Origin: Macrostomum lignano
Lineage: Eukaryota
Length of the DNA: 64,000 bases
NCBI GenBank assembly: GCA_002269645.1
Contig: NIVC01002024.1
Span: forward strand, 88,158-152,157
Reading direction: 5' to 3'
In this document: positions 1 through 64,000 of the stretch, piece after piece
Layout: every line of letters begins with the position of its first letter
Numbering within the stretch: the stretch's first letter is position 1
The notes under the pieces: model-generated
Databases searched by the model: none
Told to the model about the DNA's origin: nothing
The model's input: the letters and a program-made list of their open reading frames with translations, nothing else
Made by a program: the position numbers and the translations under genes

Positions 1-79
1 AATACATATATGAATGATTTTATCATGCTATCGCATAAGCATCTTTCTGCCTCGCAAACTAAGTGAAGTCTTTACAAAA

Positions 80-640
80 AGGGTTAGAGAGGAAGAGGGT
101 GAGAGAGGAAGAGGGTGAGAGAGGAAGATGGGGAGAGAGGAACAGGAGGAGAGAGGAAGAGGGGAGAGAGGAACAGGGGGAGAGAGGAAGAGGGGAGAGA
201 GGAACAGGGGGAGAGAGGAAGAGGGGAGAGAGGAAGATGGGGAATAGAGGAAGAAGGGGAATAGAGGAAGATGGGGAATAGAGGAAGATGGGGAATAGAG
301 GAAGATGGGGAATAGAGGAAGATGGGGAATAGAGGAAGAAGGGGAATAGAGGAAGATGGGGAATAGAGGAAGAAGGGGAATAGAGGAAGATGGGGAATAG
401 AGGAAGATGGGGAATAGAGGAAGATGGGGAATAGAGGAAGAAGGGGAATAGAGGAAGATGGGGAATAGAGGAAGATGGGGAATAGAGGAAGAAGGGGAAT
501 AGAGGAAGATGGGGAATAGAGGAAGAGAGGGAGAGAGGAGAAGGGGAATAGAGGAAGAAGGGGAATAGAGGAAGAAGGGGAATAGAGGAAGATGGGGAAT
601 AGAGGAAGAGAGGGAGAGAGGAGAAGGGGAGAGAAAGCTT
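80..640. repeat. Purine-rich minisatellite, mostly 17-bp unit GGGGAATAGAGGAAGA(T/A)
   Basis: Directly visible tandem array; the ORF at 63-281 is a by-product. Confidence 0.9.
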
Positions 641-1260
641 AGATAAAGTTTAGCAATCAGCGAGAGTCAGTGCCTACTGATGCGGGACATTAATAATAAT
701 AATAGCTATTTAGAGAGTAAAAGACAGACTGTATCGTACAGCAGCTGCCAACAGCAGCAAACTAAAGGCCACCTTAAACGCTGCAAGTCACTGGAAAATA
801 TATGCATGCATACGCAAAGTACAAAGCGCATCCTTGATCAATTGTAGTCATGATTTACTTGTTTTCATTAAACCTTACTCTCAGCTCACAATTAATAATA
901 CTGAAATTAATTATTAAATATTTTACATGTACGCATGCGCAGGTAATTAGAAAGCATATAAACACATGTAAGCCGGTTCAATCAAGATCAGGCTGGGTAA
1001 GGTTCACATACACAAGGATCGCATACGCATGCCAAACCGGAAACCCGAGAGAGTGTGTGAAACGAGCGCGCACAGTGTATTTACATTATTTTATGTAAAT
1101 AACGCTCGCAGATCTGTACTGCAATCTCGAAGGGACAACGTACGCACATGCAAAAACATATATTGAAGCGGTGGCAACAAGCTCACCAAGTTAAAATAAC
1201 TATACACACAGTAAGTCCATGAGATTATATTCTTCTTCGATCCCATTAATAGCCGATGAG

Positions 1261-2401
1261 ATGAGTAAAGGTATTGCTATTTTGCTAGCCATCATAGCGA
1301 GCTTGGTGCTGGCTTCTCTGGAAAATCCAACCAGTGAGCAGTCTAGGCCTAGTTCAACTGCCGCTTCAACTGCCGCTTCAACTGCCTCTACAACTGCTGC
1401 TTCAACTGCCTCTACAACTGCCGCTTCAACTGCTTCTACAACTGCCGCTTCAACTGCCTCTACAACTGCCGCTTCAACTGCTTCTACAACTACCGCTTCA
1501 ACTGCCTCTACAACTGCCGCTTCAACTGCTTCTACAACTACCGCTTCAACTGCCTCTACAACTGCCGCTTCAACTGCTGCTTCAACTGCCTCTACAACTA
1601 ACGCTTCAACTGCCGCTTCAACTGCCGCTTCAACTGCCGCTTCAACTACCGCTTCAACTGCCGCTTTAACAGCCTCTACAACTGCCGCTTCAACTGCCTC
1701 TACAACTGCCGTTTCAACTGCCTCTACAACTACCGCTTCAACTGCCGCTTCAACTGCCTCTACAACTGCCGCTTCAACTGCCTCTACAACTACCGCTTCA
1801 ACTGCCGCTTCAACTGCCTCTACAACTGCCGCTTCAACTGCCTCTACAACTACCGCTTCAACTGCCGCTTCAACTACCGCTTCAACTGCCGCTTTAACAG
1901 CCTCTACAACTGCCGCTTCAACTGCCTCTACAACTGCCGTTTCAACTGCCTCTACAACTGCCGCTTCAACTGCCTCTACAGCTGCCTCTACAACTGCTAC
2001 AACAGCCAACTTGACAAAGCAGACTACGACAAATTCCCGCACAACTCAACCCTCAACTACAACTACAGCTGCAACTACCGTAACAACAGCTGGCAGTGCA
2101 GTGCAAACCACGCCAGAACCAGTAGAACTTCCTAATCTAAAAGTGCAGGTGAATCGTACAACAACACAATTGATAGAGATTGTTTGGTCCTGGCCAGACA
2201 ATGTCAGTCAGGTGGTGAAACATTTAAATCTGACATATTTTGTCAACTGCGACTCCAGAGCTGCTGCAGAGGAGACACAATCAATGAGGCACACTTGTTA
2301 TTACAATTCAAGTGGAGAAGTCTACAACATCACCATTAGAGCCGTTGCTGATGGTCCCGATTATAGGGAAGGTCCAACGCAGTGGCTGCTGGCAACAACA
2401 A
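1261..2401 (+). CDS. RPTP coding exon 1: signal peptide, mucin-like STAA/STAS/TTAA repeats and first FN3 domain
   Basis: MSKGIAILLAIIASLVLASLEN signal peptide; 12-bp coding repeats about 1357-2000; FN3-like region IEIVWSWP...YNITIRAVADGP; phase-1 donor A|GTGAGT at 2402. Confidence 0.85.
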
Positions 2402-5400
2402 GTGAGTAAAATATGGATGGGCAATAGATGGACCCTATGAAACAAACTATGTTCAGCTGTAGATAAAAATCAAATTCTCTACTAGATTCAAGTAAGATAA
2501 GAAAAGCTGTTTTGGTCGTCTTAGATTCGTGTACCAAATGCTTTACCACACAAGTGATAATGTCAACAATTTTATTGTAAACTTTATTAAACAAGCTTTC
2601 CATAAAATTATATGTTTAGATTCGTAATAATTTGCCAGCAATTTTTAAAGCTGGAAAGGCTTAAGCTTGTGCTTCAGAGTTTTTAGTGTGCAACACTCTC
2701 TTAGCTCGTAGTGTTAACCTTATGGATAGAAAAGTTTGCTGGCGCCAACATCTGTTTATCAGTGGCATTCCATTGGTAAGGCCATTAAATACACTTTGTA
2801 TAAAAATGGTACTTCAATTGGTCAATTAGCTATGAGTTTATGAAATATTGTTTTTAAAAGTGACCCACAATAATTACGGTAGGCTAAGAATATTTTGCCA
2901 TAGAGTGAGGCTATACTGCACTCGTTCACTCTCAATCACTCGATCACAAACGAGGCATTCAAATAAATTGTTTGTTAAAGTACAATAAAATTCGCTGTTG
3001 TAAAATTTCGACATAGTGAAAATTCGGGTTTATGGAACGAAGCTATCAGTATATACATGTAATTATCTTGACTTACTTGACTTAGCTGCAGGGCGGTCCG
3101 AAGACGCAGCGGGGAGGCGAGCGTCGCCCATTCCGCTAATCCCGGAAAGGCCCGCAAAGGCTAGGGCGCGGGGCCGGTCAGGGAGGTCTGCCGGTCCTGT
3201 CTGCAGCGTTGCCTTCGGTGGGAAAGACGGAGGCTCGCTTGGTGGCCCGGAGAAACCGGGTGAGCCGTGGGATGTTCTCGGGCCGGCAAACGTCGTCCAG
3301 GGACGGGTTGGGCCCGAGGTGGTTGAGCCGGTCTCGGTTGAAGGCCGGGCAGTAGCAGACGAAGTGCTTGGCGTCTTCGTTCTCGAGGTTGCATTAAGGG
3401 CAGAGTTCGCTCCGGCGAACGCTTCGGAGGAAACAGTGCCTGGCAAAGCAACCGAGACCTGTGAAGGTCATAGTGAGAGCGCGGATATCTTTTCGATTTT
3501 GGTTCAAAAGGATTCTCCGCAGCTTGAGGGATGGATTGGGCACTGCCGTACGAGATTGTCGGCAGTTGGAGACACCATCCCATCTGCGCAAGTGCAGGTT
3601 AATGACAGTGGCGGGGATGGGGGCCAGGGGCACGGGGCCAAGGAGCGAGCCGGAACAGCCCGCCTTAGCGAGGGAGTCGGCGAGCTCGTTACCTTTGAAG
3701 CCAGCGTGTCCTGGGATCCACGTAAGCCGGACGGTGTTCCTCCGAGCCAGCTTGTTGAGCTGCCCGATACAGTCGCGGACTGTTCAGGAGTTCGTAGTGG
3801 TGTGACACAGGGCCTGCAAAGCGGCCTGGCTGTCAGGGTGGAAGAATATTCTTCTGTCCTTGAAGTCCCTGCAGTGGAGCTCAGCTGCACAGGAGCTGAT
3901 GGCAAGGACTTCATTCTGGAAGACGCTGGAGAGTCTGCCAGTGTGTTGGGCGTGAGTGACGATCACGCGTCCGTTGATAAGGACGCAGACTCCAAAGCCG
4001 GATAAACCGTCTTTGGAGGATCCGTCAGTAAAGCAGTGAACCTCCTGAGGGGCCCAGCTGTCGTTGGCGTTCTCCCTAGAGGGGATAGTGACCTTGAAGC
4101 GTTGGTAGTGAAGTTTAGCGCTTGTGAAGTTTAGCGCTTGTGAAGTTCAGCGCTTGTGAAGTTCAGCGCTTGTGAAGTTTAGCGCTTGTGAAGTTTAGCG
4201 CTTGTGAAGTTTAGCGCTTGTGAAGTTTAGCGCTTGTGAAGTTTAGCGCTTGTGAAGCCTCCCCGAATGAGATCAGGGGAGATTGAGATGCTGGGAGGGA
4301 AATTGGAAACGTGGTAGTGAGATTGTATATATGGCAGTGAGATTAGGGATCCGAATGCTGAGAGAGCAGAGATGGCCCTGTTGTAAAGAGAAACCTCTGT
4401 ATTTAAAATTTCCTTTTGAATACAGTACCAGAAATTTGGAAGTTGAGTCTGCTTTCTTGAGTCCTGCATCTGATGCAGGAAATGCAGTTTTGACTGTTCG
4501 CACAGTCAGAGTGTACACAGTACCCGGTTGGAGACCCGTAAAGCAAACGCTATTGTTTGCTTTTAAGAGATTTTTGCACTTATCTTCGGAACAAATTTCG
4601 TAAGTTTGATTGAAATTTTTCGGCGCAGCAGCTGTTATACTACTATCGTTGGTTGCTGTCACACTGACGATCGTTAGGTTCGGTTTCGGCAAATCTAAAA
4701 GTTTATTGTTGCATTCTCAGTTTTATGGATCGGGACATGTCATTTAATAAGTCATTTGAATAAGCTTTGTGATTTGATAAATGGTTAGCCATTTGATAAT
4801 AAAGTTAATCCTTTTTTTCAATTTATTAATAGTTGGGCAATAAATTCTGTCTGTTGATTTAAGCCGCAGGTACTAGATACTAAAATAGCTATTCGTGGAT
4901 GGGCCACTCAGTCATATACTTAGTAAAACAGCTTTCTACTTTCAGTTCAGTAGCAAAGAATACATAAGCTATTTTTATTTTTAAAAAAGGCAGTTGAAAT
5001 TACTTTGACTTTAGAAGCCCATGCTTGCAGGCGTAAACATATTGCTAATTGGTTCAGCAGTAATGTACATTAGCCAGTCCACTGGAATGTACACGGCAGC
5101 TTTAGGCTGGAATTCCAAGAAAGGCAATAAAAATTGGGTAGTGTCAAAAGGCGCGATTAGAGGGTTTCAGGGGGAGGCTTCACAAGCGCTAATTTTCATA
5201 AGCGCTAACTCACCTACTTTCACAAGCGCTAAACTTCACAAGCGCTAAACTTCACAAGCGCTAAACTTCACAAGCGCTAAACTTCATAAGCGCTAAACTT
5301 CACAAGCGCTAAACTTCATAAGCGCTAAACTTCACAAGCGCTAAACTTCACAAGCGCTAAACTTCATAAGCGCTAAACTAAACTAAACTTATAAACTTAA

Positions 5401-8400
5401 ACCCTTGGGTTGGTAGCAATAGAGGCGGCCGGTCTTCCCGCCTGGAGTCTCCCTTTCGGAAACAAGCCTTCCAGACTCACTCCAATTGATAAGCCATTTC
5501 CGTTGACTTCGGGGTATCCCCGCTCTCGGACCGCTTTAAGTAGTCTATCCAAAAACTCTTCGGTGCTCCACTAGCGGCAGAGCCCCCTTTAGGGCTGATC
5601 CGCGGGTAAGCCCAGCTTCCCTCCCCCGTTTAACAACAACCCCAAATATCACTATAGATTTTTAATCTCACCCAGTTTCCCAATCTCACTCCAATCTTGC
5701 CTATCTCATTCTCAGATTCCAAGTAGCACTTTAGATCCCCAAAAATCTTACCCAAAATTAAAAATCTCACTCTCAGATTCTAATCTCCCAGATCCCAATC
5801 TGCCAGATCCCACCCTCTCGGTTCCCACTCTCTCAGATCCCAACCTCCCAGGATCCCAATCTCTCAGATCCTGCTCTCTCAGACCCCACTCTCTCAGATC
5901 CCAACCTCCCAGGATCCCAATCTCTCAGATCCTGCTCTCTCAGACCCCACTCTCTCAGATCCCAACCTCCCAGGATCCCAATCTCTCAGATCCTGCTCTC
6001 TCAGACCCCACTCTCTCAGATCCCAACCTCCCAGGATCCCAATCTCTCAGATCCTGCTCTCTCAGACCCCACTCTCTCAGATCCCAACCTCCCAGGATCC
6101 CAATCTCTCAGATCCTGCTCTCTCAGACCCCACTCTCTCAGATCCCAACCTCCCAGGATCCCAATCTCTCAGATCCTGCTCTCTAAGATCCCACTCAAAT
6201 TTGAAATTGTACACGAGACAAGTATGAATGTAGATCGAAATCGTTTATTGTTATGCATACAAAAGCTAATGTTTTTGAGATCCCCTCAAAGCTCAATGTT
6301 TTTTAGACCAGTTGTCGCTGGTGTTGTCGCTGGTGTTGTCGCTGGTGTTGTCGCTGGTGTTGTTGCTGGTGTTGTTGCTGGTGTTGTCGCTGGTGTTGTC
6401 GCTGGTGTTGTTGCTGGTGTTGTTGCTGGTGTTGTCGCTGGTGTTGTCGCTGGTGTTGTCGCTGGTGTTTTCGCTGGTGTTGTTGCTGGTGTTGTTGCTG
6501 GTGTTGTTGCTGGTGTTGTCGCTGGTGTTGTCGCTGGTGTTGTCGCTGGTGTTGTCGCTGGTGTTTTCGCTGGTGTTTTCGCTGGTGTTGTCGCTGGTGT
6601 TTTCGCTGGTGTTGTCGCTGGTGTTGTCGCTGGTGTTGTCGCTGGTGTTGTCGCTGGTGTTGTCGCTGGTGTTGTTGCTGGTGTTGTTGCTGGTGTTGTC
6701 GCTGGTGTTGTCGCTGGTGTTGTCGCTGGTGTTTTCGCTGGTGTTGTCGCTGGTGTTTTCGCTGGTGCTTTCGCTGGTGTTGTCGCTGGTGTTTTCGCTG
6801 GTGTTGTCGCTGGTGTTGTCGCTGGTGTTTTCGCTGGTGTTGTCGCTGGTGTTGTCGCTGGTGTTTTCGCTGGTGTTGTCGCTGGTGTTTTCGCTGGTGT
6901 TGTCGCTGGTGTTGTCGCTGGTGTTTTCGCTGGTGTTTTCGCTGGTGTTTTCGCTGGTGTTGTCGCTGGTGTTGTCGCTGGTGTTGTTGCTGGTGTTTTC
7001 GCTGGTGTTGTCGCTGGTGTTGTCGCTGGTGTTGTCGCTGGTGTTGTCGCTGGTGTTTTCGCTGGTGTTGTCGCTGGTGTTGTCGCTGGTGTTTTCGCTG
7101 GTGTTGTCGCTGGTGTTTTCGCTGGTGTTGTCGCTGGTGTTTTCGCTGGTGTTGTCGCTGGTGTTGTCGCTGGTGTTTTCGCTGGTGTTGTCGCTGGTGT
7201 TGTCGCTGGTGTTTTCGCTGGTGTTGTCGCTGGTGTTTTCGCTGGTGTTTTCGCTGGTGTTGTCGCTGGTGTTTTCGCTGGTGTTGTCGCTGGTGTTGTC
7301 GCTGGTGTTTTCGCTGGTGTTGTCGCTGGTGTTGTCGCTGGTGTTGTCGCTGGTGTTTTCGCTGGTTTGCCGCTGGTGTTGTCGCTGGTGTTGTTGCTTC
7401 GCTGGTGTAGTTGCTGATGTCGCTGGTGTTCTCGCTGGTGTTGTCGCTGGTGTTGTTGCTGATGTCGCTGGTGTTCTCGCTGGTGTTGTTGCTGATGTCG
7501 CTGGTGTTGTTGCTGATGTCGCTGGTGTTGTTGCTGATGTTGCTGGTGTTGTTGCTGATGTTATTGTTGTTGAATGCGTTGGTGAGCTCAGAGGGGCCGC
7601 CAGTAGATGGCCCCCAAGAGCTGTGCCACCACGTCCCCTTGTGCTAAGTCGCGCAGACAAGTGACGCCGATGATGCGTCGGGTAGTATCGAGCTTCGGAC
7701 ACGCACAGAATAAGGAATTGCTCGGCCGGCTGGTTGCAGAGACGACAGGGTTCCCCCTCTCGGCAATGCGGTAGTAGGACGATTCGGGACAGCCGGATCT
7801 GATTTGGGAGGCGAGCATCTGCTGCCGGCGAGTACCGGGCGCGAGCGAGACCGGGTCACGGCCGGTACACTTCCAGGTGACCGTGCAGGCCGGGCTGGTA
7901 CTTGAGGTGGTGACCGATATACGTTTTTTAGAGGCGAAATTTCGACTTGTTCCTGACAGACTGCAGCGGCGGTTTTGGCTTCGGCATCGACCAGTTCGTT
8001 GCCGTGCACCCCTGAGTGCCCGGGCACCCACTGCAGGGTCATCTGAGTACGGCGAGCCGCTTGAGTAAGGAGAGCTTTAGCGGTCTCGAGCCTGGAGTTC
8101 AGCGTGGGCTGGTCCGCTTGGATGACGCTGGCGCTCTGACTGTCCGCCAGGATGGCAGTACGAGGCGGGGCAGCGCAGCTCAATGGCGGAGAGCACTGCC
8201 GCGGACGCGGGGCCCTCGAACTCCAGGAGCTTGGTAAACAGATGGACTACATAATCGATGAGAGAGTCCCATGAAGGATGGCAGATGAGAGGAAAAGGCA
8301 GACGAGGCAGAGCGACCATGGCATTGCAGCAGGCTCTGGCTTGTTCGCGAAGGCCTTTGTTAGCCGCCAGACGGATGTTCAGGTGCCTATCGCAGATTCG

Positions 8401-11400
8401 CCGAAACGGGTCGTCGATGGGGCGGCGGGACACTTTCTCGTAGGTCAGCAAGAGACTGATTGGGTGGACATTCGCCTCAAGGTAGATGGCTTCGACGGGA
8501 GTAGAGCGAGGCAGCCCGGTAAAGGTCCTGAGCGCTTCTCTCTGAGCGCGATCGAGGTCGTCGAGGCGGGTTTTTGCAGCGGCATGCTAGACCACCGACT
8601 CGAGGAGGGCGCGGTAGACCCGAAGGAGCAGGGGGCGGTCCCAGCCCCATTCCCAGTGCGCAAGGGCGCGGATGATTGCTGTTCTGCGTTGCATCTTGTC
8701 CTTGGCCGTGTTTGTGTGCCTGTCGAACAGAAGTCCTCTGTCGATCCAGACCCCAAGGAACTTCAGTTTTTGCTTAGGGGTGGGATACCGTGGCCGTACA
8801 GCGATAGAGGAGGGCGCGATCCCGGTCGGCACGGTCTCTACTGAAGAGGCGGCAGCATTCGGTTTTGGCTGGGTTGAGATCGACGCGCAGGAAGTCAGCC
8901 CACTTCTCGATCCGCTGGAGAGCGTCCTGGATGCGATCCAAGATGGCGCGGACGTCTTCCGGTGGACCACAAGGCGATGTCGTCGGCATACCCGCTGTAT
9001 TCAACTTCTGGCGTCGTGAACTCCGTCCAGGCGTTGACGTAAAGTAAGAAGAGGGCCGGGGAGCCGGTGCGCCAGCAGCGAAAAAAGACTTGAGCCAAGG
9101 AGAGCGTCAATTGTCGGGCAGATGAAGGAAAAGAGCCGCTTCTCTGCCGTTCAGGCTACACTTCTTGCTCGGGTCCAGACGGTCGACTTCTCTGCAAAGT
9201 TCGCCTTCGGTGAAATCACGGCGGTAGTTGTCGTCATTGACAGAATAGTTGGCGAGGCGCGGTTGGCCGTTTTCACCTTGAATTTGCGGTGAGTGGCGTC
9301 GTGCTTCAGCGTGCTGATTCTCTCGTAGTAGCAGCCGAAGGCGTTGAATTTGTCTTTGTCAGTGCAGAGTTCTCGGTTGTCAACCACCAGGTTCTCGTTG
9401 GGCTGGGCTGCTTGTTGGCCGTTGCTGAGGCATTTGATCGTGTTCCAGACCTGCTTTGGGTCAGAGGAAGGCTAGCTGGCTAGCTGGAGGAAGTTTACAG
9501 CATTGTTCTCATCATTCAGCGACTCCACTCCTTAGATTCCACATCGCAATCTGCTCTAAGTCCATCTGCCAACCAGGGCGCTGCTGGGCCTGTTTTCCTC
9601 GATGATATCCAGCGCCAATTCCAACACGGCTTCTTCTGCCACCAGAACTTCTGCTGCAGAATTTGCATGCTGCTGCTCTGCGGACTCCTCTGGTCCATGA
9701 TTAGCTATTCGCTTTAATGATGTTTCAAACAAAAAATTCGATGCACCAATTCTCCCCACAGAGCCGCAATCTCCAACGCTGAACAGACAGTCGAGTGACA
9801 GTCGAAGATTAGTTGCGTCCTTCAAAGAGAGAACTACTTCTTATCGAATGGAAGCACGATTATCCGGTGAAAAACAAAATTATTCTTGTGTTGTTAGAAA
9901 ACATTTCTGTGAAATCATCTTTTACAATTTGATGCCGGGCTTCGAATACAACCTGACCTACTGGGCTGTCTACAAGAACCAGGCGTCCGAGGTGCAGTGG
10001 GCTTCGGTAAGAAAATACCTAATTACAGTTTATAATCTCTTTTTTGTTAAAATTATTTTCTTTGAATGGTTTTAAACTGTGATACACACTTTGCTATAGT
10101 TACTGTAAAAAAGATATAGATGTTAAATTTAGACAAATATTATGATGGATGACAGGACACTGCCTATGTTATTGCTACAGTTGTTGTGTTAGACAGGTCA
10201 ATGTCAACAGTTAGACACGTTATTAGTTAGTTAGAAACTGTTAGACAGGCACACAACTGTTAGACAAGTGTTTTGCTATAGTTGTTAAACATTCTTAGGT
10301 GTAAACTAAGCGTATGTTTCTGGCATATGTTCCTAATCCAAATCCCAACGAACATCCCAACATGGCCTCAATTCCAGGTGAGGACTACACCGGAACCAGA
10401 GGTACGAGTATCTTCTAGCTTATTGGCTGTCGGCCTCACCGGCACAATGTTGTTTCTAGCTATTGCAGTGGTCGGCGTGACAGCGTCGCTGTTTTTAAGA
10501 CGTCACTTTCTTGGAATGGGCGCCTCAGGCGGAAGGCTGGAATCGCGAGATATTCCCATGCAGTGAGTTGTGATAAGCTTCTTTTGAGCATCTAATTCCC
10601 TTTTGAGTCCTTGACAAGATCCAGCCTTAATTATTTCTGCATCTCAATTTTCCCAAGACGCCTAGAAAGCCTCGGGGTGGCAGTTGAAGAGTTTGGTTTC
10701 TACGCGGCTTCAATGCTGAGAGACAGCGAGCTGGGGGTTCACCAGCAGTTTGAAGAGATGCGGGAAGAGTGCGCAGCGTTGGAGCACTACAAGTTCACCT
10801 GCGATGCGGCTGTGGAAGACTGCAACAGGGCTAAGAACAGGTACACGGACATCCTGCCCTACGATCATACTCGGGTGACTCTGGAATCCGACTACGAAGG
10901 CCCGGGTTTGGCTCCAGATGATTATATCAATGCCAACTACATCAGGTGAGGTGAAGAGGGGTAGGTGCGTACCTGTAGCAGTGTACATTCATGCTTGTTA
11001 TGCAGTTTGGTTCACGTAGATATAAATTACAAGGAATGGTCGAGTTTTAACTGCATACTGTACACAGTGTACACTATAGGACTAGGAGAGTGAGCTGGGT
11101 GTACACTATGGGACTAGGAGAGTGAACTGGGTGTACACTATACGACTAGGAGAGTGAACTGGGTGTACACTATACGACTAGGAGAGTGAACTGGGTGTAC
11201 ACTATACGACTAGAAGAGTGAACTGGGTGTACACTATACGACTAGAAGAGTGAACTGGGTGTACACTATACGACTAAGAGAGTGAACTAGGTGTACACTA
11301 TAGGACTAGGAGAGTGAACTAGGTGAGCTGGATGTATGGGGTAAGTGTGTACATTTTTTGCGTAAAAAATCAGCCTTCCAAAGTTTTCTAAAAAGCAAGT

Positions 11401-14400
11401 GAAGTTGCAACCCCACCCATCCTCAAATCAGGGGCCTGGACCGCCAGAGAGAGTTCATAGCCAGCCAAGGCCCCCTGCCGGGCACACTAGACGATCACTG
11501 GCGCATGATCTACCAGCACAAGGTGACTCTCATTATAACCCTAACCCAGTGCCTCGAAGGCGAGAAAAAGAAATGCGAGCGTTTCTGGCCAGTAACTGTT
11601 GGCCAATCTGAATATTACGACGACATCAAAGTGGTATTGGACAGCGAAAGTTCATTGGGTACTTATACGGTTCGGAAAATGCTGGTCACGTGCAGTGCCG
11701 ACAGGTAAAGTGTATATTTAATAGCGAATTTACATACCAAGTATTTCTGCTGGGGCAGGTACGCTGTTCCACTCTTCTAAGTGTGTGTTTCTAATCGGAT
11801 CGAAAAGTCCTATTTACTCTTCTAGGTAATCTGAGCCAATCTTTATTTTTGGGCTAACGATGATTTGCAAGACTTGCGAGTGTACGAGTGTTATAGACTA
11901 ATAGTCTATTTTTGGTGTCATTTCTTCATCATGCTACATAAAAATCATCATGCTATTAAAGACTGAGACGTCGCCACCGAGGGGACAGGCGAACAGACTC
12001 TGGTTCTATTCCTTGCGTGGCCACATTCATTTGGGGCTTGTGTGTGTGCACGTGCGGTTCACACTCATAAGGGCACACCCCCTGTGTGAGCGTGTGTACG
12101 AGCCTTTCTGCAAATATTTATTTCCAACCCCTCCAACCTGCGTAGAAACCAGACGGAGCCGCTTCAGGTGGTGCAGCTCTTCTACCTGGGCTGGGCTGAC
12201 TACAACGTGCCGAATGTCGACGACCTCGCCGACTTCCTCGCCCAGATGCGCAGCTACGCGCCGAAGTTGAGGCGAAGCGACGACGAGCCGCCGATTCTCG
12301 TGCACTGCAGCGCCGGGGTCGGCCGGACCGGCACCCTGATCGCGCTGGACATCCTGGTGCGCTCGCTGGAGCTGCGCGGCGCCAAAACCATCAACGTGTT
12401 TGAGACGGTCATGCAGCTGCGGGCCTGCCGCAAACTCATGGTGCAGACCAAGGTGAGGGTTTGGGGTCACGGTGCAGACCAAGGTGAGGGTTTGGGGTCA
12501 TGGTGCAGACCAAGGTGAGGGTTTGGGGTCATGGTGCAGACCAAGGTGAGGGTTTATTTGGGGTCATGGTGCAGACCAAGGTGAGGGTTTGGGGTCATGG
12601 TGCAGACCAAGGTGAGGGTTTATTTGGGGTCACGGTGCAGACCCAGGTAAAGCCTGGATTCATGGAGGCCGTGGATGGTGGAAAAGGTCATATAAGTTTG
12701 GGAGGATTATGACCGTGGGTGTCAAAGGTACATGTATAGGGTAAAAAAGGTCATGAGTGGAAATGGTCATCTAGCTTACATGCCAGTGAGTCATTCAAAC
12801 TTTCGAAGTAGGTCATCAGATTTAAAACTGGTTAGGGAGGTTTAGAAAATTGGTCATGGAGTTTCGAGTGTGTCATGACACAACAAAAACCTCATGCTTG
12901 CACCCTAGGGTCAGCTCGCCTTCATCTACAGATTCCTGGTCAGTTACTTGGAGAAGCGAAGCTACACCCAGCCTATTGGTGATCGTAAGTTTACACTGTA
13001 CTGAGCAGAACAGTGTGCATGTGGCTGAGATGCTTAGACACTGTGGGTTTCATTTTAGACACTGTGGGTTCCATTTTAGACACTGTGGGTTCCATTTTAG
13101 GCACTGTGGGTTAAATTTTAGACACTGTGGGTTCCATTTTAGACACTGTGGATTCCATTTTAGACACTGTGGATTCCATTTTAGACACTGTGGATTCCAT
13201 TTTAGACACTGTAGATTCCATTTTAGACACTGTGGATTCCATTTTACACCTTGTGGATTTCATTTTAGGCACTGTGGATTTCATTTTAGACACTGTGGGT
13301 TCGATTTTAGACACTGTGGGTTCCATTTTAGACACTGTGGGTTCCATTTTAGACACTGTGCTGGGTTCCATTTTAGTTACTGTGGGTTCCATTTTAGACA
13401 CTGTGGATTCCATTCTAGACACTGTGCTGGGTTCCATTTTAATCACTGTGGGTTCCATTTTAGACACTGTGGGTTCCATTTTAGACACTGTGGGTTTCAT
13501 TTTAGACACTGTGCTGGGTTCCATTTCAGACATTGTGGGTTCCATTTTAGACACGGTAGGGTTCCATTTTATATACTGTAGATTCCATTTTAGGCACTGT
13601 GGATTTCATTTTAGACACTGTACTGGGTTCCATTTTAACCACTGTGGGTTCCATTTTAGACACTGTGGGTTCCATTTTAGACACTGTGGGTTTCATTTTA
13701 GACACTGTGCTGGGCTCCATTTCAGACATTGTGGGTTCCATTTTAGACACGGTAGGGTTCCATTTTAGACACTGAGATCCATTTTAGACACTGTGGATTT
13801 CATTTTAGACACTGTAGATTTCATTTTAGACACTGTGGATTCCATTTTAGACACTGTTTCCATTTTAGACACTGTGGATTCCATTTTAGACACTGTGGAT
13901 TCCATTTTAGACACTGTAGATTCCATTTTAGACCTTGTGGATTTCATTTTAGGCACTGTGGATTCCATTTTAGACACTGTGGATTCCATTTTAGACACTG
14001 TGCTGGGTTCCATTTTAATCACTGTGGGTTCCATTTCAGACACTGTGGGTTCCATTTTAGACACTGAGATCCATTTTAGACACTGTGGATTCCATTTTAG
14101 ACACTGTGGGTTTCATTTTAGACACTGTGGGTTCCATTTTAGGCACTGTGGGTTAAATTTTAGACACTGTGGGTTCCATTTTAGACACTGTGCTGGGCTC
14201 CATTTCAGACATTGTGGGTTCCATTTTAGACACGGTAGGGTTCCATTTTAGACACTGAGATCCATTTTAGACACTGTGGATTTCATTTTAGACACTGTAG
14301 ATTCCATTTTAGACACTGTGGATTCCATTTTAGACACTGTGGGTTCCATTTTAGACACTGTGGATTCCATTTTAGACACTGTGGATTCCATTTTAGACAC

Positions 14401-15217
14401 TGTGGATTCCATTTTAGACACTGTAGATTCCATTTTAGACACTGTGGATTCCATTTTAGACACTGTGGATTCCATTTTAGACCTTGTGGATTTCATTTTA
14501 GACACTGTAGATTCCATTTTAGACACTGTAGATTCCATTTTAGACACTGTGGATTCCATTTTAGACACTGTGGATTCCATTTTAAACACTGTGGATTCCA
14601 TTTTAGACACTGTAGATTCCATTTTAGACACTGTGGATTCCATTTTAGACACTGTGGATTCCATTTTAGACACTGTGGATACCATTTTAGACACTGTGGA
14701 TACCATTTTAGACACTGTGGATACCATTTTAGACACTGTGGATTCCATTTTAGACACTGTGGATACCATTTTAGACACTATGGATACCATTTTAGACACT
14801 GTGGATTCCATTTTAGACACTGTAGATTCCATTTTAGACACTGTAGATTCCATTTTAGACACTGTAGATTCCATTTTAGACACTGTGGATTTCATTTTAG
14901 GCACTGTGGATTTCATTTTAGAAACTATGGGTTCCATTTTTGACACTGTGCTGGGTTCCATTTTAGACACTGTGGGAATTTCATCTTCGATGATTCCTAA
15001 CGGGTTCCTAATTGATTATACTTGCCCAGACATTTTCCCAAGAAGCCAACACACGCAATTTTTAGAATTTTTCAAAACTTTAATTTTGTCAGCCCCAGGG
15101 TCCAGCAAAGCCGCTGTCAAGGGGGATCCTAAGCCGCTGTCCGTCACAGCGACCAATCAGAATGAAGGCAGATCCAATGACGGATTTCATGCTACTGAAA
15201 ACGAACTGCCTAATTAA
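1261..15217 (+). CDS. Receptor-type protein tyrosine phosphatase (signal peptide, Thr/Ala/Ser mucin stalk, FN3 domains, TM helix, single PTP domain; R3-like architecture)
   Basis: Phase-consistent GT-AG join: 1261-2401, 9762-10006, 10378-10562, 10658-10945, 11432-11704, 12146-12452, 12909-12984, 15093-15217. PTP motifs KNRYTDILPYD, DYINANYI, IASQGPL, KCERFWP, HCSAGVGRTG, MVQTKGQLAFIY. TM segment LLAVGLTGTMLFLAIAVVGVTASLFL followed by RRH. AATAAA lies about 15 nt after the stop. The acceptor at 9762 is the least certain. Confidence 0.88.
3063..4113 (-). mobile_element. 5'-truncated non-LTR retrotransposon: RNase H plus C-terminal CCHC finger, decayed
   Basis: Minus frames give EVHCFTDGS, FHPDSQAALQAL, LTWIPGHAGFKGNELADSLAKAG and LCPLCNLENEDAKHFVCYCP. 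The 3' tail is TAAGTCAAG x2. One in-frame stop lies in RNase H. Confidence 0.9.
4110..4264 (-). repeat. 16-bp tandem array (AAACTTCACAAGCGCT on minus) headed by GGGGAGGCTTCACAAG
   Basis: About 9-10 units; inverted partner of the 5170-5390 array. Confidence 0.92.
4395..4694 (-). CDS. FN3-domain exon in antisense orientation inside RPTP intron 1
   Basis: TTTTAG acceptor then phase-1 AT TTG CCG AAA; translation LPKPNLTIVSVTATNDSSIT...VCFTGLQPGTVYTLTVRTV carries the FN3 L.PGT.Y.L.V signature. The donor is uncertain: weak G|GTTTCT at 4395/4394 (phase 1, 300 nt) or CTG|GTACTG at 4429 (phase 0). Confidence 0.7.
5170..5390 (+). repeat. 16-bp tandem array (AAACTTCACAAGCGCT) headed by GGGGGAGGCTTCACAAG
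   Basis: About 12-13 units; inverted relative to 4110-4264. Confidence 0.92.
5820..6195. repeat. 61-bp minisatellite built of CTCTCAGATCCC-like subunits
   Basis: Unit starts at 5831 and 5892; about 6 copies. Confidence 0.88.
6310..7565. repeat. 12-bp minisatellite GCTGGTGTT(G/T)T(C/T), about 100 copies, fused to the 3' end of the adjacent LINE
   Basis: Visible array; on the minus strand it follows CAACAACAATAACA directly after the LINE stop codon. Confidence 0.9.
7588..9700 (-). mobile_element. Decayed, internally deleted non-LTR retrotransposon (RT plus RNase H; I-group-like)
   Basis: Fragments QVWNTIKCL, SPALFLLYVN, YSGYADDIALWS, VDLNPAKT, LKFLGVWIDRGLLFDRH, AILADSQS and LQWVPGHSGVHGNELVDAEAK, with several frameshifts. 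The 5' boundary is approximate. Confidence 0.88.
11065..11325. repeat. 32-bp intronic minisatellite GGGTGTACACTATACGACTAGGAGAGTGAACT
   Basis: About 8 copies in RPTP intron 4. Confidence 0.9.
12440..12652 (+). repeat. 31/35-bp tandem duplication of the RPTP exon 6/intron 6 junction
   Basis: GGTGCAGACCAAG|GTGAGGGTTTGGGGTCA repeated; donor-like GT at 12453, 12484, 12515, 12546, 12581, 12612 and 12647. Confidence 0.92.
13030..14975. repeat. 21-bp minisatellite CATTTTAGACACTGTGGATTC, about 90 copies
   Basis: Fills RPTP intron 7; includes 20- and 24-bp variants and a higher-order duplication (13490-13570 resembles 13690-13770 and 14170-14250). Confidence 0.93.
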
Positions 15218-15579
15218 TTTATTAATCCTGCCCAATAAAGTATATGTACTGCACGCATCGATTGTGCACAAAACTCACTGGAATAGACAGCGTGCATCTG
15301 CTTTAGCTGTACGCGGTATCAATAACGAATTTAGGCCTATGATGTCAATATAAACATATTCGTAGTTTCGTTACACGCGCTAAGTTATTTCATAATAACC
15401 AAGACAGGAATCAATATGTACATGAAAGATGTACAGGTCTGTCGCTCTAGACAGAATGCTTGTTTGTTTTCTGAATTTTTTATTAACTGTTATTAAAAAC
15501 TTGATTAAAAAAGCTAAATATAAAAACACAAGAGTGTTTTTCAGTTCTTAGCTATTAATGAGATTTTCGTGCAACGCAA

Positions 15580-16040
15580 ACTGAGGATCTGGGAGGCTGG
15601 TGGCCCAGCAACTGAAGATCTGGGAGGCTGGCCTAGCAACTGAAGATCTGGGAGGCTGGCCCAGCAAATGAGGATCTGGGAGGCTGGCCCAGCAACTGAG
15701 GATCTGGGAGGCTAGCACAGCAACGAGGATCTGGGAGTCTGGCCCAGCAACTGAGGATCTGGGAGGCTGGCCCAGCAACTGACACTCTGGGAGGCTGGCC
15801 CAGCAACTGAGGATCTGGGAGGCTGGCCTAGCAACTGAGGATCTGGGAGGCTGGCCTAGCAACTGACGATCTGGGAGGCTGGCCTAGCAACTGAGGATCT
15901 GGGAGGCTGGCCTAGCAACTGAGGATCTGGTAGGCTGGCCCAGCAACTGAGGATCTGGGAGGCTGGCCCAGCAACTGAGGATCTGGGAGGCTAGCACAGC
16001 AACGAGGATCTGGGAGTCTGGCCCAGCAACTGAGGATCCG
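15580..16040. repeat. 28-bp minisatellite CAACTGAGGATCTGGGAGGCTGGCCCAG
   Basis: About 16 copies; same unit and orientation as 55780-56305. Confidence 0.92.
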
Positions 16041-16704
16041 GCCGGGGGACTTGTAAAAAAACGAAAGACCAGAAGACCAACGCAGTGCACAGTGCATGCA
16101 TATTATGGTAATAATGAACCCAAACAAGCATAAACGCGATCTTAAGATACCAAAAAGTCCAGCTTGGCGGAGTAAACATTGGCGATATATTGTCAGCAAA
16201 ATAATATACTAGCTTCATAACTACTACTAATGATTAAAGCCTTCACAGCTGATCAGATGGCCAATAAATATAGATGAGATTCACGATATCAATAAACGGG
16301 AAAAACACAAAGCCGCAATTAAAGCTAATGATAGGCTTGTAGAGCATAACTATATAAACTTCGACCTGGAATAAAGCTGTGTTCTAGGATGCATGAAAAT
16401 CGGTTTAAAAGTTGTGCGATTGTGATTATTTGATAAAGACAGTCATTAGAACTTATGAAAACACTAAAACTGAAGCCATTAATTCGTTTTAGAGCACATT
16501 TATATACATATAATATAATATTGTAAAATAGTATTGAGCAGCGCTGGAATAAATATATAATTCTAGACCTCGAATAATCTGGTATTGAAAAATAAACAAA
16601 ATAAATAGAAAAATGGGAAGACAATCATCCATTCAAAGAAGACATTTTCATGAAGAAATACGGCGCTCAGCTGAAGGATCAGGGTAGTGGGATTGTGACA
16701 CTAC

Positions 16705-17295
16705 CTGAAACATTGGGAGTATAGGGTTGTGACACTACCTGAAGTATCAGGAATGTAGGGTTGTGACACCATCTGAAGTATCAGGAATGTAGGGTTGTGA
16801 CACTACCTGAAGTATCAGGAATGTAGGGTTGTGACACTACCTGAAGTATCAGGAATGTAGGGTTGTGACACCATCTGAAGTATCAGGAATGTAGGGTTGT
16901 GACACCATCTGAAGTATCAGGAATGTAGGGTTGTGACACCATCTGAAGTATCAGGAATGTAGGGTTGTGACACCATCTGAAGTATCAGGAATGTAGGGTT
17001 GTGACACTACCTGAAGTATCAGGAATGTAGGGTTGTGACACTACCTGAAGTATCAGGAATGTAGGGTTGTGACACCATCTGAAGTATCAGGAATGTAGGG
17101 TTGTGACACTACCTGAAGTATCAGGAATGTAGGGTTGTGACACCATCTGAAGTATCAGGAATGCAGGATTGTGACACCATCTGAAGTATCAGGAATGTAG
17201 GGTTGTGACACCATCTGAAGTATCAGGAATGTAGGGTTGTGACACCATCTGAAGTATCAGGAATGTAGGGTTGTGAAACTACCTGAAGTATCAGA
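16705..17295. repeat. 34-bp minisatellite GAAGTATCAGGAATGTAGGGTTGTGACAC(CATCT/TACCT)
   Basis: About 17 copies. Confidence 0.92.
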
Positions 17296-17530
17296 AAGTT
17301 TATAAAATGTTTAAAAATACACCATGTGTTCTACTAACAGTATTAATGCAGCATTTGCAACTATTTACTACAAGGATAAAAAGTGAAAATTACTTAATAG
17401 TTAAAAAATTAAAATTTGTGAAGGCAAGCGTATTTGTTGACAATTTTTGGTTTAGAAAGGTGAGTTATAATCATTTGCTCACACCACAATGAAATCAATC
17501 AATTTCATGTAGAATCTCATTCGAGCTCCA

Positions 17531-19627
17531 TCACATCTGACTGTAGTTGGTTCGGCCAGAACGATTCTTATAGATCCTGTAGGCAAACATGCCGATAGCA
17601 ACTAGGACCAAGCCAAGCACAATGCCGCCAAAGAATGAGCCGGCATCGAAACGACCGCCAGCATTCTGGCCACCGGCCGATGTTGTAGCATCTCCAGGAG
17701 TGGAATGGCTTGGAGCCTTGGTGGTGCTAGATTTACCTGTGCTACTACTAATACTACTGCTAGTAGTAACAGTTGACTTGTCATTAGTAGTAGAGCTTGG
17801 CCCAACAGTAGTACTATTGGTAGTTTCAGTAGTAGCATTAGTAGAGCCAGTGACTCCAGTTGTGCCAGTGACACTGGTAGTACCTGTAGTCTCAGTAGCA
17901 GCAGTGGTACTACTATTAGTACCAATAGTAGTTGTAGATGGCACTGCAGTTGTTTCTGTAGTTGTGCTAAACAACACTGGATTAGCCAAGCCTAAAATTG
18001 ATTTTTAATGATAAAATGAATATTTGTTGTGCACAATTTTAATCAAATAATAATCAAATATTAACAATATAAACCCCAAGGACTACTCAAATAGAAGGAT
18101 AGGAAACAACATTTTTTAGAAAATATTAAGGCTAGTTTTCACCAAAAATACACTATGGAGATAAGAACTTTTCTCTTTTTTTCATATTAAAATTGTTATT
18201 GCTTTCAATAGGAGGCAGACCCAATGTTCAACTTTTGATATGTTTTGCCTTCTTATTGCTCTATTGATATTTATAGAGCTTTTTGTTTAGAAGATTAGGA
18301 TTCTGTGTAATTTTTTATTGGATATTTTATTTAAATTCAAGGGCATTGCCATGGATTTTTTGGTAGGGGGACAAAGCCAACTATTATACATGTATATGTT
18401 CATGAATAAATTCTTACATATACATTATTTTCAAAATTGGTATTGTCAGCACTAATTTTAGCACTGCAGGCACTTATTTTAGCACTGCAGGCACTCATTT
18501 TAGCACTGCAGGCACTTATTTTAGCACTGCAGGCACTTATTTTAGCACTGCAAGCATTTATTTTAGCACTGCAAGCACTTATTTTAGCACTGCAGTCACT
18601 TATTTTAGCACTGCAAGCACTTATTTTAGCACTGCAAGCATTCATTTTAGCCCCATAGGCACTCATTTTAGCGCCGTAGGCACTCATTTTGGCACCATAG
18701 ACACTCATTTTGGTGCTACAGGCACTTATTTTAGTACCACAGGTGCTATGGTTTGGTTTGGTAATAGCCTAGCAATACTATTTATAGTGGAAAATTGATA
18801 TATACAAATATTTGTTTAAATGCTTTATTATTTATTACAAGCTTAAAAACCTAGAAAGCTTGAAATTTACATTTAAAAATGAACTTTTTTATCTTTTTTT
18901 CTACTTCTCAATAACTTTTATGATTGTGATTCTATAAAGTACATGTTAGGTGTACATCTACTATTTTCTTAGAAGTGAAATATACTTACTGTGCACGTCT
19001 ATTTTTGGCATGCAAGGCCAATAACACCCAAATTTTCAGGCATACTATATGATCTAGAGTGTAGATATAACATAGCTGTAAGTATTACAGTAGGCCTATA
19101 TAAAACCAGTATTTTATTTATTTTAGTTACTGTGTAAATAATTCTAGTATTATTCATATGGTACTATGCATATAATGAGTAGGCCCTAGCCAAACAAAAA
19201 TCATGGCACTAAAAATCATGGAAACCCACCATTGCATCCTACCCTAATGCCCTAATCCATGTTTAGGAAATTTGTGTATTTGATACTGTGATACAGTGCC
19301 TCTGGCCCTCTGTTATAGGCCCTACTTTTTTCAGATTAGGATCATTTTGAAAGTCACCTTGGCTTGTCCTTGTCATGTAAAACATCCCTCTGGTCTGTCT
19401 ATATGGTAAGCCTAGACAGTCCAAAAAGGAAAGTCAATAAAAGGGGGAAAAGTATATGTTTAAATATTTGCCTATATGGTATACACATACCAGATACTTC
19501 TACAGTTTCAGTACTTATGCCTACTTAAGTTATTGTAATGTGTCATGTAAATAGAAAATAAGAACTTACACTGCAAGGAAATGATGGAAATGAAAAAGCA
19601 AACACCGATACAGAACTTTATCTTCAT
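17531..19627 (-). CDS. CD164/porimin (TMEM123)-family sialomucin, 172 aa, two exons
   Basis: Exon 1 19627-19570 (MKIKFCIGVCFFISIISLQ, signal peptide, T|GTAAGT) joins exon 2 17991-17531 (TTTTAG acceptor, phase 1). Thr/Ser stalk; FDAGSFFGGIVLGL matches the CD164 FDAASFIGGIVL signature; C-terminal NYSQM fits a YxxPhi sorting motif. Confidence 0.88.
18440..18745. repeat. 21-bp intronic minisatellite TTATTTTAGCACTGCA(G/A)GCAC
   Basis: About 14 copies, degenerating rightwards. Confidence 0.88.
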
Positions 19628-20008
19628 CTTCGCTAATTACTGTCAATGTTATATATTTTAGAATTCAAAGAACTAAGGAGAACCTTCAACTTATAAATTT
19701 TTTTTTCTTCGTTTAGTCACTGATTATTGTTTTCGCTCTTCGAAAATACAAACAAGACAATTGGGCCACGGCAGTTTCGTGGCGTGATTTTGGTCACTAT
19801 TGGTAGCAATTGTTATGTAGCTGTTAGCTTTTTTATTGGTTAAGCACTTTAGCAATATTTGTATAATAATTGCACACGCTGTTTTACTTGATCCATTCAC
19901 CTTAAAACTAGTTACATTTGTTTTATTTTTACAGAATAAAAAAGTTTTTGAATTTTAGTAAGTTTGTTCCTTGTAAATTTGGAGTACCAAAATAAAAATT
20001 ATGATTCC

Positions 20009-20699
20009 GATGAGGGGGGGGGTTTCACAAACTCGAAATTTCACAACGTCGAAAGCACCTTCTTTCACAAGGTCGAAATTTCACAAGGTCGAAATTTCAT
20101 AACATCGAAAACTCAAATAGCAGCCACTTTCACAAGGTCGAAAATTCACAAGGTCGAAATTTCACAACATCGAAAACTTTAGCAAAGGGCTTCATAAGGT
20201 CGAAAATTCACAAGGTCGAAATTTCACAACATCGAAAACTCGAAAAGCAGCCACTTTCATAAGGTAGAAATTTCACAAGGTCGAAATTTCACAACATCGA
20301 AAACTTTAGCAAGAGACTTCATAAGGTCGAAATTTCATAAGGTCGAAATTTCACAACGTAGAAAACTACTGTATGGTTCTTGATAGATAAAATTTTCGAC
20401 TTTGTGAAATTTCGAGCTTATGAAGTTTCGACCTTGTGAAAGTGGCTGCACTTGAGTTTTCGATGTTGTGAAATTTCGACCTTGTGAAATTTCGACCTTA
20501 TGAAATCTCTTGCTAGATTTTTCGATGTTGTGAAATTTCGACCTTGTGAAGTTTCGACCTTGTGAAATTTCGACCTTATGAAGTCTCTTGCTAAAGTTTT
20601 CGATGTTGTGAAATTTCGACCTTGTGAAGTTTCGACCTTGTGAAATAATTTACTTTTCGACGTTGTGAAATTTCGACCTTGTGAAAGCACCCCCTCATC
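20009..20699. mobile_element. Foldback-type MITE with inverted halves made of 16-bp AATTTCACAAGGTCGA subrepeats
   Basis: Left end GATGAGGGGGGGGGTTTCACAA; right end reverse complement GATGAGGGGGTGCTTTCACAA; orientation flips near 20375-20395. No TSD recognised. Confidence 0.8.
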
Positions 20700-21387
20700 A
20701 GGGGGACGCACTTTTTTCCAAATTTCACGCTCGCACATGGGTTCCAAACTTGCTAGCCTACTAACAGCAGGCTATGGGCGTTTTTCTCCCTCTTTTGTAA
20801 TTTTTCTACAGTTCATACTAGAAGGACTTCTGTAGCTATATATTAATCTGCCATACTTGTAATTATTGGTGAGGATGCATCTTTTTTCAACCTTAAAACC
20901 GCACATTTTGCTTCGATGCGCTTTTTCCACTACTGTCAGTAGGTTAGCTTAGGACTTTCTCTCTAACCTCTCATCTAGGCTGGGTTCTTACTAACTTATG
21001 ACATTATTATTAATTATGTTAGATACACAATGTACTTCCCTTAGGATTCTAATTTTGGGTTGTTTACGCACCTTTGAAGGTCAGACTGTCTGGGTCTGAG
21101 ACGACGGATTGACCTCCAACAGTCTAGACGGGCGACACATAATAAGTCTGGGAGGAATGTTTTTAATCTCATTCTGACCCCCTGATTTGTAACTTTTTCA
21201 CTATTTTTAGTGATTTAATGACGGTCTAGCTGTCACTTTTGGCTCCAGCCTGTCTGCATGGGTCAAAGAGGTCTTTCCAGCTTTCTCCCCACTCGCTCTG
21301 TTACCTTCTCCTTTGATTTATGGGCTTTTTGTTGTCATTTTTGGCGCCAGGATGTCTAGACAAGTGACTTTTATTATGCTTTTCACA

Positions 21388-22936
21388 TGATTTATGACCG
21401 CACCTGTCAACTTCCCTGGGGTCTGAAGGCCACCTGGTGGGGTGGGTTTTGGGGTCTTGAGCTCAGCCAATCAGAGACGACCTGACTGCCCCCGGCTCGT
21501 CCAATCGGAAAATTCGGCGCCTATTTTAACAAAAGCTCTCAGCCAATCAGAAAATTCGGCGCGCGTTATAACAAATCGGCCGCATGAGAGCTATAAAAGG
21601 CGGCAACTCGACGTCCGCGCTCGAAACAACTCGGCCTGATACTGCCTTCAGGCGATCTTCTCCCTTCGGTCCTGCCGACCTGATCCCCCTTCCCCCGGCA
21701 GTTTCGGCTTCAGCAGCTAAGTTCCCCGGAGAAACATCATCAATATCTCCCGGCAGTGATCTAAGAGCAGCAACGACAACCGGCAAGTGAAGAGTACCGG
21801 CTGCACTCGTCAGTTGAGATCAGCAGCAGCATCCCATCCGAGCGCTTCGGTCTCTGCGGATCCCTTGGCTACCGGCAGATAGGTCCTCTGATTGGTTTGG
21901 TGAGAGGCTTTCTTGACCTGCTTAAACTGGGTGTGCCCTTTGTCTGACCCCTTCCTGGGTAGTCCGATAGGATTTGCACTTTTGCTTACTTGCTCTTTGC
22001 GTGCCAAACTCGAGGCAGAAGTGTCAGTTAATATTAAAAGTATAGCCATTTGCTCTGATTTAATCTAAGGCGTTTAGTATTGCGGATTAAGTGAGAAAGT
22101 TAAATCTGGAAGTAACAGACTTGGCGTTTTCATTCTTTTTCGCAATGCCAGCTGAGATGAGCGGCTAGATCTAGAGGCACAGTGGACCGGAAGCGGCGCA
22201 GTCCCCAGTCAATCAGTCGATCTAAGCAATCATGATAAACATGCAAACTAAGTCTGGTGCTTTCGCGCAGTCTCAGGCAGCTAAGCGGCTAAAACGAATT
22301 AAATATTAGTCTAAAGATCTCCAAAGGTGACAATACACCTACATCATCGCTATCTGTCGAGGCGTTAACACATTTAGTGCCAAAAGTGTGCAGTCACATG
22401 TACTTGTACATGTACTTCTGGGAATTTGGTAATGAAATAGTACATTTAGTAGTGTATATAAAGGCTCGCCAGCGCAAGAACCCCCTGCAGAAGTCCTCTC
22501 TGTCCCTGCATGGCCAACGCGATCTTAGTCCCTGCAGCGTCCCTTCTATTCGGCTATGACTTCGAGATAGACAGCTAAAAGACACTAGATGGCAGGTAAG
22601 TGCAGTGCCCCTCTAGTCGGAAGTCCGATTTCGATAGCTCCGGTTTGGTGAGTCGGGGCGCACGGACTGGTGGCAGCGGGTTAGTTAATCTGCGGATTAG
22701 CTAATCTCTACCTTTCAAATTCTCCCTGCTTGTCTCTCGCTGTCTTCTTTTAGCTATAGGACCTTGCTGCTCGCCCACAATCTATAGCTACCATGGGGCT
22801 GACCATCTGACAGGAGTGAGAGACCAGAGTTCTAAGTGATTCATTTCTGAGGCCCGAAGCTATATGCTTAAAAAGGCCGAACCCATCATTATAATAACAT
22901 AGGCTCGGTTTCTTGCTGCTTTTGGGTCATAAATCA
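21388..22936 (+). other. About 1.5-kb non-coding element, copy 1, with CCAAT boxes, TATA box and an intron; bounded by a 12-bp inverted repeat
   Basis: TGATTTATGACC 21388-21399 and GGTCATAAATCA 22925-22936; three CCAAT boxes 21465-21550; TATAAAA at 21592; GCAG|GTAAGT at 22596; strongly similar to 23272-24985. Confidence 0.6.
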
Positions 22937-23271
22937 CTGCGTCTGAGCTGGTCTGACAGCCACCTGCGCCTCACTCAATGCGGAGGCTGGCGCCAGATGG
23001 TCTAGGATGCGGGCGGTAGCTTTTTTCTCATCATTTTGACAGGCCATCAAGATTTATGAGGTCAGGGCCTATTGTTCGGGTTCACTTAAGCGTGTGACAG
23101 CTTTGACAGCTATGCGTTTTACCCCTAAAGTACGTTGGGATTAGCGATTAGCGATTTCTCTTCATTATCTTCACTTTCTACTTAATAAGAGCTTTTTAAT
23201 GTATATTTTTCATTAATTTTTGTCATTCCTACGCGAAATTAGGTCATAAATCATTATGTAGCGATTTTGAG

Positions 23272-24985
23272 TGATTTATGACCGCACCTGTCGTATTTTT
23301 ATTGCCCCGAGGGAACTGATAGGATCTCTTGGCCACGTGAGTTTGGGTGGCAACAAGCTCAGCCAATCAAAAAATTCGACGTGCGTTATAACAAATCGGC
23401 TCAGCCAATCAGAATCGAGGTGTTCCATTATAACAAATTGCGGTCCAGTTGGCGGCTATAAAACCGGCGTTTTTGGCCCGCTCGGACTTCAACTTGGCCG
23501 CTCACCTGCCACCTGACATCCGGCTGCTACTCGCGACCGTCGTCTCTTGATCCCAGGATCACGACTCCCCCCCTCATCATCAAGGACGAATTCCCCCGGT
23601 CGTCAGCAGCGAACATCAAGGTTAAAGATCATCACCTGCTAGCTATCTGCGAAGTTTGTGACAGCATCATCCGGGGCCTACAGCTGCGAAGCACTAAGCC
23701 GATTCGGTCACTGTGGATTACCTGGTCTCCGGCTGTTGAGTTTCTGATTGGTTGGGTGAGAGGCTACCTAGACTTGCTTGATTGGGTGATTCCTTACCTG
23801 TCCTCTATTTCAGTAGCTGGATTAGGCGCACACTTTTGCTCATTTTGTTCAGTAGTGCTGTTACTGAGGCAGAAATCATTCAATAATACTGCTAGTAGTC
23901 CGAAACGCCAATTCAATCTGAAGTGTGAAGTGATTTGAGGAGAAGGTTAAATCTGACAGTTATTTTTATCGGTTTTATTTCTTTGTTCGCCGATGGCTCA
24001 GATGAGTAGCTAAGCTAGTAGGCGCCGGTCACAGTGGACCAATGGCAAGGCAGTTTTCAGTCGATCAATCAATCAAATCAGTGAGCAAAACTGCCAGAAG
24101 TGCAGAATCGGCGCCAGAGATGTACTTTGTGCACTCTAGGTTAGCCAAGCGGCTCGGGTAATGAATCATGCGAGGTCTCTGAAGTTCGAGTTAGTCTATC
24201 ATCAGCGCTATGAGAGGCTAGTTGGCGCGTTGAAGGCCAAAAGTACATATCTTCGTATTTAGCAATGTAATAGTACATGTAGCTACCCCATAGACTCGCC
24301 ACTTCAAGAATCCCCTGCACAAGTCCCCTCTGTACCTGCATGGCCAACGCGATCTAGTCCCAGCAGTGTCCCTTATCATCGGCTATGACTTCGAGATTGA
24401 CAGCAAAAAGACACTAGTTGGCAGGTAAGTACTAAGCCCCCTCTAGTCGGAAGCCCGATTTCGAGAGTCCCGGTGTGGTGAGCCAGGACACACGGGCTGG
24501 TGGCAGCGAGTTAGCTTAGTCTGCGGATTAGCTAATTTCTACCTTCAAAATTCTCCCTGCTTGTCTCTCGCTGTCCCTCTCTTAGCTATAGGACCTAGAC
24601 TGCTCGCCACACGATCAAGCTACCATGGGGCTGACATGATTTTTGTGCCCGCTGGGCACTTATTCTTGCTTTTTAATGCCATAGACTACGTTTAAGCCCG
24701 CTTGCAAGAGTCAAACTTACTTTAATGCAAATTAGCGGGCAGTTAATGTCATTAACTGCCCGCTAATTTTGTCCCACTTTGTCAAGAACACAAATGTCTA
24801 TGGCACAATAATAGTAATACCTTAACGCTTTTAAGGGCGTTAATGGGAAAATCAGAGGGCGCTCTCATTTCTCATTAACGCCGGCAAAGCATGGGTACGA
24901 GCTATTAATGTACTATTGATTTATTTCTGAGACCTGAGGCCCGAAGGCTTCCCGAAAGGGGCCGAAAAGGCCGAAACCCATTAAT
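23272..24985 (+). other. Diverged copy 2 of the promoter-bearing element, with a roughly 280-bp foldback insertion
   Basis: Same start TGATTTATGACCGCACCTGTC; CCAAT boxes; TATAAAA at 23457; donor at 24425. Block 24305-24636 aligns by eye with 22478-22803, and 24918-24985 with 22838-22890. Confidence 0.6.
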
Positions 24986-25140
24986 TCGATGTGTCAAAAA
25001 ATTTTGCGCATCTGTTTTAGAAAGCTTCTGGTCTTTTCAGACGGGTTCCATATATATTTACGTTAGACTTACAATTGGCTAAAAGAGATCTACAGTGTAT
25101 ATATGTATCCGGGCCAAACGTCTCTACCACGACCCATTCT

Positions 25141-26320
25141 CAACAACAACAACAGCAACAACAGAGTACGCTGCCGGTTCGCAAAAGCAGCGTCAGATGG
25201 CGCGCTTCGAAGCCTGGGCGCGAACAAAGGCCGCACCGCCGGCAGAGTCCGGGGCGCCGGCGTCAGCCAGCAGACAGTCGACGTAGCGCCGAGTCCTCGC
25301 CTGTCCCCGCCGGTAGGGTGCCTGCAACGTAAGTAACAGCACCTCCTGCACCGGCTCCGGACAGTAGGCCTCGGCGCGGATGACGTGGCCTGCCAGCTGG
25401 AGTCGCCGACGGCGCAGCAGATCGCTAGGACGGGCCAGGCCGGCGCGATGATAGAGCGCCGTGTTGGTGACTCGCTCGTTGCCGATCTTGAAGGCGGCGC
25501 GCAGCAGGCCAGCGTGCGCCGCGTCGACTTGAGCCTCGAGCGAGTCTGTCAGCGTCCAGGTCTCGGCGTTGTATAACAAGACGGTTTCGATCACCGCCTG
25601 GAACAGCGCCGCCCTCTGGCGGTCCGGTAGGGCCTCGGACTGCAGGACTGACCTTATAGAACGAAAGGCAGCCCAGGCAAGTCCTCGGCGACGCCGCAGA
25701 TCCTCGCGAACGTCGGGAACCAGACCGCCGAGGTAGACGAACTGCTGACATCTTGGAAGCTCGCTCGCCTGTCCGTCAGCGCCTCGGCAGAAGATTGCAG
25801 CCTCGGTGTCGTCCGGCACGCATAGCACGACGGTCTTCTGCGTGTTGACCACCAGGCCGACGCTCGCCGCAACGGCAACCAGCCTATCCAGCTGTCGTTG
25901 GGCGCCCTCGACGGTCGAGGACAGCAGGGCGAGGTCATCGGCGTAGCCAAGCACGCTGAGCCGTCTCTCCGGTTGGCGTCGACCCACGCGTCGCCGCAGC
26001 AGGAAGCCGTCGTCGTTGGAAGGCAGAGCAGTCCGTAGCACCCAGTCAAGCACCAGAATAAATAGGAACGGCGCTAGCGTATCTCCCTGGAGCACCCCGG
26101 AGGATGTCTCGAAGAAATCCGATAGGCCGTCCGGTGTTGAGACAGCAGCCGTCGTGCCGTGGTACAGCGCCATGACAGCAGTAATCAGCAGCTCTGGCAC
26201 GTTGTACGCACGGAGCACCTCTGGGAGCGCGTCCCTCACGACCGAGTCGAAGGCCTTCCTGAAATCGACGAAGATCAGGATCAGGGTCAACTGGCGGATG
26301 CGCGCCTCCTCGATGACGCG
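25141..26320 (-). mobile_element. 5'-truncated RTE-clade LINE with an intact RT reading frame
   Basis: ORF 25193-26290: FVDFRKAFDSV, SGVLQGDTLAPFLF, LGYADDLALL, FVYLGG, LLYNAETWTL and RRGQARTRRY. GC-rich and stop-free, so recent. Tail is (TTG)n on minus. Confidence 0.92.
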
Positions 26321-26371
26321 TCAAGTAGACTACTCAAGAACATCTTAAGTAGTCTACTTGAGAAGTCCTTG
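26321..26371. mobile_element. Right part of a palindromic mini-element ending GAAGTCCTTG
   Basis: Hairpin 26321-26361 (19-bp arms, 1 mismatch); CCCATTCT direct repeat at 25133-25140 and 26372-26379. Confidence 0.65.
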
Positions 26372-28611
26372 CCCATTCTTTTAAAGATCGTCCGTACTGT
26401 ACGTCTCACGGGGGACGAGAAGGAAACTCAAGAACAAGAAACGATATGAATCTCATCTCCTGGTAGTTTAGGCCTATAGTTACACAATACATGTACATGT
26501 ACATGTATGTCGATGTGTCAATACTCAACGGGTGCTGACTGGTATATTTGATCGGCGACAAACAAATAATTCAGCAAAGCAAAATCGGCGACAACTCAGA
26601 AGAAACAATTGTACATGTACCGGTATATAATCTTTTAATTATTTTAGTACAATATTTTTAGGATATAGGATTACAGTACCTTCATTTTCAAGGGAGTTTG
26701 TTTTATCCATATCCTGCGCGTTATCCAAACGTGTTTTCCAAGAAATGTTCTCATTTTCGAAGGTCACGCGAGCGATATCCAATTTATTTCAATCCAACGC
26801 ATTTTTTCTATCAAACGTCATGAGCATTAGTATAAAATCACTTCCTTTACTTTAAGAATTCGGACAGAAATTCAATTCCAAATTGCAGTTGCTGTTGCAC
26901 CAGCCGTGAGCAGATCAAGTCTAAGATCAGAGTAATCGATACAGACTACGATCAGGTCGGTAATCATGTCGAGAGATAATAAATTCTCGATCAAGTAGAG
27001 AGTAGTCGCAACAGTGTACTGACTACGATCGAGGGTCGAAATCATGACGAGGGGTAAAAATATAAAGCCTTGATCAAGTCCCAGATCAGATCAGAGATCA
27101 GAGTAGCCGATACAGACTACAAGAGGCCGGTAACCAAGTCGGTCTCAAGCACGGTTGACAAAAGAGGAGGGTATCGTTTTTAAGTAAATGCCCTTCCCCT
27201 TATCCATATTTTCGTGCAAATCCTGTGCAGTTGGCGCAAATAAAGTTACAATTTTGCGTATACATTTATATCAAATTATAAAGAGCAGCCGTTCAACGAA
27301 AGCCAGTTGTTTCCGGAGGGCGACTACGCTTCGAACGACACAGTTTATGACGCCGTTGATATTACACTAGTGAGCCGTCGTCCTATGTTCAATACCTGTC
27401 GGCGTACCGTCACTGTCTGTTAGAGCTGGACAATCAAATGTGTATGTACATGTACATTACTGTCTGCTTTATAACTGTGTATTTTTGAGAAACTGCCTTC
27501 CATCGCCATTTAATTCAACCTTATAATGATGAGTAATTTCATTGCGCCGGAATATAATGCAAGCCCCCACCAGTGGTCTGATTAATCGTTGTTCGCGCCC
27601 GTGACCCAATCTTTCCAACGTCTGGTTCACGCGTCGGTTGCACTTGCCGTCGGATTCGCGTCAGAGCCCAGCAGGTCAGACCAGAGACTTAGCACCCGGT
27701 CGGAGCAGCTCGCCAATCCAGTAGCATCAATTATTAGATCTGCTTATATAAATGGACTGACATTGAGTGCCATTGAGAAGGTCAGAAAAGCGTATTGATA
27801 GCATTTTGTGTTTCGGAAAGTGAAATATTTTACAGTTCTGTACATCTGAATTTAATATTTCTCTTTGAAGACGGCTGAATCGAATTCGATTCAATTCGTA
27901 GTCGTGGAATTAAAATTATGGACCCGTCCTTTATTTTTAATTTTACGCTACCCTGTTGAGCACGGGATTCGGCTGCAGATCCGGTTCCCTCATCCAGAAT
28001 TCACCCGGATTCATCTGCAGATCCGGTTCCTTCTTCCAGAATTCACCCGGAACTGTCACCGGAAATTTTATAGAGATCCGGGTCCATTTTCCGGAATTTT
28101 TTATTCTGATCCGGAAAATTCGCCCGGATTCTGTAAATTTTCGTGACAGATTCGGAATTTCCACCCCGTATCTGATTGCATTACAGGAATGAGGTGAAAG
28201 TTCAACGGGTAGGATAAAAGTAAACAAAAATTCTCTCTCATCTTTTTTCGCTTCCTCACCTTTCTTTTGTCCTTTCTTTTCTCTCGCTTCTACTCTCTTA
28301 TCTCCTATCTACTCTCTTATTTTTATTTTCTTCTCTCTTTTCTCTCATTTTACCTCTCTTCTCTACTCTCCTCTCTTCTTTCTTATCTGCTCTCTTATCC
28401 TTTCTATTACATCTCTTTGTCTTTCCTTTCTTTGTCTTTTCTCTCTCCTCTCTTCTTTTCCCTCTTATTCCTTTCTTCTACGTGAATAATGTTCCCTAAT
28501 ATTTTCTACTACACTAAATTTTAAGTCTGAACTACTAATAGTAGGTTAAAAGTATATCTGCTTGGCAATCTACCCTATCACACATTGTCTCAGTAATTTT
28601 TAGATGAACAC

Positions 28612-29190
28612 CCCTTGACTTACTTGACTGAGATGCAGGGTGGTCTGTAGACCGTAGACACGGCAAAGGAGGTAAGGATCACCCATTCCGCTAGCGGCGA
28701 CTAGCCCCTGAAGGCTACAAACATGCAGAGGCATGGGACCAGTTGTCAGTCTGTCCTGCAGTATGCATGATCTTCTTCTGTAAGGAAGAAAGTGGCTGAA
28801 GGATCTTGTTGTCTGAAGGAACTTGATGAGGCATGGGATGCTATTGGGCTAGCAGACCTCATCAATGGACAGGTTTGGCCCAATCTAGTATATCCAGTCT
28901 CTTTCTGGTAAAGAAAGGGCAGGGACAAACAAAGTGCTAAGCATCTTCATTGTCATATTCACAAAAAGGACAAGGTTCACTCTCGAGATCCAACCTCGGA
29001 GGAAGCAGTGTCTAGCGAGGTAGTAATGGTAATGGGGTCATGACAGGGGTGTAAATATCCTTCCAGTTTTGGTTTAGAAGCACATTCTTGAGCCTTCAAG
29101 AGAGGCAACAGAACTGCAGTGCATGATTGCCAGCAGTTTTGGGTGCTCATCCATCTGTCCCCTGTGAAGGGAATCAGCTCAGTCATCAAT
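28612..29190 (-). pseudogene. Old 3' fragment of the same RNase H LINE family as 3063-4113
   Basis: Degenerate NCWQSCTAV, PCPFCEYDNEDA*HFVCP and IGPNLSIDEVC align with the younger copy; shared 3' UTR TAGCGGAATGGG and tail AGTCAAGTAAGTCAAG. Confidence 0.8.
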
Positions 29191-30479
29191 CTGATTTTAT
29201 CTATTCAATTTTTTTGACAAAATTCTATTACTATTTAAACACACCTTATATTTGTAGTTTTTTTAATTTCTCTGTGAGACTGCCAAGTAAAATAGGATTG
29301 ATTTAAAACAAAATAAACCTGTTTCAAATTTATTTCTGAATATTACAATTCACTTTAGCCACATCTAGCTTGTATTTTACTTTCAACTCTACTACGCTGC
29401 TCTGTTCAGTAGTATAAAAAGAAAGCGACTAACTTTATTTTTATAGCTTTCAATGCCACTAATGCCGCTGCTTGGCAATTTGTCTAAGCTCGTCTTAGTG
29501 CTTTCCCTCCCTATACTTTGCTCCTGCTCGGTCCCCCCATTCGTACGCCAATCTTTCTGTCCCTCTCTAGATCCCAATTTCACTCGCATCGTTGCCTCAT
29601 GTCTCCTCTCTCTCTCTCACTCCTTCTCCCAGCGCATTCCCAATCCCTTAGACCGAAGTCTCAAGGGAGGCGGGCAGGCAGGGCTCAGCATCCGTGGGAA
29701 CTTCAGGGTTAGTCGGGGCTTTCTCTCCCCAACTAATTTAGCACCCTGCTCTGCTCGGCTTGGCTCTGCCTCTCTCCTCTCCTCTCTCCTTATCGATTGG
29801 AATTTTCTGTTTTCCTCAGCGCAGCTCGGAGAAGTCGCCCCCCGCTGCTCCTGCAGCCTGCTCACTAGTCGTATACCCGACCTTTTGGTTTCTCCTTCGC
29901 GTGCACCACTTTTCCTCGAGTTCTGCAGGATGCTGTAAGAGAGTCCCGGAGTAGGCCCCGCCCCTTCTCTCTCCCTCTACCCAAACTAATCCCCACGCAG
30001 CGCTCCTCGCTTCATCTGCATCCATTGACTCAAGTCCCCGCCAGGCCCTGTGTCCCTCCTCGCCTGCTCCTCGTATTGATCCGTTTCTGCCCATCCCCTA
30101 TCCTCCTCCTCCCACATTCAGGATTCTTCGCACACTCGGCCTCGCTCTTCCCCATGGCTTTCCAAAGCAACTAACCCCCTCCCCAACCCCCTTAGCTGGA
30201 TGCCTGCTCTCTGCTGCTCGTTCAAGTTTGTCGACCTCGCTTCAAGATCTATGCCCAAATTGCAATTTGCAAAACAATTTTGCCTTGCTTTAAAGTTTCT
30301 CTTCACTTTCGTCTGATGTTTTGGAAAAAACTGGCTTTAAATTTATAAAGCATTCGATCAATCCATCATTCCCAGTTACTTATGTACGTTTTTTGTAAAA
30401 GAATTGAACAATTAACTCTAAATGAATTAAATTTTTTATCGAAAGTCTCTGTCATGAGAACTTCTCAGTTGCAGAAGGA

Positions 30480-31900
30480 TGTTTGTAGGGAGAACTTGTG
30501 ACTCACTGAATGATTTGTGTAGGGAGAACTTGTGACTCACTGAAGGATTTGTGTAGGGAGAACTTGTGACTCACTGAAGGATTTGTGTAGGGAGAACTTG
30601 TGACTCACTGAAGGATCTGTGTAGGGAGAACTTGTGACTCACTGAAGGATTTGTGTAGGGAGAACTTGTGACTCAGAGAATGATTTGTGTAGGGAGAACT
30701 TGTGACTCAGAGAAGGATTTGTGTTGGGAGAACTTGTGACTCACTGAAGGATTTGTGTAGGGAGAACTTGTGACTCAGAGAATGATTTGTGTAGGGAGAA
30801 CTTGTGACTCAGAGAAGGATTTGTGTTGGGAGAACTTGTGACTCACTGAAGGATTTGTGTTGGGAGAACTTGTGACTCAGAGAAGGATTTGTGTAGGGAG
30901 AACTTGTGACTCACTGAAGGATTTGTGTAGGGAGAACTTGTGACTCACTGAAGGATTTGTGTAGGGAGAACTTGTGACTCACTGAAGGATCTGTGTAGGG
31001 AGAACTTGTGACTCACTGAAGGATTTGTGTAGGGAGAACTTGTGACTCACTGAAGGATCTGTGTAGGGAGAACTTGTGACTCACTGAAGGATTTGTGTAG
31101 GGAGAACTTGTGACTCACTGAAGGATCTGTGTAGGGAGAACTTGTGACTCACTGAAGGATCTGTGTAGGGAGAACTTGTGACTCACTGAAGGATTTGTGT
31201 AGGGAGAACTTGTGACTCACTGAAGGATCTGTGTAGGGAGAACTTTTGACTCACTGAAGGATCTGTGTAGGGAGAACTTGTGACTCAGAGAAGGATTTGT
31301 GTAGGGAGAACTTGTGACTCACTGAAGGATTTGTGTTGGGAGAACTTGTGACTCAGAGAAGGATCTGTGTAGGGAGAACTTGTGACTCACTGAAGGATCT
31401 GTGTAGGGAGAACTTGTGACTCAGAGAAGGATTTGTGTTGGGAGAACTTGTGACTCAGAGAAGGATCTGTGTAGGGAGAACTTGTGACTCAGAGAAGGAT
31501 TTGTGTTGGGAGAACTTGTGACTCAGAGTCAAAGTCAGAGTAGTGAGGAGAACTTGTGACTCAGAGTCAAAGTCAGAGTAGTGAGGAGAACTTGTGACTC
31601 AGAGTCAAAGTCAGAGTAGTGAGGAGAACTTGTGACTCAGAGTCAAAGTCAGAGTAGTGAGGAGAACTTGTGACTCAGAGTCAAAGTCAGAGTAGTGAGG
31701 AGAACTTGTGACTCAGAGTCAAAGTCAGAGTAGTGAGGAGAACTTGTGACTCAGAGTCAAAGTCAGAGTAGTGAGGAGAACTTGTGACTCAGAGTCAAAG
31801 TCAGAGTAGTGAGGAGAACTTGTGACTCAGAGTCAAAGTCAGAGTAGTGAGGAGAACTTGTGACTCAGAGTCAAAGTCAGAGTAGTGAGGAGAACTTGTG
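30480..31900. repeat. Compound minisatellite: about 30 copies of a 34-bp unit then about 10 of a 38-bp unit, sharing the core GGAGAACTTGTGACTCA
   Basis: Visible array with an abrupt unit switch near 31520. Confidence 0.93.
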
Positions 31901-33899
31901 AGTGACACACTAAAGAGTCTTAATTGTCAATTGAGTTTTGACTGAAGCATGCGTGTAGCTGTGTCAATTAAGGATTCCTTGCGATTTTTAATTCGATTCA
32001 GATACTTTCTGAACCTGTCCCTGCATTTTATTGTATGACCGACTGTTACTGTCCCTGCAATGATTGAAATGCAAAGAAAAAAAACTGAATTTAAATGGCA
32101 AGTAAATACTGAAGTAAGTGACAAGACCCATATATATATACTCGCATTCGTATACATCATCGCATTGATTGAAATGATTTATAAGCATCAAAATCATTTT
32201 TTTAAAATCCGGTTTTGGTAGACAAGAACCTATGAAAAGCGAAAAAGCTCAGTCTGTTTAAAAGGCAAAAAAGTAGCGAAAAAGGATAGAATGAAGAAAG
32301 AAAAGTCAAAGCAAAAAGGGCCCATTTCGGACTTCCTTGCGTTGCGTGCGACTGCAGGCAGAAATAAATATCCAAGGGAAGGCAGGCAGGAGCAGTAGCA
32401 GTCTGAAAGGAAACGAGGTTTCGGGAGAGGCAAAAGGGAAGAGGAAGGAAAGTCGAGTTAGATAGAAGCGGTAGAAGACAGGCAAGCAAGAGGATTCCAC
32501 TAAGCTATAGGAGATGGCGGATTGCGCTCTCCTGCTCGCACGCAAGCATGCAGTGCAGGTCCTGGAAATTTGCGTTGCTAGCCTATAGCCTCTCTCTCTC
32601 CTTTCCTCTGCCGAAGCCTGCTTGTGCAGCAGCACAGTGTGCGAGATGCTGCCTTGATAAGAGGGGGGGGGAGGATTTCGGTTGAACGTTTGTGGGGAGC
32701 ACAGATCGATAGCTCTTCCGTTCCCCTTCCCTCTCTGTCTAATGCATTTCTTCTTCCTCCGGTCAAGGCTGGGAGGTTGGGGGCTTGATTTCTAGGCTGG
32801 GATGATTTCTTCAGCTTTCTTTCTCCTCTCTCCTCGCCTCCCTCCGCCTGTCCAGTTCCAGTTCCCATGAAATCTCTTTCCCCAAGGCTCTCTCACCCCT
32901 CCCATTCACGGCTATCGCCTCATCCCGCTCACACGCGCAGTGCAGAGACTGCGCGGCCCCTAGTCCACAAATACGCAGCTGAACCCTCCCTCCAAACCGG
33001 CTTTTCTACTACTTTCTTTCCCCGGCAAAGCTATTCGTCGTCTTTGAAGAGGCAGGGAGAAAGGGGAGTGCTGTGTGTGCGCGTGTCTGTGTGTGTTGAA
33101 GACGGGTGTTTCAGGAACCCCAGCACCATGGGGGGTTTAAGGGGGGGAGAGAGGATTCTAGGATGCAGAGGCGGAGGAAGAGGAGGAGTAGGGATAGAAG
33201 GGAATATAAGCCGCTCGTGGGGGGCACCCCATTTGCGTGCGTCACATCTTTGCCAAAAATTTCGATCCTCTTTATCCCCTCGCTGCTGCCTGTAGGAGGC
33301 CCAGCTGTCTCCTTCCTAGTCGGCGCCAATTAATATTTTTTCTTTTATCAGCCTCTGAACTCGAATTGTAAGCAATGAGTAACTCACTACTCAGCATTCC
33401 AGAAGGTGAGTTGCAGTTAAGCCGGCCTATTTGTGTCCGATCTAGATTCTTTTAAACAGCATCCCCGCAATGCGTATTTGATGATGAAGTCAACTCTCTT
33501 GGCACTCACGGAATCGTCGTTGTCTGTTTCGTTGCGCCATTCATTGTTGGGGCGCAGCTTTATTCTCATAATTTGTACCGACGGCTCCGCTGGTGCCAGA
33601 CGTGTTACTTCTGAGCTCAACTGGTGTGCCATTGTTGTTGTCGAAGCACTCTTCCCGATGCTTTTATTATGTACATGTATATTAAATAAACAGATTTTAA
33701 GGCTAACTTGAAAATTGCACTATTCGCTGACTTTATTGTTTTTCATTTGTCTTTTGGCGTCACTGAAACATGATTTGAAATGGAACTGAAATGGAATCAT
33801 AAAAAATCCTGATCTTGAAACCGTAAATCTCACTAGCTGTTCAGCTATTATTGCGTATCTTGTTCTTGAAGAACTTGTGGAGTCCTGCAGAAGAAGGGT

Positions 33900-35345
33900 T
33901 GTAGTTGCAGAACTCGGTTTTCTTCGAAACAGAATGATGAATCTTATAGCTTGTAGGGTTGCAGAACCCGGTTTTCTTCGAAACAGAATGATGAATCTTA
34001 TAGCTTGTAGGGTTGCAGAACCCGGTTTTCTTAGAAACAGAATGATGGATCTTATAGCTTGTATGGTTTCAGAGTTGGACTTTTTTAGAAACAGAATGAT
34101 GAATCGTATAGCTTGTAGGGTTGCAGAACCTGGTTTTCTTAGAAACAGAATGATGAATCTTATAGCTTGTAGGGTTGCAGAACCCGGTTTTCTTAGAAAC
34201 AGAATGATGAATCTTATAGCTTTCAGGGTTGCAGAACCCGGTTTTCTTAGAAACAGAATGATGAATCTTATAGCTTGTAGGGTTACAGAACCCGGTTTTC
34301 TTAGAAACAGAATGATGGATCTTATAGCTTGTAGGGTTGCAGAACCCGGTTTTCTTAGAAACAGAATGATGGATCTTATAGCTTGTATGGTTTCAGAGTT
34401 GGACTTTTTTAGAAACAGAATGATGAATCTTATAGCTTGTAGGGTTACAGAACCCGGTTTTCTTAGAAACAGAATGATGAATCGTATAGCTTGTAGGGTT
34501 GCAAAACCCGGCTTTCTTAGAAACAGAATGATGAATCGTATAGCTTGTAGGGTTACAGAACCCGGTTTTCTTAGAAACAGAATGATGAATGGTATAGCTT
34601 GTAGGGTTGCAAAACCCGGCTTTCTTAGAAACAGAATGATGAATCGTATATCTTGTAGGGTTGCAGAATCCGGATTTCTTAGAAACAGAATTATGAATCG
34701 TATAGCTTGTAGGGTTGCAGAATCCGGATTTCTTAGAAACAGAATGATGAATCTTATAGCTTGTAGGGTTACAGAACCCGGTTTTCTTAGAAACAGAATG
34801 ATGAATCGTATAGCTTGTAGGGTTGCAAAACCCGGCTTTCTTAGAAACAGAATGATGAATCGTATAGCTTGTAGGGTTGCAGAACCCGGTTTTCTTAGAA
34901 ACAGAATGATGAATCGTATAGCTTGTAGGGTTGCAAAACCCGGTTTTCTTAGAAACAGAATGATGAATCGTATAGCTTGTAGGGTTGCAGAACCTGGTTT
35001 TCTTAGAAACAGAATGATGAATCTTATAGCTTGCAGGGTTGCAGAACCCGGTTTTCTTAGAAACAGAATGATGAATCTTATAGCTTGTAGGGTTGCAGAA
35101 CCTGGTTTTCTTAGAAACAGAATGATGAATCTTATAGCTTGCAGGGTTGCAGAACCCGGTTTTCTTAGAAACAGAATGATGAATGGTATAGCTTGTAGGG
35201 TTGCAGAACCCGGTTTTCTTAGAAACAGAATGATGAATCTTATAGCCTGTAGGGTTGCAGAACCCGGCTTTCTTAGAAACAGAATTCCGAATCGTAGAGC
35301 TTGTATGGTTTCAGAGCCGGACTTTTTTAGAAACAGAATGCTGAT
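33900..35345. repeat. 54-bp minisatellite, about 27 copies, + frame open throughout (EPGFLRNRMMNLIACRVA)
   Basis: ORF track 33877-35358; coding status unproven. Confidence 0.9.
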
Positions 35346-35919
35346 TCAGCGAAAATAAGATTGTGTTGATTGAACCCAGTTTTTAAATTCAGATTGCTTG
35401 GAACCTTAGCTTCTTTGTTATTGAACTGTTTCTGATATTTCTAAAATTGGGGTTTTCTGTAATCATTTTTACCCTGTCTAATATTGTCAAAGAGACGAAT
35501 AATGACAGAGCAGGCTTACTCAGAATTTTTTTACAGTATTCTTGGATTTTTGTGGTCTTGTTAGTCAGCCACTCTACTTATAGTAGGCGGCGCTGAAAAA
35601 ATCCCGACTTCTACAGGTCAGTACATCTAATTAAGCAAATTAGCAGAAGGTGCCAATTTTTGGGCGCAGACTCGCCTATTAATAGGTGAGGATTTTTTCT
35701 CAGGGACTTTTTCTCTGCAAATAATTGCTCCCTTATATCATTCCTCACATGTGTGCCGCTTCATCTTGCTCTGCCTTCTCAGTCCCACTCCATCTATTTC
35801 AGTCTCATTTCCTTCATCTCGTCTCTCACTCTCACTCCCTTTATCTACTCTCTGAGTCTCACTTCCTCCGATCTCCTATCGTAGTCCCACTCCCTTCAAC
35901 TCCCCTCTCAGTCTCACTC

Positions 35920-36380
35920 CCTCATTTCCTCTCTGAGCCTCACTCCCTTCATTTCCTCTCTGAGCCTCACTCCCTTCATTTCCTCTCTGAGCCTCACTCC
36001 CTTCATTTCCTCTCTGAGTCTCACTCCCTTCAACTCCCTCTGAGTCTCACTCCCTTCATCTCCTCTCTGAGTCTCACTCCCTTCATTTCCTCTCTGAGTC
36101 TCACTCCCTTCATCGACTCTCTGAGTCTCACTCCCTTCATTTCCTCTCTGAGTCTCACTCCCTTCATTTCCTCTCTGAGCCTCACTCCCTTCATCTACTC
36201 TCTGAGTCTCACTCCCTTCATCGACTCTCTGAGTCTCACTCCCTTCATTTCCTCTCTGAGCCTCACTCCCTTCATCTACTCTCTGAGTCTCACTCCCTCC
36301 GATATCCTATCGTAGTCCCACTCCCTTTAACTCCCCTCTCAGTCTCACTCCCCTCATCTCCTCTCTCTGTCTCACTCCCT
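35920..36380. repeat. 27-bp pyrimidine-rich minisatellite TCTCTGAGTCTCACTCCCTTCATTTCC
   Basis: Visible array. Confidence 0.88.
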
Positions 36381-36729
36381 CCATCTCCTCTTCTCAGTCT
36401 CATCCGTCTCTCATTCTTAATGTCAAGCGGTATTTTCTGTCGATACAGCAAAATAGAGCATTAATTTGATTTCTCTTCTCCAGAAAGGCGCCTTTGTGTG
36501 ACCTGACACAGAAATCCCATAATGCCTGCCCTCTAACCTGCGTAGGCTGAAGAGATTCAGAGCTGTAGCCAAGATCCTCACATGCCTTCTGATTTGTAAC
36601 TTGACACTCCTCCTCTTTTCATGCGCAGTTTTTTGCTGTTGAGCTGAACAGGAGAACTTACCCTGTGATTTATATGGGCTCGCTTGTTTTCCCTAGATGA
36701 GCTATATTATTTGATGCGTTTTCATCTGG

Positions 36730-37250
36730 CCATTGTTCACCCACGTCTATAAGTTATTAGGGTCATTGTTCACCCACGTCTATAAGCTATTAGGGTCATT
36801 GTTCACCCACGTCTATAAGCTATTAGGGCCAGTGTTCACCCACGTCTATAAGCTATTAGGGCCAGTGTTCACCCACGTCTATAAGCTATTAGGGCCAGTG
36901 TTCACCCACGTCTATAAGCTATTAGGGCCATTGTTCGCCCACGTTTATTGGCTATTAGGGTCATTGTTCCCCCACGTTTATTGGCTATTAGGGTCATTGT
37001 TCACCCAAGTTTATAAGCTATTAGGGTCATTGTTCACCCATGTCTATAAGTTATTAGGGTCATTGTTCACCCATGTCTATAAGTTATTAGGGTCATTGTT
37101 CACCCATGTCTATAAGCTATTAGGGTCATTGTTCACCCATGTCTATAAGCTATTAGGGTCATTGTTCACCCATGTCTATAAGCTATTAGGGTCATTGTTC
37201 ACCCACGTTTATAGGCTATTAGGGTCATTGTTCACCCACACTCATTCTAT
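36730..37250. repeat. 33-bp minisatellite TTGTTCACCCACGTCTATAAGCTATTAGGGTCA
   Basis: About 15 copies. Confidence 0.9.
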
Positions 37251-37681
37251 TAGGTCATTATGCTCAATGTTCAATAAATATTACAGTTTTTTTCTATGAC
37301 AAAGTCAGAGTCAAAGTAACAAATAACAAAGTAACGAAGTACATGTAAAACGTTTCATGTCAAAAGTCTGCGCCCATAGGAGTTCTCATGGGATGATCAG
37401 CCTTGCGTGAAACGGTAGAAATGTTAGAAGCTTTCAAGTTCTAAACGTTTTCGGTTTTTTGCCATTTTACATATGTATATCTCCTCAAGTCAGTTGCAGC
37501 AGCCTCCGTGCTCTCAGGTGCTTACAGACAGGTGCCTGCAAGTTACTCAGGAGTTCTGCTTCGTTGCTTAAATCATTAATGAATGTTAGATAACATATCG
37601 GGGTCACTATCGTCTTCGCCTCATTCCCACGGGGAAAAATAGTGGGGCAGATGATTGCACATTTCCGAATTTCCGAATTTC

Positions 37682-37822
37682 CGACTGACTGACTGACTGA
37701 CTGACATGAGTGAGTGAGTGGCTGACTGACTGACTGACTGACTGACATGAGTGAGTGAGTGGCTGACTGACTGACTGACTGACTGACTGACTGACTGACT
37801 GACTGACTGACTGACTGACTGC
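37682..37822. repeat. (GACT)n microsatellite with GAGT interruptions
   Basis: Visible. Confidence 0.9.
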
Positions 37823-37996
37823 CTACATGAGTTTCATCTCTCCCCCAATCAGACCGCTACAGTCTTTTTGGCTAAGTGCAGCAGCCACCAATGAGAGCTG
37901 GCAGCCCGTAGTGTTCAATACATAGCCATCTACAAAGATATAATAAGGAACTACTTGTGTCACTGAGTCTCCACCGTACAGCAGCTGGAACCGTCA

Positions 37997-40900
37997 ATGC
38001 CAGTCAACATGGGCTCCAGCCGGTGCTGTCCTGAATGGCATCGCCGGTTGACAGCGGCAGCGCTGGCCTCAATACTGCTGCTTGTCGCCTGCCTAGCAAC
38101 CAGCTTATCCTTTCTAGCGCTGCGATCTGCTCACAGTTCTCAATCGACTCAAAGTCGGATTTCACCGACTGGTGAGAGCGCCGATTTGAAAATGGACGCG
38201 ACAGAGGGTGATGAGGATGGCGCTGAGGGTAGTCGGAAGCTGATTGCGTCAAGGCCGGAGCTGCTGCTGTGGAAATCGAGTAGCTCGACTGACGAGCGAC
38301 TGGGAGAGGCTCGGTTTCACCGTGAGTTGCGCCCCTGCGGCTCTTTGGTGCCGCTTGCACATCACCTGTCTATCCAGTGTCTCTATCACCTGTCTATCCA
38401 GTGTCTCTATCACCTGTCTATCCAGTGTCTCTATCACCTGTCTATCCAGTGTCTCTATCACCTGTCTATCCAGTGTCTCTATCACCTGTCTATCCAGTGT
38501 CTCTATCACCTGTCTATCCAGTGTCTCTATCACCTGTCTATCCAGTGTCTCTATCACCTGTCTATCCAGTGTCTCTATCACCTGTCTATCCAGTGTCTCT
38601 ATCACCTGTCTATCCAGTGTCTCTATCACCTGTCTATCCAGTGTCTCTATCACCTGTCTATCCAGTGTCTCTATCACCTGTCTATCCAGTGTCTCTATCA
38701 CCTGTCTATCCAGTGTCTCTATCACCTGTCTATCCAGTGTCTCTATCACCTGTCTATCCAGTGTCTCTATCACCTGTCTATCCAGTGTCTCTATCACCTG
38801 TCTATCCAGTGTCTCTATCACCTGTCTATCCAGTGTCTCTATCACCTGTCTATCCAGTGTCTCTATCACCTGTCTATCCAGTGTCTCTATCACCTGTCTA
38901 TCCAGTGTCTCTATCACCTGTCTATCCAGTGTCTCTATCACCTGTCTATCCAGTGTCTCTATCACCTGTCTATCCAGTGTCTCTATCACCTGTCTATCCA
39001 GTGTCTCTATCACCTGTCTATCCAGTGTCTCTATCACCTGTCTATCCAGTGTCTCTATCACCTGTCTATCCAGTGTCTCTATCACCTGTCTATCCAGTGT
39101 CTCTATCACCTGTCTATCCAGTGTCTCTATCACCTGTCTATCCAGTGTCTCTATCACCTGTCTATCCAGTGTCTCTATCACCTGTCTATCCAGTGTCTCT
39201 ATCACCTGTCTATCCAGTGTCTCTATCACCTGTCTATCCAGTGTCTCTATCACCCGTCTATCCAGTGTCTCTATCACCTGTCTATCCAGTGTCTCTATCA
39301 CCTGTCTATCCAGTGTCTCTATCACCTGTCTATCCAGTGTCTCTATCACCCGTCTATCCAGTGTCTCTATCACCTGTCTATCCAATGTCTCTATCACCTA
39401 TCTATCGAATCCCTATCATCTACTTACCCAATCCCCCTGTCCCATACATACCCAATCTTCCTGTCCCCTACCTACCCAACCCCCCTGTCCTCTACCTACC
39501 CAATCCCCCTGTCCTCTACCTACCCAATTCCCCTGCCCCCTACCTACCCAATCCCCCTGTCCCATACATACCCAATCTTCCTGTCCCCTACCTACCCAAC
39601 CCCCCTGTCCCCTACCTACCCAATCCCCCTGTCCTCTACCTACCCAATTCCCCTGCCCCCTACCTACCCAATCCCCCTGTCCCCTACCTACCCAATTCCC
39701 CTGCCGCCTACCTACCCAATCCCCCTGTCCTCTACCTACCCAACCCCCCTGTCCCATACCTACCCAACCCCCTTCTCCTCTACCTACCCAACCCCCTGTC
39801 CCCTACCTACCCAATCCCCCTGTCCTCTACCTACCCAATTCCCCTGCCCCCTACCTACCCAATCCCCCTGTCCCCTACCTACCCAATTCCCCTGCCCCCT
39901 ACCTACCCAATCCCCCTGTCCTCTACCTACCCAATTCCCCTGCCCCCTACCTACCCAACCCCCCTGTCCTCTACCTACCCAATCCCCCTGTCCTCTACCT
40001 ACCCAATCCCCCTGTCCTCTACCTACCCAACCCCCTGTCCCATACCTACCCAACCCCCTTCTCCTCTACCTACCCAATCCCCCTGTTCCCTTATCTGTAT
40101 TTATCAAAAAGTTAGCCGGTAGGGTAGACTCAATCCGTTCCTGTTGTGACCAGGTTCTTTTTTAAATATTTTCTTAGCAAAGTTTTTATCGCGATTAAAC
40201 AAATCCTTGTTGGTTTATCGCTGCATGGCTCTGGCGCTAAATAAGAGGTGATTTTATTGGTATCGATAAATATATGCGATGCACCCTAGCTTTAGCGGTA
40301 AGTAATAAAACAAATTGAGTGCTTTAGCGACTTAATGAATTATTCAGACACCTAGAGCCCACGCCTACGAGGTTTATGTGTCAATCTCATTAGGCTTCAT
40401 CAAGTACAGTCAGTTAAAAAAAGTTAATTTGCTATTAGGTTTCATTGGACATTGATGACCGCCGCTATAACCCTCCACTTCCCATCACAGTCCGCCTCTT
40501 CCGCTTCCAAAAACAGGCTTAGCCTTGCCGTGGGAAATCTATGCAGTCCTCATTATTTAACAGGGATATCTTCTAATCTTCTTAATCTGTGTTTTGATTT
40601 CCTTTGAAATGCACTTTGTATTGTTACCTGCCTACCTGATCACTCTGCCACTCTCCCCTCTGCCACTCTCCCCTCTGCAACTCTCCCCTCTGCCACTCTC
40701 CCCTCTGCCACTCTCCCCTCTGCAACTCTCCCCTCTGCCACTCTCCCCTCTGCAACTCTCCCCTCTGCCACTCTCCCCTCTGCCACTCTCCCCTCTGCCC
40801 ACTCTCCCCTCTGCCCACTCTCCCCTCTGCCACTCTCCCCTCTGCCACTCTCCCCTCTGCCACTCTCCCCTCTGCCCACTCTCCCCTCTGCCACTCTCCC

Positions 40901-42324
40901 CTCTGCAACTCTCCCCTCTGCCACTCTCCCCTCTGCCACTCTCCCCTCTGCCACTCTCCCCTCTGCAACTCTCCCCTCTGCCACTCTCCCCTCTGCAACT
41001 CTCCCCTCTGCCACTCTCCCCTCTGCCACTCTCCCCTCTGCAACTCTCCCCTCTGCCACTCTCCCCTCTGCAACTCTCCCCTCTGCCACTCTCCCCTCTG
41101 CCACTCTCCCCTCTGCCACTCTCCCCTCTGCCACTCTCCCCTCTGCCCACTCTCCCCTCTGCCCACTCTCCCCTCTGCCACTCTCCCCTCTGCCACTCTC
41201 CCCTCTGCCACTCTCTCTCTCCACTCCCCCTTTCTCTTTTCTAATCCTTTCTCATCCTCTTTATACCCAAAACAGCCTCTTTATTCAGAAATCTGTTTAG
41301 CTTCTATCACCCGAACTGTACTTTAATTTCCCGTTTATAAATTATCCAATTAAAAATACTGTAATTTCAGCCGCATCATTTCTATCAGAGAGCTCCATCC
41401 TGAGCAGCACTGTGTACTGCGATCCGCCCACGGTCAGTCAGCTGAGCAAATTTTACAGCGAGCCAACCTGGCTGTGCAGAAATGTCAGGTGAGAGACCGG
41501 GTTTAAACTCCTGCTGAGGCAGTAAGGAGAGACAGAGTAGAGAGGGAGGAGGAAGTAGAGTGAGATGGCGAGGGAGAGGGAGGAAAAGAAGTAGAGGGAG
41601 AGTAAGAAGTAGAGGGAGAGAGAGAGAGAGAGAGAGAAAGAAGTAGAGGCAGAGAGAGAGAGAGAGAAAGAAGTAGAGGCAGAGAGAGAAAGAAGTAGAG
41701 GGAGAGAGAAGAGAGAAAGAAGTAGAGGCAGAGAGAGAGAGAGAAAGAAGTGGAGGGAGAGGGAGAGAAAGAAGTAGAAGGAGAGAGAAGAGAGAAAGAA
41801 GTAGAGGCAGAGAGAGAGAGAGAAAGAAGTGGAGGGAGAGGGAGAGAAAGAAGTAGAAGGAGAAAGAGAGAGAAAGAAGTGGAGGGAGAGGGAGAGAAAT
41901 AAGTAGAGGGAGAGAGGGAGAGGAAGAGTAAGAAGTAGCTCGTAGAGGGAGAGGAAGAGGGAGGAGAGGTAGAGCAGACTTAGCAGTATTCAAAGCAGCC
42001 TCATGGCTGCGGCTGACTATGAAGGCATTCGAATATGTATTTAAAGTAGCCCAGAGTTGCAAGCCTTCAAATCTGGCTTGCCAGTCCAGCATACTATCAC
42101 AAAATACAATATCCTGTCGCCTTGCTTCTGGCTTTGAAGCCTCTCGATCTCTCTCGCTCCCTTCTCACCTGCCCTGCATCAATTAGCGCGACATAATATA
42201 GTGACCTAACACTTGATTAAAAGTACAAGCCGAACTAAATGCTATATGCTTTAATAATCCACATTACAAAAAATGGTTTGGTTCGTACCGGGAATTACTC
42301 TGAGCCACTCCATCTACGTGTAGG

Positions 42325-42364
<40 letters not shown>

Positions 42365-44283
42365 GGTAGCCGGACTGGTTGAAGTGGAACTCAAAGTGGG
42401 AATTGGACGCAGACTAACGGAAATTCACTGAGTTGCCAAGCGAGACTACTCTTGAGTACTCGTAGTTACGGAGCGCCGTGCGTGCAGAGCGACCTCAGGC
42501 TTTGACCTCAGCTGCTTTTTGCCGTCGTTTGCCCTGCTTTGGGGCTGAGCTATGACCTAGTTTTTGATTGAGCAGCTTTTCAGCTATTGCCGTGTAGCAT
42601 GCTTCTCCTGATCCATCTCTCTCTCTCCTCTCCCCTATCTTTATCTCCCTCTTCTACTCTCCCTCTTCCTCTCACTCCCTCTCTCCCTCTCCCTCTCCCT
42701 CTCCCTCTCCATCTCTTTACTCTCCTTCCCTCTCACCCCTCCCTCTCTCCCTCTCCCTCTCCCTCTCCATCTCTTTACTCTCCTTCCCTCTCACCCCTCC
42801 CTCTCTCCCTCTCCCTCTCCCTCTCCCTCTCCATCTCTTTACTCTCCTTCCCTCTCACCCCTCCCTCTCTCCCTCTCCCTCTCCCTCTCCCTCTCCCTCT
42901 CCATCTCTTTACTCTCCTTCCCTCTCACCCCTCCCCTCTCCCTCTCATTCTGCCCTGACGAAGAGTCATCTTACTCGAAATATCGGCAACTTTAATTAAA
43001 TTGAAACTTTTATTCGCCCTTTCACTGTGTGGAAGATGGAGGTGCGCTACTCTCTCCTCCCCTCTCTCTCCCTCTCCCTCTTCATCTCCTTTTTGCTTCC
43101 ACCTTTTCTCGATTCTCCCTCTTTCACTCGCACTTTCCCCCTTTTCCTTCTTCTCCCCACCCCTTCTCAAGTTTTACGTTGAAAAGTAAACGAAGCATCG
43201 CATCTCTTGCCCCATATTTATCTTGCTCACAGTTCCCGCCTAAGTCTCTTTTAAATCTAATAGGCTCACGTGTCACTCTCAGGTAAGCAGTAAATTATTC
43301 AATGCCACTTAGAAATGATTAACAGTACACTGATTGAGCTATTCATATTCTGGTTGCCTATAAGTTCTACTAGTATGAGTACTTTTAAAGCCTTGCAATG
43401 TTGAATCTAACGCATTAACTATACTGTAAGTTTGCGTAAACAAGTGCATTGAGTGCTTTAAAAAAAAGAAAAAATCTTTATTTAGAAGTCAAACAGATAG
43501 TTCATTGGAAGAGCATTCGCTTAATTGGAGACTGAGATAAGAAAACAGAAAAGTACTAGTAAGAAAATGTCACGTCCCTGCGAGCTTAAGGCTCTGCGTG
43601 TTTGTTTGCTCGAATAAGAGTCTTCAGTATGGGGAACTGTTCATTTGAAAATTACTTGTTTTCAAACGCAATATTCAATAAGTTAAGTTGAGGTACTTCA
43701 ATAATAGAATGACGTAATCTAGAAATTTCGTCATGTTAAGAATGATGTCATCTAGAGATTTTCGTCATCTTAAGAATTACGTCATCTAGAGATTTTCGTC
43801 ATGTTAAGAATCAGGTAAACAGTAGAGCAGCAGCAGCAGAGAGAGAAAGAAGTAGAGGGAGAGAGAAGAGAGAATGAAGTAGAGGGAGAGAGAGAGAAAG
43901 AAGTAGAGGCAGAGAGAGAGAGAGAAAGAAGTAGAGGGAGAGAGAGAAAGAAGTAGAGAGGGAGAGAGAGAAAGAAGTAGAGAGAGGGGGAGAGAGAGAA
44001 AGAAGTAGAGAGGGAGAGAGAGAAAGAAGTAGAGAGAGGGGAGAGAGAGAAAGAAGTAGAGAGGGAGAGAGAGAAAGAAGTAGAGAGAGGGGGAGAGAGA
44101 GAAAGAAGTAGAGAGGGAGAGAGAGAAAGAAGTAGAGAGAGGGGGAGAGAGAGAAAGAAGTAGAGAGAGGGGGAGAGAGAGAAAGAAGTAGAGAGGGAGA
44201 GAGAGAAAGAAGTAGAGAGAGGGGGAGAGAGAGAAAGAAGTAGAGGGAAAGAGAGAGAGAAAGAAGTAGAGGGAGAGAGAGTG

Positions 44284-44314
<31 letters not shown>

Positions 44315-45650
44315 GAAAGAAGTAGAGGGAGAGAGAGATCTCTAGAGATCAGAGTGGCAGAAAATCTAGAGATTTTCGTCATCTTAAGAATGACGTAATC
44401 TAAAAATTTTATCATCTTAAGAATGACGTCATCTAGAAATTTTCGTCACCTTAAGAATTACGTCATCCAGAAATTTTCGTCATCTTAAGAATGACGTCAT
44501 CCATGAATGACGTCGCCCGAAATTGACGTCCTCTACGAATGACAGAATCTAAAAATGATGCTTTCTGAAACTGACTGTAGATAACTTTGCTTGATTACGT
44601 AATTTTCCAGATGACCGTTATTTCCAGACTGACACCTATAGCTATACTTAATTTCAAAATTCCAGAGTGGGAAATCGTCGACTGCCATTCACGGACACGA
44701 CATCGCGCAACCAGGACGATGTGTTCATGCTGCGCAAACTGGAGCTGGACTTGGCTGGCTGGGATCTGCGCAACGAGATGTGCGGCCGACTGCCCGAACG
44801 CGGGAATAACGTCTTTCTTTTCTGCGAATTTCTGCTGGCTTCGCTGCTCACTGCAGCCCAAAACTCGGCCGCTGCATCCACTATTAAATCTTCATCTGTT
44901 CACGTGAGCCTCCACTGACCCCTAGATGCAAATTTTATGCCGATTTGTAATTAGGTTAATTGCTAACAGCTTTCCAATAAATTGCTAGGCTTATTAGATA
45001 GTTAAAACTTCATAATCCATAATCCGCTTTAATTAATCCATCTGTGCTGATTTTCTTCTGATAGAATATTGTAAAAGCAGTTCACGTAGACCCATATTTG
45101 TGTGTGCCTGCAGGGTGTCAGGTTGTGTGTCTTCTATCAAAGATTGTCTCTTCTATCAAAGATTGTGTCTTTTCTATCAAAGATTGTGTCTCTTCTATCA
45201 AAGATTGTGTCTCTTCTATCAAAGATTGTGTCTCATCTATCAAAGATTGTGTCTCTTCTATCAAAGATTGTGTCTCTTCTATCAAAGATTGTGTCTCTTT
45301 TATCAAAGATTGTGTCTCTTCTATCAAAGATTGTGTCTCTTCTATCAAATATTGTGTCTCTTCTATCAAATATTGTGTCTCTTCTATCAAAGATTGTGTC
45401 TCTTTTATGCAAGCATGTGTCTCTTGTCTGCCAGATTGTGTCTCTTGTACATGTATGTCAAATTGTCAATTGGCATATCTCTCGAACACTCACTATACAG
45501 GTGCCATTCGGCAACTGCTCCCTACCTGAGCACGGCAGAGCCATCCTGATTGGCAATTCCAAAGACACGGCCGCTTGGCACCACGAGGACAAATTGTGGC
45601 CCGGGTTTATTGCCGACATTTTCTGCTCATTTTCTCGACGCAAAAGCTGA
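37997..45650 (+). CDS. Orphan type II membrane protein, partial multi-exon model
   Basis: Phase-consistent minimal join: 37997-38321 ([28 protein letters not shown]|GTGAGT), 41389-41488, 44666-44903 and 45501-45650 (stop). Further candidate exons at 33352-33405 and 43232-43281 could not be placed in frame. No family recognised. Confidence 0.5.
38360..39400. repeat. Near-perfect 24-bp minisatellite CACCTGTCTATCCAGTGTCTCTAT, about 43 copies
   Basis: Only rare single-base variants, implying recent expansion; begins about 40 nt after a splice donor. Confidence 0.95.
39415..40090. repeat. C-rich minisatellite of about 20-21 bp (TACCTACCCAATCCCCCTGTCC variants)
   Basis: Visible array abutting the 24-bp array. 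Confidence 0.88.
40640..41215. repeat. 15-bp minisatellite CTCTGCCACTCTCCC
   Basis: About 38 copies. Confidence 0.92.
41525..41970. repeat. GA-rich array based on GAGAGAAAGAAGTAGAGG
   Basis: The same motif recurs at 43820-44340. Confidence 0.85.
42951..42988 (+). ncRNA. Minimal type I hammerhead ribozyme (Penelope/retrozyme style)
   Basis: UGCC-CUGACGA-A-GAGU(CAUCUU)ACUC-GAAA-UA-UC-GGCA: intact core boxes, 4-bp stems I and II, palindromic AUAU in place of stem III; predicted cleavage after C42984. Confidence 0.72.
43700..44530. repeat. Degenerate array of about 34-35 bp (TGACGTCATCTAGAGATTTTCGTCATCTTAAGAA) split by a GA-rich block at 43820-44340
   Basis: Units lie on both sides of the GA block. 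Confidence 0.8.
45125..45425. repeat. 21-bp minisatellite TCTATCAAAGATTGTGTCTCT
   Basis: About 14 copies in the last intron of the orphan gene. Confidence 0.9.
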
Positions 45651-45764
45651 GCCACTTGTAGAGTAGGGCACGTGTTCTAAGTCCGTTTTGTACCTGTGAA
45701 ATGAGATTTTTTCTAGGTTTATTACTGTTTTTTGTGTAGAATTTGCAAGACCCTTCGGATTCGT

Positions 45765-46225
45765 TTCGATCACGTGACTATAATACGCGTCTCTTTCTGA
45801 GGTGGGTTAGCTTGTAAAACTTCTGGATAGGAGTGGCCTCGCTTCTGATCACGTGACTGAACTGATATTGTCTAGCTGCGGGAATTGGTGAGAAACCTCC
45901 AGGTTTGGCCTCGCCTCTGATCACGTGACTGGACTGATATTGTCTAGCTGCGGGAATTGGTGAGAAACCCCCAGGGGTGGCCTCGCTTCTAATCACGTGA
46001 CTGGACTGATATTGTCTAGCTGCGGGAATTGGTGAGAAACCCCCAGGTTTGGCCTCGCCTCTGATCACGTGACTGGACTGATATTGTCTAGCTGCGGGAA
46101 TTGGTGAGAAACCCCCAGGGGTGGCCTCGCTTCTAATCACGTGACTGGACTGATATTGTCTAGCTGCGGGAATTGGTGAGAAACCCCCAGGTTTGGCCTC
46201 GCCTCTGATCACGTGACTGGACTGA
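45765..46225. repeat. 72-bp minisatellite containing GATCACGTGAC
   Basis: About 6 copies with alternating GTTTGG/GGGTGG variants. Confidence 0.9.
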
Positions 46226-46943
46226 CTGGGGGGGGGGGGCTAGCTACTGAAGTAAAACGTCCAATATTCTCTCTATGATAGATAAGTGTTATCTTCTCAA
46301 GCCAGGGACTGATAAAAGTCGAGCACCCATGCGATAGATTTTTACGCATTTATTTGGTGAGCTTGTTCTGCTCGTTATCAGCGCATATTGGACTCCGAGA
46401 TGTGAACGTGCGTGTTTCTTTCCAGATTCAGGATATTATTTGATTCATAACAGTTGCACAATCTTCCCTTCGTGTTGACGCTTATAACTTTCAACGCTAT
46501 ATGGCATTGAATAAAACTTTTGACCAACAAATAACAAGGCGATGCTCTTGCCGAAGGCACTTTCTGAGGTGAGGCTTGAGCAAATTAATAGGGAAACCCG
46601 ACAGTCACACTCACGGGTGATGGAGAATCGACACATGCATGCACGTAGGACTTCTTCGTGTGAACTCATTTTGCGATCAATGTATGGATTGCTGTAAAAA
46701 AATTCGTTTGATGACGTCACAGGCTTTATAGTAGCGTACTGACTGATGTAGCACTTCCGTATAAATGTATAATGCCCCTGACACAGGGCTTCGGAAGAGT
46801 GCAGTATCAATTCAGATCTGCTGCGCGTCTTGAATTTAGAGTGATTTCTGGCCTAAAACTGTACCCACCTTCTGGCTGCAATGATGCACGCGTATCTGGA
46901 AATTCTATCTCCCTTGCATAGCGTTGTAATATCTACCTCAGGT

Positions 46944-47250
<307 letters not shown>

Positions 47251-47362
47251 CTGCATTGGTTTCCTGTCGGTGCGATCTCATAGAGCATCTCAGTCTGATG
47301 GGCAAGAGTAGAGGTAGATCGCAGTTCCATGTGTTCGCATGCATGCTACACTGATGCAGAAC

Positions 47363-47398
47363 CAAGGACTTCTAGACTAGCTAGTCTAGAAGTCCTTG
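47363..47398. mobile_element. 36-bp perfect palindrome with an 8-bp TSD (hAT-like mini-element)
   Basis: CAAGGACTTCTAGACTAGCTAGTCTAGAAGTCCTTG flanked by TGCAGAAC at 47355-47362 and 47399-47406. Confidence 0.8.
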
Positions 47399-48724
47399 TG
47401 CAGAACATTGAACTATCATCGAATTATGGTGAGAGCACAGAGAAGCTTTCTCAAGCGAAAATATTGTTTATAGGAATTTCCGCTCTACTGTCAATATAAT
47501 TGCCACCTTGACGTTGAAGCCTTATTAGATAAATTTCTGCCTCATCATAATTTGGTCAAAAGTGCTTTCACTTTTATAAGCATTGTGTACATGCAGTGCA
47601 GGCAAATCTATATATTGATGACATGAACAAGGGGCAGTTCATAGACTGAAGTAAAAAGACAGAAAATAAACTGTCTTTATCCCTCTAAAATTTCGAAATA
47701 TAACTTTACTGATTCTATTATACTAACCCCGCAAACTTCCTAATCTGCAAATTGCACCTACTAATAGTAGTGTAAAAGCAAAACAGTGCATTTAGTATGC
47801 TCTAACAGAACGCATGGCGCTAAATGAGGTTTCGCCAAGTGTCCCTGCTTCAGTTGTCATGGGAAATGATGGTCACGTGATGCCTATACGAATAGGCTAT
47901 TAAAGACTACATGAAGGCTTATATGAGCCCCAGGGTTAAGACCATAGACTGCAGCTTCTGCTACTCTCAATTAGCACTTAAAAAGCATTATTAGAATCTG
48001 ACTGATGTATTACGTAGCACTATGATAGCCTAGCTAACCATAGACAAAAGCTCTAATACTTTGGTAGACATACCGGAGATTAAATTCAATGCGCGTCAGC
48101 TTAAATGGGCTGCTGCAAAGCTACGTGTATATCAGTTACAGTATGTAGTCAGTCAGTCAGAGCACAGATGCGATACGGTCCCCAGACTTCGATCCCAAAA
48201 AACAACCTCAGCTGTGTAATCTAGCTAATCAAGCAATAGCAAATTGCAATCTAATTTAGTCTGCATCGGTCAATCAGCTGCCTCTATTTTGAGCATTATT
48301 ATAGCTATAATAAATCTCGATTCCTTTCTGACTGCAGGAACTGCTCCGATGGAATCAGGATATGCCCCGCCCTCAACCCCCATGATTGTATTTGCTCAAT
48401 TGCTCATACAGATTAGGAGCGTACAGACATTGATATATTATCCAGTTTGTTACTGTAGTCCGCTGGCTGCAGTATTAAGGTATAGGTTCTCTTCATAGTG
48501 CGAGGCTGGCGCTAGCTTGAAATCAGGAGCGTTTTGAGACCAATGCAATCTCAGCATTTTGATCAACTCGCTCCGTGCCCTGTTCCTGAAAATTTCTGTC
48601 AATTAGAGATAAAGCATCCGGGGTGTTTAAACAGGAACTTATGGTCTGCACCTGCCTTGAAGGGTTTCCTGTTTTATTGCTATAGTGCAATATTAATTTT
48701 AATTTATGCTTGATCATGCTGATT

Positions 48725-49640
<916 letters not shown>

Positions 49641-50199
49641 TGATCCTGGCTGAATCGCATTCCATCTTACTGGGAATGACAGTGTCAGTATACACTGCAA
49701 GCACATGCACCACTAGCTACAGCACATACTGTGTGCAAGGATAAAACTGGGAAAAAACTGGGTGAGCCTGTCACATTCCATTTATTGATATTATTAGCAT
49801 CCATCGCCGAGTTTGGGAAGAATCCCCATTAATCCCAGATTGATTGGGAGCTACCAAGGCTGCTGTCTGCGCATGTAATTCCTAAAGCTGTATTATGCAG
49901 TTACAGTGTACTAAGGCTTTATTAAACACTATCTACATACATGCATACTGATTGACTCCGCGTGGCGCAGTGTTGCGCTGCATATATGCATTGCAGCTAA
50001 CAGTGATGCAGTGGAAAATACGAGCAGGCGAATAGGCAGTCGTGAGACCTGGCTTAAAAGTACATTGTAATTAGCAAATACTCGTACTATTAACGTACTG
50101 ACGAAGATTAGAAGATAAAAATATTGTAAAATGCGTTTCTTCTACTGCACTCTCCGCTTAGACAGTAGTCAGCTTAGACTAAGGTTCAGTGAGTTCAGC

Positions 50200-50640
50200 A
50201 ATTAAACTCGGTTTCTACTTTTTGTACTTTGTACGCCATCTGGTTGGTCCTGGCTCTGCCAGCTGGTTCCGAATGGTTGGCTGCAGGGCTAGTTAAGCTT
50301 CCCTCATTTAGTTTTTCTGCCCCGGTGGAGCCAGTTGATTGGCTGTGGGGGGGGGCGCTGGGGCATCTCCCTCTCTCTCTGCCTACCTCATCTTCGCTCC
50401 AGCCTATTGGCTCTGCCCAGAACAGCTTGCCGATTGGCTGGGGCCGGGGCATCCCCCCTCCTCTCCCCCAGACTCCCCTTCGCTTCAGCCTATTGGCTCT
50501 GCCGATTGGTGTCAGCTGCTACCCTCTTTGCTCTCTCCTCGTTCTTGGTTATTTATTGAATGTTTTTGCTCTTCTAGCTACTCGTAAAACGGTATAAAAC
50601 TACATGTATGATTACTGCGAAGATTCAGCTGATTGCGCAG
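50200..50640 (+). promoter_or_regulatory. Putative promoter and first exon of the calmodulin-like gene
   Basis: At least five reverse CCAAT boxes (ATTGG) 50335-50510; TATAAAA at 50593; donor CAG|GTCAGA at 50641 with acceptor TTCTTTGTTTCAG at 50688 (48-nt intron). Confidence 0.5.
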
Positions 50641-50702
50641 GTCAGAAGACATGAAATTCCAGTGCTGTCTCTGTGTTCTTTGTTTCAGGGATTGCCAATA
50701 TA

Positions 50703-51297
50703 TACTGTCCGTCAAAAGTTCCGGAACCCTTGCTACGATGTCTTCTAGCGGACATAATTTCAGTCCGTTTCAATTGTAACTTGATTCAAATGAAAGCTGC
50801 GGATCTCAGCTCCATGATGTGGTCAAGAAAAAGTTTATTCGAATGAGCGCGTGTGAACAGGCCAGTGTTATGTACATAAAGGTTAGAGAAAAAAAGTGAG
50901 GAAAAGACAAACAAGCAATTGTCTATGGTTGCTGAGTCTATGGAGCAAACACACATTGGAAGGAATCGGTTTGCGCGCAGTGTTCAGCCTGGCTAACATT
51001 AGTCTATGGCCAAAACTTGTGTTGAAATCAACAGCTCTTATGGATTCTTGTGCAGTCAGCTTTCATGGGAGAGTAAAAAACAATTGCTTGTTTGTCTTTT
51101 CCTCACTTTTTCTCTAACCTTTATGTACATAACACTGGCCTGTTCACACGCGCTCCTTCGAATAAACTTTTTCTTGACCACATCATGGAGCTGAGATCCG
51201 CAGCTTTCATTTGAATCAAGTTACAATTGAAACGGACTGAAATTATGTCCGCTAGAAGACATCGTAGCAAGGGTTCCGGAACTTTTGACGGACAGTA
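50703..51297. mobile_element. Tc1/mariner-type MITE, about 595 bp with roughly 225-bp TIRs and a TA target duplication
   Basis: TA|TACTGTCCGTCAAAAGTTCCGGAAC ... GTTCCGGAACTTTTGACGGACAGTA|TA; arms nearly identical. Confidence 0.92.
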
Positions 51298-51878
51298 TAC
51301 CAACTACTTTACTATACATGCAGTACCAGTAGGATAGGCCACGTCCTCAGTTCTTAAAGCTAATTATACGATATAACAGACCCGAGCTGTCAAAGAAGAT
51401 AGAAGATCCTTTGTGAATTATATACATATATCCTATTATCCTGAGCTTTGTCTTCAGGTGAGCATAGACAATCCAAAGCTATGCTCAGTCAATCGTGTTA
51501 ACAAGTTGCAGCGGGCCAGTTGTTAGACACTGCATAGTAGCTGCACTCTTTACGGCTATTGTTGAGCAAATTCTCTTTAATGTATGTAGCTTCCGCTCCA
51601 CTTCTTCCCAATCGCTTTTTTTCTTTTTCAACTTTTTCCTCATCTTCAAGAGCTGAGTTGCAAAGCTCCGCGTCAATGGGGGGGGAGGCGTTGAGTAACT
51701 CATTGTCTAATTGCAGTCCAACAGAAAAGTTTAGTGCCACATGCAGCTAGCTATATACTGTGCCATCCTTTTCCATCCCTGTGTCATCAAGCAGCATATA
51801 AAGGAGAAAATTTCAGTACCTACAGAGCTGTCCGCAGTAGGAACCACCTACTTACTAAAATATACAGAAGATTAAGCA

Positions 51879-53618
51879 ATGTCTGGCAGCGCCGCAACAA
51901 CTGACAGTTTGACTGAGGAACAGATTGAAGAATTTCGCGAGGCCTTCTCTTTGTTTGACAAGGACGGCGACGGGACGATCACTAATAAAGAGCTGGCGTC
52001 CGTGATGCGAGCGCTGGGCCAGAATCCTACGCAGGAGGAGTTGAAGGTATGGGCATAGGCTTAGTGCTACATGTGTCTCGTATCATATCGGATTTTGTAG
52101 CTATATGAATGCTTTATAGGTGTAGAAGGCATTATTTGTGTCTCTAAATACACGGGAAAAAATATGTAGCCTACGGCAATTACTGTAGATCTAGAATTGG
52201 CGCTAATATATATGGCCTTCAGCATTGAGAATTGGCGCTATATATGGCCTTCAGCATTGAGAATTGGCGCTAATATCTATAGCCTTACAGCATTGAGAAT
52301 TGGCGCTAATATCTATAGCCTTCAGCACTGAGAATTGGCGCTAATATCTATGGCCTTACAGCATTGAGAATTGGCGCTAATATCTATAGCCTTCAGCACT
52401 GAGAATTGGCGCTAATATCTATAGCCTTCAGCACTGAGAATTGGCGCTAATATCTATGGCCTTACAGCATTGAGAATTGGCGTTAATATCTATAGCCTTA
52501 CAGCATTGAGAATTGGCGCTAATATCTATAGCCTTTCAGCATTGAGAATTGGCGCTAATATCTATAGCTTTACAGCATTGAGAATTGGGCTAATATCTAT
52601 AGCCTTCAGCACTGAGAATTGGCGCTAATATCTATAGCCTTCAGCACTGAGAATTGGCGCTAATATCTATGGCCTTACAGCATTGAGAATTGGCGCTAAT
52701 ATCTATAGCCTTTCAGCATTGAGAATTGGCGCTAATATCTATAGCCTTTCAGCATTGAGAATTGGCGCTAATATCTATAGCTTTACAGCATTGAGAATTG
52801 GGCTAATATCTATAGCCTTCAGCACTGAGAATTGGCGCTAATATCTATGGCCTTCAGCACTGAGAATTGACGCTAATATCTATAGCCTTCAGCATTGAGA
52901 ATTGTTGCTAATATCTATGGCCTTCAGCACAGAGAATTGGCGCTAATATCTATGGCCTACAGCATTGAGAATTGGCGCTAATATTTCTAGCCTTCAGCAC
53001 TGAGAATTGGCGCTAATATTTCTAGCCTTCAGCACTGAGAATTGGCGCTAATATCTATGGCCTACAGCATACAGATATTAGCGCCAATTCTCATGATGCT
53101 GAAGGCTACACATTGTCGGCTGATTTTCCATGCTGGAATCAGGGACTACTTAAACTTGGCGCTAGTTTAAGTATAGTCCTTGGCTGGTATGGCAATATTC
53201 TTCGCTCCTAGAAAATGTTTTCTAAGAAACAGAATTCCTTGATTCGAATGCACAACACTCAGTAAGTAAACTTCTGAACTTTAAATGTCTCCAGGAGATG
53301 ATCAAGGAAGTGGATCAAGACGGCTCTGGGAGCATCGAGTTTGACGAATTTCTCTACATGATGCGCACGCAGATGCACAGCGTCGATTCAGACGATGAGG
53401 TTCGCCAAGCGTTCAGACTATTCGACGCAGATGGAGACGGCTATTTGAGCGCCGGCGAGCTGCGCCAAGTGATGCTGAATTTTGGCGAACGGCTCACCAT
53501 TGAAGAGGCCGAAGCGATGGTGGCGGAGGCTGACACGGACTTGGACGGCTTGGTTAGCTACGAAGAATTCGCCAAAGTTATGGGAATTGGAGCGGAACAT
53601 TCTGAAGACGATTATTGA
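51879..53618 (+). CDS. Calmodulin-like protein, 163 aa, four EF-hands
   Basis: Exons 51879-52046 and 53295-53618 (phase 0). Loops [36 protein letters not shown] and [12 protein letters not shown]. Too diverged in the C-lobe to be canonical calmodulin. Confidence 0.93.
52190..53110. repeat. 35-36 bp intronic minisatellite GAGAATTGGCGCTAATATCTATAGCCTTCAGCACT ending in one inverted unit
   Basis: About 25 copies; the inverted unit lies at about 53073-53108. Confidence 0.92.
53140..53182. mobile_element. 43-bp imperfect palindrome with an 8-bp TSD (hAT-like mini-element)
   Basis: CAGGGACTACTTAAACT...AGTTTAAGTATAGTCCTTG flanked by GCTGGAAT and GCTGGTAT (7/8 match). Confidence 0.72.
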
Positions 53619-53744
53619 CAGTTCGATTTGCACTGTTTGGTTTAGGCTCATCCCAGGCAGATTTTTAGCTGCCTAATTTGAAATGCTTTCCGTTCAGACC
53701 AATTCTCTATCGATTCTGCGAGATTTCTTATCTGACCACTCTTT

Positions 53745-55020
53745 CATGCCGAGTTTTCCCTGTCGATTTCCCCAGATGCCAAGTTTTCCCTGTCGATTCC
53801 CAGGTGCCGAGTTTTCCCTGTCGATTTCCCAAAGATGCCGAGTTTTCCGTGTCGATTTCCCAAAGATGCCGAGTTTTCCCTGTCGATTTCCCCAGATGCC
53901 GAGTTTTCCCTGTCGATTTCCCCAGGTGCCGAGTTTTCCCTGTCGATTTCCCCAGATACCGAGTTTTCCCTGTCGATTTCCCAAAGATGCCGAGTTTTCC
54001 CTGTCGATTCCCAGATGCCGAGTTTTCCCTGTCGATTTCCCCAGATGCCGAGTTTTCCCTGTCAATTACCCCAGATGCCGAGTTTTCCCCGTCGATTTCC
54101 CAAAGATGCCGAGTTTTCCGTGTCGATTTCCCAAAGATGCCGAGTTTTCCCTGTCGATTTCCCCAGATGCCGAGTTTTCCCTGTCGATTCCCAGATGCCG
54201 AGTTTTCCCTGTCGATTTCCCCAGGTGCCGAGTTTTCCCTGTCGATTTCCCAAAGATGCCGAGTTTTCCCTGTCGATTCCTAGATGCCGAGTTTTTCCTG
54301 TCGATTTCCCCAGGTGCCGAGTTTTCCCTGTCGATTTCCCAAAGATGCCGAGTTTTCCCTGTCGATTCCCAGATGCCGAGTTTTCCCTGTCGATTCCCAG
54401 ATGCCGAGTTTTCCCTGTCGATTCCTAGATGCCGAGTTTTCCCTGTCGATTTCCCCAGGTGCCGAGTTTTCCCTGTCGATTTCCCAAAGATGCCGAGTTT
54501 TCCCTGTCGATTCCCAGATGCCGAGTTTTCCGTGTCAATTACCCCAGATGCCGAGTTTTCCCCGTCGATTTCCCAAAGATGCCGAGTTTTCCGTGTCGAT
54601 TTCCCAAAGATGCCGAGTTTTCCCTGTCGATTCCCAGATGCCGAGTTTTCCGTGTCAATTACCCCAGATGCCGAGTTTTCCCCGTCGATTTCCCAAAGAT
54701 GCCGAGTTTTCCGTGTCGATTTCCCAAAGATGCCGAGTTTTCCCTGTCGATTTCCCCAGATGCCGAGTTTTCCCTGTCGATTCCCAGATGCCGAGTTTTC
54801 CCTGTCGATTTCCCCAGGTGCCGAGTTTTCCCTGTCGATTTCCCCAGGTGCCGAGTTTTCCCTGTCGATTTCCCAAAGATGCCGGGTTTTCCCTGTCGAT
54901 TTCCCCTTGCCGAGATTTCCCTGTCGATTTCTCCTGTTGATGGTTTCCCCTTGCCGAGTTTTCCTTGTCGATTTCCCCAGATGCCGAGATTTCCTTGTCG
55001 ATTCCTCTCCGTGTCGAGTT
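53745..55020. repeat. 23-25 bp minisatellite GATGCCGAGTTTTCCCTGTCGATTTCCC(C/AA)A
   Basis: About 50 copies downstream of the calmodulin-like stop. Confidence 0.92.
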
Positions 55021-55447
55021 CTCCCTCTCCAAATATTTCGTCAAGATTTCCCTTCTACTCGTAATCCTTCGGATCTCCAATTCAAAAAACTATTTAGATG
55101 TTTTCTACTACTTCAATACTTTTAAAGTGCACTGGCTGATATCTCTTTCTTGTTTTCAAATGTTTTCGAATACTCGTATTGAGTTATTTATAGCTCGTAG
55201 CATCAGCTCAAGAAGTGTACCGGTATGTTTGTTTTCAACTAAAAAAAGAATTGTGAGCGACTGATATGGTGCGTGTTGGAATACTTCATAGAAGTTATAA
55301 TTTCTCGATAAGCAAATTGTGGATAAACGAGTAGGATATATTGAGATAAATTTTTAAAAAAGCACGAATATTTACAAACAAGAGTTGAAGTTTGTTTATC
55401 GCATGCACAAGTTAGCGGAATTTTGAATCGTTTTTGCTTCTGACTGA

Positions 55448-57578
55448 TTATACGGGTGCCGATGATAAATTTCTATTGGGAGCGCAGGCACAGTCCTCAA
55501 TTTTTCTGTTACAGGTATGGCAATTACCGCCTGGATCTCTCGTGGGTGGCTGACGGTAGTTGGAATACCGACGACGGCGTAAGCAGGTGATGGTTACTAC
55601 ACCGACGCACACTAACGCAACTAGAATGGTTCCTAGTACAATAGCTGCAATTGCACTACCTGTGAGAGTCTCGGCTGTAGCTGGCTGATAAACTGGTGTT
55701 GTAGCAGGTGTTGAAGGACTAAAATTGGAATTTTAAAACACTGACGCTAAAAATAGAACGAGCTCAATTCGATCTGAGAGACTGGCCCAGCAACTGAAGA
55801 TCTGAGAGGCTGGGCCAGCAACTGAGGATCTGGGAGGCTGGCCCAGCTACTGAGGATCTGGGAGGCTGGCCCAGCTACTGAGGATCTGGGAGGCTGGCCC
55901 AGCTACTGAGGATCTGGGAGGCTGGCCCAGCAACTGAGGATCTGGGAGGCTGGCCCAGCTACTGAGGATCTGGGAGGCTGGCCCAGCTACTGAGGATCTG
56001 GGAGGCTGGCCCAGCAACTGAGGATCTGGGAGGCTGGCCCAGCAACTGAGGATCTGGGAGGCTGGCCCAGCAACTGAAGATCTGAGAGGCTGGCCCAGCA
56101 ACTGAGGATCTGGGAGGCTGGCCCAGCAACTGAGGATCTGGGAGGCTGGCCCAGCTACTGAGGATCTGGGAGGCTGGCCCAGCAACTGAGGATCTGGGAG
56201 GCTGGCCCAGCAACTGGGATCTGGGAGGCTGGCCCAGCAACTGAGGATCTGGGAGGCTGGCCCAGCAACTAACAATATGGGAGGCTGGCCCAGCAACTGA
56301 GGGTTAAGGAACATGTCAGTGGATGCGCATGTACATAAGTCCAGACTGAAGTATCTAAGGGATTCAGCACAGGCCACAAGGATCACATGGATTGGATTTT
56401 TTTATAATCCAACCAGAAATAATTCCAAATGCATTCAGCTACCACAAAGCATACCTAGCGGTGCTGGTGATGCCTTGCGCAGCCTGACACCAGTTATAGT
56501 TCAAAGACAGACAAGTGCGCAGTTCCCCGAGGCCAGGGCAGGGTACACAAATGCAGGCGGAATCAGCGTAGTGGCCTGGTCGACAAGTTGGCGAAGGACT
56601 TGAGCTGCAGACAGAGGCTGAGCAGTCTACTGTGGATTGAATAGGTAGGCAATAAATTATATTAGATAACAGTACTAGATGTAAACTATTAACTATTATG
56701 GTTTATATTACTTATACAGCCAGTGCTTTAGCATACAAAGTCCTTTGTATGAAAATTCAATGCATTGTTAAGTGCTCAAAATTAGTATAACTACTACTGA
56801 ACTATTACTACAAAGATGAGTTTTCCCTGACAATTTTGTTGCGCACCTTCTCATGAAAGAATCAAGTAGCCAGTCCTCCAGATTGTCAGAATATCCAATG
56901 GTTCTGCTAGAAGGTCAGATTTTTCCATATGTGCTAGTACATTCAATACAACTCCCAGGAGCTAGCCAATCAGCACCACGCCTCAGTATGGCCTTGTATA
57001 AGCCTCCAAATGGCAAAAATGTGCCCATGTCATCTCTGACTTCAGTCTCAGACAAACCACCAGTCATCACCCACGCTGAGCTTCTGAATCTTACAGTGAA
57101 TATCCCTGTTTTGTTATCCTCATGGAAATGGTTGGCATATGCATGTAGTTGGCAATGATACTAAGTGCCTTCTATGGGATCTGGGCCTCAGGCTCTCACT
57201 CCTGCAGAGGATGGATCATTGGCCTTTACCTAGCTTGGTGCCATTGTACTGGCATTGCCAATGGTGAGTGCTAAAGAAGAAAAAAAGCAATCATTGACAC
57301 TTTCTCTTATAGTAGCCTCTTGTTTATCCAGTCATTGCTACATATATATATCTTACTCTGCTTTCCTATTCTGATTGAATCTTTTTAAATCTCATATTGA
57401 GAATTGCCTACAGACAAATTGCCTACATATATATACAAATTATGCCCAACTTGTAAGGTTGAATAGTTATATGACAAAAAACAAATATTAATGCTTACTA
57501 ATATGCTATGCCATTGCAGACAACATTGTATGTGGCATAACAACCAACCCAGTGGTTAGAAAAATTGGGGCATACCCT
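55448..57578 (-). CDS. Cys-rich type I membrane protein with a TNFR-like CRD; 5' end not located
   Basis: Phase-consistent exons 57578-57499, 57270-57230, 56629-56455 and 55718-55448 give RVCPNFSNHWVGCYATYNVVCNGIAYYTHHWQCQYNGTKLVDCSASVC...TCRPGHYADSACICVPCPGLGELRTCLSLNYNWC, a Pro/Thr stalk, TM AIAAIVLGTILVALVCVGVVTITCL, RRRR, and a tail containing CHTCNRKIEDCAC. The most 5' exon has a weak acceptor. Confidence 0.72.
55780..56305. repeat. 28-bp minisatellite, second locus
   Basis: About 18 copies; same unit as 15580-16040. Confidence 0.92.
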
Positions 57579-60283
57579 CTAGGCCGGCGCCCAGCGGCCC
57601 TCAAGGGTACGCCCCATCCCGCAAGATAAAAGTTTGTAGTTTTTCTTCTTTGTACGTATGAAATATTTTTGTGAGGAAATTATGTAAAAAGCAGAATTTT
57701 AAAAGTTGATTTTTTTAGTTTCGGGTGCTTTTGTGCTTGTACCTGGCAGTACGCCTTTCAGTACATGTAGTGGACAGTGGGGCAAACTATTGATATCCTT
57801 ATTAATTTTTTTTCTTGTATAGTGAGCTCACTGCTCACTATTAATTTGCATTGACCAATCCTCATACTACAGCTAACTTGAACTTTTAACCCTTTGAGCA
57901 GCCATCTCTGAAAAAATTGCTGCAAGCTCCAAAGTGGGGTATAGGCAACTCGTGCAAATTTTTCTGAGTTTCATACACTTTAGAAATTGGATGTAAAAGC
58001 AAAAGTGTGCATTTTAGCCTACCTACTTATAAGTAATACCTTTCGATCTTCGAAATCAATGCAACAAAAAATATATTTTTAATACTCCACTACTTAAGCA
58101 CTAGCGCATGTACAATGTTACTTGTATTCTTAAGTTTTCATTTAGATGAGTCCAATTTGGTGGTCAATTCAGGATTTTTCAAGTAGTGGGGCAGATTTGC
58201 CCAAATTTTTGTTTTGGCCTAAAAAGCCAAAGTTTGCCAAGGTTTGCCAAGCTCAAAATTTACCCCCTTATATGCAAGTCCAGCCATGGCAAAGGGGGCG
58301 GCCGCCCGGTCTACTAGCTACATATACAAGTACATTTGACCGCCACAATTTGATCGCCATTCTATTCAAGGTGAAATAGGGCGGCGGGCAAATTGTGGCG
58401 GTCTCCACTGTCGAGTTATTTTAACCTAGAGGTGACACAGCTAATTTTGGCCAATTCATTTCAGTTGGGGTGGGGGTTAGAAGAAAGTGTGACGTTGCCA
58501 GTTTAAAGTGGTCCCGCAAAAGGGCCGTTGGACTGCAGCTCCTCTACAATTTCTCCAATCGTTTATTTTAACGTTTACTTGTAGTAGTGCCCAACGAATC
58601 TGTGCCTATCGCGAAATCACTGCGTACTTTGCTATCCTTTCATGCGACCGTAGAAAACTTGCACGATCGATAATTTTAAGTTCTTTAGCCAGCCAATGAA
58701 AACCACTCGTGCTTCGCGCTACCCCTCTGCGCTCCTTTATTAACCCCCGCCACGGCTGGCTGGGGGCCTCCTCACTCTTCTCCTTAGGCTTGTGTTTCCT
58801 GTCTAGGCTGTCTGGCTTGCGGCGTCTGACTCTTGTTTTCCTTCTCTCTCCTGGCTGCCTCGAGCCTCCTTATCTCTCGCCACGGCTAACGCCAATCTCG
58901 CCACTACTCATCTGCCCGCCTACTGCTGCTCACTGCCTTCACTGTGCTCATCGCCATCGTTCACCACGTTGCGTCGCCATTGTATCCTTCATCTGTCACT
59001 GACTTCATATTCTATTGCATTCAAAACCATTGTTGCAGCCTTGAACGTTCAAAACCATTGAACGCTATAAGCTTGTATTGACATTAATAACCAATTCTAA
59101 TATTGATCTCGACAATAAGACAACTACGGCAGTTTCCTGCCTTTATAAGCCAAGTGCTCCGCTACACAATCCGCTTTGCAAGAATTGACTTCGATTCATT
59201 TTGGGACTACGACTTACTGCAACTCTCGTCAAAACGGCCCTTTTAAGGGTCATAGCTATAGCCACTACGTCAATAACGTGACAAAAGGCTAGAGAAGTGA
59301 TATGGGAATTTCTACGTTGTACCGTTCTTGCCTGCTTAAGCGAATCTATGCGAAACAAACAAACTGTCCTGACTCCTGACTCCTTATCAGTGCAGGTCAT
59401 CAAGTTTTTTCTATTCCCATATTGCACCAAAGATAAAGGAAGAACAAAGACGAATTTTGTGCAAGGCTTGACAAGGTCTGAACTATATATATGTATATTT
59501 TATAAGTTACAACCTAGCATAAACACATAAATACTTTGATACGGAAAGTATTGATTCGATCTAACCTAAAATAGGTGCCAGCAAAAGAAATAAAATATTC
59601 ATAGCATTTTATACGTGCTTAAAAGTAAAACCAGATGGAAACAGATGGAAATTGCAGTTGTGCAGCTAGTTGATTATTATCAATGGATAAGTAGAATATT
59701 ACAAAAAATCTGTTGGCTTGAATTGGAGGTAGGAATACTATATACAATACCATTAGTATTTCATATACTGGGGTTTAAGAAAATAAATCCCCATTTCAGC
59801 CACCCACAGCAGCATCCCCTCCCACTAAGTTTCCAGCCCCTCCACCCCTCCTACACAGTTTTGAGCTAAATTACCCCTCCGGCTTCTATAACACTGAATT
59901 TTAAGCTGTACCTAATTCTAAGGTTCAAGAATGTAAACAATAAAGATAGAAGCAATATAATCAGTCTCTTAAATAACTCCAGTTCATGAATGACCGATCG
60001 CCAGCTTGTAGTAAACTCATGAAACTGCAGATCCTAAAAGTAAAGATAAAATGGCAGTTTGCGATCGAGTATGCATCGTAATATACTAATATTTAACTCA
60101 TAATCCACAATCATGTCTGCGTGTTGAAGCTGAGAACATATTCAGGAAGAAATTGCAGAATTGCAGAATACAGGGAATACGAGAATCGAGATAGAAGGAA
60201 ATCGGATTGATATAAAAAACCAGAGAAAGATATTTTTAGTACTCACTTGCAACTCATGCGTCCTACATCAGGCCTCCTTGGAG

Positions 60284-62030
60284 TCACCTGTCAGAGGAAT
60301 GACAAAAATGGCTTGCTTGATCCCTGTCCGCTCCAGCAATATTGGCAAGCAGATTCGCAGGCAAAATCCAGCACTTTCGCTCAGGTGTGCCAGTTAGAAC
60401 AGATGTCATCCTGTATAAGCCGATTCCTAGATGCAAAGATGGATATGGGTTGGTGTAGATGTTGTCAACTGGGTGTAAAATCCTGCCAGTGACTTGATTA
60501 GCTTCACTTACAGCTTCGATTAGGACGCATACTTTGTCGATTATGCAACAATTATCACATTGCTTTATGCTGAATTTCAACCGTGGAATGCGCTGCTCAT
60601 TCAACAGAAGATCGCGAACTCTGAGCACCTGCTTAACTGAATGCGCTGCCATGTGCCTTGTCACTTTACGCGGCGCTTTACAGATCCAAGAAAGTTTTCG
60701 AAAGGGAAAGTCGAAAAGTTGCAAGTACTGTCTGAATTCAGTAGCCTTCATGTGCTTCAATTCCAAGTCGATTTTCTGGGGTCTGCGTTGAAAGTTTGAA
60801 GGTGTCCAACCGGCAGCCATAGTAATTCGGTCACCCAATAGGCTCATTGGATCGGGATAGACGAGACACTTCTTGCCATTAGATTTGTCGAAAAATAGGT
60901 AAAATAGTTTCCTTGTGACTCTAAGGCAGATGGCATACTGGTAGTCAGGGGGAAAAGCATCGACAAAACTAATGTTAGGCAAATTTAGAAGGGGTGATAG
61001 AGCGAATTTTATTTTCCTGGTTAGCTCCTTTCCCTCTCGGTAATTGTTGGCTACTATGGGACTCCCCAACGCATTGAAAATGTTACTCTGTTGTCGGTAT
61101 AAGGTCCAGTAGCCCTGCAGTACATGCAACCGACGTACATGTGCCCTTGAGTAACCGAGACCTAGGCTCAAGCAGGCGCATCGCAAAACAAATCGGATAG
61201 TCGAGAAGCTGATACTTAAATTTTCGATAATATTTATGGAACCTGTAAGAAAATGTTTAGCCTCGTCGCAAAATTGTCGAAGATAATCATTCAGAGGTGG
61301 CTTGCCACAACCAGCCATACGGCTACTGGAAAAGGTCTGCTAAATACGCTGGGAATAGACATTAGTATGGGCCCAAAGACCGAAGTGGCTTGCTCGGTAC
61401 AAAGGCAAGCCGTCAAAATTAACGATGGCTTCAATTTTGTAAACCTTCTCAGTTTCACTATCGTGTTGTAGATATTCTGGCTTCAAGTGCAGCTGGTTTT
61501 TGCGAAACATTAGTTCTAGATTTTTCAGAATCAAAATGTAGCGAAAATGGTCTTTTCCCATGGATTCCAATTTTTCCATTGGATCGCCAGCATTGATGAC
61601 GGCCTCAATAGAGTTGATAGACTTCGGCGCAGGCAAGCCTATGTCTCTTAGACTATCAACAAAGAATTTTTTAGATCCACGATTAAGGTTGAAACAAGAA
61701 TAGACTACCAGCAAGATGAATATTTTTATCTTCTAAAGAGCGGTCATCCTCTTTCTTGTCAATCTCCTCATCTTCATCGCTGCAAACTCGCGCGAACTTG
61801 TCAAAATCAGGATAGCTGCCGTTGTCGTTGCCAAGATCTGGCTCCGTACCTTCATTGACTTCTGCTACAGAGGACTCCAAAGCAATGAAACCGGCAACTC
61901 TCCCAGAATAATCTGCTTTGACTACTTTTCTTTTTTTCTCTTGCAGTGCGATGTCTTCCAAAGCTTCTTGTTCTCCTTCCATGAACAAGCCCAGCAATCC
62001 TTATTTGCTTGTCGCCTCAATTGCCTTGTC
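60284..62030 (-). pseudogene. EnSpm/CACTA (CMC) transposase relic
   Basis: Across frameshifts: NFDGLPLYRASHFGLW, GCGKPPLNDYLRQFCDE, CDAPA*A*VSVTQGHMYVGCMYC, PSNFQRRPQKIDLELKHMKATEFRQYL and C-terminal YPSLHLGI, all typical of animal EnSpm transposases. Confidence 0.85.
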
Positions 62031-62385
62031 ATTGTTTTCGTCCGAATCAGACTTTGATGATAGTTGACTGTTGTAATAAAGTAATTACTACGATTGCTTA
62101 TTTTGTAATAAAGAAAGTTTATGAACAAAAGCTGGGAAGAATTGAAAACTATTCCTTTGGGGTTTGTGCACGCTGATTGGACAGGTATGGATGCGGGGAC
62201 GGTAGGCCAATGAAATTGGAAAAGCCAGGGCAGCCTTTTTCATTCGAAGAACTATAGAAGACAATTGCTTCTAGAAGCAACTTAAACCACTGAATCATTA
62301 AATAAGCATAAACTATAGTGTGAGCTCCAAACTCTTGCTTTATTTGGTACTCAGTTTTGCACTAGCATAGTCTAGTCTGCATGCT

Positions 62386-63970
62386 ACAATGAAGTTTTTA
62401 GTGATCTTTAAAGACGACCGTCAAATTGTTGAGGTCTCGGAAAGTGAAGTGAAGCTTCCTGAAGGCTTTCAAAAACCTTAAGGAAGAGGAATAGTTAGAA
62501 AAGAGGGACTCCACTGAGAAGTGGAAGTGTGAAGCCTTGTATGAAGGCTGTTTTACTCTGCTCTAATTATTCAGGTAAGCAACCGATCCCAATGATATTT
62601 GAAATGTTAAAATTCTTGAATCGATCTAATATTGTATTTGTACGCTCATATTTTCTCACTAATTTAAAGGTAATACTAAGCGAACCTAGAGCCTGGGAGC
62701 TTCTGCTTTGTGCGTGAATTGGTAGCCAAAAAGACCCGACTGAACCAAATTTTCGAGTTGGTTCAACCAGAGTCTTTCAGGAGCGTGACATGAAGAAAGC
62801 ACGAAGGCATTACCAGACTAAGGTAAATTAAGCACAGCCCATAGAATTTTTTATCAAGAACTTTGTTTTCTCTGTTTTACCTTTTTAACTAATTTTTAAG
62901 AAAAGGGAAGAAATTAAATGTGAAAAATAATCTCTAAAACTGACATTAACTTGAAATTTCTCATTCCGTAACCATCCCAAACAGAATCTGTCAGACGGCT
63001 CAGCCACCGATCCCGAGGCAATCTTCAAAGATAAGAGCAGCCGCTGTTTGCAACCTCCAGCTTTGCTGCCTAAACAACATCCGCCTACGATTACACAGTT
63101 AGCGCCAATGCCTCCTATTAGTGATGATGAAGCAGAAGCTGGCGTAGACGCCAATATGGAAGCTGAGGCGGAAGCTGAAGTGGAAGCTAAGGTGGAAGCT
63201 GAGGCGAAGCTGAAGTGGAAGCTGAGGTGAAAGCTGAGGCGCGAAGCTGAGGTAGAAGCTGAGATGGGAGCTGAGGCGGAAGCTGAGGCAGAAGCTGAGC
63301 TGGAAGCTGAGATGGGAGCTGAGATGGAAGCTGAGGCGGAAGCTGAAATAGAAGCTGAGTTTGTAGCAGATGATTGATTGACGATTCCTAAGTCGCCTCC
63401 CACCCATTTATCTCTTTAATTTTAGTTCTGGCTTTCTAAGAAAACTAGAAGTGCGATCCAAGCCAGTGTTAGCTTTGAGCTGGAAAGTCCAAGAGGCATC
63501 AAGTTTCTGTCCTTATATGCCCTACGCGAACTTACTATGCGCAAGAATGAATTGAAAGCATTAGAAAATAGTTTGACCAAACAATCACTGCAATGTGCAC
63601 TGAAGAGCAGCGTGTGCTACGCTTTTTGGAACCAGTTGGCATTGACATTCCAACTGATAATTCTGAGCCTTCATTCTGGCCAATCAACTCCTGGGAAAAA
63701 TATGTGCACTTCGCTTCCAATCCAAATGAAATATTCTACTTTGGTAAGTTCATGACTGAGTTTTTTATTTTCTTTTCATTAGAAGAAATGCTCTAAGCCT
63801 CTAACTACTACTCAAAGTGCACTAGTACTATCACTGTGAAATAACAATCTATAAGTATTCTCACCTGTAAAATCTAAACAGAAGAGCCTGCTACGTTCAT
63901 GCAAGCGAGACAAGTGGTCCGATGCTTTAATGCAATGCTTAACGAGAGCTTGTCGAAAGAGATGCAGGTG
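62386..63970 (+). pseudogene. Possible decayed companion gene of the EnSpm element (acidic EAE repeats, spliced)
   Basis: Divergent from the transposase; ATG at about 62386, donors at about 62576 and 63743, Glu/Ala-rich block 63130-63360, multiple stops. Assignment rests on position and general EnSpm organisation. Confidence 0.4.
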
Positions 63971-64000
63971 GTTATTAATTTAATTGGGTCAGACATGCAA

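Follow-up and report, generated by a model that had tools for sequence, protein, structure and literature searches.

The P superfamily of transposons includes 7-bp (Galileo and 1360) as well as 8-bp (P) target-site duplicators; to our knowledge, 7-bp duplications are known for this superfamily and not for hAT. The cuts of P transposase lie 17 nt within each inverted repeat (PMC2895639, PMC7776569, PMC10983969), after which both donor ends carry identical 17-nt 3' tails that are fused by end joining. For the Drosophila P{wa} element, the uncut reference, acccagacCATGATGAAATAACATA / TATGTTATTTCATCATGacccagac, consists of the 8-bp duplication, 17 nt, a further 17 nt and the second 8-bp duplication (PMC2895639, Table 1). 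The P{wa} junctions comprised microhomology joins (one type was found 14 times), blunt joins, insertions of 1–3 nt and longer fillers templated nearby, and arms lengthened when incomplete repair synthesis preceded end joining (PMC2895639). In hAT excision, hairpins form on the flanking DNA, and the footprints consist of altered duplication bases with no inverted-repeat sequence (PMC5499845). Miniaturisation by abortive gap repair or by internal deletion at microhomologies has been described for Stowaway-like MITEs of mosquitoes (PMC3814204) and for the Rover MITEs of yeast (PMC4316626).

Here we describe very short palindromic elements in a 64-kb stretch of the Macrostomum lignano genome (hereafter the window) and their relatives elsewhere. 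P-element excision, the textbook precedent, appears from the anatomy of these elements to be the closest worked-out mechanism. Simple and tandem repeats make up 15% of the published M. lignano assemblies, whose repeat annotation discarded elements <200 bp (PMC5730564), so that elements of the present size would have been missed.

Results

The 36-bp palindrome

An earlier, sequence-only reading of the window had reported a 36-bp perfect palindrome with an exact 8-bp target-site duplication at 47355–47406. Both were borne out when the window was re-read and compared with shuffled sequence: the 18-mers at 47363–47380 and 47381–47398 are exact reverse complements with zero spacer, and the same 8-mer stands on either side. 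The features of the locus are:

47355–47362, no strand: left 8-bp target-site duplication, TGCAGAAC
47363–47380, plus strand: left arm, the outer 18 nt of the terminal inverted repeat, CAAGGACTTCTAGACTAG
47381–47398, minus strand: right arm, exactly reverse-complementary to the left one, CTAGTCTAGAAGTCCTTG
47399–47406, no strand: right 8-bp target-site duplication, TGCAGAAC

The arms join inside the self-complementary CTAGCTAG, so that both 18+18 blunt and 16+AGCT+16 are valid readings of the join. With its 18-nt arm, the element at 47363 was the sole spacer-free perfect palindrome with arms of at least 12 nt in the 64-kb window, and the longest arm in 30 block shuffles of the window was 10. 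When the window was scanned for short inverted repeats lying between 8-bp direct repeats, only 47355–47406 was returned (shuffles gave 0–1). The structure is real and not a product of chance, and its inverted terminal repeats and target-site duplication support derivation of the 36-bp structure from a transposon.

Further elements in M. lignano

The palindrome belongs to a family with the conserved termini CARGGACTWCT, which the data support and which recurs in the window, as the sequence-only reading had proposed: the same termini occur in a second element at 53140, in an element split by a LINE and in a lone end at 18077. The second locus contains a 43-bp element, CAGGGACTACTTAAACTTGGCGCTAGTTTAAGTATAGTCCTTG, at 53140–53182, exactly where the same termini had been claimed. 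Its flanks, GCTGGAAT and GCTGGTAT, are 7/8 identical, a near-duplication that had gone unmentioned:

53132–53139, no strand: left duplication of the second locus, GCTGGAAT
53140–53182, no strand: arm-to-arm 43-bp element with left arm CAGGGACTACTTAAACT, centre TGGCGC and right arm (read inward) CAAGGACTATACTTAAACTA
53183–53190, no strand: right duplication of the second locus, GCTGGTAT, 7/8 identical to the left copy

This element can alternatively be read as 17 + 26 nt. It is located in an intron of a calmodulin-like gene, the last exon of which (53298–53615) is 100% identical to the M. lignano UniRef entry A0A1I8GS05. A minisatellite nearby (52193–53093) is bounded by inverted units, and its unit is similar to the right arm found at 53140.

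A third copy had been placed at 26321–26371. The sequence is present there, but its limits had been misjudged: the family sequence begins at 26322, has no duplication at its own edges and forms the right part of a LINE-split element. An 8-bp duplication, CCCATTCT, occurs at 25133–25140, adjoining the LINE tail, and at 26372–26379, adjoining the family terminus:

25133–25140, no strand: left duplication of the LINE-interrupted element, CCCATTCT
25141–26321, minus strand: 5'-truncated non-LTR retrotransposon with a reverse transcriptase domain and a (TTG)n tail, inside the left arm
26322–26338, plus strand: remainder of the left arm (positions 12–28), CAAGTAGACTACTCAAG
26339–26343, no strand: 5-nt centre, AACAT
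26344–26371, minus strand: complete 28-nt right arm, read inward CAAGGACTTCTCAAGTAGACTACTTAAG
26372–26379, no strand: right duplication, CCCATTCT

Similarity to related LINE copies ends at 26320–26322 and the (TTG)n tail ends at 25141; the reverse transcriptase of the window LINE has M. lignano relatives with up to 98% identity. Most simply, the sequence would be read as a 61-bp element that had two 28-nt arms around AACAT and an 8-bp duplication and was later split by the LINE. The first CAA (25141–25143) may represent nt 1–3 of the left arm or, alternatively, the beginning of the tail. The truncated LINE may have entered after this CAA, with which its UUG tail can pair, and eight left-arm nucleotides, GGACTTCT, would then have been lost. 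If instead LINE cDNA was captured at an excision break, the same picture would result. A LINE-made duplication accompanied by 51 nt of 'extra' 5' sequence is less likely, since the extra sequence would need to start exactly at the family terminus CAAGGACT and the duplication has exactly the 8 bp of the family.

The lone end reported at 18077, CAAGGACTACTCAA, was also present:

18077–18094, plus strand: solitary family end, CAAGGACTACTCAAATAG, without partner arm or second flanking 8-mer

Local alignment across the whole window gave no partner arm for it, and its upstream 8-mer, ATAAACCC, had no second copy on the plus strand of the window. As a 14-nt match to the family consensus is expected by estimate approximately 0.002 times per window, the sequence at 18077 is a genuine family end, possibly a one-armed scar. 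The bare 8-mer CARGGACT was weakly enriched in the window (12 matches vs 5.0 expected; 1 of 100 shuffles reached 12). The matches at 3864, 3903, 10606, 22527, 35701 and 46303 had nothing in common beyond the 8-mer and are best regarded as chance.

A fourth M. lignano element, 39 bp long and with an exact 8-bp duplication (ATTGCACG), was found at one of the paralogous calmodulin loci of assembly GCA_002269645.1 (L118:15360–15398). Duplications of 8 bp were therefore associated with four loci, namely 47363 (exact), 53140 (7/8), the LINE-split element (25133/26372) and L118, with arm lengths of 18/18, 17/20–26, 28/28 and 17–20/17–21 nt, respectively. Approximately 107 kb of M. lignano DNA included these four short elements and one lone end; for this very small sample, the apparent density was approximately 1 per 27 kb. 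Beyond nt 11, all five M. lignano ends differed from one another, so that no homogeneous amplified family was seen, and the same 107 kb contained no long element or transposase with these ends.

Relatives in metagenome contigs

Metagenome contigs were scanned for CAAGGACTWCT and AGWAGTCCYTG separated by 0–30 nt, which permitted elements of up to 52 bp. The scan returned 113 paired-end matches in 112 stretches. Exact direct repeats abutted the termini in 36 of the 113 (32 of 7 bp and four of 8 bp), compared to approximately 0.009 expected, and approximately 22 independent sites remained once occurrences of the same locus in several samples were collapsed. The family is thus far commoner than chance in other eukaryotic DNA. 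The host DNA of the matches was eukaryotic and partly clearly animal, with flanking ORFs encoding CUB, syntaxin/SNARE and retroelement proteins, and similar scars most likely occur in other marine animals. The family is widespread in M. lignano and other marine eukaryotes.

The 7-bp sites displayed a palindromic target motif, GNYWRNC, and GGCCTAG recurred at unrelated loci. The flanks of the two GGCCTAGT loci were unrelated beyond the target itself, which indicates independent insertions into a preferred site. It follows from the duplications and the target motif that a genuine transposase, cutting its target in a staggered manner, put the structures in place. The 18-mer arm had no match in viral contigs, and the terminal 11-mers retrieved only unrelated primers and similar sequences from full-text literature.

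Variation and stability of the centres

Independent loci of the arm type CAAGGACTTCTATATACTAGCAC measured 29, 31, 34, 36, 39, 40, 43 and 45 bp. Each consisted of two shortened arms (13+21, 16+CTAG+16, 17+AT+21, 23+20 and 23+22), joined with or without 1–3 nt of filler; a short filler or microhomology was found at the join. The 16+CTAG+16 form is a perfect 36-bp palindrome like that of the window. The upper limit of this arm type was 23+22 despite the permitted 52 bp, and the second arm type (39, 40, 43 and 45 bp) also stopped at 45 bp. Loci with identical arms differed at the centre only; most arms had 11–23 nt, some 25–28 nt, and the shortest element had 22 bp (L086).

Several junctions recurred at independent loci with different duplications: a 36-mer three times, an asymmetric 34-mer twice (at the targets ACTAGGC and GGCTATC) and a 43-mer twice (at GTCTGTA and GCTGAAC). 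In orthologous copies, centre and length were unchanged while the flanks diverged by 7–20%, so that differences between loci were set when the junctions formed and not by later decay. Fillers were not significantly templated from nearby sequence overall (6 observed vs 5.7 expected at 6 nt); only individual cases stood out, such as L004, the centre of which contained an inverted copy of the element's own duplication.

The elements seemed to be strongly conserved in comparison with the flanking sequence (3% vs 10% differences), but this was rejected as an ascertainment effect, because the search pattern fixed 22 nt of each element. At the free positions, differences amounted to approximately 7% vs 10%, which was not significant; there is thus no sign of selective constraint.

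Search for a transposase

The Pfam search of the window covered its large ORFs and 94 further ORFs joined in three strings. No hAT, P or other DDE transposase was detected in the 101 non-repetitive window ORFs of at least 75 aa, which contained only reverse transcriptase, RNase H, fn3, PTP and EF-hand domains. A 344-aa ORF (60284–61318) and its neighbours had no transposase domain at E-values up to 10. The flanks of the metagenome loci likewise contained no transposase, their ORFs being amidase, CUB and syntaxin host genes or retroelement ORFs. By Pfam, neither the window nor these flanks encoded a THAP or P-type transposase; transposases of the P type have a THAP domain and a GTP-dependent RNase-H fold, and those of hAT a BED finger, a DDE domain and a C-terminal dimerisation domain. 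An autonomous hAT element with the same terminal repeats, for which the sequence-only reading had recommended a search, was found in neither the 64-kb window nor the metagenome flanks; a copy may lie elsewhere in the genome.

Discussion

Excision and repair as the probable origin of the elements

The most likely reading, though only somewhat more probable than not, is that the short elements are donor-site scars of the excision and repair of a cut-and-paste DNA transposon family. The parent family that we propose has the termini CARGGACTWCT, inverted repeats of at least 18–28 bp and an 8-bp target-site duplication. A full-size element would insert, duplicating 8 bp of the target, and would later excise; end joining would then close the break, keeping both duplications and the outer 11–28 nt of each repeat, head to head. 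The join at 47363 may have formed by annealing of two identical single-stranded tails at the palindromic microhomology CTAGCTAG. In a P-like variant, short repair synthesis from the sister copy before joining would yield longer arms. The variation of the centres would accordingly represent the spectrum of end joining on a fixed pair of ends.

The scar model was drawn from anatomy and variation, since no parent or occupied allele was seen: neither a full-length nor an autonomous element with such termini came to light, which makes the parent hypothetical, and none of the loci was seen in both an occupied and a scarred state. Anatomy, duplications, family, variation confined to the centre and stability of the centre once formed are shown by the sequences; a long parent at each site, the cleavage chemistry and the superfamily are inferred. 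Under a P-like stagger, the 36-bp element would keep approximately 2 bp of duplex, so that it could not itself be an excised substrate. The density of approximately 1 per 27 kb, from four loci, implies a long history of excision.

Besides the missing parent, the lack of loci seen in both states and the long excision history that the density demands, further observations count against the scar model. The templating of fillers from nearby sequence was not significant overall. Identical junction types occur at independent loci, which copying of elements would also explain; recurrent types are expected from identical ends, and their recurrence alone does not show copying. Arms of 25–28 nt are longer than the 17-nt stagger and call for the variant with repair synthesis. 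The termini, finally, follow the YARNG rule of hAT elements and do not match known P termini.

Comparison with P elements

Like the P{wa} junctions, the M. lignano and metagenome loci retain both duplications and approximately 17 nt of each repeat (11–23 nt in most arms) head to head as a near-palindrome. Microhomology, blunt and small-filler joins are found in both, as are the recurrence of a few junction types and the possibility of longer arms. The lengths of the duplications (8 bp in M. lignano; 32 matches with 7 bp and four with 8 bp elsewhere) also lie within the range of the P superfamily. The termini differ, being CAAGG or CAGGG here and CATGATG in P (zebrafish Pdre2, CATACCTG; PMC10983969), and some arms reach 25–28 nt, beyond the 17 nt of P. 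Furthermore, the P{wa} junctions were laboratory events, whereas the present scars would be natural, apparently abundant and old, and distributed over several animal hosts. Membership in the P superfamily is unproven, and we limit the claim to a repair of excision breaks that resembles that of P.

Comparison with hAT elements

The sequence-only reading had termed the palindrome hAT-like. Two features agree with this and are shared with Ac, hobo, Hermes and Tol2: the YARNG termini, as every end begins with CAAGG or CAGGG, and the 8-bp duplication at the four M. lignano loci (TGCAGAAC, GCTGGAAT/GCTGGTAT, CCCATTCT and ATTGCACG). The motif GACTWCT / CAAG, repeated just inside the terminus, is also reminiscent of hAT subterminal repeats. 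The target motifs and the 7-bp relatives do not agree, no hAT transposase was found in the window or the metagenome flanks, and the type of excision would differ. The target motifs of hAT elements are nTnnnnAn in the Ac/hobo/Hermes group and nnnTAnnn in the Buster group. Neither was found in the small sample of M. lignano duplications, in which position 2 was G, C, C and T, position 7 was A, A, C and C, and no TA occurred at positions 4–5; six 8-bp metagenome sites fitted neither motif as well. Among the relatives elsewhere, 32 had exact 7-bp duplications. The MITEs of hAT families measure hundreds of bp and contain subterminal binding sites, unlike the present elements.

If the loci are end-joining scars, the 11–28 nt kept from each repeat would not be the hAT pattern of excision. 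A hAT parent would require abortive gap repair as the source of the scars, a route known for Ds and for the birth of MITEs (PMC3814204, PMC4316626). Membership in hAT is unproven.

Alternative explanations

It is unlikely that the 22–61-bp palindromes are themselves mobile as TIR-only 'micro-MITEs', moved by a hAT-like transposase encoded elsewhere. Such mobility would fit the clean duplications at every intact locus, the palindromic target motif and, above all, the high apparent density with no long relatives nearby together with the occurrence of identical elements, asymmetric ones included, at independent sites with different duplications. A 180-degree turn within 36–45 bp would be no tighter than that of nucleosomal DNA, and MADE1/MiHsmar1 provides an 80-bp TIR-only precedent in another superfamily. 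However, the heterogeneity in length and centre is typical of repair junctions and not of master copies, and the centres did not drift later. The 22-bp element is hard to picture as a substrate, and the 36-bp element would fall apart on excision under a P-like stagger. We know of no eukaryotic transposase that acts on substrates this short; the known hAT and P transposases depend on binding sites in subterminal or internal sequence, which these elements lack. The earlier proposal of TIR-only elements that transpose was left unsupported, as variation among loci of one arm type is confined to the centre, which is the pattern of end joining. That the palindromes of 22–61 bp are the transposed unit, and hence the smallest known eukaryotic mobile elements, reduced to two transposase-binding termini bent by about 180 degrees, with tens of thousands of copies in the flatworm and others in further marine animals, we consider more doubtful still.

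The same end product, i.e. both duplications, two shortened arms and small central asymmetries, would arise by collapse in place, if longer MITE-like or foldback elements were shortened by breaks at the hairpin tip or by internal deletions instead of being excised. Long palindromes are unstable and are 'revised' by central deletions, and the window contains foldback-like repeats, e.g. the minisatellite at 52193–53093. Nevertheless, we regard this course of events as quite improbable: neither the 107 kb of M. lignano DNA nor the metagenome flanks contained an intermediate with these termini in the range from 50 bp to several kb, two arm types end at 45 bp where 52 bp were permitted, and the stability of the centres across 7–20% flank divergence argues against ongoing erosion.

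An origin unrelated to transposons, whether by chance, through faulty assembly or as a regulatory site that binds protein or forms a hairpin, would find parallels in the duplication-free short palindromes elsewhere in the window, but has next to no probability given that the perfect 18-nt arm with its exact 8-bp duplication is far beyond chance, that architecture and termini recur with duplications at M. lignano L118 and in many unrelated data sets, and that the elements show no sign of selective constraint.

Relation to miniature elements

The elements resemble MITEs in being short and non-coding and in having inverted repeats and a duplication. They were not found as an amplified homogeneous family, identical forms occurring at 2–3 loci at most in a small sample. 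Like MADE1/MiHsmar1, they consist of two inverted repeats with a few bp in between; MADE1/MiHsmar1 differs in being twice as long, in its TA duplication, in its membership in Tc1/mariner and in its homogeneous high-copy family. Ds, which derives from Ac, is a miniaturised DNA transposon. With Ds and with the Stowaway-like and Rover elements, the present loci share internal loss, junctions with microhomology or filler, and duplications that were kept. Those elements retain tens to hundreds of bp per end and were then amplified, whereas only 11–28 nt remain here and no junction was evidently amplified.

Implications

If the loci are scars, both duplications and two arm stubs long enough for recognition by sequence alone were left behind, and the genome would hold a countable fossil record of the former sites of a transposon. 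A comparable record is invisible for most superfamilies, because their footprints comprise only a few bases. Such a record could provide excision rates, target preferences and the outcomes of germ-line end joining over evolutionary time, and would do so in a species that serves as a model of regeneration and whose genome was duplicated recently. Classification of a family that combines hAT-type termini with P-type scars would be worthwhile, given how many superfamilies still lack a described cleavage chemistry. Natural, abundant scars of this kind across taxa, and the CARGGACTWCT family itself, were not found in the literature searched.

The window as a whole was extremely rich in mini- and microsatellites (77 TRF rows). 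Other short palindromes, without duplications, were located at 24729–24769 and 58338–58403.

Target sites and single loci of the metagenome relatives

In the relatives with 7-bp duplications (metagenome contig loci L004–L110), the target sites made up a palindromic motif, GNYWRNC. The extended target GGCCTAG(T) recurred at unrelated loci of this set, suggesting a site with strong insertion preference. At loci L004, L060, L085 and L106, an uninterrupted syntaxin/SNARE ORF adjoined the element. These contigs therefore look transcript-derived, and the element they share probably belongs to an untranslated region. In its centre, the element has GATAATT, the inverted copy of its own 7-bp duplication (AATTATC). 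A 40-bp element occurred in two copies with identical flanks, 779 bp apart, on contig stretch L070 (1077–1116 and 1856–1895); a local tandem duplication took the element along.

Retrotransposon probably inserted in a family element

One family element of the window was probably split by a LINE:

25141–26321, − strand, 5′-truncated non-LTR retrotransposon with an RVT_1 domain and a (TTG)n tail

The CAA of the transposon arm appears to be the priming site of this LINE. Its DNA identity to ENA and JGI metagenome contigs was 84–87%, and the UniRef relatives of its protein, up to 98% identical, were fused into M. lignano gene models.

Palindromes and tandem repeats

Two further inverted structures were present in the window:

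24729–24769, perfect palindrome of 41 bp with a 1-nt spacer, AAATTAGCGGGCAGTTAATG T CATTAACTGCCCGCTAATTT
58338–58403, inverted repeat, its 29-nt arms 83% complementary and separated by 8 nt

Neither was flanked by a duplication. The termini of the palindrome were unlike those of the CARGGACT family, and the inverted repeat showed no relation to this family. The palindrome sits approximately 370 bp past the tail of the LINE.

The tandem repeat load was exceptional, with 77 TRF rows for the whole window, and one array consisted of 44 copies of a 24-bp unit that were 99% homogeneous. Arrays included:

52160–53113, minisatellite of approximately 25 units of 35 bp, the last unit inverted
38361–39406, 13034–14975, 6311–7562, 46945–47250 and 48727–49641, other examples of tandem repeats

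Since its terminal unit is inverted, the minisatellite at 52160–53113 is bounded as a whole by inverted repeats (foldback-like). Its unit was similar to the centre and right arm of the nearby family element at 53140 (TTGGCGCTA...TATAG.CCTT), with an equally high score in 26 of 2000 shuffles; a terminal inverted repeat may have given rise to the array. GATA/ATCT microsatellites flanked the main element, the 36-bp perfect palindrome, on either side.

Genes and open reading frames

The coding features were:

60284–61318, − strand, ORF of 344 aa, ATG to stop
1–17989, host genes
10596–12515, + strand, fn3 and protein-tyrosine-phosphatase exons of a receptor-type phosphatase
17531–17989, − strand, exon with a mucin-like Ser/Thr-rich stretch and a transmembrane tail

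Pfam gave no match to the 344-aa ORF at E values up to 10, and the assemblies index contained no exact record of it; the adjoining ORFs likewise received no Pfam assignment (E up to 10). The 344-aa ORF may encode the decayed protein of a mobile element; nothing connected it to the CARGGACT ends. The receptor-type phosphatase gene was broken up by RNase H/RT fragments (at 7.6–9.5 kb of the window) and large minisatellites. The exon at 17531–17989 may be CD164-like.
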